From Polyangiaceae bacterium (GTDB taxonomy: Bacteria; Myxococcota_A; Polyangia; Polyangiales; Polyangiaceae), in NCBI GenBank assembly GCA_050287085.1, contig JBNKBE010000001.1, positions 192,001 to 256,000 of the forward strand: a DNA stretch of 64,000 bases, in the 5' to 3' direction. Made by a program: the position numbers and the translations under genes. How positions within the stretch are numbered: the stretch's first letter is position 1; each line of letters opens with the position of its first letter. Positions 1-64,000 of the stretch are shown here, piece after piece. The notes beneath the pieces are model-generated. The model had not been told where the DNA came from. It made no database searches and saw nothing but the letters and a program-made list of their open reading frames with translations.

Positions 1-558
1 AAACGCGTGGGTGTAGAGCTTAGCAACGCCCAACCGATTCATGCCCGCACACGCAAGCACAACGGCGTCGACCTCACCCTGCTCACACTTCCGAATCCGA
101 GTATCGATATTCCCACGGATCGGAACATAATCCAGATCCGGTCGGAGCCGACGTAGCTGCACTATACGCCGCAGAGACGATGTTCCCACCTTGGCCCCCT
201 GCGGAAGCTCCTCAAAACGGCACCCGCTGCGCGTCTTGACCACATCGCGTGCGTCCTCCCGTTTGGGAATGCAGGCCAAGGCAAGTCCGTCCGCAAGCTC
301 AGCGGGTACGTCTTTGAGCGAATGGACGGCGCAATCCGCCTGCCCTCCCAGAATCGCTTCTTCAATCTCCTTGATGAAGAGCCCTTTGCCGCCAATCTCC
401 ATCAACGACCGGTCCACGATGCGGTCTCCGGTAGTCACGACATGAAGCTCCTCGGTCTGCACACCCGTTGCGGCCTCGAAAGACCGCATCCAGGCCCGAG
501 CCTGAGCGAGCGCCAGCGCACTCTTGCGCGTCGCCACAATTACCTTGCTGTCTACCAT
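1..558 (-). CDS. hemC: Hydroxymethylbilane synthase (porphobilinogen deaminase), 3' end truncated by window edge
   Basis: Not in the ORF track. Manual minus-strand translation from ATG 558 gives MVDSKVIVATRKSALALAQ...TTGDRIVDRSLMEIGGKGLFIKEIEEAIL...AVHSLKDVP...VGTSSLRR...IRGNIDTRI. The start overlaps the hemA stop (TAATG). Confidence 0.96.
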   Translation of the reverse strand, partial: MVDSKVIVATRKSALALAQARAWMRSFEAATGVQTEELHVVTTGDRIVDRSLMEIGGKGLFIKEIEEAILGGQADCAVHSLKDVPAELADGLALACIPKREDARDVVKTRSGCRFEELPQGAKVGTSSLRRIVQLRRLRPDLDYVPIRGNIDTRIRKCEQGEVDAVVLACAGMNRLGVAKLYTHAF

Positions 559-1937
559 TAGCTCACTTTCTGCTGTGAAGGGGGCGCCCCCGCTTCAGGC
601 TCGGTACTACCACCCGTGACCGCGCCGCGTCGTGCAGCCGGACTCGCCGTATCCGCAATGCCCGCGTCCGGTGCTAAGTCGAAGAGACTCCTGAGCAGCG
701 CCACCTGCTGATCTAGCTCCGCCTGCGCTTCGTCGTCGACAGCCAATGAGCGAAGGTGGCGAAGCGCGGGATGTAGCAGCTTGTTCATTCCCGCTTCCAA
801 CATCCGCTCCAACGCTTCGCGGTCGTCGGCGCTTAGATGCTTCAGCTTGCCTCGAAGACTGCGCTCCAGCTCCACCTTGAAGACACCAGCAAACTGACTT
901 CTCAACGCGACGATCGTGGGAGTGGCCTGCTCCGCGCTCAGCGCTCGCTCGTATGCACGGGTTTCTGACAGGATGAGTTCTTCCGCAACAGCGGCCTCAC
1001 GCTGTCTTGAACTCAGCGTCTCGGCTACAATCTGGGACAGGTCATCCACGTTGTAGAGAAATACGGAGTCAAGGTCACCAATCTCGGGGTCGATGTCCCG
1101 AGGCACCGCGAGGTCGATGAAGAAGAGGTTCCGGCCTTTGCGACGACGGCGTGCCGCGGCCACCATATCGCGGGTGATGACGTAGCCGGGAGCGCTAGTA
1201 GTAGAGACGACAACGTCGACCTCGGCCAGCGTCTCGCCTAACTCATCCAGCGAACGCGGCTGTCCCCCGAGCTCGAGCACCAACTCCTTGACGCGCTCCT
1301 GGTTGCGTCCAACGACGACCAACTCAGCCCCAGCACCCGCCAGCAACTTGGCGGCAGATTCGCCCATGGCGCCCGACCCCACGAGTGCGGCTCGGTGTCC
1401 ACGCAAGTCGCCGAAGATCTGACGTGCCAGCTCCACAGCCACACTTGGCACGCTGACCTGCCCAGCCCCCACCGTCGTTTCGCTACGCACCCGTTTGGCC
1501 GCGCGCACCGCATGCCCCATGACACGCCTGAGACGTCCTCCGATCGTCCCAGCCGCCTGAGCAAAGTCGAAGGCCTCTTTGACCTGTCCCAGAATCTGAG
1601 GTTCACCCAACACTAGCGAATCCAGCGAAGCGGCCACTCGAAATAGATGCAGCACCGCCGCCTCGCCCTCGCGGCGGTACAAATGCCCGGCGATGCCCGG
1701 CACACGCGCCGCCAGGACACGCTCGACCGCGTGTGCAACGTCACCCGTACTTTCATGCGCCTTGCCGGAAGCGATGATTTCGACGCGATTGCAGGTGGAG
1801 ACAATCATCGCCTCACCGACCTCGTCGGCGCAGACCAATTGACCGAGCACCTCAGTCAGCGACTCTCCGTTGAGAGCAGCCTGCTCCCGAACCTCGATCG
1901 GCGCCGTCTTGTGGGAAAGCCCGACAACGACAATCAT
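558..1937 (-). CDS. hemA: Glutamyl-tRNA reductase
   Basis: VGLSHKTAPIEVRE, STCNRVE (catalytic Cys), SLDSLVLGEPQILGQVK, IDLAVPRDI. ATG 1937 overlaps the upstream stop (ATGA). Confidence 0.97.
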   Translation of the reverse strand: MIVVVGLSHKTAPIEVREQAALNGESLTEVLGQLVCADEVGEAMIVSTCNRVEIIASGKAHESTGDVAHAVERVLAARVPGIAGHLYRREGEAAVLHLFRVAASLDSLVLGEPQILGQVKEAFDFAQAAGTIGGRLRRVMGHAVRAAKRVRSETTVGAGQVSVPSVAVELARQIFGDLRGHRAALVGSGAMGESAAKLLAGAGAELVVVGRNQERVKELVLELGGQPRSLDELGETLAEVDVVVSTTSAPGYVITRDMVAAARRRRKGRNLFFIDLAVPRDIDPEIGDLDSVFLYNVDDLSQIVAETLSSRQREAAVAEELILSETRAYERALSAEQATPTIVALRSQFAGVFKVELERSLRGKLKHLSADDREALERMLEAGMNKLLHPALRHLRSLAVDDEAQAELDQQVALLRSLFDLAPDAGIADTASPAARRGAVTGGSTEPEAGAPPSQQKVS

Positions 1938-2755
1938 ACGGCGCCAACCCCTACGGCGCGCGCAACGTATACGAGAACGACCAGCAGCACACACGACAGC
2001 CCCAACAGAGTCCCCATTGCGGCTCTACGTCCACGCCAGCCGGCAAGCGCGCGCAAGACCAACACCGCAGCCACCACGGCCCAAGCCAGATAGGCCAACC
2101 CGGCTCGCAGCTGCGCGCTAGCCGACATCTCGGCAACACGCGACATGAACACCATCCCCGTTACCACCCCGAAGGTGAGAAGCGGAAAGCCGGTGAGCAG
2201 CAAGCGATGCTCAGTCGTGTCGAGCAAGTCGAGGGCGGGAAAACGCCCCAGGTGCAGAGCCCGCCGCTTGTGCTTGAGCCGCCGCTCCTGAACCAAATAG
2301 AAGAGCCCCGCCGCACCGGCGAGCAAGAACAAGCCAAGACCCAGCACGTTGGCTGAGATATGCGCCATCAATAGGACCCGTGAGAGTCCGAGCTGAACGG
2401 GCGCGGTGCCAACAAAGTGAGCCCCGACCAAGAAGGTCAATGCCAACGGCGCCACGGCAACGCCCAGGGCTGCGACCCCCAGCTTCCGTCCCAAGGCCCA
2501 ATACGCCATCGCCAAGACCCAAGCGGAAAAACTCAGCGCGAAAGGCAAGGACGCGATGGGACAGGTTCCGGTGACAAAACTGGTGAGCACCAGATGCACC
2601 GAATGCAGAGCGCTGCCCGCTGCGAGTGCACGAGTGGCCCAGGTCGTCGCCGTTGCGGCGCCTGCTGGGCGCGCCAAGTCTACAAAGTAGAGCGTCGAGG
2701 CAACCGAGTAGGCCACCACCCCGAGCAAGAATGCTACGTTGGCGAAAGGCTCCAT
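1934..2755 (-). CDS. ccsA: Cytochrome c biogenesis CcsA/HemX-family membrane protein
   Basis: About 8 hydrophobic helices, HISANVLG...YLVQERRLK, LLLTGFPLLTFGVVTG, GWRGRRAA; directly upstream of hemA. Start chosen at MEPF. Confidence 0.85.
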   Translation of the reverse strand: MEPFANVAFLLGVVAYSVASTLYFVDLARPAGAATATTWATRALAAGSALHSVHLVLTSFVTGTCPIASLPFALSFSAWVLAMAYWALGRKLGVAALGVAVAPLALTFLVGAHFVGTAPVQLGLSRVLLMAHISANVLGLGLFLLAGAAGLFYLVQERRLKHKRRALHLGRFPALDLLDTTEHRLLLTGFPLLTFGVVTGMVFMSRVAEMSASAQLRAGLAYLAWAVVAAVLVLRALAGWRGRRAAMGTLLGLSCVLLVVLVYVARAVGVGAV

Positions 2756-2831
2756 GACTATCGAGCAGCGTGCTCGGAGAGCCGCGGAGCCGCAAGTCCT
2801 AAGCGCTGGATGACAGGACTTCGAGGTGGCG

Positions 2832-4211
2832 TCAGAACCCGCTCCGCGCGACCGCTCGGTCACCCGGCACGATCTCGTGGCGCGACTCCACGATCAACGC
2901 CAAAGAACTGAACGCTCTAGTCGAGATCACGCGAAGTTCGGCCACTATCTCCTCGGGAAATTCCTGCTCGTCACCGTGCAAGGGGGCTTTCTCCACCTGA
3001 AGGCGCTCCGGAACGTCCATCTTCAGCCGATAGGCCGCGTCCCGCGCCCCACCGGGAAGCGTGCGACGCCAAGCGTCTCCGCGCCGGATGACGAACAGAC
3101 GATTGCCTTCGCGCAGGCCATCCTTGCGGCCTCGGTCGATGAACACCACCTGTTGCCCTCCAAGAACCTGGTTGGGATAAATGCTCGTGAGCAGTCGGGC
3201 GGCAATATTCTTTGTCGCCGGCACCGGGGCGACGAAGCGAAAGTCGCGCTCGACGTGTCCCACTTTGGAGCCTCGCTCGATGACATCCAGGCTCTCGACG
3301 ATCTCCCCTCGAACGACACGCGTTCTCGGATTGAAGTAGTCGACCCTGAGGGACCCGAGAATACGCACGATATCGCCGGGCGGTCGCCTCGCGCCGCGCG
3401 GCGTCGGGGGCTCTCGACTGGAACGGAAGATCGTGATGACCTCGCCCGCCTTGACCGACTGCCCGGGTCTGAGCACGGCGTAAACGCCGTCCCCTTCGGC
3501 CATGATCTGTACCGGCTTCAGCGCGCCGACCAGCTCCCCAAGAACGCCCTTGTCTGGGTCATCGATGTAGGCGTGGTGACGGAGAAAGATCGTCTCGGGA
3601 TCCATGCTGGCGCGCAGCGGTCCCGACTGACCCGCACCCAGCGTGCGGGTCTCGGTGGCCTTTGCCGAGCCCGTGGACACTGCTGTTAATCGGATCTCGT
3701 CGCCCGGGTAAATCCAATGAGGATTCTGGATCTGCGGGTTGAGACTCCACAGTTTTGGCCACTCCCAGGGCTGCCCATAGAGACGCTGCGAGACGCGCGA
3801 CAGCGTATCGCCCGGACGGACCACGTAAACGCCGGTATTGCTGGTGGCGCGCTCGACCGACATGCCCACCGCATTCGGATCCCCGCGCACTACATCGCTC
3901 GCGCCGGAAGCGCCATGGTCGTTGAGATCAAAGCCGTCTCCCTGATGGATGTCACTCAGGGCGCGTGAGCTGGAGCCGAGATGCCCTTCCAGGTCGGTGC
4001 CCGGCGCGGGAAATCCGAACGGGGTGCTGGTCGTGGTTGTCGCTTGCCCCTGCGGGATCGCGCCAGCGGGCAGCGTGATCGAAACCCGCTGCCCCCCACT
4101 CCCCGGGCCCGCCCCGTCCCCGGTGCTAGACGCACCGGATGTATCGTCCTGCGCGTAAGCCGGGGCGACACCCCAAACGCACACCGCCAAAGCGAACCAA
4201 TACGTCTTCAT
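2832..4211 (-). CDS. Secreted LysM peptidoglycan-binding protein
   Basis: Signal peptide (AYA-Q); LysM motif YVVRPGDTLSRVSQRLYGQPWEWPKLWSLNPQIQNPHWIYPGD; beta-rich C-terminus with IDRGRKDGLREG. Confidence 0.9.
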   Translation of the reverse strand: MKTYWFALAVCVWGVAPAYAQDDTSGASSTGDGAGPGSGGQRVSITLPAGAIPQGQATTTTSTPFGFPAPGTDLEGHLGSSSRALSDIHQGDGFDLNDHGASGASDVVRGDPNAVGMSVERATSNTGVYVVRPGDTLSRVSQRLYGQPWEWPKLWSLNPQIQNPHWIYPGDEIRLTAVSTGSAKATETRTLGAGQSGPLRASMDPETIFLRHHAYIDDPDKGVLGELVGALKPVQIMAEGDGVYAVLRPGQSVKAGEVITIFRSSREPPTPRGARRPPGDIVRILGSLRVDYFNPRTRVVRGEIVESLDVIERGSKVGHVERDFRFVAPVPATKNIAARLLTSIYPNQVLGGQQVVFIDRGRKDGLREGNRLFVIRRGDAWRRTLPGGARDAAYRLKMDVPERLQVEKAPLHGDEQEFPEEIVAELRVISTRAFSSLALIVESRHEIVPGDRAVARSGF

Positions 4212-4627
4212 CGCGCGACCTCCGTCGAGGCTCCCGGCGGGTCGGTGGCGAGCTCAGCTCCCGTCCCAACGATGCGGATGGGGGCCTCGTCGTCCGCAGA
4301 GTCTGGAGCGAAGGCTTGGGTGGCCCGGGCTTCTGGGGCCTCCGGCGCCCCGGAGTCCGACGGAGTTAGAGTGATCACCTGAAGGTCCGGGGGGGCCTCG
4401 GGCTGAGTCGCCGGCCCCGAGGCTGAACGCGCGCGCTCCCGACGGGCGTCGGGGGTCGACTCGCGGGCCTCAAGCGCCGCCAGGCGAGCCTCAAAGCGCT
4501 CTCCCTCCGACTGCAAGATCAGAATCTTGTCTTGAAGGACCTCGATCTGTTGCTGGTAGGCAGCGCTTTGGGACGCACATCCTTGCGAGACCCAGAGCGC
4601 GAGCAAGCCGCACACCCGTCGTACCAT
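4208..4627 (-). CDS. Small coiled-coil lipoprotein, hypothetical
   Basis: MVRRVCGLLALWVSQGC lipobox-like signal, heptad segment IEVLQDKILILQSEGERFEARLAALE; stop overlaps the LysM start (ATGA). Confidence 0.65.
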   Translation of the reverse strand: MVRRVCGLLALWVSQGCASQSAAYQQQIEVLQDKILILQSEGERFEARLAALEARESTPDARRERARSASGPATQPEAPPDLQVITLTPSDSGAPEAPEARATQAFAPDSADDEAPIRIVGTGAELATDPPGASTEVAR

Positions 4628-4766
4628 GACCCAAAGCTTATGGGCCGCCCTGGGAACGGACCAGTTTATGTGAACATTTGGAGGTGAGCCACCCTCGGCA
4701 CCGCGCAAACATCGCGGCGAGCGCCCGGGCTGGACGTGGGGGCTAGGCGGTACTAACCTGCGGCTC

Positions 4767-5606
4767 GTGGGCAGAAACCGAAATCGTCGCCGTCGGATCC
4801 GAGAGCTCGATCTCAAGAAGACGCTCTTTGTGCTGCCCAACTTCGTAACGCTCTCCAGCGTTTTCTGCGGGTTCAACGCCATGCGGGTCGTTGCCACCGA
4901 CAACCCGACGACGGACGACTTCTACCGTGCGGCGATCCTGCTCACGTTCGCGATGCTCTTCGACCTGCTCGACGGGCGAATCGCCCGTCTGACGCGGACT
5001 CAGAGCGCCTTCGGGCTCCAACTCGACTCGCTTGCCGACGTCATTAGTTTTGGAGTCGCCCCCTCCCTGTTGATGTACAAGTGGATGTTATTCCGCTTGC
5101 CTGCGGGCAGCTTCATCGCCTTCGCTTTCACCGCCTGCGGTGCGATCCGCTTGGCGCGCTTCAACGTGCTCACGACGGGCGCCACGGGGGCGCCCATCAA
5201 GCCGGGGAAGTACACGATGGGACTGCCGATCCCGCCCGCAGCCGGAATCTTGATCGCCGTCTTGCTCGCGGACCACGCAGTGGGCGGGGCTCTAGGACAC
5301 GAAAAGTACGCAGTCGGTGTCGCGGCCGTAACCGTCGCGCTGAGCCTGTTTATGGTCTCCAACCTGAAGTTCCGTTCCTTCAAGGATCTGAAGTTCAACA
5401 TGGGCACCGCGATCCTCGTGTTGTTTGCGGTGGGCTCGAGCGCGCTCGTCTGGCGTTACTCCAAACCTCAGTTCGTATTGTTGTGGTTATTGTCTTTCTA
5501 CATCCTGATCGGTCTGTTCGAAACCGTGCGCTCCATCGCGCTCCGACGCGTCGACCATGCCGGAGCGCCGCACTCCTCCCGCGAGTCCGAAACACCGGTC
5601 AGCTGA
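4767..5606 (+). CDS. pssA: CDP-diacylglycerol--serine O-phosphatidyltransferase
   Basis: LPNFVTL, CDP-alcohol phosphotransferase motif DLLDGRIARLTRTQSAFGLQLDSLADVISFG, RLARFN, GLPIP. Confidence 0.93.
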   Translation: MGRNRNRRRRIRELDLKKTLFVLPNFVTLSSVFCGFNAMRVVATDNPTTDDFYRAAILLTFAMLFDLLDGRIARLTRTQSAFGLQLDSLADVISFGVAPSLLMYKWMLFRLPAGSFIAFAFTACGAIRLARFNVLTTGATGAPIKPGKYTMGLPIPPAAGILIAVLLADHAVGGALGHEKYAVGVAAVTVALSLFMVSNLKFRSFKDLKFNMGTAILVLFAVGSSALVWRYSKPQFVLLWLLSFYILIGLFETVRSIALRRVDHAGAPHSSRESETPVS

Positions 5607-6418
5607 TGGCGCCAAGCTCCGTGGGCGCGCGTGGCCCTGCAATCAATCGCGGCCGCGATCTCGGCCGGGTGTTCCGGGGGCGTCTGAACGGCGCTGGCCG
5701 CTGGGTGAGCGGGTGGCTCTTGGCGGTGGCGCTCGCGAGCTGCCAGTCTGACGACCCCACCCCCACACCCAGCGTCGATGCGCCCCTGGCCGCCCCCAGC
5801 GTCGAGCTCACAGACGAAACTCCCGGTACCCTACTCACTTGGTTGGACAGCGACGGAGAATTCCACGTCGTCGAGTCTGTATCTGAGGTGCCCGCCGAGG
5901 GACGGAGCCAAGTCCGGGTGGTCATCCCAGAGCAGCATGTGGGAACAGGCGAGAGCGTATTGGTCGCCGATCTCACAAATAAGGACGAGACGGGGCACTA
6001 TGCGCTGCGCACCATTTCGCGCAGCGCATGGAACGAGCTGGGCGCAGAGCGACGCAAGGTTCGCCTCGAGGCGAGTCTCGCTCCCTCGGCGTCGCCGACG
6101 GCGGCACTCGATGCCCCCACCGACCCGGGACTGACGGCCAAGGTCAAGGCGACCATCTACGGCGCGTCGTGGTGCAAGCCGTGCCACGATGCAGAAGCTT
6201 TGCTCAAGAAACTGGGCGTCAGCGTCGTGAAGAAGGACATCGAAGAGAGCCGAGCGGCTCAGGCGGAGATGCAGACGAAACTGCAAAAGGCGGGGCGCGG
6301 CGGTGCCTCGATCCCTGTCATCGACGTAGCTGGGGAGCTCTTTGTCGGCTTCAACGCCAACGTGTTGAAGCAAGCGGTGCGACGCGCCGCCAACAAGCTC
6401 TCCGCTCACTCGCCCTAG
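5606..6418 (+). CDS. Glutaredoxin-domain lipoprotein
   Basis: ATG overlaps the pssA stop (TGATG); lipobox LALASC; C-terminal IYGASWCKPC...SIPVIDVAGELFVGF glutaredoxin/NrdH-like fold. Confidence 0.8.
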   Translation: MAPSSVGARGPAINRGRDLGRVFRGRLNGAGRWVSGWLLAVALASCQSDDPTPTPSVDAPLAAPSVELTDETPGTLLTWLDSDGEFHVVESVSEVPAEGRSQVRVVIPEQHVGTGESVLVADLTNKDETGHYALRTISRSAWNELGAERRKVRLEASLAPSASPTAALDAPTDPGLTAKVKATIYGASWCKPCHDAEALLKKLGVSVVKKDIEESRAAQAEMQTKLQKAGRGGASIPVIDVAGELFVGFNANVLKQAVRRAANKLSAHSP

Positions 6419-6420
6419 GG

Positions 6421-6503
6421 GAGCGCTGCGCTGCCCCAGAGCGCTGCGCTGCCCCAGAGCGCTGCGCTGCCCCAGAGCGCTGCGCTGCCCCAGAGCGCTG
6501 CGC
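6421..6503. repeat. 18-bp tandem repeat GAGCGCTGCGCTGCCCCA, 4 perfect copies plus a partial fifth
   Basis: Read directly: units start at 6421, 6439, 6457, 6475, with a partial unit at 6493-6503. No spacers. Confidence 0.95.
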
Positions 6504-7216
6504 GTCGGTTCCGTCTAGTCTGCGAGTTCATCCGACTCAGGAATACTGAAGCGCACGCCGCTCCTAGGCCCGGCGTCTTGGCCTCCCGACGCCGTGGCTT
6601 CGCCCTCTGCTTCACTCTGAACGATAGTGTGCTGAGACGCGGAAGCCCGGGCCGCGTCCCGCCGCTGTCGCAGACGCCAAAGAAACAATTGTCGCTCAAC
6701 CAACTGAGAAACTGCGGACATCAACACCTCCGTGTAGAGCACGGCCGAGAGCAAGCCACTGAAATAGAGAACACCGATAGGCAACTCGCCGAGGTCCTCC
6801 CGATTTCAGCCGCTCTCAGGCAGAAATGGTCGAGAAGACGACACACTGAATCGCAGCGCCAACACGATGCGTTGATGCCGCGCCGAAACCATAGTGCAGA
6901 GGACCACCACACTGTTTAGTCGCAGCCGACAGCCGCAACCTCGTTAGGGAGTCACAATGTACCCGTGCCCGGCAGGTCCGCCAGGGACTTTAAGCCCGCT
7001 CCCAAAGAAAGCGCCCATAGCCCTTCGGTGGATAGAATATTCCACGGCCCAGGGGCTCGTCTGCGTCGGACTAGGCGTTAGAGAACAAAAGTTGTAACGC
7101 CGCAACACGGGAAGAGACGGAAGGCTCGCGAGGCGCTGCGAAAGCTCTACTTGGGACACAGTCTGGGGCGCACTGGCCATACGATGCCAACACCTCGACC
7201 CAGCGAATCCTTCAGC

Positions 7217-7744
7217 TCAGCGCTCGACCGGAAACTTCGCCAGCTTGTACTGCAGCGTTCGACGATGGATGCCAAGGACTCTTGCTGCTTTTGAGATGTT
7301 GCCACCGCATTGCACGATGACTCGCTCAATGTGTTCACGCTCCAGTCGTGCCAAGCTGGGTGTCTCGAAGGCGAGCTTCGTTTCATCGGGCGCGCCGCCT
7401 CCCTCGAGAGCGTCCAGAATCTGGTCTGCGTGACACGGCTTGACCAAGTAGTGGACCGCGCCGAGGCGCATCGCCTCGACGGCCGTTGCGATACTGCCAT
7501 AGCCGGTGAGTACGACAACGCGAGGTGCCGTGGCGGTGGCGCACAAGGAGCGGACCAATTGCAAGCCGTCCGCGCCCGGCATTCGCAGATCGGTCACCAC
7601 GCCCCACGGCGCACTCTCGCTTGCCAACAGAAGAGCGGTGCTAGCGTCCTCAGCTCCATAGGCTTCAAATCCGCGGTCAACAAACGCCCGCACCAATCGG
7701 CTTCTGAAGCGCTCGTCATCGTCGACGACCAGCAATCGCTTCAT
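7217..7744 (-). CDS. regA: RegA/PrrA/ActR-family response regulator
   Basis: REC domain (LLVVDDD, TDLRMP, VLTGYGSIATAVEAMRLGAVHYLVKP) plus Fis-type HTH (EHIERV...GNISKAARVLGIHRRTLQYKL). Confidence 0.88.
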   Translation of the reverse strand: MKRLLVVDDDERFRSRLVRAFVDRGFEAYGAEDASTALLLASESAPWGVVTDLRMPGADGLQLVRSLCATATAPRVVVLTGYGSIATAVEAMRLGAVHYLVKPCHADQILDALEGGGAPDETKLAFETPSLARLEREHIERVIVQCGGNISKAARVLGIHRRTLQYKLAKFPVER

Positions 7745-9180
7745 GACGACTCCTCCTCCGACGTGCGCGCGAACGACAGCCCCCCCGAGGCCTGGATAGA
7801 CAGTGGACTCGACGAAGCGCAAGGCAACACCAACTTTGCCGTCAAGCCCCGCCCCGGGGTGCTCTCCAACTCCAGCCGTCCTCCGGCGCTGACAGCAAAT
7901 GAGTGTACGAGGAAAAGTCCGAGACCCATGCCGTCTCCGGGCGCTTTGGACGTAAAGAACGGCTCCCTAGCTCGTTTCATCGCTGTCGCTGACATCCCGG
8001 GACCGTCGTCTGCCACAGAAAGCATCACCACGTCCCGCGCCTGGAGAACGGAAAGCTGCACCCGACAGTCATCGCCGCCCGCCTGTTCGGCGTTGTTTAT
8101 GAGACGGGTCAAGGCTGTGCGCAACTGTTCACTTACCACCAGCACCCAAGCCGGCGCCTCGGGAGTTTGTAGGGTAATACTTGCGCGCCTCGCTGGCGCC
8201 CAATGAGCCACGAGCGAACTAGCCAGCGCACCCGCGTCAACAAGAACGGCAGCGCCGAGCTGCGCCTCAAATTCCGGTCCCATCCCGTCCAGGATCGCTT
8301 GACAACGCACCACCTGCTCTCGAATTAGCTCGAAGTCTTCGCGTGCGCTCGCTCGACCGGAGCTCTGACACTCGAGTTCGTGCAGCGCGAGCAAGATCGT
8401 CGAGAGCGGTGTGCGAAGCTCATGGGCCGCCCCTGCAGACAGCGTAACGAGGCTGGCCATATGCGCTGTGCGCAAGGTCTGTTCCCGAAGCGCGGCAATC
8501 TGCTCCCGCTGCTGCTGCAAGTGATGCGATATTTGATGCGTGAAGTACGCAACAGCGAAAGCCACCACCAGGAAGGCCACCCACATGCCACTGAGATGGG
8601 CGGAAAACGACTGGTGCCCCAGCGCGTGCCCAGCGTGATGGGCCGCCTGCGTACCTTCACTTCGCACCCCATATAGCAGAGCAAAGCCGCCCGCGCTGGC
8701 GGCGGTAACCCATGTCGTGCCCCTCGCTGGAAGCACCAAGGCGGACAGCACAATCTGTGCAATGTAGACAATACTGAAAGGATTCTCTATGCCACCCGCC
8801 GCCAGCAGCACCCCCGTCAAGAGCGCCGTGTCCAAGAGCAGCACCGCAAAGGCGAGCTGCTCTGCGGTCTCGAAAGTGCGCTTGGCGGAGGCTCGACCTT
8901 CTGTAGGCACGGGCGCCCCGGTCGCGACGAGTCGGCGTCGACTCCGCTCCAACCAGACGTTCGACAATGCCATCGCCAGCAGCAACGCCCCACTCGTGAG
9001 ATGGTCCACCGCAAGGCTCTGAGTCCGCTGCACGAACCAAAGCGCTCCTACTAACACGAAGAGCGCAAGCCAACGAAAGCGCACCAGCCAGGGGAGCGAA
9101 GCGGCCCCGGCCATGTCGGAGGCCAACAAGGACGTCTCCGTGTCAGGGTTCGGCGAAGGGATCGCGGAATCGAGGGTCAT
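7741..9180 (-). CDS. regB: RegB/PrrB-family redox sensor histidine kinase
   Basis: Multi-TM N-terminus with GGIENPF (GGxxNPF), H-box AAHELRTPL, redox-box-like QVVRCQAIL, and N/G boxes (DDGPGM, GMGLGL). Confidence 0.88.
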   Translation of the reverse strand: MTLDSAIPSPNPDTETSLLASDMAGAASLPWLVRFRWLALFVLVGALWFVQRTQSLAVDHLTSGALLLAMALSNVWLERSRRRLVATGAPVPTEGRASAKRTFETAEQLAFAVLLLDTALLTGVLLAAGGIENPFSIVYIAQIVLSALVLPARGTTWVTAASAGGFALLYGVRSEGTQAAHHAGHALGHQSFSAHLSGMWVAFLVVAFAVAYFTHQISHHLQQQREQIAALREQTLRTAHMASLVTLSAGAAHELRTPLSTILLALHELECQSSGRASAREDFELIREQVVRCQAILDGMGPEFEAQLGAAVLVDAGALASSLVAHWAPARRASITLQTPEAPAWVLVVSEQLRTALTRLINNAEQAGGDDCRVQLSVLQARDVVMLSVADDGPGMSATAMKRAREPFFTSKAPGDGMGLGLFLVHSFAVSAGGRLELESTPGRGLTAKLVLPCASSSPLSIQASGGLSFARTSEEESS

Positions 9181-9478
9181 AGATAAACTGTCGGTCGGTC
9201 AAAGAGTACACTACCGCCCCCCGGTCAAGCTCAGCGCCCCCAGGAACAACGCTCGACAATCCCGGAACGACCAAGCTCGACAGGCACGCGCCCACCAAAA
9301 CACTATACAACTCATCGAATAAGCTCTCACCGACCCATTTGGGCAGCCGCGTAGACATGAACGCGCAAGACACCGCACCGGACGGCGGGGCCACCTAGCA
9401 GCCAACAGGCCCCGGTGTTATCAGGAACACGACAACGGCCCAATCGGGTGTTTTTTCGCACCTACGGTGCCCTTGGCC

Positions 9479-10753
9479 TCAACGTCGCTTGCGTATCAGC
9501 CGGTAGATATACGTTCTGTCTACTCCCGCGAGGCGCGCCGCGGTCGCAACCTTATTCCCGGCTCGCTCCAACAAGCGGCCCAAATAGAGCTCTTCACCAG
9601 CCTCATTCCAACGTTCGCGAAATTCGCGGAGAGGCAGGGTTGCAAGCGTTTCGTTCAGCAATGCGGGGCCCTCGAGCCGCTCGGGCAGAGAGGCCGACTG
9701 GGTCGAGTAGTGTTCACACGCGCGCTCCACGACGTGTTTGAGCTCACGTACGTTGCCCATCCACGGACGACCTGTAAGCTGATCGAGCGTGAGTCCATCA
9801 GGCCAAGGCCGGTCCGCAAGAAAGTGTTGAACCAATACCGGGATGTCCTCTGGACGTTGTCGCAACGCCGGAATGTAGACGGGCTGAGCTGCGATCTGGA
9901 AGTACAGATCCTCTCGAAACGCACTGACGTTGACCAGCGATATAAGATCCCGCTGGCTAGAAACGATCAGACGAAAATCGACCGGACGGGTCTCAGACTC
10001 CCCCAATCGCAAGACCCGTCTTGAGAGTAGGACGTGAAGCAACCGAGGCTGAATACTGAGCGGCAGTTCGCCAATTTCCTTCAGAAAAACCGTGCCCCCT
10101 GCGGCCGCCTCAAAACAACCGGGCTGTCCAGATTTTTGGCAGGCGCTGGTCGCGCCAAACAAGGCGATCTCGAGGTCACGCCCCAACATGGCAGCGCAAT
10201 CGACGGCCACGAAGTGGTGGGCTGCCCGACGCGAGGAAGCGTGAATCGCACGCGCCGCAAGCTCCTTACCGGTGCCGCTTTCGCCCTGAAGTAGCACGGA
10301 AACGTCCCGGTACGCGCAATACTCCAACTCGCTGAACGTCCGCCGAATCGACTCGCTAACGCCCACCAGACGATCGTATTGACCCAGCTCCCGGGGCGCA
10401 GCCGCCTCCTCACTTCGGTACACGATACGCGCCCGCGCGTTGCCGAAGTGCAACGTCGCGCCGTCCGGAACGCGAGCCTCTCGAATGTGGACGCCGTTTA
10501 TCGTCGTGCCGTTGCGACTGCCGAGATCTCTCACCCAAACGCCGTCGTCATGCAAGCGGAGCTCCGCGTGCAGACGGGAAACCGTGCCATGCAGCACCGG
10601 CAGCTCATTTTCCGGGGCCGAACCCAGGCGCTGAACGCCGCGCAGCACCAGAGCGTCGGGGGGCTCACGGTCGAGCAAAATCAAGGTAGCCCCCACCGTG
10701 GCTCTGCGACGCGACGGCAGCGACTCGGTTTGCTCGGTCATGGCGGTCAGCAT
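9479..10753 (-). CDS. FHA-domain sigma54-type enhancer-binding protein with degenerate AAA+ motifs
   Basis: FHA (VSRLHAEL...VRDLGSRNGTTING), Walker A GESGTGKE, FREDLYF, WMGNVRELK and a C-terminal HTH. Start is 10753 or 10741. Confidence 0.88.
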   Translation of the reverse strand: MLTAMTEQTESLPSRRRATVGATLILLDREPPDALVLRGVQRLGSAPENELPVLHGTVSRLHAELRLHDDGVWVRDLGSRNGTTINGVHIREARVPDGATLHFGNARARIVYRSEEAAAPRELGQYDRLVGVSESIRRTFSELEYCAYRDVSVLLQGESGTGKELAARAIHASSRRAAHHFVAVDCAAMLGRDLEIALFGATSACQKSGQPGCFEAAAGGTVFLKEIGELPLSIQPRLLHVLLSRRVLRLGESETRPVDFRLIVSSQRDLISLVNVSAFREDLYFQIAAQPVYIPALRQRPEDIPVLVQHFLADRPWPDGLTLDQLTGRPWMGNVRELKHVVERACEHYSTQSASLPERLEGPALLNETLATLPLREFRERWNEAGEELYLGRLLERAGNKVATAARLAGVDRTYIYRLIRKRR

Positions 10754-11028
10754 GCCGCTTTGATGCCGACCAGGCAAACCAGAGCGAGCCGGAGTGCACG
10801 ACCAAAAACGCGTCCCGAACGGGTACGCGGCCAGGCTCGATAGCGAGATGGGCTCAGCCCGGATCTTCTGTTCCAGGTCGAAGCGGCGAATGTAGCATTG
10901 CGGCAAGAAGTCGGCCCATCAGTAAACGCGACGGACGTCGGACGGCCTGATGACAAATACGGGAAGAGTCACCCCGGCCCGCGAGTTGGCCTCGACGTAG
11001 ACGCCCGGAACAGTAGACTGCGAAGACG

Positions 11029-14000
11029 ATGGCTCGGGCGGGTGAAACAACAGCGCCACCACAAGGGGGCGTGGCGCTTCCCGAGGTAGATGAGGTCACG
11101 ACGGCGGTCGGCGTAGCGCCGGACGCCCCGTCGCGCGCTCGAGATGCCGACAAGCCACTGCGCCTCCGAGTAGGAAGCCTGATCGCGGAACGCTACGACG
11201 TGCGCGGCGTATTGGGCGAAGGCGGTATGGGGCTCGTCTACAAGTGCCAGGACCGCAACACCGGAGAATTGGTAGCGGTCAAACGAGTCATGCCGACAGC
11301 CGGCAAGGGCACAGCAGACTACATCACGTGGTTCTACAAGGAAGCCCGCGCACTCGCATCGCTGGACCACCTCAACATCGTACACGCCCGCGACTTCGGT
11401 GTGTTGTCAGACGGGTCGCCCTTTCTCACGATGGAGCTCGTAGGAGGGCTCTCGCTCCACGACTACAGCAACGCTCGACTCAGCTTTCCCATCATCTGGT
11501 CCATTGTCGACCAGGTGTTGGGCGCCTTGGCTCACGCCCACTCGCGTCGCGTCATTCACGGCGATCTGAAACCCTCCAACATCATAGTGGAAGCAGGCAG
11601 TGCCGGCCCTCCTCGGATTCACATTCTGGATTTCGGTCTGGCGTGGCTCAAGGAAGATCCCCACGATGAGCGGCTTGACGGGGAAAAGGCGATGGAGTTT
11701 GAACCCCATGCCGGTGCTGGTACCCCGGGCTACATGGCGCCCGAGCAGATCATGCACGAGATGCACCACATCACGGGTGCCACGGACCTCTATTCACTCG
11801 CCTGTATTCTCTATCGCTTGTTGTCCGGCGTAGCGCCTTTCTCTGGAACCCCCAAAGAACTGCTCAAGCTGCACGCCTACGAGACGCCCCCGCCTTTGAG
11901 GCTAGCCACGAAGGCGCCAGAAGGTGTCGCCGAATTCGTGATGCGCTGCCTGCACAAGCGACCTTGGGGGCGATTCGAATTCGCCGCCGAAGCGCGCCGC
12001 GCGTGGGCGGTATTTGCGCCCAGCCCCAGCACCGACATTCGCCTGTGGCGCTTTCCGCGCATCGCCAGCCATCCTGCCACTGAGCCCAGCGCCGAAAACG
12101 CAACCCATCCCCCCGACGACCCCACCGTCAGCGAACGGCCTCCTGAACGCAATCGAGGGTTGCTTGGAATTCGACCAAGTCCCATGGTCGGCCGCGAAGA
12201 AATCCGGCGACAACTCAGTGCGACCTGTGCCCAGGTAGCCCGAGGAGAAGGGCCTCGGCATCGATTGATCATGCTGCTCGGCCCCGCGGGTATCGGCAAG
12301 AGCCGCGTCGCCGAATGGCTGACGGAAAACGTACATGAACGCGGCGAACTAGTGCCGCTGACAGCGCGCTATCGCAAGGTGCGCAGCCACTCCAACGGCA
12401 TGCTCGGAGCCGTCACCCAATACCTGAACTTCGAACGCGCCGACCGCGCCACCATCGAGCGGTCTCTGATGGCCCGCTGGAACGTCAAGAGCAGCGATCA
12501 GGCGGGTCGTACTTGGGTCGCGGGTGCGGCCGAATGGCTCCGGCCCAACGCGCCAGGGAGCGAAGCAATCGGGCCAAGTGGAGTGCGTTTCACCCTCGAT
12601 ACACTCGAAATCCGACGCGAGGTCGTGCGCTACACGCTACGACGCCTGGCGGGCGGGCGCCCGATTCTGATGCTCTTGGACGACGTCCACAATGCGTCCC
12701 AGCACACGATCGAGGGACTCATCCAGATGCATCGAAGCGACGCGGATCAACCCCTTGTCCTCGTCGCGACGGTTCGTTCGGAAGACGTACAACTTGGCAC
12801 GACGATCGCCGAACGCCTGCGAGCCTTGCGCGAAGCATTCGATGGCGAGGTGATCGAAGTGCCGCCGATGGACAAGGACACGACCACAGCACTGATTCAG
12901 GCGTCGCTTCCCCTGGATCAAGCCGCTGTATTGGAAGCGGCACGACGCAGCCGCGGCTACCCGCTTTTTGCGCTCCAGCAGCTGCACGCCTGGGCCCATT
13001 CCGGCAGCGTGGAGTACGCCGATGGCACCTTTCACGTGCCAAAAGAGCTGCTCGCACTTCGCCCCAAGACAACCTCTGAACTTTGGGACACGCGCCTGAG
13101 CGCCATTCCGCCCACCTATCGCGATGCCGCATTTGCAGTCGCGACGCTGGGCTTAGATGTTCGGCGGCCCGTACTCAGGGCGGTCCTCGTCGAGCTCGGA
13201 TTGCCTGTAGAAGAGAGCATCCAAGCCCTCCAGCGAGCTGAAGTAATCCTGCCACGTGGCTCGGGGCGCTACAACTGGCCGCACGCACTGCTGCAAGAGC
13301 ACCTCTTTCGTAGTCTGAGCAAGCGCGAAGACTCGCGCCGTTTGTTTCACGCCGCCGCCGTTGCTCTGGAGAGTCACCCGCTCAGTCATACCCGACGCGT
13401 AGTGCGGCAGAGGGCCGTAAACCTGCTCTACGCGGGCGAAGCAGGCGCCGCGGCACGAGCCTTTTTCGCATTCCTGGAGCAATCCTGGAACGGGGCGCGC
13501 CAGCCGCTTGCTACGCTGGCGGATCTTGACTTGTTCAAGGGCCAGCTAGATGGAGCTGAACACGCCATAGCCTTGCGTTGGCGCGCCGAGACGCTGCGCC
13601 ACGTGGGTCGAACCGAAGAAGCCAAGGTTCATGCGGAAAAGGCGCTCGCCCTGCTCCGAAAGAACGACGAACCCGAGGAGCTGGCGCATTGCCAGCGCCT
13701 GCTGGGACAGCTGCTTGGGGAGCTCGGACGCTCCCAGGAAGGCCTCGATCTCGTAACCGAAGCACTCCAGAGCCTGAGTGTACGAGGCAAACCGCTGGCT
13801 CAAGCACAGTGTGAACTCGCGATCGGACGCATACTGATGATCAGCGGGCGCCACGGCGCAGCGCGGCAGTTCGCTGAAGCGGGTGAGGCTCACTTCTCCC
13901 AGCTTGACGAGCCACTCGGCCGCGGCCAGTGCCTGCTGCTACTGTCCAACGTCGACCACACGCAGGGAGCCACGGAGCGCGCACGCCGCTACACCACGGA

Positions 14001-14634
14001 AGCTCGCACTGAGTTCGAACGCTGCGGCTACCGCCTTGGGCAAGCACAGACCACCGCATCACTCGCTCATCTAGAGCACCGCCTGTCCAATTTCTACAGC
14101 GCCCAAATGGGGGCACAGGAAGCGCTGGCTATCTTCGAGTCTCTGCACACGGTGCGAGGCCAAGCCGCCTGTGAACGGCTGCTCGCCATGCTTGGACTGG
14201 ACACGGATGACCTCGACGCGGGCTATGTTCACGCAGACCGCGCAGAACGCCTCTACGCGCAGCTGCAATATCCTTGGGGCATCGTCGAGTCGCGATTGTT
14301 GCGGGCCCAGCTCGCGCTTGCCGCCCGAGACTTTGCGGGAGCCAAGACTGCCCTGATGCAGGCGCGTGACGTCCCCGTATCCGAGCCCGAACCTCGGCAG
14401 CACTATCTGCTAACGCGGGCGTGGTTTCAGCTCCTTAGCGGTGAGAACCGCGCCGCGTATGAGGCGCTGAAGGCCGCCCCCACGGTCTACGATCTCACGT
14501 GGCAAGTCGGCGACCACACCCCCCACCTATTAGCTCGCCTCAGTCGTCTAGATTGGGGTGAACTCCGCGCCCTCGATGACATCGAAGAGTGGCGAGGACT
14601 AATTCACGATCACTCGCGTCGCGACCAAACATGA
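11029..14634 (+). CDS. Ser/Thr protein kinase with AAA ATPase and TPR-like domains
   Basis: LGEGGMGLVY, VAVK, HGDLKPSN, DFG, GTPGYMAPE; Walker A GPAGIGKS, Walker B LLDDVH; helical repeats in the C-terminus. Confidence 0.92.
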   Translation: MARAGETTAPPQGGVALPEVDEVTTAVGVAPDAPSRARDADKPLRLRVGSLIAERYDVRGVLGEGGMGLVYKCQDRNTGELVAVKRVMPTAGKGTADYITWFYKEARALASLDHLNIVHARDFGVLSDGSPFLTMELVGGLSLHDYSNARLSFPIIWSIVDQVLGALAHAHSRRVIHGDLKPSNIIVEAGSAGPPRIHILDFGLAWLKEDPHDERLDGEKAMEFEPHAGAGTPGYMAPEQIMHEMHHITGATDLYSLACILYRLLSGVAPFSGTPKELLKLHAYETPPPLRLATKAPEGVAEFVMRCLHKRPWGRFEFAAEARRAWAVFAPSPSTDIRLWRFPRIASHPATEPSAENATHPPDDPTVSERPPERNRGLLGIRPSPMVGREEIRRQLSATCAQVARGEGPRHRLIMLLGPAGIGKSRVAEWLTENVHERGELVPLTARYRKVRSHSNGMLGAVTQYLNFERADRATIERSLMARWNVKSSDQAGRTWVAGAAEWLRPNAPGSEAIGPSGVRFTLDTLEIRREVVRYTLRRLAGGRPILMLLDDVHNASQHTIEGLIQMHRSDADQPLVLVATVRSEDVQLGTTIAERLRALREAFDGEVIEVPPMDKDTTTALIQASLPLDQAAVLEAARRSRGYPLFALQQLHAWAHSGSVEYADGTFHVPKELLALRPKTTSELWDTRLSAIPPTYRDAAFAVATLGLDVRRPVLRAVLVELGLPVEESIQALQRAEVILPRGSGRYNWPHALLQEHLFRSLSKREDSRRLFHAAAVALESHPLSHTRRVVRQRAVNLLYAGEAGAAARAFFAFLEQSWNGARQPLATLADLDLFKGQLDGAEHAIALRWRAETLRHVGRTEEAKVHAEKALALLRKNDEPEELAHCQRLLGQLLGELGRSQEGLDLVTEALQSLSVRGKPLAQAQCELAIGRILMISGRHGAARQFAEAGEAHFSQLDEPLGRGQCLLLLSNVDHTQGATERARRYTTEARTEFERCGYRLGQAQTTASLAHLEHRLSNFYSAQMGAQEALAIFESLHTVRGQAACERLLAMLGLDTDDLDAGYVHADRAERLYAQLQYPWGIVESRLLRAQLALAARDFAGAKTALMQARDVPVSEPEPRQHYLLTRAWFQLLSGENRAAYEALKAAPTVYDLTWQVGDHTPHLLARLSRLDWGELRALDDIEEWRGLIHDHSRRDQT

Positions 14635-14712
14635 ACTCGCGCCACGCCAGCCTGAGCTGCGCCCTACCAACCGACGCGCGCCGCTCACCTTCCCCATGTT
14701 GATGAGAGCCCC

Positions 14713-15990
14713 ATGAACGACAAGTCGCAGACCGCCATAACGCGCGCCGAACAACTCATGCCCGGCGGCGTGAACAGTCCAGTGCGAGCCTTTCGCGCCG
14801 TTGGAGGACATCCTCCGTTCATTGCACGCGCCCAAGGGGCAAGAATATACGACATCGACGGCCACGAGTACGTCGATTTCGTCGGTAGCTGGGGACCAGC
14901 CATTGTTGGGCACGCCAACCCTGCGGTGGTGAAGGCGGTTCAGGAGGCGGCGGCGCGCGGCCTGTCTTTCGGCGCCCCCACGGAGTTGGAAGTTACGTTT
15001 GCAGAGCGCCTGGCGCAGCTGTACCCGAGCATCGAAATGCTGCGCTGCGTCTCGAGCGGCACCGAGGCAACCATGAGCGCGCTCAGGGTCGCCCGTGGAG
15101 CAACCGGACGAGACTGCATCGTCAAGTTCAGCGGCGGATACCACGGGCACTCGGATGGCCTCTTGGTCAAGGCGGGCAGCGGAGCGGCCACCTTCGGCGC
15201 GCCCGACTCCGCAGGGGTACCGCGGGGTATGGCCGAGACAACCTTGGTCGCGGAATACAACGACTTGCCAGCGATGCAGCAGCTATTCGCGCAGCGCGGC
15301 GACGAAATCGCGGCGGTGATCGTTGAACCTGTCGCAGGTAATATGGGGTGCGTTCCGCCGAAGCCCGAGTTCCTGCCCGGCCTCATCGAGGTGTGCGAGC
15401 GACACGGTGCACTGTGCATCTTCGACGAAGTCATGACAGGGTGCCGTCTCGCCGCTGGAGGTGCACAGCAGCGCTTCGGGCTGCGACCACACCTGACGTG
15501 CCTCGGGAAGGTCGTGGGCGGCGGCATGCCGCTCGCGGTCTACGGCGGAAAGCGCGAAGTCATGCAACAGATTTCTCCGGTTGGCCCGGTGTATCAGGCC
15601 GGCACGCTATCGGGCAACCCGCTCGCCGTGAGCGCGGGCATGGCAACGTTAGAGCAACTGACCCCCGCCCTCTACGAACACTTGGAACGGTTGGGAGAGC
15701 AATTGGAAAGCGGACTGCGCAAACTGAGCACCCAATACGACTTCCCGCTTTGTGTGCAGCGCGTGGGTTCCATGATCACGCTCTTCTTCCACCCAGGCCC
15801 CGTGAACAACTGGCCCGATGCAAGCCAGGCGGACACCCAGCGCTTCGGTCGCTTCCATGCGGCGCTACTAGCTGAAGGGGTGTATTGGCCCCCAGCGCAG
15901 TTTGAAGCCGCCTTCATTTCGGGGGCCCACAGCGAAGACGACATGGACGTGACGCTGCAGGCGATGGCGAATGCCCTCGCGCGATGCTGA
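14713..15990 (+). CDS. hemL: Glutamate-1-semialdehyde 2,1-aminomutase
   Basis: MPGGVNSPVRAF, SGTEATMSALR, FDEVMTG, GKVVGGGMP (PLP Lys), YQAGTLSGNP. Confidence 0.97.
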   Translation: MNDKSQTAITRAEQLMPGGVNSPVRAFRAVGGHPPFIARAQGARIYDIDGHEYVDFVGSWGPAIVGHANPAVVKAVQEAAARGLSFGAPTELEVTFAERLAQLYPSIEMLRCVSSGTEATMSALRVARGATGRDCIVKFSGGYHGHSDGLLVKAGSGAATFGAPDSAGVPRGMAETTLVAEYNDLPAMQQLFAQRGDEIAAVIVEPVAGNMGCVPPKPEFLPGLIEVCERHGALCIFDEVMTGCRLAAGGAQQRFGLRPHLTCLGKVVGGGMPLAVYGGKREVMQQISPVGPVYQAGTLSGNPLAVSAGMATLEQLTPALYEHLERLGEQLESGLRKLSTQYDFPLCVQRVGSMITLFFHPGPVNNWPDASQADTQRFGRFHAALLAEGVYWPPAQFEAAFISGAHSEDDMDVTLQAMANALARC

Positions 15991-16129
15991 GCCCTTGCCG
16001 CCGCCTTGGCGCCCCACTGCCAGCCATCCTCGCATAAGGCACCAAGGCGCCGGCCCAATCCAGCGACAGGAGTTGGGACCAAGGCGGAAGCTGTCGTCCC
16101 TCCCTCCCCAACACCGCTGGCGATAGCCC

Positions 16130-17536
16130 CTAGCTTGCGTAGCGCCGGCGAAGCATCTCGACGATGGCGCGGAGCGCAAAGACCTCTCCGCCTGCGGGGC
16201 GTCCGGGTTGACTCTCTAGATTGTACGCCATCGTATCGATGTGCAGCCAAGGGGTTCGAGGCGAAACGAACTCTTGAAGGAAGAGCGCAGCGGTGATCGC
16301 CCCGCCATAGCCATCACCCCCAATGTTGGACAGGTCCGCAACCTTGCTGTCGAGCATGCGACGGTAGGGGCGATGCAGAGGGAGTCGCCACAACGGATCG
16401 CTGACGGCTTCTCCAGCCGCCAGCAACGCCTCGGCAAATTCGTCATCCGATGCAAAAAGCGCTGGCAGTGACGCGCCGAGCGCCACTCGGGCTGCCCCCG
16501 TCAGTGTAGCGATATCGATCAAGAGCGCTGGCGTCTCGGCGTCCGCTTCGACCAGGGCGTCACTCAGGACCAGGCGTCCCTCCGCATCCGTGTCGCCGAC
16601 CTCAATCGTCAATCCCTTGCGACTGGTCAAGACGTCCAGGGGTCGAATCGCATTGCCTGATACGCTGTTTTCCACAGCTGGGATCAGCAATCGCAGTCGG
16701 ACCGGAAGGCGAAGCTCCATCACTGCTTGGGCCGTAGCCAGGGCGGTAGCAGCCCCCCCCATGTCCTTCTTCATGAGCTTCATAGAGCGGCCCGGCTTGA
16801 GATCTAACCCACCTGTGTCGAAGCACACGCCTTTGCCGACGAGTGTCACCTTGGGATGCCTCGGATCCCCCCAACACGCATCCACCAGACGAGGCTCATG
16901 CTGCGACGCTCTTCCCACCGCGAAAATGACGGGGAAGTTCTGTTCGAGCAAGTCTCTTCCGACGATCTCGCGGCAGCGCCCGCCCTGAGCCTCAAACACC
17001 CTCTGCGCTTCAGCAGCAAGCGCAGGCGGACTCATGTCTTCGGCCGGGGTCGTGATCAGGTCCCGACCGAGCGCGATTGCCTTGGCGAGGACACGCTGCG
17101 TCGCCAAGTCCGCATTGGGTGGTGCAACCAGCACGGAGAATCGCTGGTTGCGCTTCTTGTATCGGGTGAATTGGTAGGTGCCGAGCAGCCAACCCAGCAC
17201 CAGCGCATCCGCTTGATCGTCGGCGAGTGCGCCCGCGACTTCGTAGCGACCGCTAGGCAGCGCCTTCGGCAGCTGTGCGGCACCCCAGGGGGAATCGAGC
17301 TCAACGCCCGCGAACACTTCGTTGAGTGCTCCGCCCTTGCCAGCGACCAGCGCGACCTGACCCGGTTTGGCTTCGAAGCCGATGGCGAGCAGCCAGGTTT
17401 GGGTCGCCTTCGGTAGCGACTTAATGGCCTGCTTGTATGCAGCCTTGGTGACCAAGTGCAGTTTGATGGCCTGCGTGCCGCTTGCGTTTGACGCCCGCGT
17501 TCGCTGGCTTGATGCTCCAACGACGTATTTCAACAC
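16130..17536 (-). CDS. M17 leucyl aminopeptidase family protein
   Basis: VGKGVCFDTGGLDLK, MKKDMGG, DTDAEGRLVL, ATLTGA, WLHID; AAGGAGAG ribosome-binding site upstream of the GTG start. Confidence 0.95.
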   Translation of the reverse strand: MLKYVVGASSQRTRASNASGTQAIKLHLVTKAAYKQAIKSLPKATQTWLLAIGFEAKPGQVALVAGKGGALNEVFAGVELDSPWGAAQLPKALPSGRYEVAGALADDQADALVLGWLLGTYQFTRYKKRNQRFSVLVAPPNADLATQRVLAKAIALGRDLITTPAEDMSPPALAAEAQRVFEAQGGRCREIVGRDLLEQNFPVIFAVGRASQHEPRLVDACWGDPRHPKVTLVGKGVCFDTGGLDLKPGRSMKLMKKDMGGAATALATAQAVMELRLPVRLRLLIPAVENSVSGNAIRPLDVLTSRKGLTIEVGDTDAEGRLVLSDALVEADAETPALLIDIATLTGAARVALGASLPALFASDDEFAEALLAAGEAVSDPLWRLPLHRPYRRMLDSKVADLSNIGGDGYGGAITAALFLQEFVSPRTPWLHIDTMAYNLESQPGRPAGGEVFALRAIVEMLRRRYAS

Positions 17537-17728
17537 CTAATACTCTCCTTGCCCGGCAGACTACTCGAGTCTTCGCAGCTTGGCGTGCAAAACCGTGCCC
17601 CGTACCGCTTCAGGATGGGAGCCTCCGGGGCGCTATAGCACAGTCGACAGCGCGGCAACGAGCCACACGGCAACTGAGACCTGCGAAGCTTGCATGACGC
17701 CTTCCAGATATCTGCGATAAGCGGAGCA

Positions 17729-18937
17729 CTACTGGAGCATCGTAGGAGGCAATACGGACGAAAAAGAGGCCGAGCCCTTGGGAATCTCATGCGGCGCGGG
17801 GGAAACCGGTGTCGCGTCCGGTTCGGCGGCGGGAGGAGGCGGAGGATATGCGGGCTCTGAGGGCAACGGCGCCGGTGAAGGCGGCCCAGCGGGCGGGGGT
17901 CCCACCGGGACGGCCGGCGGCAGTGGTGTGGCATCGGAGTCTGACCGGGGCAACACCTGCTCCGTCGGCTGCGTTTCGACGTCCAGTGTGTGGCCTGGTG
18001 CGGGAGGAAGAGATTGTTCCAGCCAACGCCGATGCGCCGGACACGTGCGAAACCGCGCTTCGATCGCGTCGCAGCTCTCATTGGAGAGACGCTGATCCGG
18101 AGGCAGCACCGCAGGCACAACATGGTCCCAATGAAACGAGACGCCCGAGGTGAGCTGAAAGACAGGAGCTCCGCCGAAGGCAGAGCCGAGCGAGGAAAAC
18201 TCGGCCCCCAGTTGGAAGTCGAAGCGACGCTGCACCTCCAGACGCGCCAGCAATCCTGTCCTCAAGCTCACATTGATGGAGAAGCGGGTGTCCACCGCAT
18301 CGTCCAAAGCCTGCCGGAAGCTATCCTGAAGCCCAGCGTTGCCGATGGGGTCGTTCAGATCGGCCGCCGTCAGCTGGCGAGTGGGGCGAATCTCAACGCC
18401 CTCGGTCGAAATATAGGTGTCGAGATCGGCGCTTGGAGCGACCTCAAACCAAGGGGTGAGCGAAAGCCAAGACCACGGGGAGTACGAGAACCCCGTACCA
18501 ACGGCAAGCGGTGCCGTCAGAAAGTTGCGCGGCCCGCTGACCATCGCCGCTGGGGTCGCGCCCAGGTATAGAATAACCGCTCCCACCGGCAAGCCGTTGT
18601 CGTAGCGTCGAGTCACCGGGAGCGAGAACAGTCCAACACCGGTCGCCCCTGCGCCGTGGGCCAGGGGCGCCTCCGGGATATCGCGAAATTGAAAATAGTG
18701 AGCGCCGAACTGAGCGCTGAAGTTACCGCTCGTCGACGTGAAGTTCGCGTTGTAACTGAACACGCGGGAGGTCACTTCCGACAGATCGTGCCGGTAGGCC
18801 AATACCACCGTTGAGGAACGTGTATCGAACGTCGAAACGGCCGGACCGTGTGTGCCAGGCAAGCCATAGGCCGTCCCAGCCCCCAGCCAGAGCAAGAGCA
18901 CAACCAGCAGGCCTGATACTCGCGGAGTGCGCGCCAT
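17729..18937 (-). CDS. Secreted hypothetical protein, possible outer-membrane beta-barrel with a Pro-rich tail
   Basis: Signal peptide (AYG-L), alternating aromatic/polar beta-strand pattern (FSYNANF, FSAQFGAHYF, GVSFHWD), long Pro-rich C-terminus. Start chosen at MARTPR. Confidence 0.7.
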   Translation of the reverse strand: MARTPRVSGLLVVLLLWLGAGTAYGLPGTHGPAVSTFDTRSSTVVLAYRHDLSEVTSRVFSYNANFTSTSGNFSAQFGAHYFQFRDIPEAPLAHGAGATGVGLFSLPVTRRYDNGLPVGAVILYLGATPAAMVSGPRNFLTAPLAVGTGFSYSPWSWLSLTPWFEVAPSADLDTYISTEGVEIRPTRQLTAADLNDPIGNAGLQDSFRQALDDAVDTRFSINVSLRTGLLARLEVQRRFDFQLGAEFSSLGSAFGGAPVFQLTSGVSFHWDHVVPAVLPPDQRLSNESCDAIEARFRTCPAHRRWLEQSLPPAPGHTLDVETQPTEQVLPRSDSDATPLPPAVPVGPPPAGPPSPAPLPSEPAYPPPPPAAEPDATPVSPAPHEIPKGSASFSSVLPPTMLQ

Positions 18938-19110
18938 GTCGGCCCAAACGGCCGCGCGCCGCAAAAACTGAAGGCATCTTCCGTCGTGCGGCAGGTCCAC
19001 GCTTTCGGCCGGCACGCGCAAGAGCTCATCCCACTCTGGGGCATGCCGCCCCCGCCCGGTGCGCGAGCAGCGCTTGACACGGACCGTCTCATCCAGTTTA
19101 CGACTGACCC

Positions 19111-19293
19111 ATGCGCATCAAGTGCCCGGCCTGTGGCAATGAGCTCGATGACGTGCCCGCGGACTATCCTCCCCGCCCGTTCTGCTGCATGCGTTGCAAG
19201 CTGGCCGACCTCTCCAATTGGCTTGGCGAACGCTACCGAATATCAACGCCGCTCGAAGACCACGATGGCGAGGAAGCGCACAAGTTCAACTAG
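19111..19293 (+). CDS. yacG: DNA gyrase inhibitor YacG
   Basis: CPACG...RPFCCMRCKLADLSNWLGERYRI zinc-finger signature. Confidence 0.9.
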   Translation: MRIKCPACGNELDDVPADYPPRPFCCMRCKLADLSNWLGERYRISTPLEDHDGEEAHKFN

Positions 19294-19398
19294 CCCCTCG
19301 AGCGCGCCCCCCGTCCCATCTGCACGCGACGGAACGCAAGAATGCCCACCGACCGGAAGTGCGATCTGCGATGGCTCGCGCCGGCTGAAAGTTAGACC

Positions 19399-20250
19399 AT
19401 GAGCTCACAACACGACCGCGTTCTGCGCGCAATGACCGACGACTCTTCTTTCCGCGTGGTAGCCCTCAGCAGTCACCACGTGGTGCGCGGTGTGCTCGCC
19501 ATGCAGTCGGCAAAAGGACGAGCGGCCCATCTGCTTGCGGACTTGTCTACCGGCATGGTGCTGCTTCGAGAAACGATGTCACCGAACCATCGAGTGCAGG
19601 GCATCTTGAAGCGAGCCAGCCCCAAGGGGTACCTCTTGGCCGACAGTCACCCGAATGGTCAGACGCGGGGGTTGCTCAGCCTGGGCAGTGAACCCACCAC
19701 CTTCGAACTCGACGGAGCCCTGTTGCAGGTGGTGCGCAGTCTGCAAACAGGACAGGTGCATCAGGGGGTGGTGGCCGTTTCGGGGGACGCCACCGTAGCC
19801 GAAGCTCTGATGACCTACATGCAGGAATCCGAGCAGATCGTGACCATGATTGGCGTCAATAGCGTCGTAACGAAGGGAAGCATCCGCGCGGGCGGCTATC
19901 TGGTGCAGCTACTTCCAGGTGCCGAGCGGGGAGCGCTGGCCGTGATGACGGAGCGTCTCGAGGACTTTCGCTCGATCGAAGGACTGATCGCGCGGGACGA
20001 CTTCAGCCCGGATCTACTGCTCGAAGAACTTCTCTACGGCATGCCCTACACCCGGCTGGACGACAGTGAGGTCAGAGCCGGCTGTTGGTGTTCGCGCAGC
20101 AGTATGCTCAGCGCCCTAGCCACCGTTAGCAAAGATGACATTCAGAGCATGATCGACGAGGGGAAAGTGCTGGAAATCAACTGCGACTATTGCACGCGAG
20201 AGTACCACGTCAGCCCCGCTGAGCTGCAAGGCCTGACCCACAGCCACTGA
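19399..20250 (+). CDS. hslO: Hsp33 redox-regulated chaperone
   Basis: YMQESEQI, AGGYLVQLLPGA, and C-terminal CWCS...CDYC zinc motif. Confidence 0.92.
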   Translation: MSSQHDRVLRAMTDDSSFRVVALSSHHVVRGVLAMQSAKGRAAHLLADLSTGMVLLRETMSPNHRVQGILKRASPKGYLLADSHPNGQTRGLLSLGSEPTTFELDGALLQVVRSLQTGQVHQGVVAVSGDATVAEALMTYMQESEQIVTMIGVNSVVTKGSIRAGGYLVQLLPGAERGALAVMTERLEDFRSIEGLIARDDFSPDLLLEELLYGMPYTRLDDSEVRAGCWCSRSSMLSALATVSKDDIQSMIDEGKVLEINCDYCTREYHVSPAELQGLTHSH

Positions 20251-20370
20251 CGGCGGCACACGGCTCGCGCGCTGGCGTTGGCAGCGTGAAAGGCGCGCCC
20301 CGACGTCAGTTGCCTGTCTGGGGCGCGTACTGGCTCTGCTGTCGCCGCCCCCCCCGGAGACCCGACGCAA

Positions 20371-22134
20371 TCACTCGGCCGCGGAAGAGCGGCGCAACTT
20401 CACTAGCCGCTGCTCCTGCAGCGTCCGCGCTTCGTCCGAGCTAGTGCGGGTGCTATGACAGGCTTGCCCTTGTCCGCTCTGATCGCTCATCGCCTGGCGC
20501 GTCTTGCTCGCCAAACGATGGATTTCTTCGCTCGACAACACGCCCCGTTGCTCCAGGATGCGTCGCTGCTCTTCCGTCAGCGCCGGTGACTTCATGACGC
20601 GTTCGCGGACGAAGCCTTCCTCTTTGCCTGAGTTGAACTCGACGATTTCCTTAGAGATACGGACGGAACACCAGTCGTGTCCACACATCGCGCAGAAGTC
20701 GGTGTCTACGTCTAGATCTTCGTCGTGGAAGGCGCGCGCCGTATCCGGATCGAAGGACAACTCGAAGTGCTTCTCCCAGTTGAGGGCCGCGCGAGCGCGG
20801 GTGAGATTGTCGTCCCAGTCACGCGAACCAGGAATACCGAGGGCCACGTCGGCCGCGTGCGCCGCTATGCGGTACGCCACGCAGCCTTGCTTCACGTCCT
20901 CGCGCTTCGGCAAGCCTAGATGCTCCTTAGGGGTCACATAACACAACATGGCAGCCCCATGATAAGCCGCAGCCGTCGCTCCGATGGAACTAGTGATGTG
21001 ATCGTAGCCGGGGAATACATCCGTAACCAAAGGTCCCAGCACGTAGAACGGCGCGCCGTGACATATGCGCCGCTGGAGCTTCATGTTGAACTCGATCTGG
21101 TCGAAGGGAACGTGGCCGGGGCCCTCCACCATCACCTGACACCCTTGCCTCCAAGCGATCTCCGTCAGACGCCCGAGCGCACTCAGTTCCCCTAGCTGGG
21201 CGCCGTCGCTGGCGTCCGCAAGTCCGCCGGGACGGAGTCCGTCACCCAGCGAGAACGTCACGTCAAACTCACGCATCACCTCGCAGATGCGCTCGAAGTG
21301 CGTATACATTGGGTTTTCGGCATTGTGCGTCAGCATCCACTTCGCCAACAAGGAGCCACCACGACTCACGATCCCGATCAAACGCTTCTGGATCAGCGGC
21401 AAGTGCTCGCGCAGCACGCCGGCATGAATGGTGAAATAGTCGACCCCCTGTTCCGCCTGATGACGAAGAGACTCTAGAATGACTTCCAGGGTGAGCTCTT
21501 CTATCTTCCGCCCAATGATCATCGAGTAGATTGGAACAGTACCGATGGGCACCGTCGAATGCTCTATGATGGCCTGACGGCACGCATCCAAATCGCCCCC
21601 GGTCGAAAGGTCCATCACGGTATCGGCGTGCCAACGCTCGGCCCATTTGAGCTTCTCGATCTCCTCCTGCGTGCCGGAGCTAACCGGAGAAGCCCCCATA
21701 TTGGCGTTGACCTTCGTCCGGCTCGCCCGCCCGATGGCCATCGGATCGAGCTTGTGGAGTAGGTGCCGCTTGTTCGCCGGAATCACCATGCGGCCAGCGG
21801 CCACTTCGTCTCGAACTTGCTCCGGACTCAGGTGGCCCTCGCGCTCCGCAACGCGTCGCATCTCCGGCGTGATAGCCCCGAGGCGTGCGTGTTCCAGTTG
21901 CGTCACCGGAACGAAGCCTTCCGGCGCACGCCACGAGCCGTTTTCCAAACGCCAATCAGGCGGCATGAAGTCCCAAGCGGTCTTGGTGCTGGGAGCGGGC
22001 ATGCCTGGGGTATCCGGAGACGAGTAGCTAAGGGGCCCCCCGACATCCGACCCACGAGCAAACGAGCCCGGATTGGTGCCCGCGGCCGTCGATGAGGGGT
22101 TTTGGGCACCGTGTAGAGGTAGCGATATCGTCAT
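20371..22134 (-). CDS. thiC: Phosphomethylpyrimidine synthase
   Basis: [65 protein letters not shown] Fe-S motif. Start uncertain (22134, or MPAP further downstream). Confidence 0.96.
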
Positions 22135-22366
22135 GGCTGGAAATGTTGGAGGGTAGTCTGAAACGGCGGTGGTTGGCAGCGCAGGATATCGTCGTGGAGC
22201 GCGGGCTGGGCCCCACGACCGGGGAGACAAGCGCTCGCTGCGTATCCGCGTCGAGTCGCGGAATCAGAACGGAAACAGGTGTGTTCCCAGGCTAGCCAGT
22301 CGGAGGGTTCTGGTGCATACCCCCCCGAACGACGACACCCATTCCGTCGCACAGCAAAGGATCCGC

Positions 22367-23314
22367 GTGTTACCCACCTTCGATTGGAACATTAGCCCCA
22401 CCATCTTCAAGTATCCGGAGTGGCTCTCCTTTTTGCCGGGAGACGGACTGCGCTACTACAGCCTGTTGTACGTGCTCGTATTCTTGGGCGGGTTTCATTT
22501 GCTCAGCTGGCAGATCAAACGAGCCGGGGGCACAGAAGAGGAGGCCAGCGACTTCGTCCTATACGGCGTAATTGCGGTGCTCGGTGGCTCGCGGCTCGGC
22601 CACGTCTTCTTCTATGACTTCGACAAGTTCAAGGAAGATCCGCTGTGGCTATTCCGCATCTGGGAAGGTGGATTGGCAAGCCACGGCGGCATGCTCGGCC
22701 TGATTGCGGGCATGTGGGTCTTCACCAAGATCAAAAGACAGTCATTCTTCGAAGGCGCCGATCGCTTTGCATTCTCAGCCGCCCTCGGCTCCACGCTGAT
22801 CCGGATCGGCAACTTCTTCAATTCAGAGATCGTGGGTCGCAAGACGGACCAGACTTGGGGCGTCCGCTTCGTCCGCGTCGACGGCCCACACGGCGACCTG
22901 CGCCACCCGAGCCAACTCTATGAAGTCGCACTCGGGATCCTGGTCTTCGCGAGCCTGTACGTGGCCGACAGGGCTTGGGGCAAAGAGAAGCGCCCTCGCG
23001 GAGCGTTGATCTCGCTGTTTTTTGCCCTCTACTTCACCGGGCGGTTCTTCGTCGAATACGTCAAAGACTACCAGACGCTTACGAGTGACAACCCGCTCAC
23101 GATGGGTCAGATCCTGAGCATTGTGCCCGCCGCTGCCGGATACCTAGGACTCTACCTGGCGTTCAAGCGGCGTATCCCTGCCCAATGGAACGTGTACGCG
23201 CCCCCCACTGACGCAGAACTCGAGCAGGCCGATAGCGATGAGGATGATGGCGCTATCGACGAAGACGCCGACGTCGTCGCAGAAGCGCTCGAAACCTCGC
23301 GCAAGAAGGGTTGA
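22367..23314 (+). CDS. lgt: Prolipoprotein diacylglyceryl transferase
   Basis: LRYYSL, GSRLGHVFFY, IWEGGLASHGG, RIGNFFNSEIVG, HPSQLYE, RFFVEY, MGQILS. GTG start chosen at 22367. Confidence 0.95.
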   Translation: MLPTFDWNISPTIFKYPEWLSFLPGDGLRYYSLLYVLVFLGGFHLLSWQIKRAGGTEEEASDFVLYGVIAVLGGSRLGHVFFYDFDKFKEDPLWLFRIWEGGLASHGGMLGLIAGMWVFTKIKRQSFFEGADRFAFSAALGSTLIRIGNFFNSEIVGRKTDQTWGVRFVRVDGPHGDLRHPSQLYEVALGILVFASLYVADRAWGKEKRPRGALISLFFALYFTGRFFVEYVKDYQTLTSDNPLTMGQILSIVPAAAGYLGLYLAFKRRIPAQWNVYAPPTDAELEQADSDEDDGAIDEDADVVAEALETSRKKG

Positions 23315-23468
23315 GCATTTGAGGACTGCACCTCCGCGGTCCCAACAAACCCTGCGCACCACACGGCGGAGCTTCCGCGGCGGCCAACCGGGGCTACTGC
23401 GGACGCAAGCGCTGAGGCCGATGCCGATTGGGGTTGGAACTTGCGGCTCGGACCGTTAGATCGCGATC

Positions 23469-25121
<1,653 letters not shown>

Positions 25122-25280
25122 AAGCCCCCTGTCGACCGGGACCCCGCACGTCGCTCCCACGCGTGGCTCCCACACTTCGCTCCCACATTTCACGCCCGCA
25201 CGCCGCAGCATCGGGGCGACCTCGCCCCTAGGGGTCGACACGATGCTGCAGCGCCCTTAGGATGGGTTCTTGGTCAAATC

Positions 25281-25805
25281 ATGGTTACCTCGGCACTCGA
25301 TAGCTTGATCGTCGACAAGCTGGAACGCCTGCGGGAACGTCTCCACCGCTTGGGTGAGCGCCCCTCCATGCGTTTTCCCAGCGCCTCCCCCGATCTTATT
25401 GAGGTCATGACGGTGCTCGAGCGCTACGGCGCAATGTGCGAAGCCATGTATCTCATGATGGCGGCGGACGGAAAGGTTCTCAACGTGGAGCGCGAGGTCC
25501 TGCGCGGAGCGCTGGAAATCGTGGCAGACGGAACCGTACGAACCGCGCATATGGAAGCCATGTTGGACGCCGCGGCGCGGAAGGTCGCGACGGAGGGCGT
25601 CGACGCACGCCTCGAGGCGGTAGTCCACGCCCTGTCCGCTGACACCATCAAAGCGGAACTGACCCTCGTGTTGTGCGCCGCGATCGCCGTTGCCGATCGC
25701 AAGCTCCCGGATTCGGAACGCGCGTTGTATCATCGCTTGGCGAGTGGTCTCGAAATCGACGCTGAGCGCGCCAACCAGCTTCTTCAAGAACTGGCCCAAG
25801 GCTAG
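25281..25805 (+). CDS. TerB-family (tellurite resistance-like) protein
   Basis: AMYLMMAADGKVLNVERE and AIAVADRKLPDSERALYHRLASGL paired TerB motifs. Confidence 0.8.
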   Translation: MVTSALDSLIVDKLERLRERLHRLGERPSMRFPSASPDLIEVMTVLERYGAMCEAMYLMMAADGKVLNVEREVLRGALEIVADGTVRTAHMEAMLDAAARKVATEGVDARLEAVVHALSADTIKAELTLVLCAAIAVADRKLPDSERALYHRLASGLEIDAERANQLLQELAQG

Positions 25806-26421
25806 AGCCTGACCCGAACGCGGCTGCGCCTTGCGCGGTGACCCAGCCATCACCGCGGCTGCGGCTAAGCCCACCTTGGCGGCAGCGCCCGACCCTTGCG
25901 CGGAGCCGTTCAGTGCAGCTTGACGACGCGACTCCGGCGCTCGGGCCCGCAGATGGAACACCCTCCGAGCGCGTCCCCGTTCAGGATCGAGTCAGTGCTT
26001 TGCACCAAAGCGGTCATTTCCTGAACCGGGTGTTTCGCCCGTTCGAATGTTTCTGAACGTCATCAAACACGACTCAGGCTCCAAAGCGGAAACAGGATTG
26101 CAGCATTTATTCCGCCCAAGAGCGTTCGTTTGTTGACTCTTGGAGCTGGTCTTGGCCCCGCACCTCGAATCCAGAAACCGTCTCGAAACAGCAACCGACG
26201 CGAAACGCCCGCGTCCGCTCCGCTTGTTTCTAGATCACGTCTCCTCGGTAGCAATGTCGCTTCGTGGTCAGTCCGCGACGCTTCGCAGGCGATGTTTCCC
26301 GTCTGCGTCAGCTTCAGTTCATCTTCGCCACCTGCCGCAACGCTCTTGCGACGGCAGTCTCACTCTTTAGGATGGGTCGTGTTCACCCCCTGCCGCAGGG
26401 CTCAACGTAAGCACGAAACCC

Positions 26422-27870
26422 ATGAAGACAAAACGCCCCAAGCAAACTCCTGTTCTCCCGCAAATCTCCCGTCGCCAAGCTAGCGGCTATCTCATGGCAT
26501 CGGTCGCTGCCGCAGCCGGCTGTTCCAAGAAGGAAGCGCCAAAGCCGGCCGCTCCAAGTGGATCCGCTTCCACGGCCGCGGCCACCGAAGAGCTGCTCAA
26601 AGGCCTCGATCTCGAAAAGGATCAGCTGAAGCTCGGCTTCATCAAGCTGACGGATTGTGCCCCCCTCATCATCGCGAAGGAGAAAGGGTACTTCTCCGAC
26701 GAAGGCTTAACGGTCGAGCTTGAAGCTCAGGCTAACTGGAAGGTCCTTCTCGACCGAGTGATTGGTGGGGAACTCGACGGCGCGCATATGCTCGCCGGTC
26801 AACCTATCGGCGCAACCATCGGTTTTGGAACGAAAGCCCACGTCGTTACCGCCTTCAGCATGGACCTCAACGGCAACGGCATTACCGTGTCGAACGAGAT
26901 CTGGAAGGAGATGCAGAAGAACGATCCAAAACTGGCATCTCCGACTCCACCTCACCCCATTACGGCCGAAAGCCTCGTTCCTATCGTCAAGGCGCGAAAG
27001 GCCAAAGGTGAGATCCTGAAAATGGGCATGGTATTCCCGGTCTCAACTCACAACTATGAGCTCCGCTATTGGCTGGCCGCGGCGGGCATTCACCCGGGGT
27101 TCTACACCGCAACAGATGCTCGTGGTGTTGATCAAGCGGACGTTGAGCTCAGTGTCACGCCTCCCCCCCAGATGCCGGCCACTCTCGAGGCGGGTACCAT
27201 TCAAGGCTACTGCGTAGGCGAGCCATGGAATCAGCAGGCAGTAGTCCGAAAGATCGGCGTGCCGGTCACCACCAACTACGACATATGGAAGAACAACCCT
27301 GAGAAGGTATTCGGCGTATCCAAGGAATGGGCCGACAAGAATAAGAAGACCCACGTAGCCGTCGTCAAAGCGCTAATCCGCGCTGGGAAGTGGTTGGACG
27401 CATCGTTGGAGAACCGCAAGGAAGCGGCCAAGATACTATCCCAGAAAGAATACGTCGGTGCGGATGAACAGGTCATAGCAAACAGCATGACCGGCACGTT
27501 CTTGTTCCAGTCCACGGACAAGCGCTCGATGCCGGACTTCAACGTATTCTATCGCTACTACGCCACCTACCCGTTCTATAGCGACGCCATTTGGTTCCTC
27601 ACTCAAATGCGTCGGTGGGGCCAGATCGCCGAGAGCAAACCGGACTCTTGGTATCACGAGCAAGCCAAGAAGGTCTATCAACCCGCGATCTACCTGGAGG
27701 CCGCGCAGGCACTGCTCGAAGAGGGCAAGATCGATAAGTCCGAGGTCCCTTGGGATACGGATGGATACAAGGCGCCCACGTCTGACTTCATCGACGGTGT
27801 CGAATACGACGGCAAGAAGCCACTCGACTACGTCAAGAAGTTCCAGATCGGCATGAAGGACGCCGGCTGA
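26422..27870 (+). CDS. nrtA: NrtA/CmpA-family ABC substrate-binding lipoprotein (nitrate/nitrite type)
   Basis: [72 protein letters not shown] twin-arginine-like signal with lipobox AAGC. Confidence 0.93.
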
Positions 27871-27883
27871 GGTCAGATTCTGC

Positions 27884-27920
27884 GTTGGGGGGCGCGCGGT
27901 GTGGTGCCGCGCCCCCCGGC
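27884..27920 (+). terminator. Intercistronic stem-loop after nrtA
   Basis: GGGGGGCGCG (27887-27896) pairs with CGCGCCCCCC (27908-27917); no U-tract. Confidence 0.6.
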
Positions 27921-27960
27921 GCACCATTCGCACCACTCACTTGTAATAAGGAAATTCGGA

Positions 27961-29073
27961 ATGGCTGTTAAAGAAAGAATTATCCAAGGATTAGACATCG
28001 CGGGGCTATCTGTACTCGAGCCCCTCGTTCGTCTGATTTCTGGCGAGGACCCCCGCGAGCAAATGCGCAAGCTTGCGCGTTTTGTCGGCATTCCCATGCT
28101 CGCGTTCGGATGCTTCCTCGGGTCCTGGTCCGTCGTCGCGCGCAACATAGAAACCAAGTACGGGACTCTGCCCACGCCCGTAGAGGTGTTCCACGAAGCC
28201 AAGAATCTTGCCGCTGATCACTACGCCACTCGCGCCGAAGAGGACGCTTTCAACGTATCCCGCGCTGAAACTGTAGCCAGCCTTCAGACCGTCCGCACGC
28301 AATTGGCCTCCGCACTCGCCGCGGCACAAGGTACCAGGGCCGAATCGCTAAGCGCCAAGCTCTCCAAGATAGACGCACGTATCGAACAGACGAAGCAGCG
28401 TCGCTTCTCCGCTAGCCCCACGTACTTCGACCAGATCATCACCAGCCTGAAGACTGTCTTTGCCGGCTTTGTCGTAGCCTCATTGATTGCGATTCCGATC
28501 GGCATTCTGTGTGGACTAAGCCCCACATTTCAGGCGGCGGTCGCCCCGCTCATACAGATCTTCAAACCTGTTTCTCCACTTGCCTGGCTTCCGATCGTCA
28601 TGATCGTAGTGGGCGCTCTGTACACTACGAAGCCGAGCGAAGCCTGGTTCGAGAAGTCGTTCATCAGCTCTGCTCTAACCGTAGCGTTGTGCTCGCTATG
28701 GCCAACGCTGACCAACACGGCTCTCGGAGTCGCGTCCATCGAGAAGGATCATCTGAACGTCGCTGCCGTACTTCAGCTCGACTTCTGGACACGTATCCGC
28801 AAGATCGTACTGCCTTCGTCATTGCCACTAATGTTCGCTGGCCTAAGAATTTCCCTTGGCGTAGGGTGGATGGTGTTGATCGCCGCTGAAATGCTCGCAC
28901 AGAACCCGGGGCTCGGTAAGTTCGTCTGGGACATGTTTCAGAACGGCAGCAGCCAAACCCTGGCGCAGATCATGGTGGCCGTCTTCACCATCGGCTTCAT
29001 TGGCTTCCTGCTAGACCGCGTAATGGTCACACTGCAACGCTCGGTTAGCTACGACTCACAGGTTGCAGCGTAG
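27961..29073 (+). CDS. nrtB: Nitrate ABC transporter permease
   Basis: [66 protein letters not shown]. Confidence 0.93.
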
Positions 29074-29084
29074 AAAGGCCCCTG

Positions 29085-29957
29085 ATGTCATTCCTAAGCC
29101 TCAATCGAGTAAACAAGGGCTTCGGGGTTGGAAACAGCCGCACTGAGGTGTTGCGTGGTATCAACCTCGACATCGAAGAAGGTGAGTTCATCGCTATCAT
29201 CGGGTTTTCAGGTAGCGGTAAGTCAACCCTGATCAACCTGATAGCGGGGCTCACCACGCCGGACTCCGGGACCATCAAGCTCGCAGGAGAGACAATTAAA
29301 GGAGCCGGCCCAGACCGGGGAGTGGTGTTTCAGAACTACTCGCTTCTGCCGTGGCTCAGCGTCTATGAAAACGTCGCCTTGGCCGTCGACCGTGTCTTCC
29401 CGGCGTGGTCCGCTGACAAGCGACGTGAACACTGCCTCAAGTACATCGACATGGTTAGCCTGACGCCCGCATTGGGAAAGAAGCCCCGCGAGCTTTCGGG
29501 CGGTATGCGGCAGCGGGTCTCGGTTGCCCGTGCCCTCGCCATGAATCCCAAGATGCTACTCTTGGATGAGCCACTGGGAGCATTGGACGCCCTGACGCGA
29601 GCTGTTCTCCAATCCGAAATCGAACGCATTTGGGAAGCCGACAAGAAGACAGTAATCCTGATTACCAACGACGTAGACGAAGCACTGTTGCTTGCCGACC
29701 GCGTGATCCCGCTGAAGCCAGGTCCCAACGCAACCCTCGGCCCAAGTTTCAAGGTCGATCTGGATCGCCCTCGGGACCGTACGAAACTCAACTCGAATGC
29801 CCAGTTCAGGAAGCTACGCAACGAACTCGTTACGTATCTTACTCGCTGCCGCAGCGAAGCGCGCGCAGCAGAACGGCAAAACGCCAGCTCTGACGATGGA
29901 GACGAGGAATTTGTTCCCCGCGCAGAGCCACTAGATTTACTTCCCGCTCGCAGCTGA
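29085..29957 (+). CDS. nrtC: Nitrate ABC transporter ATP-binding subunit 1
   Basis: [35 protein letters not shown]-loop reads ITND. Confidence 0.9.
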
Positions 29958-29965
29958 GGTTCAGG

Positions 29966-30778
29966 ATGGCAGGCTACGTAGAACTATACAAAGTAGGTAA
30001 GACCTATGAGACCCCCAAGGGTCCCGCGGTCATCGTCGAGGACTTCAATCTCAACATCGCGGAAGGCGAGTTCATCGCTCTTCTCGGCCATTCAGGCTGC
30101 GGAAAATCCACAGTCTTGACGATGATGGCTGGCCTAAACTCAATCACAACCGGCGGCATCGTCGTCGCCAAGCGTGAGATCAACGGCCCAGGTCCCGACC
30201 GAGGTGTGGTATTTCAATCCCCATGCCTCATGCCCTGGCTCACAGCTGGGGAGAACGTTGCGCTCGGGGTCGATCGCGTCTTTCGACACGAGTCAAGAGA
30301 AACGCGTCAGAAGATGGTGCGCTACTATCTGAAGCTAGTTGGCCTCGGAGAAGCGGTCGATAAGCGTGCTTCCGACCTTAGCACGGGCATGCAGCAACGC
30401 GTAGGCATAGCACGAGCGTTTGCGCTGTCGCCCAAGATGCTATTGCTCGACGAGCCCTTCGGGATGCTGGACTCACTGACCCGCATGGAATTGCAGGAGG
30501 TACTGCTCAACATCCTGGAGCGCAACCGCAAGACGGCCCTGATGGTGACACACGACGTGGACGAAGCCTTGTTCTGCGCCGATAGGGTCGTCATGATGAC
30601 GAATGGACCGGCCGCACAAGTCGGCAAAGTCATCGAGGTTCCTTTTGAACGTCCGCGCGAGCGAGAGGCCGTGATGTCGCACCCTGACTACTACCGGCTG
30701 CGCGAAGAGATGATCGGCTTCCTCGAGGAGCAGGAGAAGCTCAAGCATCAGGCCAAATCGAGCGACAAGGCGGCGTAG
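29966..30778 (+). CDS. nrtD: Nitrate ABC transporter ATP-binding subunit 2
   Basis: [45 protein letters not shown]. Confidence 0.9.
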
Positions 30779-31114
30779 CAGAGAGCGCACCCTGCGCAGG
30801 CTGGAGCGCGGAGGCGCTGCCCCTGGATGAAGCGCCAAGCCGGGTCTCCCCGGACTCAGAAGGACGCGAGTCGATACCGACCGCGTCCTTCCTGTATTTG
30901 GACAGCGCCCTAAGAACGCCCGGGACCTAGGGGAATGACGCCGGCGGCGGCACAGCGCTGTTCGAGCACACCCCAGGTCGCATCGAAGCCTGGCCGTTCC
31001 AGGGAAACGAAAACGCCTGACCACGCAGGCACGGGAGTGTTTCTGTCTCTTTTAATCTGAGGACGGGCTCAGTTCCCATTTGCAGCATTCCAGATACCTC
31101 TTTAGGTTGAGTGC

Positions 31115-33163
31115 GTGCTTGGACGTTCGAGAACGCGAAAGACGGAGCTTCTGGTTCGGGCTGAACCTAAGCCTCTTCGCCTGCTCAAGAAGGCAGAGCG
31201 AAAGCGTCGTTTGGTGATGATCGGAAACGGCATGGTGGGTCAGCACTTCTGCCGGCGCGCAGTCGAACGCGGCATGACCGACGCCTTCGAGTTCACGGTT
31301 CTTGGTGAGGAAAGCCGCTCGGCATACGACCGCGTGCACCTCACAGAGCTATTGCTTGAGAAGCAAACGACCGCCGGTCTCACGTTGGCGCCGCGCGAGT
31401 GGTACGAGGAACAGCGCGTTCTGCTGAAGACCGGAGACCCTGCCGTAGCGATCGACCGTGAAGCTAGAACCGTGCTCACTCGAAGTGGAGCACGTTATCC
31501 GTACGACTGTCTAGTCTTCGCGACAGGGTCGCGAGCAAATCGCCCACGCTTTGAGGGCTCCGACTTGGAGTCTGTCGTCACGTATCGCGACGTCGACAAC
31601 GCACTGCGCATACGCGCGCTCGCTCTGGACGCCATCTCGTCGGGACGGCCCATTGCGGTCCTGGGCGGAGGACTCCTGGGAGTCGAGATCGCGGAAGCAC
31701 TTCAAACGCTCGGCGTCGAATGCGTCGTGGTCGAAAGCTCATCGTATCTGCTTCCGAGGCAACTCACGCGAGCGGCCTCGCGCAGGGTGGCAGCCAAGTT
31801 GCGCGAGGCCGGACTCCGCCTTGAGCTCAATGCCCGAGTCAAGGCAGCTCGTCCGCTGGTGGCCGACGGCCATGAACTGCTTCGCTTGCATCTCGACAAC
31901 GACAAGGAGTTTCTCGTACGCGGCGTGGTAGTTGCAGCTGGTGTTAGGCCGCGAGACGAGCTCGCAAGGCAGAGCGAGCTTCGCTGCGACGACTACGGAG
32001 GCATCGAGGTCGACGACCACCTCAGAACCTCAGATCCGAACGTATTTGCCATTGGTGAGTGCGCCCGCCACGAGAACGTCTGCTATGGCCTGGTCGCACC
32101 GGGCTACCACATGGCGGAGGTTCTTCTCGACAACCTCCAGGGAAAGGGCACCAGGTTTAGACAGCTCCGCACGTCTTGCAGACTGAAAGTGAAGACTATC
32201 GAGCTCTCAGTCGTGGGTGACAGCTTCCTCGAGGGTCGCGAGGTCGCCAACTACACCCGCGAGCAAGATGACAACTATCGAGCTTTGGTGGTACGCAACG
32301 GGCGACTCATCGGAGCCACCGCCATTGGCGAGTGGTCAAGTTTTGCCGCAGTTCAGACCGCGGTGGGACGTCAACAGCGCTTGGGCGACCGGGCGGCGCG
32401 ACGCTTCGAACAGGGAGTAGAACTGTGGAGAGCCGCTGCCGCCGATGTATCTGCCTGGCCGGATGACGCCATTGTGTGCTCCTGCACAGGCGTGACGTGC
32501 GGAATGTTGCGAACAGCCAAAAAGAGCGGCTGCACCACGGGCGCAGCGCTGAGCGAGCGCACCGGAGCTGCCACGGTGTGCGGGACCTGCGCGCCCCTGC
32601 TGACTTCGCTTTCGGAGGGCGTCCCCGCGCAGGTCGCAACCAGGAGTCGAGCGCTGCTACCCCTCGCCGGGATTGCTGTCGTCCTTGCGCTCGTCGTCCT
32701 GGCGGCCCCGCCCATGCCTTTCGTCGATACGACGCTCGGAGGTGTTCATCTCGACGCGCTTTGGCGTACCACTGAGTTGCGCCAATTGACCGGCTTCGTT
32801 GTCCTCGGACTTGCCATTTGTCTGGGAGCGCTATCGATCCGCAAACGCGTCAAGCGAGTTAGACTCGGTTCTTTCGAGGGCTGGCGCACGGTCCACTTTG
32901 CCGTGGGCGCCCTTGCGATGATTGCCGTCGCTACACACACTGGCCTTCACCTAGGCCACAACCTCGATCAGGTGCTGCTCTTGGTCTTCGTCAGCGCCGG
33001 AGCGCTCGGCGGCGTCGCTGGAGGCGTCCTTGCGCTGGAAAGACGCCTCACTCCTGAGCATGGCGCGGCCCTGCGCCGGACTTACAACGCCATGCATTTC
33101 GCATTGACCTGGCCTCTGCCCGTCTTGCTGCTGGTGCACATAGTGAAGGTCTACTTCTTCTAA
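31115..33163 (+). CDS. NirB-like FAD/NAD(P)H oxidoreductase + BFD [2Fe-2S] domain fused to a C-terminal membrane domain (putative di-heme b)
   Basis: IGNGMVG, AYDRVHL, FATGS, LGGGLLGVE, AAGVRP, TSDPNVFAIGECA, GLVAPGY; CSC...CGTC; then about 5 TM helices with two H-x13-H pairs. No siroheme/[4Fe-4S] domain. Start uncertain. Confidence 0.88.
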   Translation: MLGRSRTRKTELLVRAEPKPLRLLKKAERKRRLVMIGNGMVGQHFCRRAVERGMTDAFEFTVLGEESRSAYDRVHLTELLLEKQTTAGLTLAPREWYEEQRVLLKTGDPAVAIDREARTVLTRSGARYPYDCLVFATGSRANRPRFEGSDLESVVTYRDVDNALRIRALALDAISSGRPIAVLGGGLLGVEIAEALQTLGVECVVVESSSYLLPRQLTRAASRRVAAKLREAGLRLELNARVKAARPLVADGHELLRLHLDNDKEFLVRGVVVAAGVRPRDELARQSELRCDDYGGIEVDDHLRTSDPNVFAIGECARHENVCYGLVAPGYHMAEVLLDNLQGKGTRFRQLRTSCRLKVKTIELSVVGDSFLEGREVANYTREQDDNYRALVVRNGRLIGATAIGEWSSFAAVQTAVGRQQRLGDRAARRFEQGVELWRAAAADVSAWPDDAIVCSCTGVTCGMLRTAKKSGCTTGAALSERTGAATVCGTCAPLLTSLSEGVPAQVATRSRALLPLAGIAVVLALVVLAAPPMPFVDTTLGGVHLDALWRTTELRQLTGFVVLGLAICLGALSIRKRVKRVRLGSFEGWRTVHFAVGALAMIAVATHTGLHLGHNLDQVLLLVFVSAGALGGVAGGVLALERRLTPEHGAALRRTYNAMHFALTWPLPVLLLVHIVKVYFF

Positions 33164-34452
33164 TGATGGCGCGCGCAGTCTGGCTCTGGCTCGCCGCAAG
33201 CGCCCTCGGAATCGGCTGGTTCTTGATCGCTCTATTGGGTCCATCCAAAGTTCAGAAGGCGGCCTTCTTGCCGGGCAAGACGACCCACGGACACTATCAG
33301 ATCGAACTCAGCTGCGATGCCTGCCACACACGCGCGTTCGGCGGGACTGAAGCGTTGGATGAAGGCTGTCGCAGCTGTCACGCCGCTGAGCTCCAGGAAG
33401 CCAAAGACTCGCACCCTACTTCCAAGTTCACCGATCCGCGTAACGCAGCCCGCGTCGCCATCTTGGACGCGCGCAGCTGCGTCGCCTGCCACAAGGAGCA
33501 CCAGCCAGAGCAAACCCACAGCATGGGACTGACTTTGCCGGAGGACTACTGCTTCAAGTGCCATGAGGACGTAGGCAAGGAACGACCAACTCACCAAGGG
33601 CTCGACTTCGCCACCTGCGCAAGTGGCGGATGTCACAACTTCCACGACAACCGCGCTCTATACGAAGACTTTCTTCTCGACCATGCCAGAGAGCCGGTGA
33701 ACAAGGACGACGGAAGGATGCCCGCAAGCACCGTAAGGCCGGTGAACTCCCTGTCCACCCCTGACCTCGTGTCACTGGCGGACAAGCTTGACGTCGAACA
33801 GCTTTCGGCCCTGAAGAGCACGGCACACGGTAGAAGTCCGCTGAACTGCAGCAGCTGCCACGAAAGTCGCGACGCGTCCGCGAAGGTCTCGATCGAGCGG
33901 TGCCGAAGTTGCCATGGTGAAGAAGCCGAAGCCTGGGAACAGAGCCACCATGGCATGAGCTACGCCGCAGGCAACGGACTGCTGCGAACCGGCCAGGCTC
34001 GCTTGCCAATGAAGGCTGGCTCCAATCAGAAAGCCCTGGACTGCAACTCGTGTCACCCGGCTCACGGCAACGACCCAGCCTACGCCTCATTTGAGGCGTG
34101 TATGCACTGTCACGACGATGAGCACTCCAATAGCTACTCGGGCAGCAAGCACTTCAAGACCTTCGAGCAAGCCATAGCCAGAGGCGCCCTGGAGACGGGG
34201 GTGTCCTGCGCAACGTGTCATCTTCCTCGCGTTCGCGGTAGCGGCGCTGGCAGCGTCCTGCACAACCCGAACGCGACTCTGCGCCCCAACGAAAAAATGG
34301 TGAGGCCCGTGTGCCTCAACTGCCACGGTCTTGCGTTCGCGCTCGACGCCCTCGCCGACGACGACTTGGTTCGACGCAACTTTCAGGGCCAGCCGAGTCG
34401 TCACGTCACCAGTATCGAGATGGCGGTCACGCGAGATGAACAGCACCATTGA
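33163..34452 (+). CDS. Membrane-anchored multiheme cytochrome c (10 CxxCH + 1 CxxxxCH)
   Basis: N-terminal hydrophobic anchor; motifs CDACH, CRSCH, CVACH, CFKCH, CASGGCH, CSSCH, CRSCH, CNSCH, CMHCH, CATCH, CLNCH. Start overlaps the upstream stop (TAATG). Confidence 0.93.
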   Translation: MMARAVWLWLAASALGIGWFLIALLGPSKVQKAAFLPGKTTHGHYQIELSCDACHTRAFGGTEALDEGCRSCHAAELQEAKDSHPTSKFTDPRNAARVAILDARSCVACHKEHQPEQTHSMGLTLPEDYCFKCHEDVGKERPTHQGLDFATCASGGCHNFHDNRALYEDFLLDHAREPVNKDDGRMPASTVRPVNSLSTPDLVSLADKLDVEQLSALKSTAHGRSPLNCSSCHESRDASAKVSIERCRSCHGEEAEAWEQSHHGMSYAAGNGLLRTGQARLPMKAGSNQKALDCNSCHPAHGNDPAYASFEACMHCHDDEHSNSYSGSKHFKTFEQAIARGALETGVSCATCHLPRVRGSGAGSVLHNPNATLRPNEKMVRPVCLNCHGLAFALDALADDDLVRRNFQGQPSRHVTSIEMAVTRDEQHH

Positions 34453-34575
34453 GAACCCCGTAGCGCCTCATTCACCTTCAACCACCAACCCACAGTCGAA
34501 TCGCAGACCTTCTTCGTACGAGCTCTCACTCGGAGCCAACGAACGCGGCCATATACCCACATCAAGGAGCAAACC

Positions 34576-35157
34576 ATGCAACTGTCCAAGTATACACTCG
34601 CAGCGGCCCTCGTCGGCGCCGTTGCAACGGCTGCCTGCGGCAGCAAGAGCAAGTCTGACGGTCCCAGCGCGGGCATATCCCCCCAGGTTATGGCCGATGC
34701 ATTGCACGCCGTCATGGCGTCCGATCGAACCGTCTACACCAAGAAGGTGGTCAACCGACTTGCCGTGCAAGAGAAGGTCATCAAGGCGAGCGAGCATTGG
34801 GAAGACGAAAAGACGCTACCGCTCCCTGCCCAGATGTTTCGGATGGGCGCGGAAATGGTCTCCGCCAAGAACTTAGGCTTCAGCTACGCTCTGCTTTCGG
34901 AGTGGCCCATCAACAAGCAAAACAATCCAAAGACTGACATCGAGATAAAAGGCCTTCGCTATGTCGCAGAAAACAAGGGCAAGAACTTCTACGGCGAAGA
35001 GGAGCTCGGGGGGCAGAAATACTTCACTGCCGTGTATGCGGACACCGGCGTCGCCGAAGCTTGTATCGGCTGTCACAATGGCCACAAGGACTCCCCCAAG
35101 ACGGACTTCAAGCTCGGCGACGTGATGGGTGGGGTGGTGCTCCGCATTCCAATCTAG
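34576..35157 (+). CDS. DUF3365/Tll0287-like monoheme c lipoprotein
   Basis: AAGGAG RBS; lipobox TAAC; DRTVYT, LPLPAQMFR, PINKQNNP, single CIGCH, and C-terminal FKLGDVMGGVVLRIP typical of DUF3365. Confidence 0.85.
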   Translation: MQLSKYTLAAALVGAVATAACGSKSKSDGPSAGISPQVMADALHAVMASDRTVYTKKVVNRLAVQEKVIKASEHWEDEKTLPLPAQMFRMGAEMVSAKNLGFSYALLSEWPINKQNNPKTDIEIKGLRYVAENKGKNFYGEEELGGQKYFTAVYADTGVAEACIGCHNGHKDSPKTDFKLGDVMGGVVLRIPI

Positions 35158-35176
35158 CGCCCCACACCGCGGTCCA

Positions 35177-35201
35177 CGCGTGGCGTCCGGAGCGCCACGC
35201 G
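35177..35201 (+). terminator. GC-rich hairpin closing the nrt/cytochrome locus
   Basis: CGCGTGGCG-TCCGGAG-CGCCACGCG perfect 9-bp stem about 20 nt after the stop; no U-tract. Confidence 0.55.
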
Positions 35202-35387
35202 AAGCCGTCCGCAACCCTCCATGGGCGTTGGGTCATTGACGACGCAGCCTCACCCGCCTACCCTACCGGTAGGTCTTTCGGCTCTGGTCGTCCCCTGCTA
35301 GCTGGAAGGATTCTGAGCTCCTTCCTCAAACTGTCCCCCTCAAGTTCATGAGGCTGCGACCGTACAGCACCTACAGGACTTGAGGCC

Positions 35388-35924
35388 ATGGTGGAACCGC
35401 CCGCTGAGCGACAGGATGAGCTGACCGCGCTAGACGAAGTCGTAGTCGATGCGACGAGGGGGCTTTTTGGCGCCTATGGCCTCGACATATGTGGCAACCG
35501 CTTCGCCCAAAGCGGGTGGCGAGGACCGGATGGGTCCTCCGCGAGCGTTGTTGGATTCACCAGCCCAGACTTCTCCGGGTCGCTGGTGATCGGCACCACG
35601 CTGGATATCGTTCGAGAGACCTCACCTGAGGCGTCCTCTCTACATGATTGGATGGGTGAACTCGCCAACCAACTCCTGGGACGAATCAAGAATCGGCTTC
35701 TCCGCTACGGTGTTGCGCTCGATATGGCGATTCCCGTCGTCATCATGGGTATAGAGCTACGCACGCCAGTAGTAGAAGGCCGACATGTCCTGGACTACGG
35801 CTTTGATTCAAAACTGGGAAAGATCGTAGTTCGCGTCGACTTGACGCCGACGTGGCGGCTTCACCCACCGTGTGACGGTGAGGACACCACAACGGCGGAA
35901 GAGGGAGAGCTGCTGCTCTTCTAA
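35388..35924 (+). CDS. cheX: CheX-family chemotaxis phosphatase
   Basis: SVVGFTSPDFSGSLVI, DWMGELANQLLG (ExxN), MAIPVVIMG, C-terminal EGELLLF. Confidence 0.85.
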   Translation: MVEPPAERQDELTALDEVVVDATRGLFGAYGLDICGNRFAQSGWRGPDGSSASVVGFTSPDFSGSLVIGTTLDIVRETSPEASSLHDWMGELANQLLGRIKNRLLRYGVALDMAIPVVIMGIELRTPVVEGRHVLDYGFDSKLGKIVVRVDLTPTWRLHPPCDGEDTTTAEEGELLLF

Positions 35925-35973
35925 ACATCAGGGATTGGTTCGCATAACAAGCTAGAACAGTAAGGAATTCGCA

Positions 35974-36342
35974 ATGAGCAAGAGAGTGCTGGTAGTCGAC
36001 GACTCCGCTACCATTCGTCAGCAAGTGCGCCTGGCGCTCGAGGGGGCAGCATTCGAGGTATTCGAGGCCGTGGACGGCATCGACGGTGTGAACAAGATCA
36101 ACGATCTTTCCGATCTGTCCGCCGTGATCTGTGACGTCAATATGCCCGGAAAGAGCGGTCTGGAGCTCTTGGAAACCGTGAAGGCGGAGGCCAAGAACGC
36201 CGACCTGCCGATCGTTATGTTGACGACAGAAGGTCAGCCAACGCTAGTTCAACGAGCCAAAAAAGCTGGAGCAAAAGGGTGGATAATCAAGCCGTTCAAA
36301 GCTGAGCTGCTGGTGGCGGCCCTCAAGAAGCTCACTGCGTAA
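35974..36342 (+). CDS. cheY: Single-domain response regulator (CheY)
   Basis: VLVVDDS, CDVNMP, MLTTE, AGAKGWIIKPF. Confidence 0.92.
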   Translation: MSKRVLVVDDSATIRQQVRLALEGAAFEVFEAVDGIDGVNKINDLSDLSAVICDVNMPGKSGLELLETVKAEAKNADLPIVMLTTEGQPTLVQRAKKAGAKGWIIKPFKAELLVAALKKLTA

Positions 36343-36349
36343 ACAACGT

Positions 36350-36380
36350 CTGGGGCTGGGCGAGCCAAGCCTAGCCCCAG
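36350..36380. terminator. Hairpin between convergent genes
   Basis: CTGGGGCTGGGC / GCCTAGCCCCAG 12-bp stem (one G-U pair), 7-nt loop. Confidence 0.6.
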
Positions 36381-36459
36381 CGAAGAAGGGTCGGGTGGAT
36401 ACCGCCCATCACGGCCCACGCAAGAAGGGCATGAGCGCCCGACGCTCCCAGGCATTGAC

Positions 36460-36945
36460 TCAGCCCGCGGAGGGAGTGAGCGAAGGGGCGCGGCACCAAT
36501 GCCCAAGACCATGCAGTAGCGCGCGTTGTTCCTGGCTCGTTTCATCAAAGTGGAAAGCCAATGTGGCCACACCACGGCGAAGCTCAATGAGTCTTACCAG
36601 CGTGGCGGAGAGCTCTAGTTGACGCTCCTCACCGTCGTGTCTGGCCCGCAGCCAGAAAGTCAGGTGGCAAGCCTCGACCAGCTCCAGCTGGTTGTGTTGA
36701 GCGAGATCAACCACGATACCGCTCTCAGAGACCTCGCGCACGAGCACGCTTTCTTCAACCTGTTCTCCCCGATGCTCCCGAACTATCTTGGCGATAACAC
36801 GCTGCGGATGCCGCGTCGCACGCGGGGGTCGTAGCTCGTCGATAAGCGCGGAGAGCTCAGCCCGCTCGGCGCCTTTGAGGCGCCCCAGATGCGGATACCG
36901 CTTCTTGTCCAACGTATAGTGCCCGTGGTCATCATCACTTGTCAT
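36460..36945 (-). CDS. Hypothetical protein with a degenerate PilZ-like domain
   Basis: PRATRHP...VREVSESGIVV...LSATLVR...LAFHF resembles the PilZ RxxxR / DxSxxG / final-strand pattern; start overlaps the cheB-like stop. Confidence 0.6.
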   Translation of the reverse strand: MTSDDDHGHYTLDKKRYPHLGRLKGAERAELSALIDELRPPRATRHPQRVIAKIVREHRGEQVEESVLVREVSESGIVVDLAQHNQLELVEACHLTFWLRARHDGEERQLELSATLVRLIELRRGVATLAFHFDETSQEQRALLHGLGHWCRAPSLTPSAG

Positions 36946-37952
36946 CGCTTGATGTTCTCCTGATGACTGGCGATCTGCGCGTCGATATACGCGGCCAGGT
37001 GGTCCAGTGGGAATACCCGCGGCCCTCCCCCCGTGTCGATCACACTCTGAGGCATAGCCCCCACCTCAGACGAGGCAGGGTCTTGCACCGCGAGGGTGCC
37101 GCCAGCTGCCGTGAATCGAAGTGCCCCCTCAGCGCCGTCACAACCGATACCCGTGAAAATCACTGCCGTGGCGGTCTTGGCCACTGCCGTCGCAGACTTG
37201 AGCAATGGGTCCGCTGACGGCCTCACGTGATTCACCTCGGGCTCGTCAGTCAGCAGAAAGGACTGACCGCTTTCAGCGATCCGCAAGTGATGACCTCCTG
37301 GGGCCAGGTATACGAGCCCAGCCTCCACTCGACTGCCATGTTCTGCCAGGCAGACTGTCACCTCCAAGCGCCCCTGCAATCTATGGCTAAACGTCTCAAC
37401 CATCCACGCCGGACCATGCTGCAATATCACGCAGCAGCAGCTGGCAAGCCACTTGGTTCGGGCGAGCACTTTCTGAATGGCCATGGGGCCTCCCGTCCCG
37501 GCCACCAGCAGGACGATGGGACAGTTTGTCTCCGCTTGTTGCCGTGGCGATAGAGTGCTGGGAGGCGTCAGCTCCAGAGGATGATGGTTCGAACGGGCAA
37601 GCGCGCGCTCGATACAGCGCCCCAATTCGTCGGCTCTCACCGGCTTTGCTAGATACTCATCCGCCCCTGCGTCCAAAGCCTGACTTCGCGCCTGGTCAGA
37701 AGCTGTGGCAGTCAGAATGACCATTGGCGGAGCTGGTCTGAGCACTTTGCGTAGCTCGGCTATCAACACCAGCCCGTCCATATTGGGCATCATCCAGTCG
37801 GTAAGAACCAGGTCGAACGGGCCCTGCGACTGACAGGTCGCTAGAGCCTCGATGCCATCGCGAGTGCGGACGTATTCATGGCCGAGCTTCTTGAGCATTC
37901 TGCCGATGAGCAGAGCGTTCGTGTCGTCGTCTTCAGCAACTAGGATGCGCAT
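36942..37952 (-). CDS. cheB: REC + CheB methylesterase-like protein (catalytic Ser replaced by Gly)
   Basis: REC (LVAEDD, TDWMMP, AKP); CheB domain VAGTGGP, LQHG, YLAPGGHHL, RPSADPL, FTGIGCDGAEG, QDPASSEVGAMP. Confidence 0.85.
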   Translation of the reverse strand: MRILVAEDDDTNALLIGRMLKKLGHEYVRTRDGIEALATCQSQGPFDLVLTDWMMPNMDGLVLIAELRKVLRPAPPMVILTATASDQARSQALDAGADEYLAKPVRADELGRCIERALARSNHHPLELTPPSTLSPRQQAETNCPIVLLVAGTGGPMAIQKVLARTKWLASCCCVILQHGPAWMVETFSHRLQGRLEVTVCLAEHGSRVEAGLVYLAPGGHHLRIAESGQSFLLTDEPEVNHVRPSADPLLKSATAVAKTATAVIFTGIGCDGAEGALRFTAAGGTLAVQDPASSEVGAMPQSVIDTGGGPRVFPLDHLAAYIDAQIASHQENIKR

Positions 37953-39727
37953 CGTTCTCGACCTGTCTCATTCTCACACGCAAGTGAAACACGATCCCGG
38001 TTAACAAGGGCCAAACCCGGCTTCAGGAACTCATCGATGCGGATCTTGAAGCCCACCTTTCCATCACCCATCACAGCAACGTCCGTGGGGCGGTCCTTCA
38101 CGCACGCATCGTAGGTTAGTGATTGGCACAGCGCCTTTCTGCGTCCGAGCACTTCATCGACAACCAAGATCGCCATGTTTCCTTTGCGGTCTTCGAGCAA
38201 GACGCCGATCGTTGTCGGGGATTGGAGACGTCGAACGTCAGCGCGACCCGGCAGGTGACAGACACGATACGCGCGGCCTTCATACATGGCGCTGACGACT
38301 CCGGCCGGGTCGCAGACGATGCCGAGCTCCGTGCGAGCAACGAAGCGGTGCACATTGCGCAAGGGTAGTAGGAAGATGGATTCGCCCGAACGAACGGCGA
38401 GGCCGTCGACCACCGGTGAGCCCAACTTCGGCACCTGCAAGGTGAACGCGGACCCTTCACCGAGCTCTGTCTGAGTAGCGACGGTACCGCCAGCGCCAAC
38501 GATGTGCTGCTTGACCACGTCCATGCCAACGCCGCGCCCAGACAGCTCTGATACTTGCAGCGCCGTCGAAAACCCTGGAGCAAAGATGTACTCGAGGACT
38601 TCGTCCTTCGACAACGTGGCCGCCGCCCGCTCGTCGAGCAATCGCTTGTCGACAACCTTGCGGCGAACACGCTCAGGGTCAATGCCCCGGCCATCGTCTC
38701 TAAGCGTTACCACGACCATGTCGTCGGTATCTTCGAAAGAGAGGTCCACGCGGGCGCGCTGCGCTTTCGACGTCTTCGAGCGTTCCTCTGGCGTCTCGAT
38801 ACCGTGGTCGGCGGCATTCCGAACCATGTGCATCAACGGATCCTTCAAGATCTGGACGACGTTCTTGTCGATCCGCAGATCCCGCCCCTGGATCACCAAC
38901 TCGATCGCCTTGCCAGTCTTTCGACAAATGTCCCGCAGACTTCGCTCCAGCGGCCCCACGAGCTGAGAAACCGGAACGCGTTGGATGTCGAGCAGCTGCT
39001 CGTAGAGCTTCTCTATCGCAGTGTCAAACTCGCGCGATAGTTGAGTGAGACCGCCCCATCGTTCAGCCTCCTCATGCGTGCTGTTCACCAGATCGCGAGC
39101 CCCCTGATGGACGAAGAACTTGAGTCTCTCATCGATCTGAAACAGCTCGCCGGCGACCTTCATCGAATCGACTATGCATTGGGCGTCGACCCGCAGCTTC
39201 TGACCTGCGCCGCCCCCGCCGTCGGAAGACGCACCCACCTCCGGGCTCACTGGCCCACTAGCTGGGCCGCTGTCGGTGAACACGGGCACTGGTTCTGCAC
39301 CAGCGGTCTGCGTCGGCCCGACGAGCCGTTCAAGCACCTGGAGGCATTCCCCAAGCTGGTCGGAAATGGTCTGCATTTCCAAGCCCGTATCCGTCGACTC
39401 GATCAGCGGGTGCAGTAGATCCACAGCTTCGATCAGCTGCCGCGCCTCGAGCTCCGTAAGAGCGCGCCCGGCTTCGCGCACAACGTCGAGCGCACTCTCA
39501 ATCCGGTGTGCGAAGTTGCTGACGGAGGTGCGCCCCGCCATCGCCGCATTGCCCTTGATGGAATGAAAGCAGCGAAATAGCGAAGCGACGACCTCGGTCC
39601 CCTGGCCCTCGCCGTGTCCAATGGCCCTCAGCGTCCACAAGGCGCTCTCCAAGCTCTCCAGAGCTTCTGCTAGGACCACCTCTATCAGGTCGGCATCAAG
39701 CTCAGTATCGGCATCGTCCGTCGTCAT
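37940..39727 (-). CDS. cheA: Chemotaxis histidine kinase CheA
   Basis: Hpt FRCFHSIKGNA, dimerisation region LRVD, DPLMHMVRNAADHGIE, DDGRGID, FAPGFST, SGRGVGMDVV, C-terminal CheW-like domain. Confidence 0.95.
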   Translation of the reverse strand: MTTDDADTELDADLIEVVLAEALESLESALWTLRAIGHGEGQGTEVVASLFRCFHSIKGNAAMAGRTSVSNFAHRIESALDVVREAGRALTELEARQLIEAVDLLHPLIESTDTGLEMQTISDQLGECLQVLERLVGPTQTAGAEPVPVFTDSGPASGPVSPEVGASSDGGGGAGQKLRVDAQCIVDSMKVAGELFQIDERLKFFVHQGARDLVNSTHEEAERWGGLTQLSREFDTAIEKLYEQLLDIQRVPVSQLVGPLERSLRDICRKTGKAIELVIQGRDLRIDKNVVQILKDPLMHMVRNAADHGIETPEERSKTSKAQRARVDLSFEDTDDMVVVTLRDDGRGIDPERVRRKVVDKRLLDERAAATLSKDEVLEYIFAPGFSTALQVSELSGRGVGMDVVKQHIVGAGGTVATQTELGEGSAFTLQVPKLGSPVVDGLAVRSGESIFLLPLRNVHRFVARTELGIVCDPAGVVSAMYEGRAYRVCHLPGRADVRRLQSPTTIGVLLEDRKGNMAILVVDEVLGRRKALCQSLTYDACVKDRPTDVAVMGDGKVGFKIRIDEFLKPGLALVNRDRVSLACENETGRERCAS

Positions 39728-39935
39728 CCGTTGCGGTAACTCCCTGGCCCCATGTCACAAACGGCAGCGTCGCCCGTTTCGTTAGCCCATGGGTCCCCCC
39801 TCAGACAGTCGGCCCCAGCGACCTAGCGGGACGCTGTCGACAAGCCCGCGCTCGGTCCAAGCTCTGCTCTGAGGTGCGGGCAGCGAGGGCAACGGTTCAG
39901 TCGGGACCGGGATTTTCATCCCCGGTCGGCGCGCT

Positions 39936-40403
39936 CTAGCGGAGTAGGACACTCCGGGCCTCATTCAACTGCCGGGCAAGAAATACCGATCCCCCGGGCT
40001 TGTCGGGGTGTACCGCGGCAATGAGACGCTTGTAGGAGGCGACGATATCGTCCCGAGAAGCCCCTTCCGCCAAGCCAAGCACCTCGAATGCCCGCTCGCG
40101 GGTCATCGCCGAATGTCGGCCATGCTGCGGTTCGCGCGGCGGCGACTGACCAAAACCCCCAGCCTGCCTGGCAACCAGAGCGGGCCATGCGCGGCGCAGG
40201 AGCGGCAGCAGCGCCGCCCCCAAGAGGCCTCCCCAATAGCCCCATTGGCGAGCCAGGAGCAGGCTGACTCCGAGGACGACGACAACTGGCCAAAGACTAT
40301 TCTTCTGGGCAGAAGGCGCGCGAGCGCCTTTGGCGGGGGTTGCGAAGGACAACGCCAACACGACAAGGAGCACGAGCAGAAGCGCCATCACCCCGCTGAG
40401 CAT
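39936..40403 (-). CDS. Membrane-anchored DnaJ-domain protein
   Basis: Hydrophobic N-terminus; C-terminal J domain AFEVLGL...YKRLIAAVHPDKPGGS...LNEARSVL with HPD motif. Confidence 0.85.
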   Translation of the reverse strand: MLSGVMALLLVLLVVLALSFATPAKGARAPSAQKNSLWPVVVVLGVSLLLARQWGYWGGLLGAALLPLLRRAWPALVARQAGGFGQSPPREPQHGRHSAMTRERAFEVLGLAEGASRDDIVASYKRLIAAVHPDKPGGSVFLARQLNEARSVLLR

Positions 40404-40548
40404 AGTGGGCCGACCGCACAACACCAGTCCCCCCTGCGTGAAGCGAGTTCGCGCACCGCGGCCGACGGCTCCCCCGATGAACCGCACGCGGGCGCGCCCG
40501 GCACGACCGACTGTTGCGAGGCCGGGGGCACGGCGCTAGGGTCGCGCC

Positions 40549-41865
40549 ATGCTCCAAGTCAGCGTCCTCCGAGCGCAAGATCGTGACTTTCCCCTCCAGG
40601 TAGCCCGGCTCAAAGAGCGTCTCCACTCGGGCGGACTTGTGGCCGGTGGAGGCACCGAATTAGACGTGCCAAACATCGTCCGCGATATCCTGGAACAGGT
40701 CCGGGTCGGGGGGGACGCAGCGGCCGCCGCCCTTTGTTCCCGCTTGGACCGCGCTGACGTCAAGCCCGAAACCCTGCGCGTGTCCGCAGAGCAGCTTCGT
40801 TCTGCCCACACAGCGATGGATCGCAGCTTCTTGGAATTGATGCGTGCAGCCAGCTCGAATATTCGTGAATACCAAGCGCACATCCGGGTTCAGGCCCCAG
40901 CTCCCCTGGTGCGTGGAGGAAGGCGCCTCGGGGTCCGGTACACTCCCATCGACCGCATCGCCGTCTACGTGCCGGGCGGACAAGCCCTGTACCCGTCTAC
41001 GGTGTTAATGACCGTGATCCCGGCTCAGGTCGCCGGCGTGCGCGAGATCGTGATGATTTCCCCCCCCACGGGCGGCGAGATCAACCCGATGGCGCTGGCT
41101 CTGGCTGAAGAACTTGGAATCCGGGAAGTCTATCGCTTAGGCGGGGCCGTCGGCATTGCCGCTGTAGCTCACGGAACGGAAACGATCGCCCCCGTACAGA
41201 TGATCGTCGGTCCCGGAAACGCGTTCGTTGCGGAGGCCAAGCGTCAGCTCTTCGGCAAAGTGGGTATCGATTCAATTGCTGGTCCGAGCGAAGTCTTCAT
41301 CGTCGCCGACGACACGGCCAATGCAGCCTGGACCGCCGCTGATATGTTGGCGCAGGCGGAGCACAATCCCGGCTCCGCCATCCTGGCCACCCCCTCGGCT
41401 GCCCTGGCCGAAGCCGTGCTCGCCGAACTCGAAGCGCAACTCGCCACCTTGGACCGTGCCGAGCTGACGCGCCCGTCGCTGGAGGCCTACAGCGCCATCT
41501 TGGTGACGCGCTCGCTGGACGAAGCCTGCGCTCTGGCCACCGACTTTGCTACCGAACACCTACAGATCATGACTCGAGCGAATGACGAATGCCTGGCGCA
41601 GATCCGCCACGCGGGCGCGGTATTCGTCGGACACAATACGCCCGTTCCGCTCGGTGACTATTTCGCCGGCCCGTCGCACGTGCTTCCCACCGGCGGCACG
41701 GCAAAGTTCTTCGGGCCGCTCAGCGTCAACAGCTTCCTCAAGTCGACATCCGTACTTGAATACGATGCCAAGGCTGTCGCCGAGGACGGCCCTCACGTCG
41801 ACGACTTTGCACGTCGTGAGGGCCTGACCGCACACGCTCGAGCAGCGCGACTGCGAGTTGAGTAG
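40549..41865 (+). CDS. hisD: Histidinol dehydrogenase
   Basis: YVPGGQALYPSTVLM, GPGNAFVAEAKR, IDSIAGPSEV, LAQAEH, TEHL, GDYFAGPSHVLPT, EGLTAH. Confidence 0.97.
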   Translation: MLQVSVLRAQDRDFPLQVARLKERLHSGGLVAGGGTELDVPNIVRDILEQVRVGGDAAAAALCSRLDRADVKPETLRVSAEQLRSAHTAMDRSFLELMRAASSNIREYQAHIRVQAPAPLVRGGRRLGVRYTPIDRIAVYVPGGQALYPSTVLMTVIPAQVAGVREIVMISPPTGGEINPMALALAEELGIREVYRLGGAVGIAAVAHGTETIAPVQMIVGPGNAFVAEAKRQLFGKVGIDSIAGPSEVFIVADDTANAAWTAADMLAQAEHNPGSAILATPSAALAEAVLAELEAQLATLDRAELTRPSLEAYSAILVTRSLDEACALATDFATEHLQIMTRANDECLAQIRHAGAVFVGHNTPVPLGDYFAGPSHVLPTGGTAKFFGPLSVNSFLKSTSVLEYDAKAVAEDGPHVDDFARREGLTAHARAARLRVE

Positions 41866-41928
41866 TCCCCCCGGAAGCGCCCCGCGGAACGCTTTCCGCA
41901 GGAGACCTTCGGCGCTCCCGCAGGCGTT

Positions 41929-44900
41929 CTAGGACTCCGCCAAGCTCTTGATGTGTGCCAACAGAACCGTCAACAAGGCGAAGCTCGGCGCGGCGGCCGC
42001 CCGCGCTTCGCCCAACATCGCATCGTAGGCGGCCAACGATTCGCCCCGTGTCGCGCACCACAAGGAATATGCGTCCGCGTTCGCTCGACCGCTCGCTACG
42101 TCAATCGCGGCTCGCGCCACTGCCCGATGGACGCGGGCCAGCTCCGCAAGAAGACTCACCACTGCCTGGCGATCCCAGATGCGCTCCGTCGGCAACGCCC
42201 TCGCTGTCGCACGAATCCAACCGACGGCCAGTCGCTCCGCCAGGCTATGGTAGACGAGAGCTGCCGCTTGTGCCTTGACGCCACCACCTTCGGCAAGTTC
42301 GGTCCACTCTCCGGCGCCCGACAGAAGCGGCAGCTGCGCTACCCGCAACGCCGTATCCTCTGGAACGCCCTGCCCCTGCCACGCCTGAGCATGCTCCGCA
42401 ATGGCCTGACACTGCTCGACCGTAACTACCTCCGCCAAATTCCCTTTTAGCTCACGAACGACGCCTTGATAGCGAGCCACGCACTCCGCCATCGAGAGCT
42501 GAGAAACGTTCGCTCCGAGCAGCCAGGTAGTCCAGGCGTACAACGCTCGACCCAGCTCTACGTAGAGCTCCGCTTGCACGGCAGCGCTCACGCTACCATC
42601 CAGGACGTCGACAGCGCGCGTCAACGTATCGATCTCCAGCACATCGCGAGCGACAGCGAATGCCCGAACCACTCGTGCAGGCGATGCCTGCGAAACCTGG
42701 GCGGCTTCGTAGACAAACACCGCACCGCCGAGATTGAGCACGTCGTTGGTCAAACTGGTTGCGATGATCTCTCGGCGCAAACGGTGCTGCTCGATCGCGC
42801 TCTGGAAGCGGCTTCTTAGCGCGCTGGGAAAGTACTCGAAGAGGCGCGTCTGCAGATAGGGCTCGTCGGGCACAGCGGAAGCCAACAGCTCAGCGTAGAG
42901 TTGGTTCTTCGTATGTGACAAGACGACGGAGAGCTCCGGCCGCGTCAATGGGTGACCTCGATGTTTGCGCTCCGACAGGGTGTGGGCGTCGGGTAGGAAC
43001 TCGAGCGTTCGGTCCAGCGCTCCCTGCTTTTCAAGATAGCGCATTAGCGCACCCAAACGCTCGGTGAGGTAATCCCCCAAGTATTGGGTCACACTCAGGC
43101 AGCGGGTCTGAAGGTAGTTGTCTCGAAGCACCAGCGCGGCAACCTCTTCGGTCATCGCGTACAACAAGTCGTCGCGTTGTCTTCGCGTAATCTCCCCTTC
43201 GGCCTCAACGTGCCCGAGCAGGATCTTGATGTTGACTTCATGATCTGAACAGTCGACGCCAGCGGAGTTGTCTATGAAGTCCGTATGGCAGCGCCCGCCG
43301 GCGAGAGCATATTCAACGCGCGCTCGCTGCGTCACTGCAAGATTCGCCCCCTCGCCGATCACCTTCGCTCGCACCTCGCGGCCGTCCACACGCAGGCCGT
43401 CGTTGCTACGGTCACCCACTTCGACGCTCGATTCGCCCGTCGCCTTGACATAGGTGCCAATGCCGCCGAAGAACAGCAATTCAACAGGGGCACGAAGGAT
43501 CGCTCGAATCAGGCTGCTGGGCGCCATCGGCCCCGGCTCGATCGCCAAGCGAGCCGCTACCTCTGCCGAGACCTCTATCGTCTTGGCGGCGCGCTCAAAC
43601 ACTCCCCCACCCTCGGAGATGACCGCCTGATCGTAGTCCGCCCAAGAGCTCTGCGGCAGCTCAAATAGGCGCCGTCGCTCCCGCCAGGAGGGTTCCGGCT
43701 CCGGATTGGGGTCCAGAAAGATGTGCTGGTGGTTGAAAGCTGCGACCAACTGAGTCGCTCGGGAAAGAAGCATTCCGTTGCCGAATACGTCACCGCTCAT
43801 GTCTCCAACGCCGCAAACAGTGAACGATTCGGACTGGATGTCCTTGTTCAGCTCTCGGAAATGACGCTTGACCGACTCCCAGGCGCCGCGCGCCGTGATC
43901 CCCATCTTCTTGTGGTCGTAGCCGGCCGAGCCCCCAGAGGCGAACGCATCGCCCAACCAAAAGCCGTACTCGCTGGAGAGCGCGTTTGCGACGTCCGAAA
44001 ACGTCGCTGTACCCTTATCAGCTGCAACGACAAGATACGGATCCAAGTCGTCATAAACGACCGTACGCGGCGGTGTTTGCACATCGCTCCCAACTCGGTT
44101 GTCCGTCAGGTCCAGCAAGCCACGAATGAAGGTCTTGTACGCCTCAACACCCAATGCCCGCGTCGCGTCGCGCGAGAGCCCCTCGCTGCGGCTCTTGACG
44201 ACAAAGCCGCCCTTGGACCCTACGGGCACGATCACGGCGTTCTTGACCTGCTGAGCCTTCACCAAACCCAAGACTTCTGTGCGAAAGTCCTCGCGGCGAT
44301 CAGACCAACGGAGCCCGCCTCTAGCCACGGGACCAAAGCGCAGGTGCACACCCTCCATTTCGTGCGAGAAGACGAATATCTCTCGATACGGCCTCGGCTC
44401 GGGCAAGCCGTCGATGGCGCGGCTGTCAAACTTCAACGACAGCTGCGGCTTCGGTCGTCCGTCGTGCGTCTGATAGTAATTGGTCCTGAGCGTCGCCCCC
44501 AGCACATTGAGGAACGAGCGCAGTATGCGATCCTCGTCAGAGTTGGCCACGCTGTCCAGGAAGCGCACAGCGGATGCGGAAATCGCGGCCGAACGTTCCG
44601 CACGAGCGGCCATGTCGATGTCCTCGGGCCGAAAACGCGATTGGAAGAGCTCCACCAGCAAGCGAGCAAATGCCGGATAGCGTGCCAACGTTCGCTGCTT
44701 ATACGCCATAGAAAACGGCACGTCCGACTGCTGCAGATACGCCGCATAGGCTCGCAGAAGAAGTATCTCCCTGGCCTTGAGCCCAGCCGCCAGCACCAGC
44801 TTATTGAAGCCGTCATTGGCCATTCGGTTCTGCGACACTGCACGAAAGACGTCCGCGAAGGCGTCGCGAACAGCCGACAGCTCGACCGCTTGCTCGCGCT

Positions 44901-46746
44901 CGACCAGGAGAGTGAAGTCATGGACGAGCATAGGCAGAGTGACGCCCGTTCTTCGGACCTCATACGGCGCCTCTCCCACGACGCGAAGCCCCATGTTCTC
45001 GAGGCGCGGTACTACATCGCTCAACGCGACCGAACCGCTCGTCGCATAGAGTTTCAGCCGCAACTCCGACGGAGCGGCCTCGACGGGACGGAATAGTCGC
45101 AAGGCCATCTCGCCGCCCGAGCGCGCGTCTTCGAATTGGGCGATATCGGCGCAAGCCGCAAGTTCGTCGAAGACCTCCGTGTAGCCAGTCGAAAACGCAC
45201 GACCATATGCCCGAGTCAGCTCGGTACCGCGTAGCTCGCCAAGCTCCTGCAGTAGTGCCGCTTCCAATCGGTCCTCCCAGGAGCGTGCTGCATCCTGGAG
45301 CCGACGCTCGATGGTCCGATGATCGACCACCTCCGCGGGCGCAGCCGTTGTCTTGATGATCAGGTGCAGGCGCGCCAGAGGTTCATCGGTCACCCGCGTG
45401 TAGTACGCCGAAAGGGTCCCACCATAAGAATCACAAAGAATCCGCTGAAAGCGATTGCGAAGTCGCGTATCCAGTCGGTCTCGGGGCACATAGACCAAAC
45501 AGGAGACAAAGCGCTTGAAGGGGTCACGACGAGCGAAGAGAGCCACGCGACGCCGCGTTTGGAGCTCCAATATCCCCTGGCTGATGCGCCACAATTCCTG
45601 GTCGGATACCTGAAAGAGCTCGTCTCGAGGGTAGGTCTCGTAGATTGAAGACAGCGCCTTGTAGCTGAAGCTGCCCGGGAGGTAGCCGGAAGCCGCCAGC
45701 GCGCGCCGAACTTTCGTGCGAAGCAACGGAATATTGGCTGTGCTGCGAGCATATGCCGCCAACGTAAACAAGCCCACTAGGAGGTGGGCTCCTCGCGGGC
45801 TGGCTCCGGGCTCGCAACCCGTAAAGTCGGCGAGCACAACCGCGTCCATATGAACGGAGCGGTGCACTCGCGATCTGGAGTTGGTCTTCAATATCCGAAG
45901 GTACTCGCTGGCGGTCGTACTGCGCAGATCTTCGAGCACCCGTCGATCCGGCTCCCGCAAGACGCCAAGCCCCAGACCCCTGGGGCGCACGCTCATATGT
46001 GACTGACGAGGAAGCAGCTCCACATAGCGGTATCCCAGGTAAACAAAGTGCTTAGCGTGGAGCCAAGCCAAGAACGCCGCGATCTCCTCTCGCTCTTCGT
46101 GTGTGACGAATTCAGGAGCATGAGCCACCTCCTGAGCCATCTCGTGGCACTTCCCCTGCATCTCAGCGAAGTCTTCGATTGAACTCCATACGTCAGAGAC
46201 CACGGCCCGCAGACTCTTTTCGATCTCATCGTGCGCGTCCTGCGCGAGTCCTCGAACCCGTAGATGGATGAAAGAGGTCAGTCCTTCGCGCGTGCCATTC
46301 TCCGGCTTCTTTACCGATAGCCCCCCCTCCGGGCCTTGGACCTCTTCCAATATCGGGTGAGCCAGAAACAAGATGTCCGCCCCTACTCGCATCAAGTCAG
46401 CGATGATGGAGTCGAGCAGAAAGGGCATGTCCTGCTGAACAAGCTCAACAACCGTGAGCGGGGTGTGCCAGCCATGCTCCTCTTGATTGGGCGTGAATAC
46501 TCGAAGCGCCGGCGACGTCTCGGAACGCCCTTCGGCAAAGCGAAGCAGCGACACTGCGGCGGCGTAGAGATGATCGGGCCTTTGACCTCCAAGTTCGTGC
46601 GGCGATACATCCGCGTAGAGCGAGAGCGCGAAACCAGCGATGCGCTCAGCGTCCTCCGCCGGAAAGCGCGCCCGAACGAGCGCCCCGAGTTGCTCCAACA
46701 TGTCCCGCTTGCTCAGTTCGAGTTCTACTTGGTCGGACTCCGTCAC
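41929..46746 (-). CDS. gdhB: Large NAD-specific glutamate dehydrogenase (~1600 aa type)
   Basis: DMPFLLDS, VARGGLRWSDRREDFRTEVLGLVKAQQVKNAVIVPVGSKGGF, VAADKGTATFSD, GDMSGDVFGNGML, DNSAGVDCSDHEVNIK. Confidence 0.96.
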   Translation of the reverse strand: MTESDQVELELSKRDMLEQLGALVRARFPAEDAERIAGFALSLYADVSPHELGGQRPDHLYAAAVSLLRFAEGRSETSPALRVFTPNQEEHGWHTPLTVVELVQQDMPFLLDSIIADLMRVGADILFLAHPILEEVQGPEGGLSVKKPENGTREGLTSFIHLRVRGLAQDAHDEIEKSLRAVVSDVWSSIEDFAEMQGKCHEMAQEVAHAPEFVTHEEREEIAAFLAWLHAKHFVYLGYRYVELLPRQSHMSVRPRGLGLGVLREPDRRVLEDLRSTTASEYLRILKTNSRSRVHRSVHMDAVVLADFTGCEPGASPRGAHLLVGLFTLAAYARSTANIPLLRTKVRRALAASGYLPGSFSYKALSSIYETYPRDELFQVSDQELWRISQGILELQTRRRVALFARRDPFKRFVSCLVYVPRDRLDTRLRNRFQRILCDSYGGTLSAYYTRVTDEPLARLHLIIKTTAAPAEVVDHRTIERRLQDAARSWEDRLEAALLQELGELRGTELTRAYGRAFSTGYTEVFDELAACADIAQFEDARSGGEMALRLFRPVEAAPSELRLKLYATSGSVALSDVVPRLENMGLRVVGEAPYEVRRTGVTLPMLVHDFTLLVEREQAVELSAVRDAFADVFRAVSQNRMANDGFNKLVLAAGLKAREILLLRAYAAYLQQSDVPFSMAYKQRTLARYPAFARLLVELFQSRFRPEDIDMAARAERSAAISASAVRFLDSVANSDEDRILRSFLNVLGATLRTNYYQTHDGRPKPQLSLKFDSRAIDGLPEPRPYREIFVFSHEMEGVHLRFGPVARGGLRWSDRREDFRTEVLGLVKAQQVKNAVIVPVGSKGGFVVKSRSEGLSRDATRALGVEAYKTFIRGLLDLTDNRVGSDVQTPPRTVVYDDLDPYLVVAADKGTATFSDVANALSSEYGFWLGDAFASGGSAGYDHKKMGITARGAWESVKRHFRELNKDIQSESFTVCGVGDMSGDVFGNGMLLSRATQLVAAFNHQHIFLDPNPEPEPSWRERRRLFELPQSSWADYDQAVISEGGGVFERAAKTIEVSAEVAARLAIEPGPMAPSSLIRAILRAPVELLFFGGIGTYVKATGESSVEVGDRSNDGLRVDGREVRAKVIGEGANLAVTQRARVEYALAGGRCHTDFIDNSAGVDCSDHEVNIKILLGHVEAEGEITRRQRDDLLYAMTEEVAALVLRDNYLQTRCLSVTQYLGDYLTERLGALMRYLEKQGALDRTLEFLPDAHTLSERKHRGHPLTRPELSVVLSHTKNQLYAELLASAVPDEPYLQTRLFEYFPSALRSRFQSAIEQHRLRREIIATSLTNDVLNLGGAVFVYEAAQVSQASPARVVRAFAVARDVLEIDTLTRAVDVLDGSVSAAVQAELYVELGRALYAWTTWLLGANVSQLSMAECVARYQGVVRELKGNLAEVVTVEQCQAIAEHAQAWQGQGVPEDTALRVAQLPLLSGAGEWTELAEGGGVKAQAAALVYHSLAERLAVGWIRATARALPTERIWDRQAVVSLLAELARVHRAVARAAIDVASGRANADAYSLWCATRGESLAAYDAMLGEARAAAAPSFALLTVLLAHIKSLAES

Positions 46747-46806
46747 AGCATTCTCCCGGGCAATAGTCTGTACTGCCCCACATGTACGACCGTTCCCAGT
46801 CCGGCG

Positions 46807-47796
46807 CTAGTCTTCAACGGCGCGCTCGGCCCTCAGCGGCGTTCCACGCATGGCCCTGACGCCGCCGAAACGAAGCCAACGGGGAGCGTGCCTACGCCGC
46901 GGAGCAAACGAGCGTCCGGCCCGGTCGTCGGCAAACGGGCTGGCGACCAGGAGCGCTCCGCTCAAGAAGATGGAGGGGCTGAAGTCGATGGTCAGAACGA
47001 GCGCCGTCCCAGCGTGGAAAGCGATCAGCATCAGCCCAAATCCGCGCTGAAAGCGAGGGTTCGTGGCCAGCCAGACGCCGGCCACCTGAAGAAGAACAAG
47101 ACCCCACAGCATGGCCCAGCCAGTGAGCGGGTGCTGAAACAGCCACTCGCTGAACACGCTCGCATCGGTGGTCTGCGAGAGCCGTGCCGCCACGTGACGC
47201 GACATTGCGTCGGGAGAGAACAAGCTCGGTTGTCCAACGGCGAGCTGATAGCCGGCGCCCAGAATCTTTCCCACCCCAGCCAGGGTGTACGACGCTCCAA
47301 AGACCCACTGGAAGGCGGCAAATAGAATCAGAATGCGCTGACGTTGGAGTCGCGATATCCGAGTTGGTTCCGTCCACCCATGAGGCGCCCAGAGCCAGAG
47401 CGCCAGAAGCAGAACCCAAAGATGCATCAGGTGGTGTATCTTTCCGAACGAGAACTCGATGGCGAGCGCTTCAAGCAGTCCGAGTAGAAGCAACCACCGC
47501 GCCCAATACTCCCTCGCGAAGGCGGCCCCCACCGCCAGCATGGCAAGAAGTGCCGTGATGACGAGCCCCGTGGAGAAGGGGGCAAGACCCTTGGGAAACC
47601 AATACGCGGGCCACAAGCGCTCCGCGTGTTCAGCGCCAAGGGCTCGGCTTAACTCGGGCACGCGCGTGGAAACCCAGTATACAGGGAAGAACAATACGCC
47701 ACGTATGAGTGCGACGACGCGTTCGGTACGGAGCCGCTGAATGAGACACGCGTCCTGGAGCGACGGCGCCGCAGGCGGAGAATTCAAGACCGTCAT
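46807..47796 (-). CDS. Polytopic membrane protein, HTTM/SdpB-like
   Basis: About 7 TM helices; SFGKIHH, YTLAGVGKI (YxxAGxxK) and LIAFHAGTAL motifs resemble HTTM / vitamin-K-dependent-carboxylase-like proteins; ATGA overlap with the upstream gene. Confidence 0.65.
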   Translation of the reverse strand: MTVLNSPPAAPSLQDACLIQRLRTERVVALIRGVLFFPVYWVSTRVPELSRALGAEHAERLWPAYWFPKGLAPFSTGLVITALLAMLAVGAAFAREYWARWLLLLGLLEALAIEFSFGKIHHLMHLWVLLLALWLWAPHGWTEPTRISRLQRQRILILFAAFQWVFGASYTLAGVGKILGAGYQLAVGQPSLFSPDAMSRHVAARLSQTTDASVFSEWLFQHPLTGWAMLWGLVLLQVAGVWLATNPRFQRGFGLMLIAFHAGTALVLTIDFSPSIFLSGALLVASPFADDRAGRSFAPRRRHAPRWLRFGGVRAMRGTPLRAERAVED

Positions 47797-48341
47797 CGTT
47801 TCGTCCCCGGCGCCGAGCTGCCGCTCCCCTCCCCGAAGCTGGCGCAGGCGAACTCGCCAAGTGGGCGAGAATGGTGCCACCTCTCTCTCAGCAGGTCCAT
47901 GGGTTGTCCACTTACCCGCAGAATACGGTAGCGACACGAACTCGGAAGAAATGGTCCGTCCAGCAATCGCCGCACGTGGCTCACCTCGCTTGGGTCCTTT
48001 CGCCAAAGAGCCTCTCCCAATGACTGCACCAGGTAGTACGCTTCGACCGGCAAGGGTTCCGCCCGCGGAGGGAAGTGTCGCAGCGTGAGCGGCTCGGGAA
48101 GACGACGCCCTCCCTGCTCCGTCACTACGAGTTCATACCGTACTTCCGTGGTGGGTGTCAGCGGGAACAAGAACCAAGAGAAGAACGGAAACACCTCATA
48201 GCCCGGAACGAGCAGACCTCCCCACAACGCCGCGACGGCGTAGCCCAGCGCAGCCCAGCGCAGGCCCCGACGCAGCCCGCGCAAGGAACGGAGCGCAGCT
48301 CCCCGGCACTCGCCGCCGTCTCGTCGTCCTTCAGGTTTCAC
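47793..48341 (-). CDS. Hypothetical membrane-anchored partner protein
   Basis: One TM helix followed by EVFPFFSWFLF, a motif type seen in HTTM-associated proteins; translationally coupled to the next gene. Confidence 0.6.
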   Translation of the reverse strand: MKPEGRRDGGECRGAALRSLRGLRRGLRWAALGYAVAALWGGLLVPGYEVFPFFSWFLFPLTPTTEVRYELVVTEQGGRRLPEPLTLRHFPPRAEPLPVEAYYLVQSLGEALWRKDPSEVSHVRRLLDGPFLPSSCRYRILRVSGQPMDLLRERWHHSRPLGEFACASFGEGSGSSAPGTKR

Positions 48342-48454
48342 TCAGAAGATGGCTTTGCTGCTTTGGTTGACATTTCTGTGTCTCAGAGGAGACAAGTCCG
48401 TACACTCGGCGAGAATGCTCCGTAGTTTGAGCCGTGAGATGCGATATAGCGGGC

Positions 48455-49489
48455 ATGGCTAGAGCACGTAGATTCCTAGTTACCGGAGGCGCGGGTTTCA
48501 TCGGCAGTCATCTCACGGAGATGCTGCTTGAGCGTGGTGACGCCGTCCTAAGCTTTGACTCCATGGACGCCTACTACGACGTCTCGCTCAAACAGGCAAA
48601 CTGCGCCCGCGCGGCGGCTCTCGGCGACTTTGAACTGGTTAGAGGCGATATTCGCGATCACGCACTTCTGACGCGCACGCTGCATGGCTTCCGCCCCGAT
48701 GTGGTTGTCCACCTGGCGGCCCTCGCTGGCGTCCGCCCATCGCTACGTGAACCCGAGCGCTATCACCAGGTGAATGTTCAGGGCACGCTCAGTGTCCTCG
48801 AGGCCTGCCGAGAGCACGGAGTACCCCTTGTCAACGCATCCTCGAGCTCGGTCTACGGTCGCCAAGGAGACGCCCCCACCCCCGAAACGCACCCCACACG
48901 CCCCATCTCGCCCTACGGGCTGACCAAACTGCAGGCAGAAGAGCATTGCGCCAACTATGCGCAGCGTTACGGCATGGCCGTCTACAGCCTACGCTTCTTC
49001 ACGGTCTTTGGCCCTCGACAACGACCCGACATGGCGATCAGCAAGTTCGCCCGGGCCATCGCTAGCGGCGAGACAGTGCAGCTCTATGGCGACGGCTCGA
49101 GCCGTCGCGATTACACCTACGTGCAGGATGTGGTACGGGCTATTGCCGCTGCGGCAAATCGCACCGAACCAGGGCATACGAGTCTGAACATCGGCACGGG
49201 ACGTGACGTCGCGCTGCGCGATCTGGTCGAGCAAATCGCGGGCCTATACCAAACTCGCGCACGCCTCGCCTTCTTACCCGCGCACCCCAGCGATCCACCA
49301 CGAACCCTAGCCGATATCCAACGCGCAACCCGTCTGCTGGGCTATCGACCGGAAACGAGTTTGAGCAAGGGTCTTGCCGCCGTTGTCCGAGCCCCGCAAG
49401 CACCAGAACCTGCGCATCGCTCCCGTCCAAACGTCGCGAGCGGCCTCCACCTCCATCCAGATCCATGGCTACGATCCACTACGGCTTAG
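48455..49489 (+). CDS. NAD-dependent epimerase (UDP-glucuronate 4-epimerase-like)
   Basis: LVTGGAGFIGSH, HLAALAGVRPS, ASSSSVYG, YGLTK, LRFFTVFGPRQRPDMA, RDYTYV. Confidence 0.9.
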   Translation: MARARRFLVTGGAGFIGSHLTEMLLERGDAVLSFDSMDAYYDVSLKQANCARAAALGDFELVRGDIRDHALLTRTLHGFRPDVVVHLAALAGVRPSLREPERYHQVNVQGTLSVLEACREHGVPLVNASSSSVYGRQGDAPTPETHPTRPISPYGLTKLQAEEHCANYAQRYGMAVYSLRFFTVFGPRQRPDMAISKFARAIASGETVQLYGDGSSRRDYTYVQDVVRAIAAAANRTEPGHTSLNIGTGRDVALRDLVEQIAGLYQTRARLAFLPAHPSDPPRTLADIQRATRLLGYRPETSLSKGLAAVVRAPQAPEPAHRSRPNVASGLHLHPDPWLRSTTA

Positions 49490-50529
49490 CGGGCGAGGGA
49501 CGCGGCCATGCCGCACGCGCCTCGGCCATCATCGACCACCTCGCGCCGCAGCACCGGGTTGTAGTTCATAGCTTTGGGCAGGCGCTTGAACTGCTAGCGC
49601 CTCGCTATCGGGGTACGACGGTTCAGCTCAGAGAAATACCAGGTCTGTTCTTGGGCTACCGAGACGGTCGGGTAAGCCGTCGACAGACGCTGTACAACAG
49701 TATCCCCTTCGTCACGCGCCTGCGGCAGGCCTCAGCAACCCTGGCCCAAGAGCTGCGGCACGACGACGCGCGTCTGGTGGTCAGCGACTTTGAGCCTGTG
49801 ACGGCGCGCGCGGCGGAGTCTATCGGCATCCCCTGGGTCAGCATCGACCACCAGCGCCTGTTATGGGTCTGCCGACTTGAAGAGCTGAGCCTGCGACTGC
49901 GCCTGCAAGCCCGACTTTTTGGCCTGGCCTCTCGTCTGCTCTACCGTTCACCGCCGCATCAAGCCGTGTCGGGCTTCTTCTTGCCGGAGCTTCGCCGCGG
50001 CCACGACGCGCTGCGGGTCGGAGTTCTACTGCGCGAGGAGCTCTTGAACGCGATCCCCTCAGACGGGGAGCATCTCGTCGCCTATCTCAGACGAGGCACC
50101 CCAGCCAACGTGCTGGACGCGCTGGCCACTCAGGAGCGTTCCGTGCGGGTATACGGACTGGGGTGCGCGCCCCCGCGAGGCTCGCTCCACTTCTACGCGA
50201 CCGATACCCACGGCTTCGTTCTCGATCTGGCAAGCGCTCGGGGTCTGGTCACCACTGCGGGCAATCAGCTGGTGGGCGAAGCACACTATTTGGGCAAGCC
50301 GGTGCTCGCCTTCCCGGAGCCCGGTAACTTCGAGCAGCAGATCAATGCTGAGCTCTTGAATCAATCCGGCGGTGGCCTCGGCCTCGCGGCAAGCGCCATA
50401 TCCGTGGAAGTGCTTGCCCGTTTTGAGCGCCACCGCGAGCGCTACTGCCGCCACATCGATCGCGCGCGGGTGCGCGGCAACGAGGCCGTCTTCAGTTGGC
50501 TCGATTCGCTGCTCGCTGTCTCAGCTTGA
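49465..50529 (+). CDS. Glycosyltransferase, MJ1255/VC2487-like GT-B family
   Basis: IHYGLAGEGRGHAAR, VVSDFEP, SIDHQ, TAGNQLVGEA, FEQQINA. Confidence 0.87.
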   Translation: MATIHYGLAGEGRGHAARASAIIDHLAPQHRVVVHSFGQALELLAPRYRGTTVQLREIPGLFLGYRDGRVSRRQTLYNSIPFVTRLRQASATLAQELRHDDARLVVSDFEPVTARAAESIGIPWVSIDHQRLLWVCRLEELSLRLRLQARLFGLASRLLYRSPPHQAVSGFFLPELRRGHDALRVGVLLREELLNAIPSDGEHLVAYLRRGTPANVLDALATQERSVRVYGLGCAPPRGSLHFYATDTHGFVLDLASARGLVTTAGNQLVGEAHYLGKPVLAFPEPGNFEQQINAELLNQSGGGLGLAASAISVEVLARFERHRERYCRHIDRARVRGNEAVFSWLDSLLAVSA

Positions 50530-50552
50530 CGTCAGGTTCTATCCCAGGGAGC

Positions 50553-52916
50553 TCATAGCCGCGCTTCGATCTTTAGATTCGGCAACGGCACTGCAGGCAG
50601 CCGATCCTCTTTGCAGCTCAGGCCGGTCGCCGCGGGCGCACAGACGCGGTGTGCCACCTCTCGGCTCTGGGTTACGTTGAGGGCTTCCACAACGAACGAC
50701 CAATGGCTCTCAGGCCCCAAGCGAAAGCGGCGCTCCAGCCGCAGGTCCAGGCGCGCATAGGGCGCCGAACGCTCGTATGGAAATCGGGGCTGGCCGCGGA
50801 GCTTGCCTGCGACCCCCGAGTACGCCACCGAACGAGCCCCTAGCCTCCAGTTGTCGCCGAGCGTATACATTGCTGCCGCATTCAAAACATGCGTTCGATC
50901 GGAGCCTGCAAGCGTCTCGGTAGCTTCAAAAGCGCGCGTGGAGCGGCTCAGAGTATAGCTGAGCAATGCCCCCAATCGACGCGTTAGTGGGCGACGCAGC
51001 TCCACCTCCAGCCCATAGGCGTGACCGAGCATGCGCTGTCGACCGAAGTCATCGTCCAAAACAAAGCGCTGCGATAGCGAGTAGGGATCCGTCAGTCCAA
51101 AGTAGGTGTTCTGAAACGCCGTAACGCCGCCTCGCACGTCAGCCGGCAACTTCAACTCCACGCCGGCACTCGATTGGAACGTTCGCTGGAGGCCCCCGTC
51201 CAGCCCGGCCACCGACAGACCCGGAACGATGTTGGGAACGAAATTGGGAGGCTGATGCGCATAGCTCACAGCGTGAACCGCATCTACGTTCGGATGCAGC
51301 CGGAAACGTGCAGACAGTCGCGGATCCACCCCCACCTCGGTCCGCCCGCGCGAACGATAGACGTCCGCACGCACGCCGGGCACCAGAAAAATCCGATTGG
51401 TGAGCTGACTCGGGAGTTCGACGAACGCGCCGAACACCTCATCTTGGCGCGCCGGGAACAATTGGCGGATGGCCGCAAAGGCCGCCGAATCTGGACCGAG
51501 CTCCAACTCGTACCCGTCCACGCGTCCCGTGATGCCCGCACGGAGTTCCGACTTCGGACTCAATGAGTGCTCCACCATGACGCGGGCCGCCAGGGAGCGA
51601 TCCACGACATCGACGTCGACGAAACTCGTGCGGTCGTGTCCCAGCGTGAGTCCTACCTGAACCTGCGTATCGAACCCGAGTCGATGCGTGTAGCGAAGGT
51701 CAGCGCGATGAAAGTCGGCGCCGAGAAAGTCAGCGTCTGGAGTCTTCAGGTAGTCGTGCCCTCCGAAACTGAACACACGCAGCTGATCTGACGCCCCTAG
51801 GTCGTAATCGACAAGGCCCTGATAATCCCAGTAGTCGAGCACCTGGGACCCGAGTTGAGATATCAACAAGCCGGTGAGCGAATATCGACCCGCCAAGAAG
51901 AGATTGCCTCGCTCCCCCGCAAACGGTGTCTCCACGAATGCGCTTGCGTCCCACAAGCCGAGCCCTGCTCCGAACGAAGGTCGGTAGGTGGGTCTGCGAA
52001 GCTCGGCTTCGACGACACCTCCCGCAGCCCGACCATAACGCCCAGGATACGCTGCAGAATGCAGGTGAACGCCCTCGATCAATTCCGGACTTATCACGGA
52101 CGGCCCTAGCAAAACATGATAGAGAACCGGAACTTGGATGTCGTCCACGTAAAAGCGCACGTCCCCCGGGGGTGCCCCACGCACGTAATAGACGGGGAGA
52201 CCGGAAACCATGGTCGTGACGCCGGGCAACGCGTCCAGCGCTCGCAGAGGATCACCGAATAACGCGCCGGGGATCTGCCGCGCCTCGGCCCGCGACAGCG
52301 AGCGTGAACTGGGCGGTGAGTCGTCGTGCACGACGACTTCAGGGGCCGCCAAGAGCTCGGAAGTCTGTGGAGAAGGCTCGCCTGCGGAAGCCGCGCGCTC
52401 CTGCGGCGTAGGCTCGGAACGCGATGGCCCATCATGAGGAGCCCGCACCTCGGGGGGTACAAAGTGAGCCTCCATCATGATGCGCACGGCTATCCCCTCG
52501 CCACCACGCCGCGCGGGTTCGAAACGCCAATTCAGCGCGGCTGCCAGAGCCGCGCTGGCGAAGGGCTCATCGCCGACGAATACCTCAGCCTCCTCGACGT
52601 GCCCTTCGGGACCGATCAACAAGCGAAGCGTCACCGACGCTTCGCCCTCGGCTCCCTCGGGAAAGGCGACGTCGGCCTGTATGACTCGAGGTGGCGTGAC
52701 GCCCGACAATGCCTCGCGAGAGCCGGGCTCAGGCTCGTCAGCGTAGGCCGGTGAAGAAACCAACAACGCTAAGACGCTCACCAGCGCGAAGCTGTATGCC
52801 CGAGCCCACCGGGGCCGCTCGGCACGCCGCGACGCGTACTCGCAGATAGCGTTGGGCCTCCGGATCTCGGTCCTGCATGCCTTGAGCTCCATGTGCGACC
52901 ACTCTATAGCCGACAC
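50553..52916 (-). CDS. TonB-dependent receptor with N-terminal TonB_C domain
   Basis: Signal (AYA-D), TonB_C (VTLRLLIGPEGHV...NWRFEPARRGG), plug (GDPLRALDALPGV, YVRGAPPG, YPGRYG...GGVV), barrel (DPRLSAR, YGLEVELRR, SYTLSRS). Start may be 52892. Confidence 0.9.
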   Translation of the reverse strand: MSAIEWSHMELKACRTEIRRPNAICEYASRRAERPRWARAYSFALVSVLALLVSSPAYADEPEPGSREALSGVTPPRVIQADVAFPEGAEGEASVTLRLLIGPEGHVEEAEVFVGDEPFASAALAAALNWRFEPARRGGEGIAVRIMMEAHFVPPEVRAPHDGPSRSEPTPQERAASAGEPSPQTSELLAAPEVVVHDDSPPSSRSLSRAEARQIPGALFGDPLRALDALPGVTTMVSGLPVYYVRGAPPGDVRFYVDDIQVPVLYHVLLGPSVISPELIEGVHLHSAAYPGRYGRAAGGVVEAELRRPTYRPSFGAGLGLWDASAFVETPFAGERGNLFLAGRYSLTGLLISQLGSQVLDYWDYQGLVDYDLGASDQLRVFSFGGHDYLKTPDADFLGADFHRADLRYTHRLGFDTQVQVGLTLGHDRTSFVDVDVVDRSLAARVMVEHSLSPKSELRAGITGRVDGYELELGPDSAAFAAIRQLFPARQDEVFGAFVELPSQLTNRIFLVPGVRADVYRSRGRTEVGVDPRLSARFRLHPNVDAVHAVSYAHQPPNFVPNIVPGLSVAGLDGGLQRTFQSSAGVELKLPADVRGGVTAFQNTYFGLTDPYSLSQRFVLDDDFGRQRMLGHAYGLEVELRRPLTRRLGALLSYTLSRSTRAFEATETLAGSDRTHVLNAAAMYTLGDNWRLGARSVAYSGVAGKLRGQPRFPYERSAPYARLDLRLERRFRLGPESHWSFVVEALNVTQSREVAHRVCAPAATGLSCKEDRLPAVPLPNLKIEARL

Positions 52917-53196
52917 GGGTCACCCTTGCGCAAGGACCTAACGCGCTGCGACTGTCAGACCGATCAAGGCAAAGGGGATAAGACACGTTGCGCGAATAAT
53001 GTGCCCCTTGCCGCTGGGGTCGACATAGACCATGTTGGATCTGGCCACTGCCTGGCTCAGAAGATGTACGACCCCGCCTTCTCCCGCCGCCCCCCAATGC
53101 ACCCCAGCACTGCAAAGAAGCAGCAATGACGGAAAACGAGAACCCGCCCGCTGAGGGCGTCGACGCTGTCGCGCGACACCGTTCCTCCCAAGGAGA

Positions 53197-54927
53197 ATGC
53201 GCTTGAGACCTGTTCTGGCCCTGGTCTGGGTGGCGGCTTGGGCTCTGGGCTGCGACCTGCAATCGGATCTGTCCAGCGTGGCACGAGTCCTTGGCGACCC
53301 AGATTCAGAGTTGATCGAAGGTCCTGGACGGCGGCTCGCGCCGGGCACGTTCACTCTCTTTCGCCCGGAAGTCAGCAATGCAGAAGGAAGCGTGCTGGTG
53401 GGCGTGGAAGTGACCGACCAGGGCAACCAACTGGCGATCGTCCCTTTCGAGGACGATCAGAAAGCGTGCCGCGCGGGCGCCCTATACGGCCCAGGTCGTC
53501 CGATCGCGGACAGAACACTTAGCCCCCCTGGGGGCGAAAGCGGCGGAGCCGAAGCGCTTCTCCCCTTCATCATGACCAACGCTGACGGTGACCCCGAGCT
53601 CGCGTTCACAACGCTCGCGTGTAAGCGTCAGAAGCTCCGGGTGAAGCACGGAAACCTGCCCTTCTACACGCAATTTGGTCGCGCCGGAGGCATGCTGGTG
53701 GACACGACAGATGGAGACGTCATCTGGATCGATCCCTGGAACAATGAGCGCAAGACCGTATTGCAGGGCGCCGATCGCTTGCCGACCGGACGCTACGCTT
53801 TCGTCGCCGAAGGGCTCGACGGCCCGTGGATCTGGAGCGTCGAAGGCGGTGAAATTGTCGCCCGCGACGCCCAATTCGAAGAGCGAGCGAGGGTCGGCTC
53901 CGACATTGTCAACCTGGCCCACAGCGCGCAGGTGGGGTTTAGCGCACCCGAGGGAGGCCACCAGCTCGTGTACCGCACGAGCGATGGCACGCTCGGGCTT
54001 ATCCCCGTAGCCAACCTAGAAGAATCGCGGGTCGTGGCCGAGGACGTATGTGGCGAGTGGTTCGCCCGCGGAGCTAGCAGCGCGGTACTCTATTACATGG
54101 CCCCCTGTAGCAAGAGGACTCTCAACGTGTTCTCGTTGGACGCCGACGAGCCGATGGAGATCGCCACGGGCGTGTACACGTATCGGATCACCGGCGTACT
54201 GCCGGATGGGCCACAAATCCTGTATCTCACGAGCGCGTCGACCGACACCGGTGCAGACGGCCAGATCGGTACCCTGTGGGCCCGCAACGGCTCACAGAAG
54301 GCCCGCAAGCTGGGTGACAACGCGCATATTGGCTACACCAGTTTCGGGGAAAGCGGCGCCCTCAGCGTACTGAGAAACTGGAAGAAAGGGCGCGGTGGGG
54401 ACCTCGTCGAAGGCAAACTCGGTGAAGAGCTCGAGCTACGAGCCAAGAACGTTATCTATCGTCACTCTTGGCTGGGGTTGCTTGCCGACTTTGACGGCAC
54501 CCACGGCACGTTGAGGCGCAAACAAGGCGATCAGTACAAGGCCGTCAAAGGGCACGTGAGCCCCCGCGGAATGCGCCTTGACCAGCGCACGGAACGGGCG
54601 TTGCTGATGACGGACATCGACCCAGATACCGACACGGGGACGCTAAGCGTGCTGGCGAGCGACGGCTTGCATCCGGTGAGCGACTCCGTGACGCCAGATG
54701 CTCGCGACTACAGTTTCACGCAGCAACTGGACGCAGTCACCCTCCGGCGCGCTCGGCAGCCCGATGGCACCGGCAGCTTGAACCTTTCCTACCAGGCCAC
54801 CGGGGAGTTGGTCGAGCTCGCAGACGGAGTCTCGGAGTGGCTCGAGATTGAGTGGCCACAAAAGGGCGTGTTGTACAGCGTTCCAAACGGTGAAAACGCG
54901 GGGCTTTGGTTTACAGAAGCCCGCTGA
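53197..54927 (+). CDS. Hypothetical lipoprotein (beta-rich, possible propeller)
   Basis: AAGGAG RBS, lipobox ALGC, 576-codon ORF with GC-rich codon usage and repeated short beta strands. Confidence 0.75.
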   Translation: MRLRPVLALVWVAAWALGCDLQSDLSSVARVLGDPDSELIEGPGRRLAPGTFTLFRPEVSNAEGSVLVGVEVTDQGNQLAIVPFEDDQKACRAGALYGPGRPIADRTLSPPGGESGGAEALLPFIMTNADGDPELAFTTLACKRQKLRVKHGNLPFYTQFGRAGGMLVDTTDGDVIWIDPWNNERKTVLQGADRLPTGRYAFVAEGLDGPWIWSVEGGEIVARDAQFEERARVGSDIVNLAHSAQVGFSAPEGGHQLVYRTSDGTLGLIPVANLEESRVVAEDVCGEWFARGASSAVLYYMAPCSKRTLNVFSLDADEPMEIATGVYTYRITGVLPDGPQILYLTSASTDTGADGQIGTLWARNGSQKARKLGDNAHIGYTSFGESGALSVLRNWKKGRGGDLVEGKLGEELELRAKNVIYRHSWLGLLADFDGTHGTLRRKQGDQYKAVKGHVSPRGMRLDQRTERALLMTDIDPDTDTGTLSVLASDGLHPVSDSVTPDARDYSFTQQLDAVTLRRARQPDGTGSLNLSYQATGELVELADGVSEWLEIEWPQKGVLYSVPNGENAGLWFTEAR

Positions 54928-55110
54928 CCCCACCCGAAAGCCCTCCCACCGGCCCAAGCGCGGGGCGCGAGCAAGCTCCCTCCCCCCTCCTCCGATCAAA
55001 ACTTCGCGCGCGGTCTAGAGTGTAGACGAGCGTGGCGATGGACAGTAGGAAACGGGCGCTGGCCCTCGCAAAGAGGTCCCTCGACCCGTGCCACCGAAAG
55101 CAGCGACAGC

Positions 55111-55719
55111 ATGACGACCAAGAACGAGCAGCCAGCCCTGCTCGAGGCCCAAGAACACATCCGCAGCCTCCTTCGTTATCTCGGTGAGGACCCCACGCGC
55201 GAAGGACTGCTCGAGACGCCCGCTCGTGTCCTGCGCTCCTACGACGAGCACTTCGCGGGGTACAAACAAGACCCCGCCGACTACCTGGGCAAGACCTTCT
55301 CGGACGTTGCCGACTACGACGAGCTGGTGCTCGTCAGCGACATCGAGGTGATGAGTCATTGCGAACACCATATGGTACCTTTTGTCGGCAAGGCCCACGT
55401 TGCCTATATTCCCGATGGCCGCGTGGTGGGGTTGTCCAAGCTAGCGCGGGTGGTGGACGTGTTTGCCAAGCGCCTTCAGGTGCAGGAAAAGCTGACAGCG
55501 CAGATCGCGGGCGCTATCGCTCAACACCTCAAACCTCAGGGCGTCGCCGTAGTTATTCAGTGTATGCACTTCTGCATGTGCTACCGCGGGGTGCGCAAGC
55601 CAGGCTCGTGGACGACGACCAGCAAGCTACACGGCGTATTCCTATCCGATCCGGCGGCCAGAATGGAGCTGTTCAAGTTGATCGGTCTGCAGCGCGGTAT
55701 CGGCGCGGTAAGCACCTGA
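55111..55719 (+). CDS. folE: GTP cyclohydrolase I
   Basis: [49 protein letters not shown]. Confidence 0.97.
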
Positions 55720-55922
55720 CTCTCTTCCAGCGCCCCGCGTAGGCTCCTTGGGCTCCGACCTCGTCTAGAACAACTCCTGGAGATTCGACATGAGTGCCGC
55801 CCGATGGCTTCGGCTTTGGCGGCGGCCCGACAGTGAGGCTGGGCGGGCCTAGTGCGAGGCAATCGACGCGGCCCAGACTCGCGGAGAGTGCCAAATCCCA
55901 AGCGCTCCGCTATGACGGGACA

Positions 55923-56849
55923 ATGACTCCGGTAGCCGGTATCGACGTGGGCACGAACTCCGTTCGTCTGCTCATCATTGACGAGTCGGGGGGCGAAATC
56001 GAGCGCTGCATGCAGATCACCCGCCTCGGCCAGGGCGTCGACGAGACGGGCAAGCTCGCGCCAGAAGCGCTAGAGCGAACGCTTCGTGTCCTCGATGACT
56101 ACGGCCAGCGCATGGCCCGTCACGGCGTGAAACGCGTGCGCGCAACGGCAACCAGCGCAGCGCGAGACGCCAAGAATCGCGAGGCGCTCTTTGCGCCCGC
56201 TCGTGACATACTGACGCGCGCAACAACATCTGAGAGCGCGCTAGAGCTACTGTCAGGAGCCGATGAGGCACGACTCTCGTTTCAAGGAGCTTCGGCCGAC
56301 CTGAGCGGAGAAGACACCGTTCTCGTCTTCGACATAGGAGGCGGCTCCACAGAGTTTGCACTGGGAAAAGAGGCGCCGGAAGCATTCATCTCCATCGACA
56401 TGGGCGGGGTTCGTGTGACGGAGCGTTTTCTCTCGAACGATCCCCCGCGGACCGACGAGATCGCAGCGGCTGAGGGTTTCGTTCAGGCCCAGTGTGAAAA
56501 GGTGGGCGCCGCAATCCCCGTGCACAAAGCGAGTCGTGTTCTCGGCCTGGCCGGTACCGTCACCACTTTCGCGGCCCTGCAGCTGCAGCTTGCTCACTAC
56601 GACGCCACGCGAACGCACGGTCTTGCTCTGACACGCCAGCAAATAGAACGTATCGCCGAACAACTGCTCACAAGCACAATCGCAGAGCGCCGTGCTATTC
56701 TGCTCGAACCAAAACGGGCCGAGGTGATCGTAGGCGGAGCCATCGTATTGCGCACGTTGATGCGATATTTTGACTTCAACGAGCTCCAAGTTTCCGAGAA
56801 AGACATTCTCGACGGCCTAGCGGCATCGCTCCTCAATCCGGGCTCGTAG
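55923..56849 (+). CDS. ppx: Ppx/GppA-family exopolyphosphatase
   Basis: IDVGTNSVRL, TRLGQGVD, ATSAARDA, DIGGGSTE, AGTVTT, VSEKDILDG. Confidence 0.92.
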   Translation: MTPVAGIDVGTNSVRLLIIDESGGEIERCMQITRLGQGVDETGKLAPEALERTLRVLDDYGQRMARHGVKRVRATATSAARDAKNREALFAPARDILTRATTSESALELLSGADEARLSFQGASADLSGEDTVLVFDIGGGSTEFALGKEAPEAFISIDMGGVRVTERFLSNDPPRTDEIAAAEGFVQAQCEKVGAAIPVHKASRVLGLAGTVTTFAALQLQLAHYDATRTHGLALTRQQIERIAEQLLTSTIAERRAILLEPKRAEVIVGGAIVLRTLMRYFDFNELQVSEKDILDGLAASLLNPGS

Positions 56850-56852
56850 CTT

Positions 56853-57767
56853 ATGCCGGAATTGCCGGAAGTCGAAACCGTGCGACGAGGTCTAGCGCCG
56901 CTGCTCGTGGGGCGCACCCTTCGACGAGTAGTCACGACCGCTGCAAGCTACTTCTTCCTGACAGCTCCGGACGAATTGGGTCGCAGACTCGCCGGTCGCC
57001 GCTTCTTGTCGCTCACCCGTCACGGCAAATACCTACTCGCCGAGTTGGACGATCGGTCGACAGTGCTCATGCACCTTGGCATGACAGGACAGCTCTTCTC
57101 CCAAGAAGCCGTGGGTCCACGATTGCTCCGGACCACACGCACGGGTGCGCTCACACCGGAAGTGCAAAGCGACTTCTCGCCGGACGCGCACACCCACGTG
57201 CAGTTTGAGTTCGAGGACCAGGGGCCCGCTGTGTATTTTCGCGACCCCCGCAAGTTCGGGAAGATCGCATGGCTAGCGCCGGGAGCCGAGGAACCCCGCC
57301 TGGCCAAATTGGGCCCGGACGCACTGGAACTGACGGGCTCACTACTGATGGCCACAGCTAAGCGGCGCAAAACCGCCCTCAAGCTCACGCTGCTAGACCA
57401 AAGCGTAGTGGCCGGCATCGGCAACATCTACGCCGATGAGGCCCTATTTCTCGCGGGGCTACATCCCCTGAGAGCAACCGCCAGCCTCAAAGTCCAAGAA
57501 GCAGACCAACTTGCGGCGGCTGTACAGCAAGTACTAAATCGCGCCATCGCGACTGGCGGAAGCAGCATCAGCGACTACATCGCAGCCGACGGCTCCCGCG
57601 GCCAATATCAAGACGAACGCAAAGTGTACGCCCGCACCGGTGAGGCGTGCCGGCGATGTGGCACGCTGGTGCAGCGCATCATCGTGGGCACCCGAGGAAC
57701 CCACTTCTGTCCGCGGTGCCAGCCCGGGTCACGACGAGCCAAACGACACGCGAAGAAGACGGCCTAG
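56853..57767 (+). CDS. mutM: Formamidopyrimidine-DNA glycosylase
   Basis: MPELPEVE, HLGMTG, DPRKFG, AGIGNIYADE, CRRC...CPRCQ zinc finger. Confidence 0.97.
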   Translation: MPELPEVETVRRGLAPLLVGRTLRRVVTTAASYFFLTAPDELGRRLAGRRFLSLTRHGKYLLAELDDRSTVLMHLGMTGQLFSQEAVGPRLLRTTRTGALTPEVQSDFSPDAHTHVQFEFEDQGPAVYFRDPRKFGKIAWLAPGAEEPRLAKLGPDALELTGSLLMATAKRRKTALKLTLLDQSVVAGIGNIYADEALFLAGLHPLRATASLKVQEADQLAAAVQQVLNRAIATGGSSISDYIAADGSRGQYQDERKVYARTGEACRRCGTLVQRIIVGTRGTHFCPRCQPGSRRAKRHAKKTA

Positions 57768-57780
57768 ACACTCGTCTGGG

Positions 57781-59142
57781 CTAGATCTCACAGCTCATGG
57801 CCATATCCTGCTCGTCGGCGTCGCAGATATCCTCGTCTGCGCCGCCCATCAGCTGATCGAAACCGACGCCCCCCTGAAGCACATCTGAGCCGGGGCCGCC
57901 CTCGAGCAGATCATCACCCGCTTCCCCGTAGAGGTAGTCGTCGCCGTCGCTGCCTAGCATGTGGTCATTGCCGCTTCCTGAGCGCGCTATCTCCAGATTG
58001 ATGAGGGTATCGTACTCTTCGAGTTCACCACTCACGGCCTCACAGTCGCAATCCCCGGTACAGCCCACCGACGTGTCCGCCATGCACAACACCACGGTGA
58101 GATCTTCGGCGCGATACTGATAGCTGACGGTATCGAGTCCTGGGCCGGCGTTGATGAGATCTCGTCCACTGCTGGATGCGCCTTCATCGAAGTAGTCGCC
58201 GCCTTCGCCGCCGTTCATGACGTCGTCGCCGGGTCCGCCGGCAAAGAAGTCACTCATCTGGCCGCCACGCAAGACGTCGTCGCCCTCGCCCCCGAATGCG
58301 TTCACAGGAAATGCCGGATCTTCTACGCGCGCGGTCACCCCGCGATCGTCGTACTTGCCCACGTTGAGACGCCCGACTTCATCGAAAGTATCATTGCCCG
58401 GCCCCAGACTGTAGGTCAGCTCTTCAAGCTGATCGACCCACAGGTTGAGCCTAGGCAGCTCAGAAAGCGCTGCGAGCAATGCGGTCTGGGCGCCGCTGCC
58501 GTAGATGCTGTCGTCACCAGCGGTGCCGCGCAACATGAAATGGTCCGTGCCCGAACCGAGTTCAAAGTGAAACCCGTAGTCCGCTTCAAGCAATCGTGCG
58601 CCGAACTCTCCTTTGGATAGGTCGAGCAAGACCACGTTGTCCTCGGGTCCGCCGGTCACTTGAATGCGGTCCAGTTGGTCAACCTGCATTGGGCTGCCCT
58701 CTACTTCGCACTCGCGACCGTTGGCGTACAGAACGCCCTCCTGAGCCGACAGCCAAACGCCGTAGGCATCCCGGTCCAATGAAAACGTGATCGTCGCAGA
58801 ATCGGGGTCGAAACCATCCTCACAGCCCGGAACCGGCACATCCGGAACCAGCGCCTCATCGAGTCCCGGATAGTCAGGATCATAAACCGGAATGTGTGGG
58901 GGGATCGCAGGTTCGTCGCCGTCGATGCCGGCTGCACCTCCTCCACTTCCGGAGGCTCCCGAAGAATCGCTCGAACCCTTAGCGCCACTACCACTCGTGC
59001 TGCTGCTCTTGCCCGCACGACTGGATGCTGCACCGTCGTCGTCTGGAGCCGGTGGCGGACTCCCGCAGCCACTCAGACTCGCCAGAGTCATCGCCAATAC
59101 GGCTCCGAGGAGGGACGGTGAACCACAACTCTTTACTCTCAC
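57781..59142 (-). CDS. RTX-type Ca2+-binding lipoprotein
   Basis: Lipobox LSGC, Gly/Ser linker, many GGxGxD nonapeptides (GGEGDDVLR, GGPGDDVMN, GSGNDHML, GEAGDDLLE, GGPGSDVLQ). Confidence 0.87.
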   Translation of the reverse strand: MRVKSCGSPSLLGAVLAMTLASLSGCGSPPPAPDDDGAASSRAGKSSSTSGSGAKGSSDSSGASGSGGGAAGIDGDEPAIPPHIPVYDPDYPGLDEALVPDVPVPGCEDGFDPDSATITFSLDRDAYGVWLSAQEGVLYANGRECEVEGSPMQVDQLDRIQVTGGPEDNVVLLDLSKGEFGARLLEADYGFHFELGSGTDHFMLRGTAGDDSIYGSGAQTALLAALSELPRLNLWVDQLEELTYSLGPGNDTFDEVGRLNVGKYDDRGVTARVEDPAFPVNAFGGEGDDVLRGGQMSDFFAGGPGDDVMNGGEGGDYFDEGASSSGRDLINAGPGLDTVSYQYRAEDLTVVLCMADTSVGCTGDCDCEAVSGELEEYDTLINLEIARSGSGNDHMLGSDGDDYLYGEAGDDLLEGGPGSDVLQGGVGFDQLMGGADEDICDADEQDMAMSCEI

Positions 59143-59447
59143 ATTCTCTCCTAATGTCGGCTACGGTAGGTGCCCTACAACCGGCGCATCAGCCGTGAAT
59201 GAGCGGCGACCGGTACACAGAGCTGCCGTCCACGTCTCGCTCGATGTGGACGGCTCCTCGGGCTTGCCCCCAAGAACGGCACCGTTGCGGCAATGCTGAA
59301 GTCGAACCCTCGTAAGCCCCCGCTTGGTGGAAATGCGCACGGCAACTTGCACGGGACGCAACCTGCCGGCTAAAGAACCAGACCCGCCCCTGCCCAGACC
59401 GGGCCCCAGATCACCGCCAAACCCCCAGCTCGTTGAATTAGGTGCCG

Positions 59448-60317
59448 ATGAACGCTGTAGAAGCGAAGAACCACGGGATATTGCTGCTCTCCTGCCCAGA
59501 CCGACGTGGCATTGTCGCCGCATTGGCGCAGGTGTTGCACGGCCACGGCGCCAACATCCTGGCGGCTGACCAGCACCGCGACGAAAACACCGAGCAGTTC
59601 TTTCAACGCGTGGAGTTTGACGCCTCGGAATTACTCACCGATCGCGGGACTCTGGAGCGCGCGATTGCGGAAGTCGCCGACCGCTTTGATATGCGAGTGC
59701 GGCTTGCCTATCGCGACACGGTTCCGAAGGTGGCCGTCTTCGTGTCCAAGTACGACCACTGCCTCTACGATCTGCTTTGGCGCCGCCAAAGCGGTGAGCT
59801 GCGTGGCAGTATCGAGCTCATCGTGAGCAATCACGATGACCTAGCCCCTATTGCCGCGCAGTCCAACATCGCCTTCGCGCACTTTCCGATCACGCGCGAG
59901 ACCAAAGCTGCACAGGAGCAGAAGCAGATATCCGAGCTCAAAGAGCGGGGGATCGATCTCGTGGTCCTCGCTCGTTATATGCAGGTGTTGTCGCCGGCGT
60001 TTGTGGCTCAATTTCCAAGCCGCATCATCAACATTCACCACTCCTTTCTGCCGGCATTCGTCGGCGGCAAGCCCTATCACCAGGCCCATGTGCGCGGCGT
60101 CAAGCTGATTGGCGCCACCGCCCACTATGCGACTGAAACGCTCGATCAAGGCCCCATCATCGAGCAGGACATCGTGCGCGCCTCACACCGAGACGCCGTA
60201 GAGGATCTCGTGCGCAAAGGCCGTGACGTGGAGCGTTCCGTCTTGAGTCGTGCGGTGCGATGGCACCTCGATGAGCGGGTGCTGGTGTGGGGCAACAAGA
60301 CCGTCGTCTTTGACTGA
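59448..60317 (+). CDS. purU: Formyltetrahydrofolate deformylase
   Basis: ACT domain CPDRRGIVA, VSKYDHCL, LARYMQVL, INIHHSFLPAF, RGVKLIGATAHY, NKTVVF. Confidence 0.97.
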   Translation: MNAVEAKNHGILLLSCPDRRGIVAALAQVLHGHGANILAADQHRDENTEQFFQRVEFDASELLTDRGTLERAIAEVADRFDMRVRLAYRDTVPKVAVFVSKYDHCLYDLLWRRQSGELRGSIELIVSNHDDLAPIAAQSNIAFAHFPITRETKAAQEQKQISELKERGIDLVVLARYMQVLSPAFVAQFPSRIINIHHSFLPAFVGGKPYHQAHVRGVKLIGATAHYATETLDQGPIIEQDIVRASHRDAVEDLVRKGRDVERSVLSRAVRWHLDERVLVWGNKTVVFD

Positions 60318-60384
60318 TATCTCGCGCCCCCGGTCCCTGCGCCACAACCACTGCAGCGCGGCGAGACGTCCGAGCACAGAGGGC

Positions 60385-61125
60385 TCAGTTCGCGAGAGAA
60401 GTCCCGCCTTCGGTGGCGAATAGCCCACGCTCGGCCAGAGCCTGGGCGAGCGTATTGGACTGCGTTCTACGCCACCGTTCATACAGTTCCAACACGCTGG
60501 CGTTGCTGTAGGAGCTCTTCGCCAACACGGCGTCAGCCACCTTCGACAGCAAGCGCAACAGTGCCTCAAAACGGGCGGAGAGCTCAGCGAAGATGCCCAT
60601 CTCAGCGCTGAACTGCCGCAGCGCGGTGCCGGCGCCGTGGTAGGCGCTCGAGCCGAGCGCGACCAGGTAGTTCCGCTGCAGACCACGGTAGGCCAAGTGC
60701 TCCTCGAAGAATCCCCCGAGAAAGAGAACGTCGTCCCCCAGGCGCCTCAGATGGTCAAAACGTTTGCCTCCCGAGGCGCCCAACGCCGCAGACAAGCGCA
60801 AGGCAAAAGGCTCCTCTCCACTATCGGGCGGCTTGCCCGCATGTTCGGAGAGCACGCTGACCACGTAGGCGTGGCAGGCAGACGACAACTCCAACGGTGT
60901 TTCACCCAGCGCCTGATCGACGACCTCGGCAAAGAAGCGAGTCGGACTCGCCTCCACGACAGGTGAAACAACACGCGGCTTGGGGTCAAACGCCTGGGAA
61001 GTGCCGGATAGCGGACCTGAGGAGCTCGCAGCCTCAGCACTTGATTTGTCGGAAACGGATGCCGTGTCAGGCGCACAGCGTTCCGCGTCCGCTTCGGATA
61101 CGACGGGGCGGCTTTTTCGTTTCAT
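60385..61125 (-). CDS. Conserved hypothetical protein
   Basis: 246-codon ORF with a globular helical core (LRRLGDDVLFLGGFF, YLVALGSSAY, FAELSARF, LELYERW). Confidence 0.75.
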   Translation of the reverse strand: MKRKSRPVVSEADAERCAPDTASVSDKSSAEAASSSGPLSGTSQAFDPKPRVVSPVVEASPTRFFAEVVDQALGETPLELSSACHAYVVSVLSEHAGKPPDSGEEPFALRLSAALGASGGKRFDHLRRLGDDVLFLGGFFEEHLAYRGLQRNYLVALGSSAYHGAGTALRQFSAEMGIFAELSARFEALLRLLSKVADAVLAKSSYSNASVLELYERWRRTQSNTLAQALAERGLFATEGGTSLAN

Positions 61126-61301
61126 ACCGTCCCATAGTCTGACGCCAATTGCGCGCCGCGCCAGACGCCCGAGCGAGATGCTAGAACGACTGCGTCATCG
61201 CAGTACGCTGTGGCGACAACAGCCCGAGCCAGAGTGTGGCGGCGGCGGAAAATAACGAGCGACACCGCCTAGTTGCGCCGACCTCCGGCGCCCCGAAGCG
61301 G

Positions 61302-61775
61302 CTACTTCTTCTCGAAACGTTTCTGACGCTTTCCGAACTTCGACGTGTTGTAGTCGAGCACCTGCTGAGCGTAGGCCTCGGTGAGCCCGTCGACCGCGCG
61401 GTCAGCCTTCTTCTTGACCTTGGCAAGAGACTTCTCTGTCTGCTTCTTGTCTTCGAGTTCGTCCCACGCCTTCCACAAGGCCTTGGCCGCCTCGAGCGCC
61501 TTGGTACCGTCTTCGGCCGCTTTCTTGGCTGCCTCTTCGGCGGCCTTGGCAAGTGCGGCTTCGCGTTCGACAATCTCCCGATCCAATGTGCTCAGCGTGT
61601 CGCCAGCGCCACAGATCTTGGCCGCATGTTCACGCCACTGACGCGCCAGCGCCATGTCAAGATATTCGTCCTGCATGGCTTTGCGTGCGGTCGCCAGCGC
61701 CTCATCGCACTTAGCTTGGTCTTTGCAGCCCAACAGCAATGCGCAGGAAAGGCCTAGCAGCGGCAACACACCCAT
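61302..61775 (-). CDS. Hypothetical helical lipoprotein
   Basis: Lipobox LLLGC, Lys/Ala/Glu-rich helices; start at MGVLP (or 61802). Confidence 0.75.
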   Translation of the reverse strand: MGVLPLLGLSCALLLGCKDQAKCDEALATARKAMQDEYLDMALARQWREHAAKICGAGDTLSTLDREIVEREAALAKAAEEAAKKAAEDGTKALEAAKALWKAWDELEDKKQTEKSLAKVKKKADRAVDGLTEAYAQQVLDYNTSKFGKRQKRFEKK

Positions 61776-62029
61776 CGTCGACTTACGACCCAGAAAAAAC
61801 ATATTCTATTCCCTCGACCACGGAAGTTGCGGGCCAGTTCACGCCCGAGGCCGCTCTATAGCGCGGCTTTGAGCAAGGGGGCAACGCAAACATCGGCCCG
61901 CAAGAAGGCCCCCTCGCCCGCCCTTCGCTTTCGCCCGGCAGCCCCAGCGCCCGAGCGTTCTGGGCGACGGCCGGGCCGGCCGCCAGCGGTCGCGCGAGAG
62001 GCCCGACGTCGAGTATAGACGGGGCCGCA

Positions 62030-64000
62030 ATGCCGACAGCGCAGGAACTCGATCACATCGCCATTCGTGGCGCACGCGAGCACAATCTCAAGAACGTTGA
62101 TCTGAACATTCCGAAGAAGAAGCTCGTCGTCTTCACCGGTGTGTCGGGCTCGGGTAAGTCATCCCTGGCCTTCGATACGCTCTTCGCGGAGGGCCAGCGT
62201 CGCTACGTCGAATCGCTTTCGGCTTACGCCCGCCAGTTTCTCGGTCAGATGGACAAGCCGCGCTATGAAACCATTCGCGGCCTCGGCCCCACCATCTCCA
62301 TCGAGCAGAAGACCACCGGACAGAACCCACGGTCAACGGTCGGTACCATCACCGAGATCTCGGACTACTTGCGAGTCCTCTTCGCCCGTATCGGACATCA
62401 GCATTGCTACCAATGCGGGCGTCCCGTCAAAGGTCAGTCGGCAGCCCAAGTCGCACAGGAACTGCAATTGGGTACCGAGCCCATCACCTTGTTGGCTCCG
62501 GTTCTCGTCAATCGCAAGGGGGAGCATCGAAAGACCCTCGAGGACGCTCGACAGGCCGGGTACGTGCGAGTCCGCGTAGACGGACGCATCGAACGCACCG
62601 AAGGCCTAGAAGCCCTGGACAAGCGCAAGAAGCACTCGCTGGAACTGGTCATCGATCGCCTCACGCCCAGCGATGACAACCGAGCCCGACTCGAGGCCTC
62701 GGTGGAAACCGCATTTCGCGAAGGCAAGGGGACACTACTGGTCGCCAGCGCGAACGAGCCCGATCGCCTGTACTCCCAACACCTCGCCTGTGACTACTGC
62801 AACATTTCCTTTCCGGAGCTGACGCCTCAATCCTTCAGCTTCAATAGCCCACAAGGCATGTGCCAAGCCTGCAACGGACTAGGAACACGCGTCGAACTCG
62901 ACCCAGGTCGGATCGTAACCAACCCCGACGTCAGCATTGACGACGGCGCAATCGCGCCCTGGGGTGAAGACGTCTCGGAAAAGACCACATGGGACTTTCG
63001 GAGCCAGATCCTCGAGCGCCTCGGCATCGACGCCAAGAAGCCCTACAAGCACTTGTCCAAGGCCCAGCAGAAGATCCTTCTCTACGGTACGGGGGAGACG
63101 AAATACGAAGTCACCTGGAAAGCCAAGAGCGGCCAGGGCCAGTTTCAGGTAACCTGGGAGGGGATCATCCCAAAGCTGATGCGCCGCTTCCGCCAGACGC
63201 AGAGCGAACGCGCTCGCAAGTGGTACGCGCAGTTCATGGGCGACGCGGAATGCACGGAGTGCGAAGGTGCCCGGCTGCGCAAAGAGAGTGCGGCCGTGCG
63301 CGTCGGCGGCAAGACACTGGTCGAGATTTCCCAGATGACGGTGGCCGACGCGGTGCGCTTCTTCCGCGAGCTGGCACTGCCCCCCCACGAACAGACCATC
63401 GCCAAGGAACTCAGCAAGGAGATTCAAAGCCGCTTGGGCTTTCTCGAGGCGGTGGGCCTGGAGTACCTCTCACTCGATCGCGCTGGGCCAACGCTATCCG
63501 GCGGCGAAGCGCAGCGCATTCGACTCGCAAGCCAAGTCGGCTCCGAACTGAGCGGGGTCATCTACGTATTGGACGAGCCCTCGATCGGACTGCACCAGCG
63601 GGACAATGAGCGTCTGCTCAGGACCCTTTGCCAAATGCGCGACCTAGGCAATAGCGTGGTGTGCGTAGAACACGACGAGGACACCATTCGCAGCGCGGAC
63701 TACGTCGTAGACTTCGGTCCCGGCGCTGGCGTCGAAGGGGGCCATGTAGTATTCGGGGGCACTCCAGCAGCCTTAGCCAAAGCCCGGAGCAGTCTGACCG
63801 GAGACTACCTCTCCGGACGCAAACGTATCGCAGCAGAACCCCTGCGTGCGCCAAGCGGACAACTCGCCCTCATGGGGGCCAGTGGTAACAACCTCAAACG
63901 GGTCAACGCACACTTCCCCCTCGGCGTGCTGACGGCCGTAACCGGTGTCTCCGGGGCGGGCAAGTCGACCCTCGTCAACGACATTCTCTGCGAAGCGCTA
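62030..64000 (+). CDS. uvrA: Excinuclease ABC subunit A, truncated by window edge
   Basis: Not in the ORF track. Manual translation: MPTAQELDHIAIRGAREHNLKNV...TGVSGSGKSSLAFDTLFAEGQRRYVESLSAYARQF, later LSGGEAQRIRLASQ, LDEPSIGLHQRDN and a second Walker A GVSGAGKS. Confidence 0.97.
   Translation, partial: MPTAQELDHIAIRGAREHNLKNVDLNIPKKKLVVFTGVSGSGKSSLAFDTLFAEGQRRYVESLSAYARQFLGQMDKPRYETIRGLGPTISIEQKTTGQNPRSTVGTITEISDYLRVLFARIGHQHCYQCGRPVKGQSAAQVAQELQLGTEPITLLAPVLVNRKGEHRKTLEDARQAGYVRVRVDGRIERTEGLEALDKRKKHSLELVIDRLTPSDDNRARLEASVETAFREGKGTLLVASANEPDRLYSQHLACDYCNISFPELTPQSFSFNSPQGMCQACNGLGTRVELDPGRIVTNPDVSIDDGAIAPWGEDVSEKTTWDFRSQILERLGIDAKKPYKHLSKAQQKILLYGTGETKYEVTWKAKSGQGQFQVTWEGIIPKLMRRFRQTQSERARKWYAQFMGDAECTECEGARLRKESAAVRVGGKTLVEISQMTVADAVRFFRELALPPHEQTIAKELSKEIQSRLGFLEAVGLEYLSLDRAGPTLSGGEAQRIRLASQVGSELSGVIYVLDEPSIGLHQRDNERLLRTLCQMRDLGNSVVCVEHDEDTIRSADYVVDFGPGAGVEGGHVVFGGTPAALAKARSSLTGDYLSGRKRIAAEPLRAPSGQLALMGASGNNLKRVNAHFPLGVLTAVTGVSGAGKSTLVNDILCEAL

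Follow-up and report, generated by a model that had tools for sequence, protein, structure and literature searches.

A conserved flavoprotein, 11-haem cytochrome c and lipoprotein gene trio beside nitrate-import genes in a Polyangiaceae bacterium: a candidate electron conduit

The window analysed here, a 64,000-nucleotide stretch of DNA from a Polyangiaceae bacterium, carries three adjoining genes, for a flavoprotein-cytochrome b fusion, an 11-haem cytochrome c and a monohaem lipoprotein, which form a fixed module that recurs in other genomes. No description of this module was found in the literature searched, in agreement with the sequence-only reading, whose author knew of no characterised enzyme with such a layout. 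As a tentative but preferred explanation, we regard it as a membrane-bound chain that would draw electrons from NAD(P)H in the cytoplasm, pass them to twelve periplasmic haems and reduce NO or a closely related N-oxide.

Gene layout of the locus

As previously proposed, seven co-oriented genes, nrtABCD followed by the trio, were located on the + strand, with a hairpin at the end:

26422-27870, + strand: nrtA, periplasmic nitrate/nitrite-binding protein of an ABC importer (NMT1_2, 328.5 bits)
27901-29073, + strand: nrtB, ABC permease (BPD_transp_1; TIGR01183 (ntrB) 147.5 bits, below the cut-off of 209)
29085-29957, + strand: nrtC, ABC ATPase (TIGR01184, 292.9 bits; cut-off 291.8)
29966-30778, + strand: nrtD, ABC ATPase (TIGR01184, 327.3 bits; cut-off 291.8)
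about 30850-30901, + strand: strong RNA hairpin, then CUGUAUUU (-31.4 kcal/mol, z -5.5)
31115-33163, + strand: flavoprotein-cytochrome b fusion (Pyr_redox_2, Rubredoxin_C, Fer2_BFD)
33163-34452, + strand: 11-haem cytochrome c with N-terminal membrane anchor (from translation, conserved motifs, profile and model)
34576-35157, + strand: Tll0287-like (sCache_haem) monohaem lipoprotein (PF11845, 68.5 bits; cut-off 24.1)
about 35169-35208 (core 35177-35201), + strand: G+C-rich hairpin closing the operon, without a U tract (-26.1 kcal/mol, z -2.7)

NrtA was closer to the solved NrtA structure (2g29, E 2.5e-53) than to the bicarbonate protein CmpA (2i48, E 8.9e-38), and shared 60-79% identity with the trio-adjacent nrtA products of other genomes. 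Between nrtD and the flavoprotein gene lies a gap of 336 nt that contains the hairpin at 30850-30901, which none of 200 shuffles matched in folding and which is possibly a terminator or attenuator. It is stronger than the closing hairpin, had gone unmentioned in the sequence-only reading and was also absent from the output of a simple terminator scan. Given this hairpin and the gap, nrtABCD may be transcribed separately from the trio. Within the trio, the flavoprotein stop and the cytochrome start overlap as TAATG, as noted earlier, and the count of 11 haems put forward for the cytochrome was recovered from its translation. Molybdopterin, siroheme, NirD and CysG domains were found neither in the seven locus genes nor in 35 other large ORFs of the window, which bears out their reported absence from the locus.

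Domains and cofactor sites of the three proteins

The flavoprotein comprises an FAD/NAD(P)H region (residues 32-318), a BFD-type [2Fe-2S] domain (453-496) and a membrane domain (about 513-682). When compared with the 794-position NirB model, only positions 1-466 were matched (361.6 bits, below the cut-off of 578), and this half-match, together with a C-terminal membrane domain bearing four histidines, upholds the description of a NirB-like flavoprotein with a membrane tail. NirB and the diaphorases corresponding to its N-terminal half likewise combine FAD/NAD(P)H Pyr_redox_2, Rubredoxin_C-type and BFD-like [2Fe-2S] domains and occur in nitrate-assimilation neighbourhoods, whereas the trio flavoprotein lacks the siroheme/[4Fe-4S] half of NirB (no PF01077, no PF03460) and carries the membrane domain instead. 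Klebsiella NasC and Bacillus NasB are stand-alone diaphorases derived from that N-terminal half, as is Bradyrhizobium Flp, which resembles the head of the trio flavoprotein.

Among 69 flavoproteins, conservation was at least 95% in the glycine motifs for FAD and NAD(P)H, 100% in the [2Fe-2S] cysteines, of which there are four, and 99-100% in the four membrane histidines (H594, H608, H661 and H675). These residues, with the c-haem motifs invariant in 24 cytochromes, match the cofactors that had been proposed for the chain, namely NAD(P)H, FAD, [2Fe-2S] and two b haems ahead of 11 c haems. The database record of the flavoprotein starts 39 codons later (643 aa); that start would remove the conserved G37-x-G39 motif.

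The predicted structure of the tail has five helices (pLDDT 90.1), and its histidines form two H-x13-H pairs, one pair per helix, which would suffice for two stacked b haems. The same arrangement, with pairs about 13 residues apart on two helices, holds the b haems of NOX, ferric reductases and the Fre-MsrQ-MsrP system, and was seen in the trio tail alignment. In these systems, electrons pass from NAD(P)H via flavin to a transmembrane stack of two b haems and on to an outside acceptor. Their flavin domain, however, is FNR-type and C-terminal whereas that of the trio is NirB-type and N-terminal, and the trio further differs in its interposed [2Fe-2S] and in a 12-haem c-type chain as acceptor; moreover, PF01794 was matched only below threshold (10 of 31 tails), and NOX5 only at Z 7.6 in fold comparison. 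Matches to prokaryotic cytochrome b561 (Ni_hydr_CYTB) were also sub-threshold (14 of 31 tails, best E 1e-6). The best haem-protein folds were CybB (Z 10.7), cytochrome b6 (9.0), hydrogenase cytochrome b (8.9) and FdnI (8.8), all of them quinone-reactive, but these matches do not discriminate, because generic helical bundles such as talin (Z 12) rank above all four.

The cytochrome translation holds ten CxxCH motifs and one CxxxxCH, all 11 invariant in the 24 sequences. Owing to 12 further conserved histidines beside the motifs, all 11 haems could be bis-His. The protein could also contain an open haem, and its two most conserved polar motifs (residues 82-95 and 156-170) are candidates for a pocket. 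Haems 1-5 are c3-like and haems 6-11 HAO/IhOCC/ONR-like, with residues about 199-410 matching HAO (4n4j) by profile at E 7.8e-9 and six haem motifs pairing one to one. In line with this, when the predicted structure (pLDDT 85.2) was used in an unbiased fold search, 18 of 48,161 chains reached Z 2, every one of them a multihaem cytochrome (IhOCC 7.7, HAO 7.5, ONR 5.6, OcwA 5.5), and a separate comparison gave 8.6 for HDH. The N-terminus showed a weak likeness to NrfH (Z 2.5, rmsd 8.8), and no NapC/NirT-family Pfam match was found in the protein.

Residues about 199-410 thus share sequence and fold with the HAO/HDH/IhOCC/ONR/NrfA/OcwA superfamily, to which the trio cytochrome adds five N-terminal haems and a membrane anchor. 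It differs in one further respect: the CAHCH motif of 4n4j, although flanked by two motifs aligned to the cytochrome at high confidence, has no counterpart, there being no cysteine between H251 and C294. In a preprint on the superfamily, this "position 4" is where HAO, ONR and NrfA have their catalytic haem (10.1101/2022.02.24.481543). Since the scaffold is kept and the catalytic haem is gone, the cytochrome looks like a wire rather than a reductase.

The lipoprotein has a signal peptide ending at Cys21 and a single CIGCH, which, with PF11845 above its cut-off, substantiates its assignment as a monohaem DUF3365 lipoprotein. Its only cysteines are C21, C163 and C166, none of them spare, and none of 62 operon lipoproteins has a cysteine outside the signal-peptide region and CxxCH. 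It is like Tll0287 in its PF11845 domain, single CxxCH and extracytoplasmic, stand-alone form. In contrast to Tll0287 and to the P. putida stand-alone protein (PMC12889525), the operon homologues lack the cysteine axial ligand; compared with Tll0287, they are lipoproteins and constant partners of a multihaem cytochrome, and their subfamily profile is distant from it (E 0.42). In the same study, NO bound to a Tll0287-like domain that lacks the cysteine and is part of a signalling fusion dissociates slowly, the stand-alone protein with Cys/His ligation shows no NO binding, and all three Tll0287-like proteins assayed produced superoxide with oxygen (PMC12889525). The lipoprotein haem would be the ligand-binding end of the chain.

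Conservation and neighbours in other genomes

A synteny sample comprised 80 loci from other genomes of many phyla. Of the 73 in which the upstream sequence extended over at least 2.1 kb, 72 had the flavoprotein gene (head and tail) directly 5' of the cytochrome gene. Similarly, of the 78 in which the downstream sequence reached at least 800 nt, 76 had the lipoprotein gene directly 3', and the remaining two had it upstream. Chance grouping is ruled out, because the same three genes adjoin in nearly all 80 loci. Among the matches listed, the membrane domain was C-terminal in 150 of 150 representatives, 74 of them at the full length of the fusion (600-720 aa).

Neighbours within 8-9 kb were counted in the 51 loci with full flanks (8 kb or more to either side). 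The commonest was a cytoplasmic globin (44 loci), none of these globins having a signal peptide. A nitrate-assimilation gene (nrtA, nasA, nasT, nirA or siroheme nirB) was near the trio in 29 loci, nrtA itself in 21, so that the nitrogen-gene link drawn from this single locus reappeared in the co-occurrence and synteny check. A globin or nitrogen gene was present in 46 loci and neither in five, the latter counting against NO as substrate. Furthermore, a monohaem cytochrome c lipoprotein (Cytochrome_CBB3 family) was in the operon in 22 loci, nirBD or nirA stood right beside the trio in several related loci, and no outer-membrane conduit or metal-related gene recurred among the neighbours. Most of the carriers listed are aerobic heterotrophs; sulfur/iron lithotroph lineages, e.g., Thiobacillus and Tenderia, are included.

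Direction of flow, substrate and alternatives

The sequence-only reading had suggested a siroheme-free route by which nitrite, NO or hydroxylamine could be reduced or detoxified; in an assimilatory version of it, the periplasmic haems would turn nitrite or hydroxylamine into ammonium for growth. The nrtABCD genes next to the trio, nitrate-assimilation genes in 29 of the 51 loci, the superfamily membership of the cytochrome C-terminal module and, by inference, a multi-electron store suited to a 5- or 6-electron reduction would all fit. Such a route is nonetheless quite improbable: the genome encodes elsewhere a complete NirB-NirD fusion (1303 aa; TIGR02374 1046 bits, NirD 112 bits) and NarGHJ and therefore does not need it, the trio does not replace nirBD or nirA where these lie beside it, and the catalytic haem position is empty. 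We give equally little credence to electron exchange between the membrane domain and the quinone pool, in which the flavoprotein would act as an NAD(P)H:quinone reductase or quinol would feed the c haems, and the chain would depend on quinone. This could draw on the Ni_hydr_CYTB and quinone-reactive fold matches and on the weakly NrfH-like N-terminus, but talin-type bundles outrank those folds, a NapC/NirT-family match is lacking, and the membrane domain is C-terminal in all 150 representatives listed, 74 of which have the full length of the fusion.

Inward flow, in which the c haems would be fed by donors in the periplasm or by the cytochrome c pool and deliver electrons through the b haems and [2Fe-2S]/FAD to a cytoplasmic acceptor (such as globin or nitrate reductase), would have to run against the membrane potential, which opposes such electron movement, and we consider it unlikely. 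The conserved NAD(P)H motif fits NAD(P)H as donor, the carriers listed are mostly aerobic heterotrophs, and the operon here has neither globin nor monohaem cytochrome c. In its favour are the Cytochrome_CBB3-family lipoproteins in 22 operons, the lithotroph carriers, and NirB-N-type flavoproteins of Bradyrhizobium that donate electrons to nitrate reductase and globin (PMC4724949). Also doubtful is a substrate outside nitrogen metabolism: oxygen (giving periplasmic superoxide, as in an NADPH oxidase), Fe(III) or another metal, or a periplasmic protein repair enzyme of the kind that MsrQ supplies with electrons. The NOX/ferric reductase layout, the five loci without globin or nitrogen gene, superoxide from three of three Tll0287-like proteins (PMC12889525), and an undecahaem cytochrome of Ca. 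Tenderia, possibly another protein than that of the trio, proposed for extracellular electron transfer in a preprint (10.1101/074997), speak for it. Against this stand the globin or nitrate-assimilation gene in 46 of the 51 loci and the lack of any recurrent outer-membrane conduit or metal gene.

The conduit would run outward and may be independent of quinone. We infer NO (or nitrite or hydroxylamine) as its substrate from the gene neighbours and from the NO binding published for a Cys-less relative, and the frequent globin neighbour (44 of 51 loci) suggests NO more than nitrite assimilation. Several observations weigh against this reading: the hairpin and 336-nt gap split the trio from nrtD here; the NO-binding Cys-less domain is a signalling receptor and no stand-alone lipoprotein (PMC12889525); and the trio of this genome has no linked globin, a search of the genome having found no PF00042 globin and four truncated globins away from the locus. 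In Bradyrhizobium, a single-domain globin and an NAD(P)H flavoprotein within the nitrate-assimilation operon narK-bjgb-flp-nasC are a proven NO-detoxifying pair, a combination paralleled in the trio loci that have a globin, although that system lacks a membrane domain and c-type cytochromes and the locus of the window lacks a globin (PMC4724949). In the outward conduit that we tentatively prefer, nitrate and nitrite uptake and assimilation would be the source of NO or a related N-oxide, and electrons would pass from NAD(P)H via FAD and [2Fe-2S] to the inner and then the outer b haem, and on through the 11 c haems to the haem of the lipoprotein.

Layout of the locus and its setting in the window

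The ORFs confirmed the seven-gene locus on the + strand (26422–35157) that the sequence-only reading had described. Profile searches found the full membership of an NrtABCD importer, namely an NrtA-type binding protein, a permease and two ntrCD-type ATPases. NrtA matched NMT1_2 (328.5 bits) and was nearer to the solved NrtA 2g29 (E 2.5e-53) than to the bicarbonate protein CmpA 2i48 (E 8.9e-38). The NrtB permease scored 147.5 bits with TIGR01183, under the cut-off of 209, while of the two ntrCD-subfamily ATPases, NrtC exceeded the TIGR01184 cut-off narrowly and NrtD clearly. After nrtD comes a 336-nt gap with a strong hairpin (approximately 30850–30901, −31.4 kcal/mol, z −5.5), followed by the three genes of the trio and a closing structure:

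31115–33163, + strand: flavoprotein-cytochrome b fusion, 682 residues
from the A of the flavoprotein TAA stop (TAATG), + strand: 11-haem cytochrome c, 429 residues
34576–35157, + strand: Tll0287-like lipoprotein, 193 residues
35177–35201: G+C-rich closing hairpin, 3' of the lipoprotein gene

No molybdopterin, siroheme, NirD or CysG domain was found in the 35 large window ORFs scanned outside the locus, as had been claimed from the sequence, and the flanking genes were housekeeping and chemotaxis-like ones of a Myxococcota-type genome. The chemotaxis-like set (CheX, response regulator, CheB and Hpt/HATPase kinase) lies directly 3' of the operon, at 35388–39727; genes of the CheX, response regulator, CheB and Hpt types were not recurrent among the clustered neighbours of 80 related loci. 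Seven kb downstream of the locus, on the − strand (41929–46746), another nitrogen-metabolism gene encodes a 1605-residue NAD-specific glutamate dehydrogenase (Bac_GDH_CD, 829.9 bits), with no sign of linkage to the locus. An odd pairing was also observed at 50553–52916 (− strand), where a 787-residue ORF joins a TonB C-terminal domain to a TonB-dependent receptor barrel.

With regard to regulatory sequences, TTGCAGCATT was considered as a promoter motif shared by nrtA (26098) and the flavoprotein gene (31080), and was rejected. It occurs 11 times in the genome against 11.8 expected by chance, and 11 Myxococcota-type loci lack it in front of the corresponding genes. By eye, the site upstream of nrtA fits the sigma-54 GG-N10-GC spacing; the one upstream of the flavoprotein gene does not. 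Counts from a promoter and terminator scan of 25900–35450 were not above those of shuffled sequences, and an Rfam scan of 25500–35600 gave no relevant match.

Conservation of the trio and its neighbours

In a word-indexed search that scored 8,000 candidates, more than 3,385 clusters (90% identity) proved related to the cytochrome, the best being approximately 45–53% identical. With each species represented by a single genome, a further scan confirmed 592 stretches, and the best 80 loci were retained; here, the window proteins were placed by tblastn, ORFs were called and clustered, and representative neighbour clusters were named by Pfam. Of the 73 loci in which 2.1 kb or more of upstream sequence was available, all but one (72; the exception being L088) encode the flavoprotein head and tail immediately before the cytochrome and in the same orientation. 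The Tll0287-like gene immediately follows the cytochrome gene in 76 of the 78 loci that extend 800 nt or further downstream, and lies upstream in the remaining two (L066 and L081). According to record titles, carriers belong to the Myxococcota, Gamma-, Beta- and Alphaproteobacteria, Planctomycetota, Verrucomicrobiota, Acidobacteriota, Nitrospirota, Poribacteria, Binatia and Lentisphaerota. Culturable carriers include Alcanivorax sp. DSM 26293, Neptuniibacter sp. CAU 1671, Maricurvus nonylphenolicus KU41E, Roseiconus nitratireducens JC645 and Lentisphaera marina. One locus from a Thiohalomonadales MAG (L065, approximately 1756–11012) contains the complete trio twice in tandem; a truncated globin separates the two copies, and nrtABC follows.

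Neighbourhoods were compared in the 51 of these loci that extend 8 kb or more to both sides. A globin was present in 44 (37 of the PF00042 type, 8 truncated globins) and a nitrate-assimilation gene in 29 (nrtA 21, nasT 9, nasA 8, nirA 5, siroheme nirB 5), and at least one of the two in 46; five loci had neither (L026, L027, L048, L050 and L078). Across all 80 loci, the corresponding figures were 64 for globins and 41 for nitrogen genes. The trio therefore does not occur mostly away from nitrogen genes, in line with the link drawn from the sequence, and is tied more strongly to globins than to them. Other neighbours included a monohaem cytochrome c lipoprotein (22/51), an Alginate_exp-type porin (16/51) and a Fer2-FNR reductase (7/51), the usual order being flavoprotein, cytochrome, lipoprotein, (monohaem cytochrome c), globin, (reductase). 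Since they have no signal peptide, the globins are cytoplasmic. A single-domain globin beside a flavoprotein is also the arrangement of the NO-detoxifying Bjgb-Flp pair; it is present in those 44 loci but missing in the window, whose operon is an exception in having no linked globin. No PF00042 globin was found in this 96.8%-complete genome (6.2 Mb, 160 contigs), and its four PF01152 truncated-globin genes all lie away from the trio.

Within the order of the window's organism, the module is rare: of 121 genomes sampled, 4 gave a match to the cytochrome, and the 15 other members of the family gave none. Both the cytochrome and the Tll0287-like genes are single-copy in the window's genome. A close NrtA (69% identical) was detected in a single genome, G047, which is among the three others with the cytochrome; the 15 other family members gave no close nrtA either. 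Furthermore, G+C content is 0.567–0.571 over nrtABCD (26001–30000) compared to approximately 0.62 on both sides. This rarity and the G+C dip suggest that the locus, patchy and island-like in its order, was horizontally acquired.

Predicted cofactor sites of the three proteins

The first ~500 residues of the flavoprotein matched only the N-terminal half of NirB (TIGR02374 positions 1–466 of 794, 361.6 bits against a cut-off of 578.35), with Pyr_redox_2 (167.9 bits), Rubredoxin_C and Fer2_BFD (29.4 bits) domains. The FAD/NAD(P)H domain and the BFD [2Fe-2S] domain are thus common to both proteins, whereas the siroheme NIR_SIR half of NirB is absent, with no match in the flavoprotein to the siroheme/[4Fe-4S] profiles PF01077 and PF03460. 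Across 69 aligned flavoproteins, G37-x-G39 and G184-x-G186-x-x-G189 were kept at 95% or more, the [2Fe-2S] cysteines C455, C457, C489 and C492 at 100%, and H594, H608, H661 and H675 at 99–100%, the latter four also being invariant in 31 tails. The flavoprotein on record has 643 residues and starts 39 codons past the GTG at 31115 (31115–31231); with this later start, the conserved G37-x-G39 FAD motif would be lost, and the start in the record probably lies too far downstream.

A model of the last ~170 residues (pLDDT 90.1) has five membrane helices, with the two H-x13-H pairs (H594/H608 and H661/H675) on the predicted third and fifth helices; if the head is cytoplasmic, as we assume, one histidine of each pair would lie near each membrane face. 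In cytochrome b and in NOX/ferric reductases, two b haems stacked across the membrane are bound by histidines in this pattern; the pairs on two helices are a feature that the tail has in common with the ferric reductase/NOX family (PF01794), and could likewise bind two b haems. The Ferric_reduct profile itself (PF01794) gave E 2.8 with the window tail and sub-threshold matches in 10 of 31 tails (best 0.0042); DUF4405 (22/31) and Ni_hydr_CYTB (14/31, best 1e-6) were also sub-threshold throughout. A fold search with the tail placed generic helical bundles on top (talin, Z 12) and, below them, CybB (10.7), cytochrome b6 (9.0), HyaC (8.9), FdnI (8.8) and NOX5 (7.6), and the tail profile had no meaningful match among PDB sequences.

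An exhaustive HMMER search with the membrane domain returned 389 clusters at 50% identity (E ≤1e-30). In the 150 listed representatives (150 of the 389 clusters), the domain was always at the C-terminal end; 74 have 600–720 residues, 4 are longer and 72 shorter, some of the shorter ones being pieces that retain the end of the [2Fe-2S] domain. This makes the fusion the normal form. Two of the longer representatives, P0181 (1013 aa) and P0275 (866 aa), have N-termini that by eye resemble cyclic-nucleotide-binding domains.

The cytochrome has an N-terminal membrane helix, ten CxxCH motifs and one CxxxxCH motif. All 11 haem motifs and 11 further histidines were invariant in 24 cytochromes; when 120 were compared, nine extra histidines remained invariant and three more were at least 90% conserved. 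Judged from these alignments, the twelve spare histidines would be enough to give each of the eleven haems a second His ligand. The family profile matched anammox HAO 4n4j (E 7.8e-9), with residues ~234–414 aligned to HAO 121–325 and six haem motifs paired one to one at high posterior probability. However, CAHCH of HAO, the fourth motif by order, falls in a low-confidence gap between two aligned motifs, and its counterpart is missing, as there is no cysteine in cytochrome residues 252–293 (between H251 and C294). The catalytic haem of HAO, ONR and NrfA is described as "position 4" of the superfamily (10.1101/2022.02.24.481543). The cytochrome shares the C-terminal haem-core fold and motif order of the HAO/IhOCC/ONR/NrfA superfamily, but lacks the catalytic five-coordinate position-4 haem (CxxCH or CxxCK) of HAO, ONR and NrfA.

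Structure comparisons were made with an AF2 model of the cytochrome (pLDDT 85.2, pTM 0.83). Foldseek gave no match in the PDB at E ≤0.001, its weak top rows all being HAO-family proteins, and its own candidates, when rescored, included HDH (Z 8.6), IhOCC (7.7) and HAO (7.5). An unbiased comparison with 48,161 chains left just 18 at Z 2 or above, all of them multihaem cytochromes, among them IhOCC (7.7), HAO (7.5 and 6.9), Kustc0457 (6.5), ONR (5.6) and OcwA (5.5), over model residues ~199–410. As these Z values are middling, the case for the superfamily is carried by the exclusivity of the list and by the sequence E-value. The N-terminal five-haem half had only c3/c7-type Pfam matches and a weak resemblance to NrfH (Z 2.5). 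Its two most conserved polar motifs, residues 82–95 and 156–170, which served as locus-scan patterns, could form a reactive pocket.

The lipoprotein matched PF11845 (68.5 bits against a cut-off of 24.1) and has a lipoprotein-type signal peptide and a single CIGCH at residues 163–167, a CxxCH motif that was invariant in 42 sequences. None of 62 operon lipoproteins has a cysteine outside the signal-peptide region and this motif, in contrast to Tll0287 and a stand-alone Pseudomonas putida protein, described as having Cys/His axial ligation (PMC12889525). Many of the 31 invariant columns are polar (R51, Y54, E73, Q86, M87, R89, Y104, W110, N113, Y154, D156, N168 and H170). Against the PDB, the subfamily profile found 5b82 only (E 0.42), and it is far from Tll0287 itself.

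The same 2026 preprint recasts the Tll0287-like family as haem-c Cache domains; it reports weak NO binding by the Cys/His-ligated P. putida protein, and NO bound with a slow off-rate by a Cys-less, signalling-fused protein of P. azotoformans (PMC12889525). In its later version, stand-alone genes are without a telling genomic pattern, and the words operon, multiheme and nitrate are never used. A 2026 preprint calls the function of stand-alone sCache_haem proteins an open problem (10.64898/2026.02.01.703092). Cys-less, rich in invariant polar residues and far from Tll0287, the operon lipoprotein would have a haem suited to ligand binding rather than to the role of a plain carrier. A predicted complex of cytochrome (27–429) and lipoprotein (30–193) scored 0.11 and 0.05 against a mark of 0.32, without controls, and speaks neither for nor against binding.

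Proposed electron route and alternatives

These features are consistent with an outward flow in which electrons would pass from NAD(P)H through FAD, the [2Fe-2S] cluster, two b haems and eleven c haems to the lipoprotein haem, where NO would be the most likely acceptor, or else nitrite or hydroxylamine. We favour outward flow to an N-oxide because the NAD(P)H site is conserved and the membrane potential favours outward electrons, because the trio lies among globin and nitrate-assimilation genes, with Bjgb-Flp as a proven NO-detoxifying precedent (PMC4724949), and because the cytochrome has lost the catalytic haem and the lipoprotein haem is Cys-less. The most specific form of this proposal, which we regard as improbable as a whole, would be a split, NAD(P)H-powered periplasmic N-oxide reductase: an HAO/IhOCC-type scaffold that has lost its own catalytic haem would use that of a Cache-fold haem-c lipoprotein encoded by another gene, and would be wired to cytoplasmic NAD(P)H via the flavoprotein-cytochrome b fusion, bypassing the quinone pool.

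Several rival explanations, each less likely, bear on individual parts of this scheme. Electrons could run inward instead, a direction to be weighed against the conserved NAD(P)H site and the membrane potential; a role of quinone would do away with the bypass. A non-nitrogen acceptor would accommodate the five loci with neither globin nor nitrogen gene, and it is the globin and nitrate-assimilation neighbourhood of the others that favours an N-oxide. The sequence-only reading had proposed a siroheme-free route of assimilation, with which the nrtABCD genes 5' of the trio would agree, but a check of the genome leaves no call for it. Elsewhere, the genome encodes a 1303-residue HemD-NirB-NirD fusion (TIGR02374, 1046 bits; NirD, 112 bits), and narGHJ (TIGR01580, 1997 bits) lies on the same contig as the trio, approximately 240 kb downstream. 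There is thus an ordinary path to ammonium for the nitrate that NrtABCD imports, and the trio need not replace a siroheme nitrite reductase. A CysI/NirA-like haemoprotein with DUF934 was also present, and a 740-residue molybdoenzyme proved to belong to the FdhF/YdeP family rather than being NasA. The HemD-NirB-NirD protein is encoded by a single ORF of this genome (G000:C17, L006:7865–11776, − strand); as HemD is uroporphyrinogen-III synthase, this unusual triple fusion joins a siroheme-precursor enzyme to its user.

Returning to outward flow to an N-oxide, literature searches, with subscription journals and preprint supplements outside their scope, found no description or assigned function of the trio. 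The module is large and widespread across phyla, and sits in the nitrate-assimilation/NO-detoxification neighbourhood of abundant marine and soil heterotrophs. It would provide a second way, beside NOX/MsrQ-type proteins, for NAD(P)H electrons to pass straight to the periplasm, and stand-alone sCache_haem proteins gain a concrete genomic partner. If the trio acts in the turnover of NO, hydroxylamine or nitrite, it would constitute an extra step in the aerobic nitrogen cycle; and, were the split reductase true, NO, or else hydroxylamine or nitrite, would have a so far unrecognised sink in nitrate-assimilating aerobes of many phyla.
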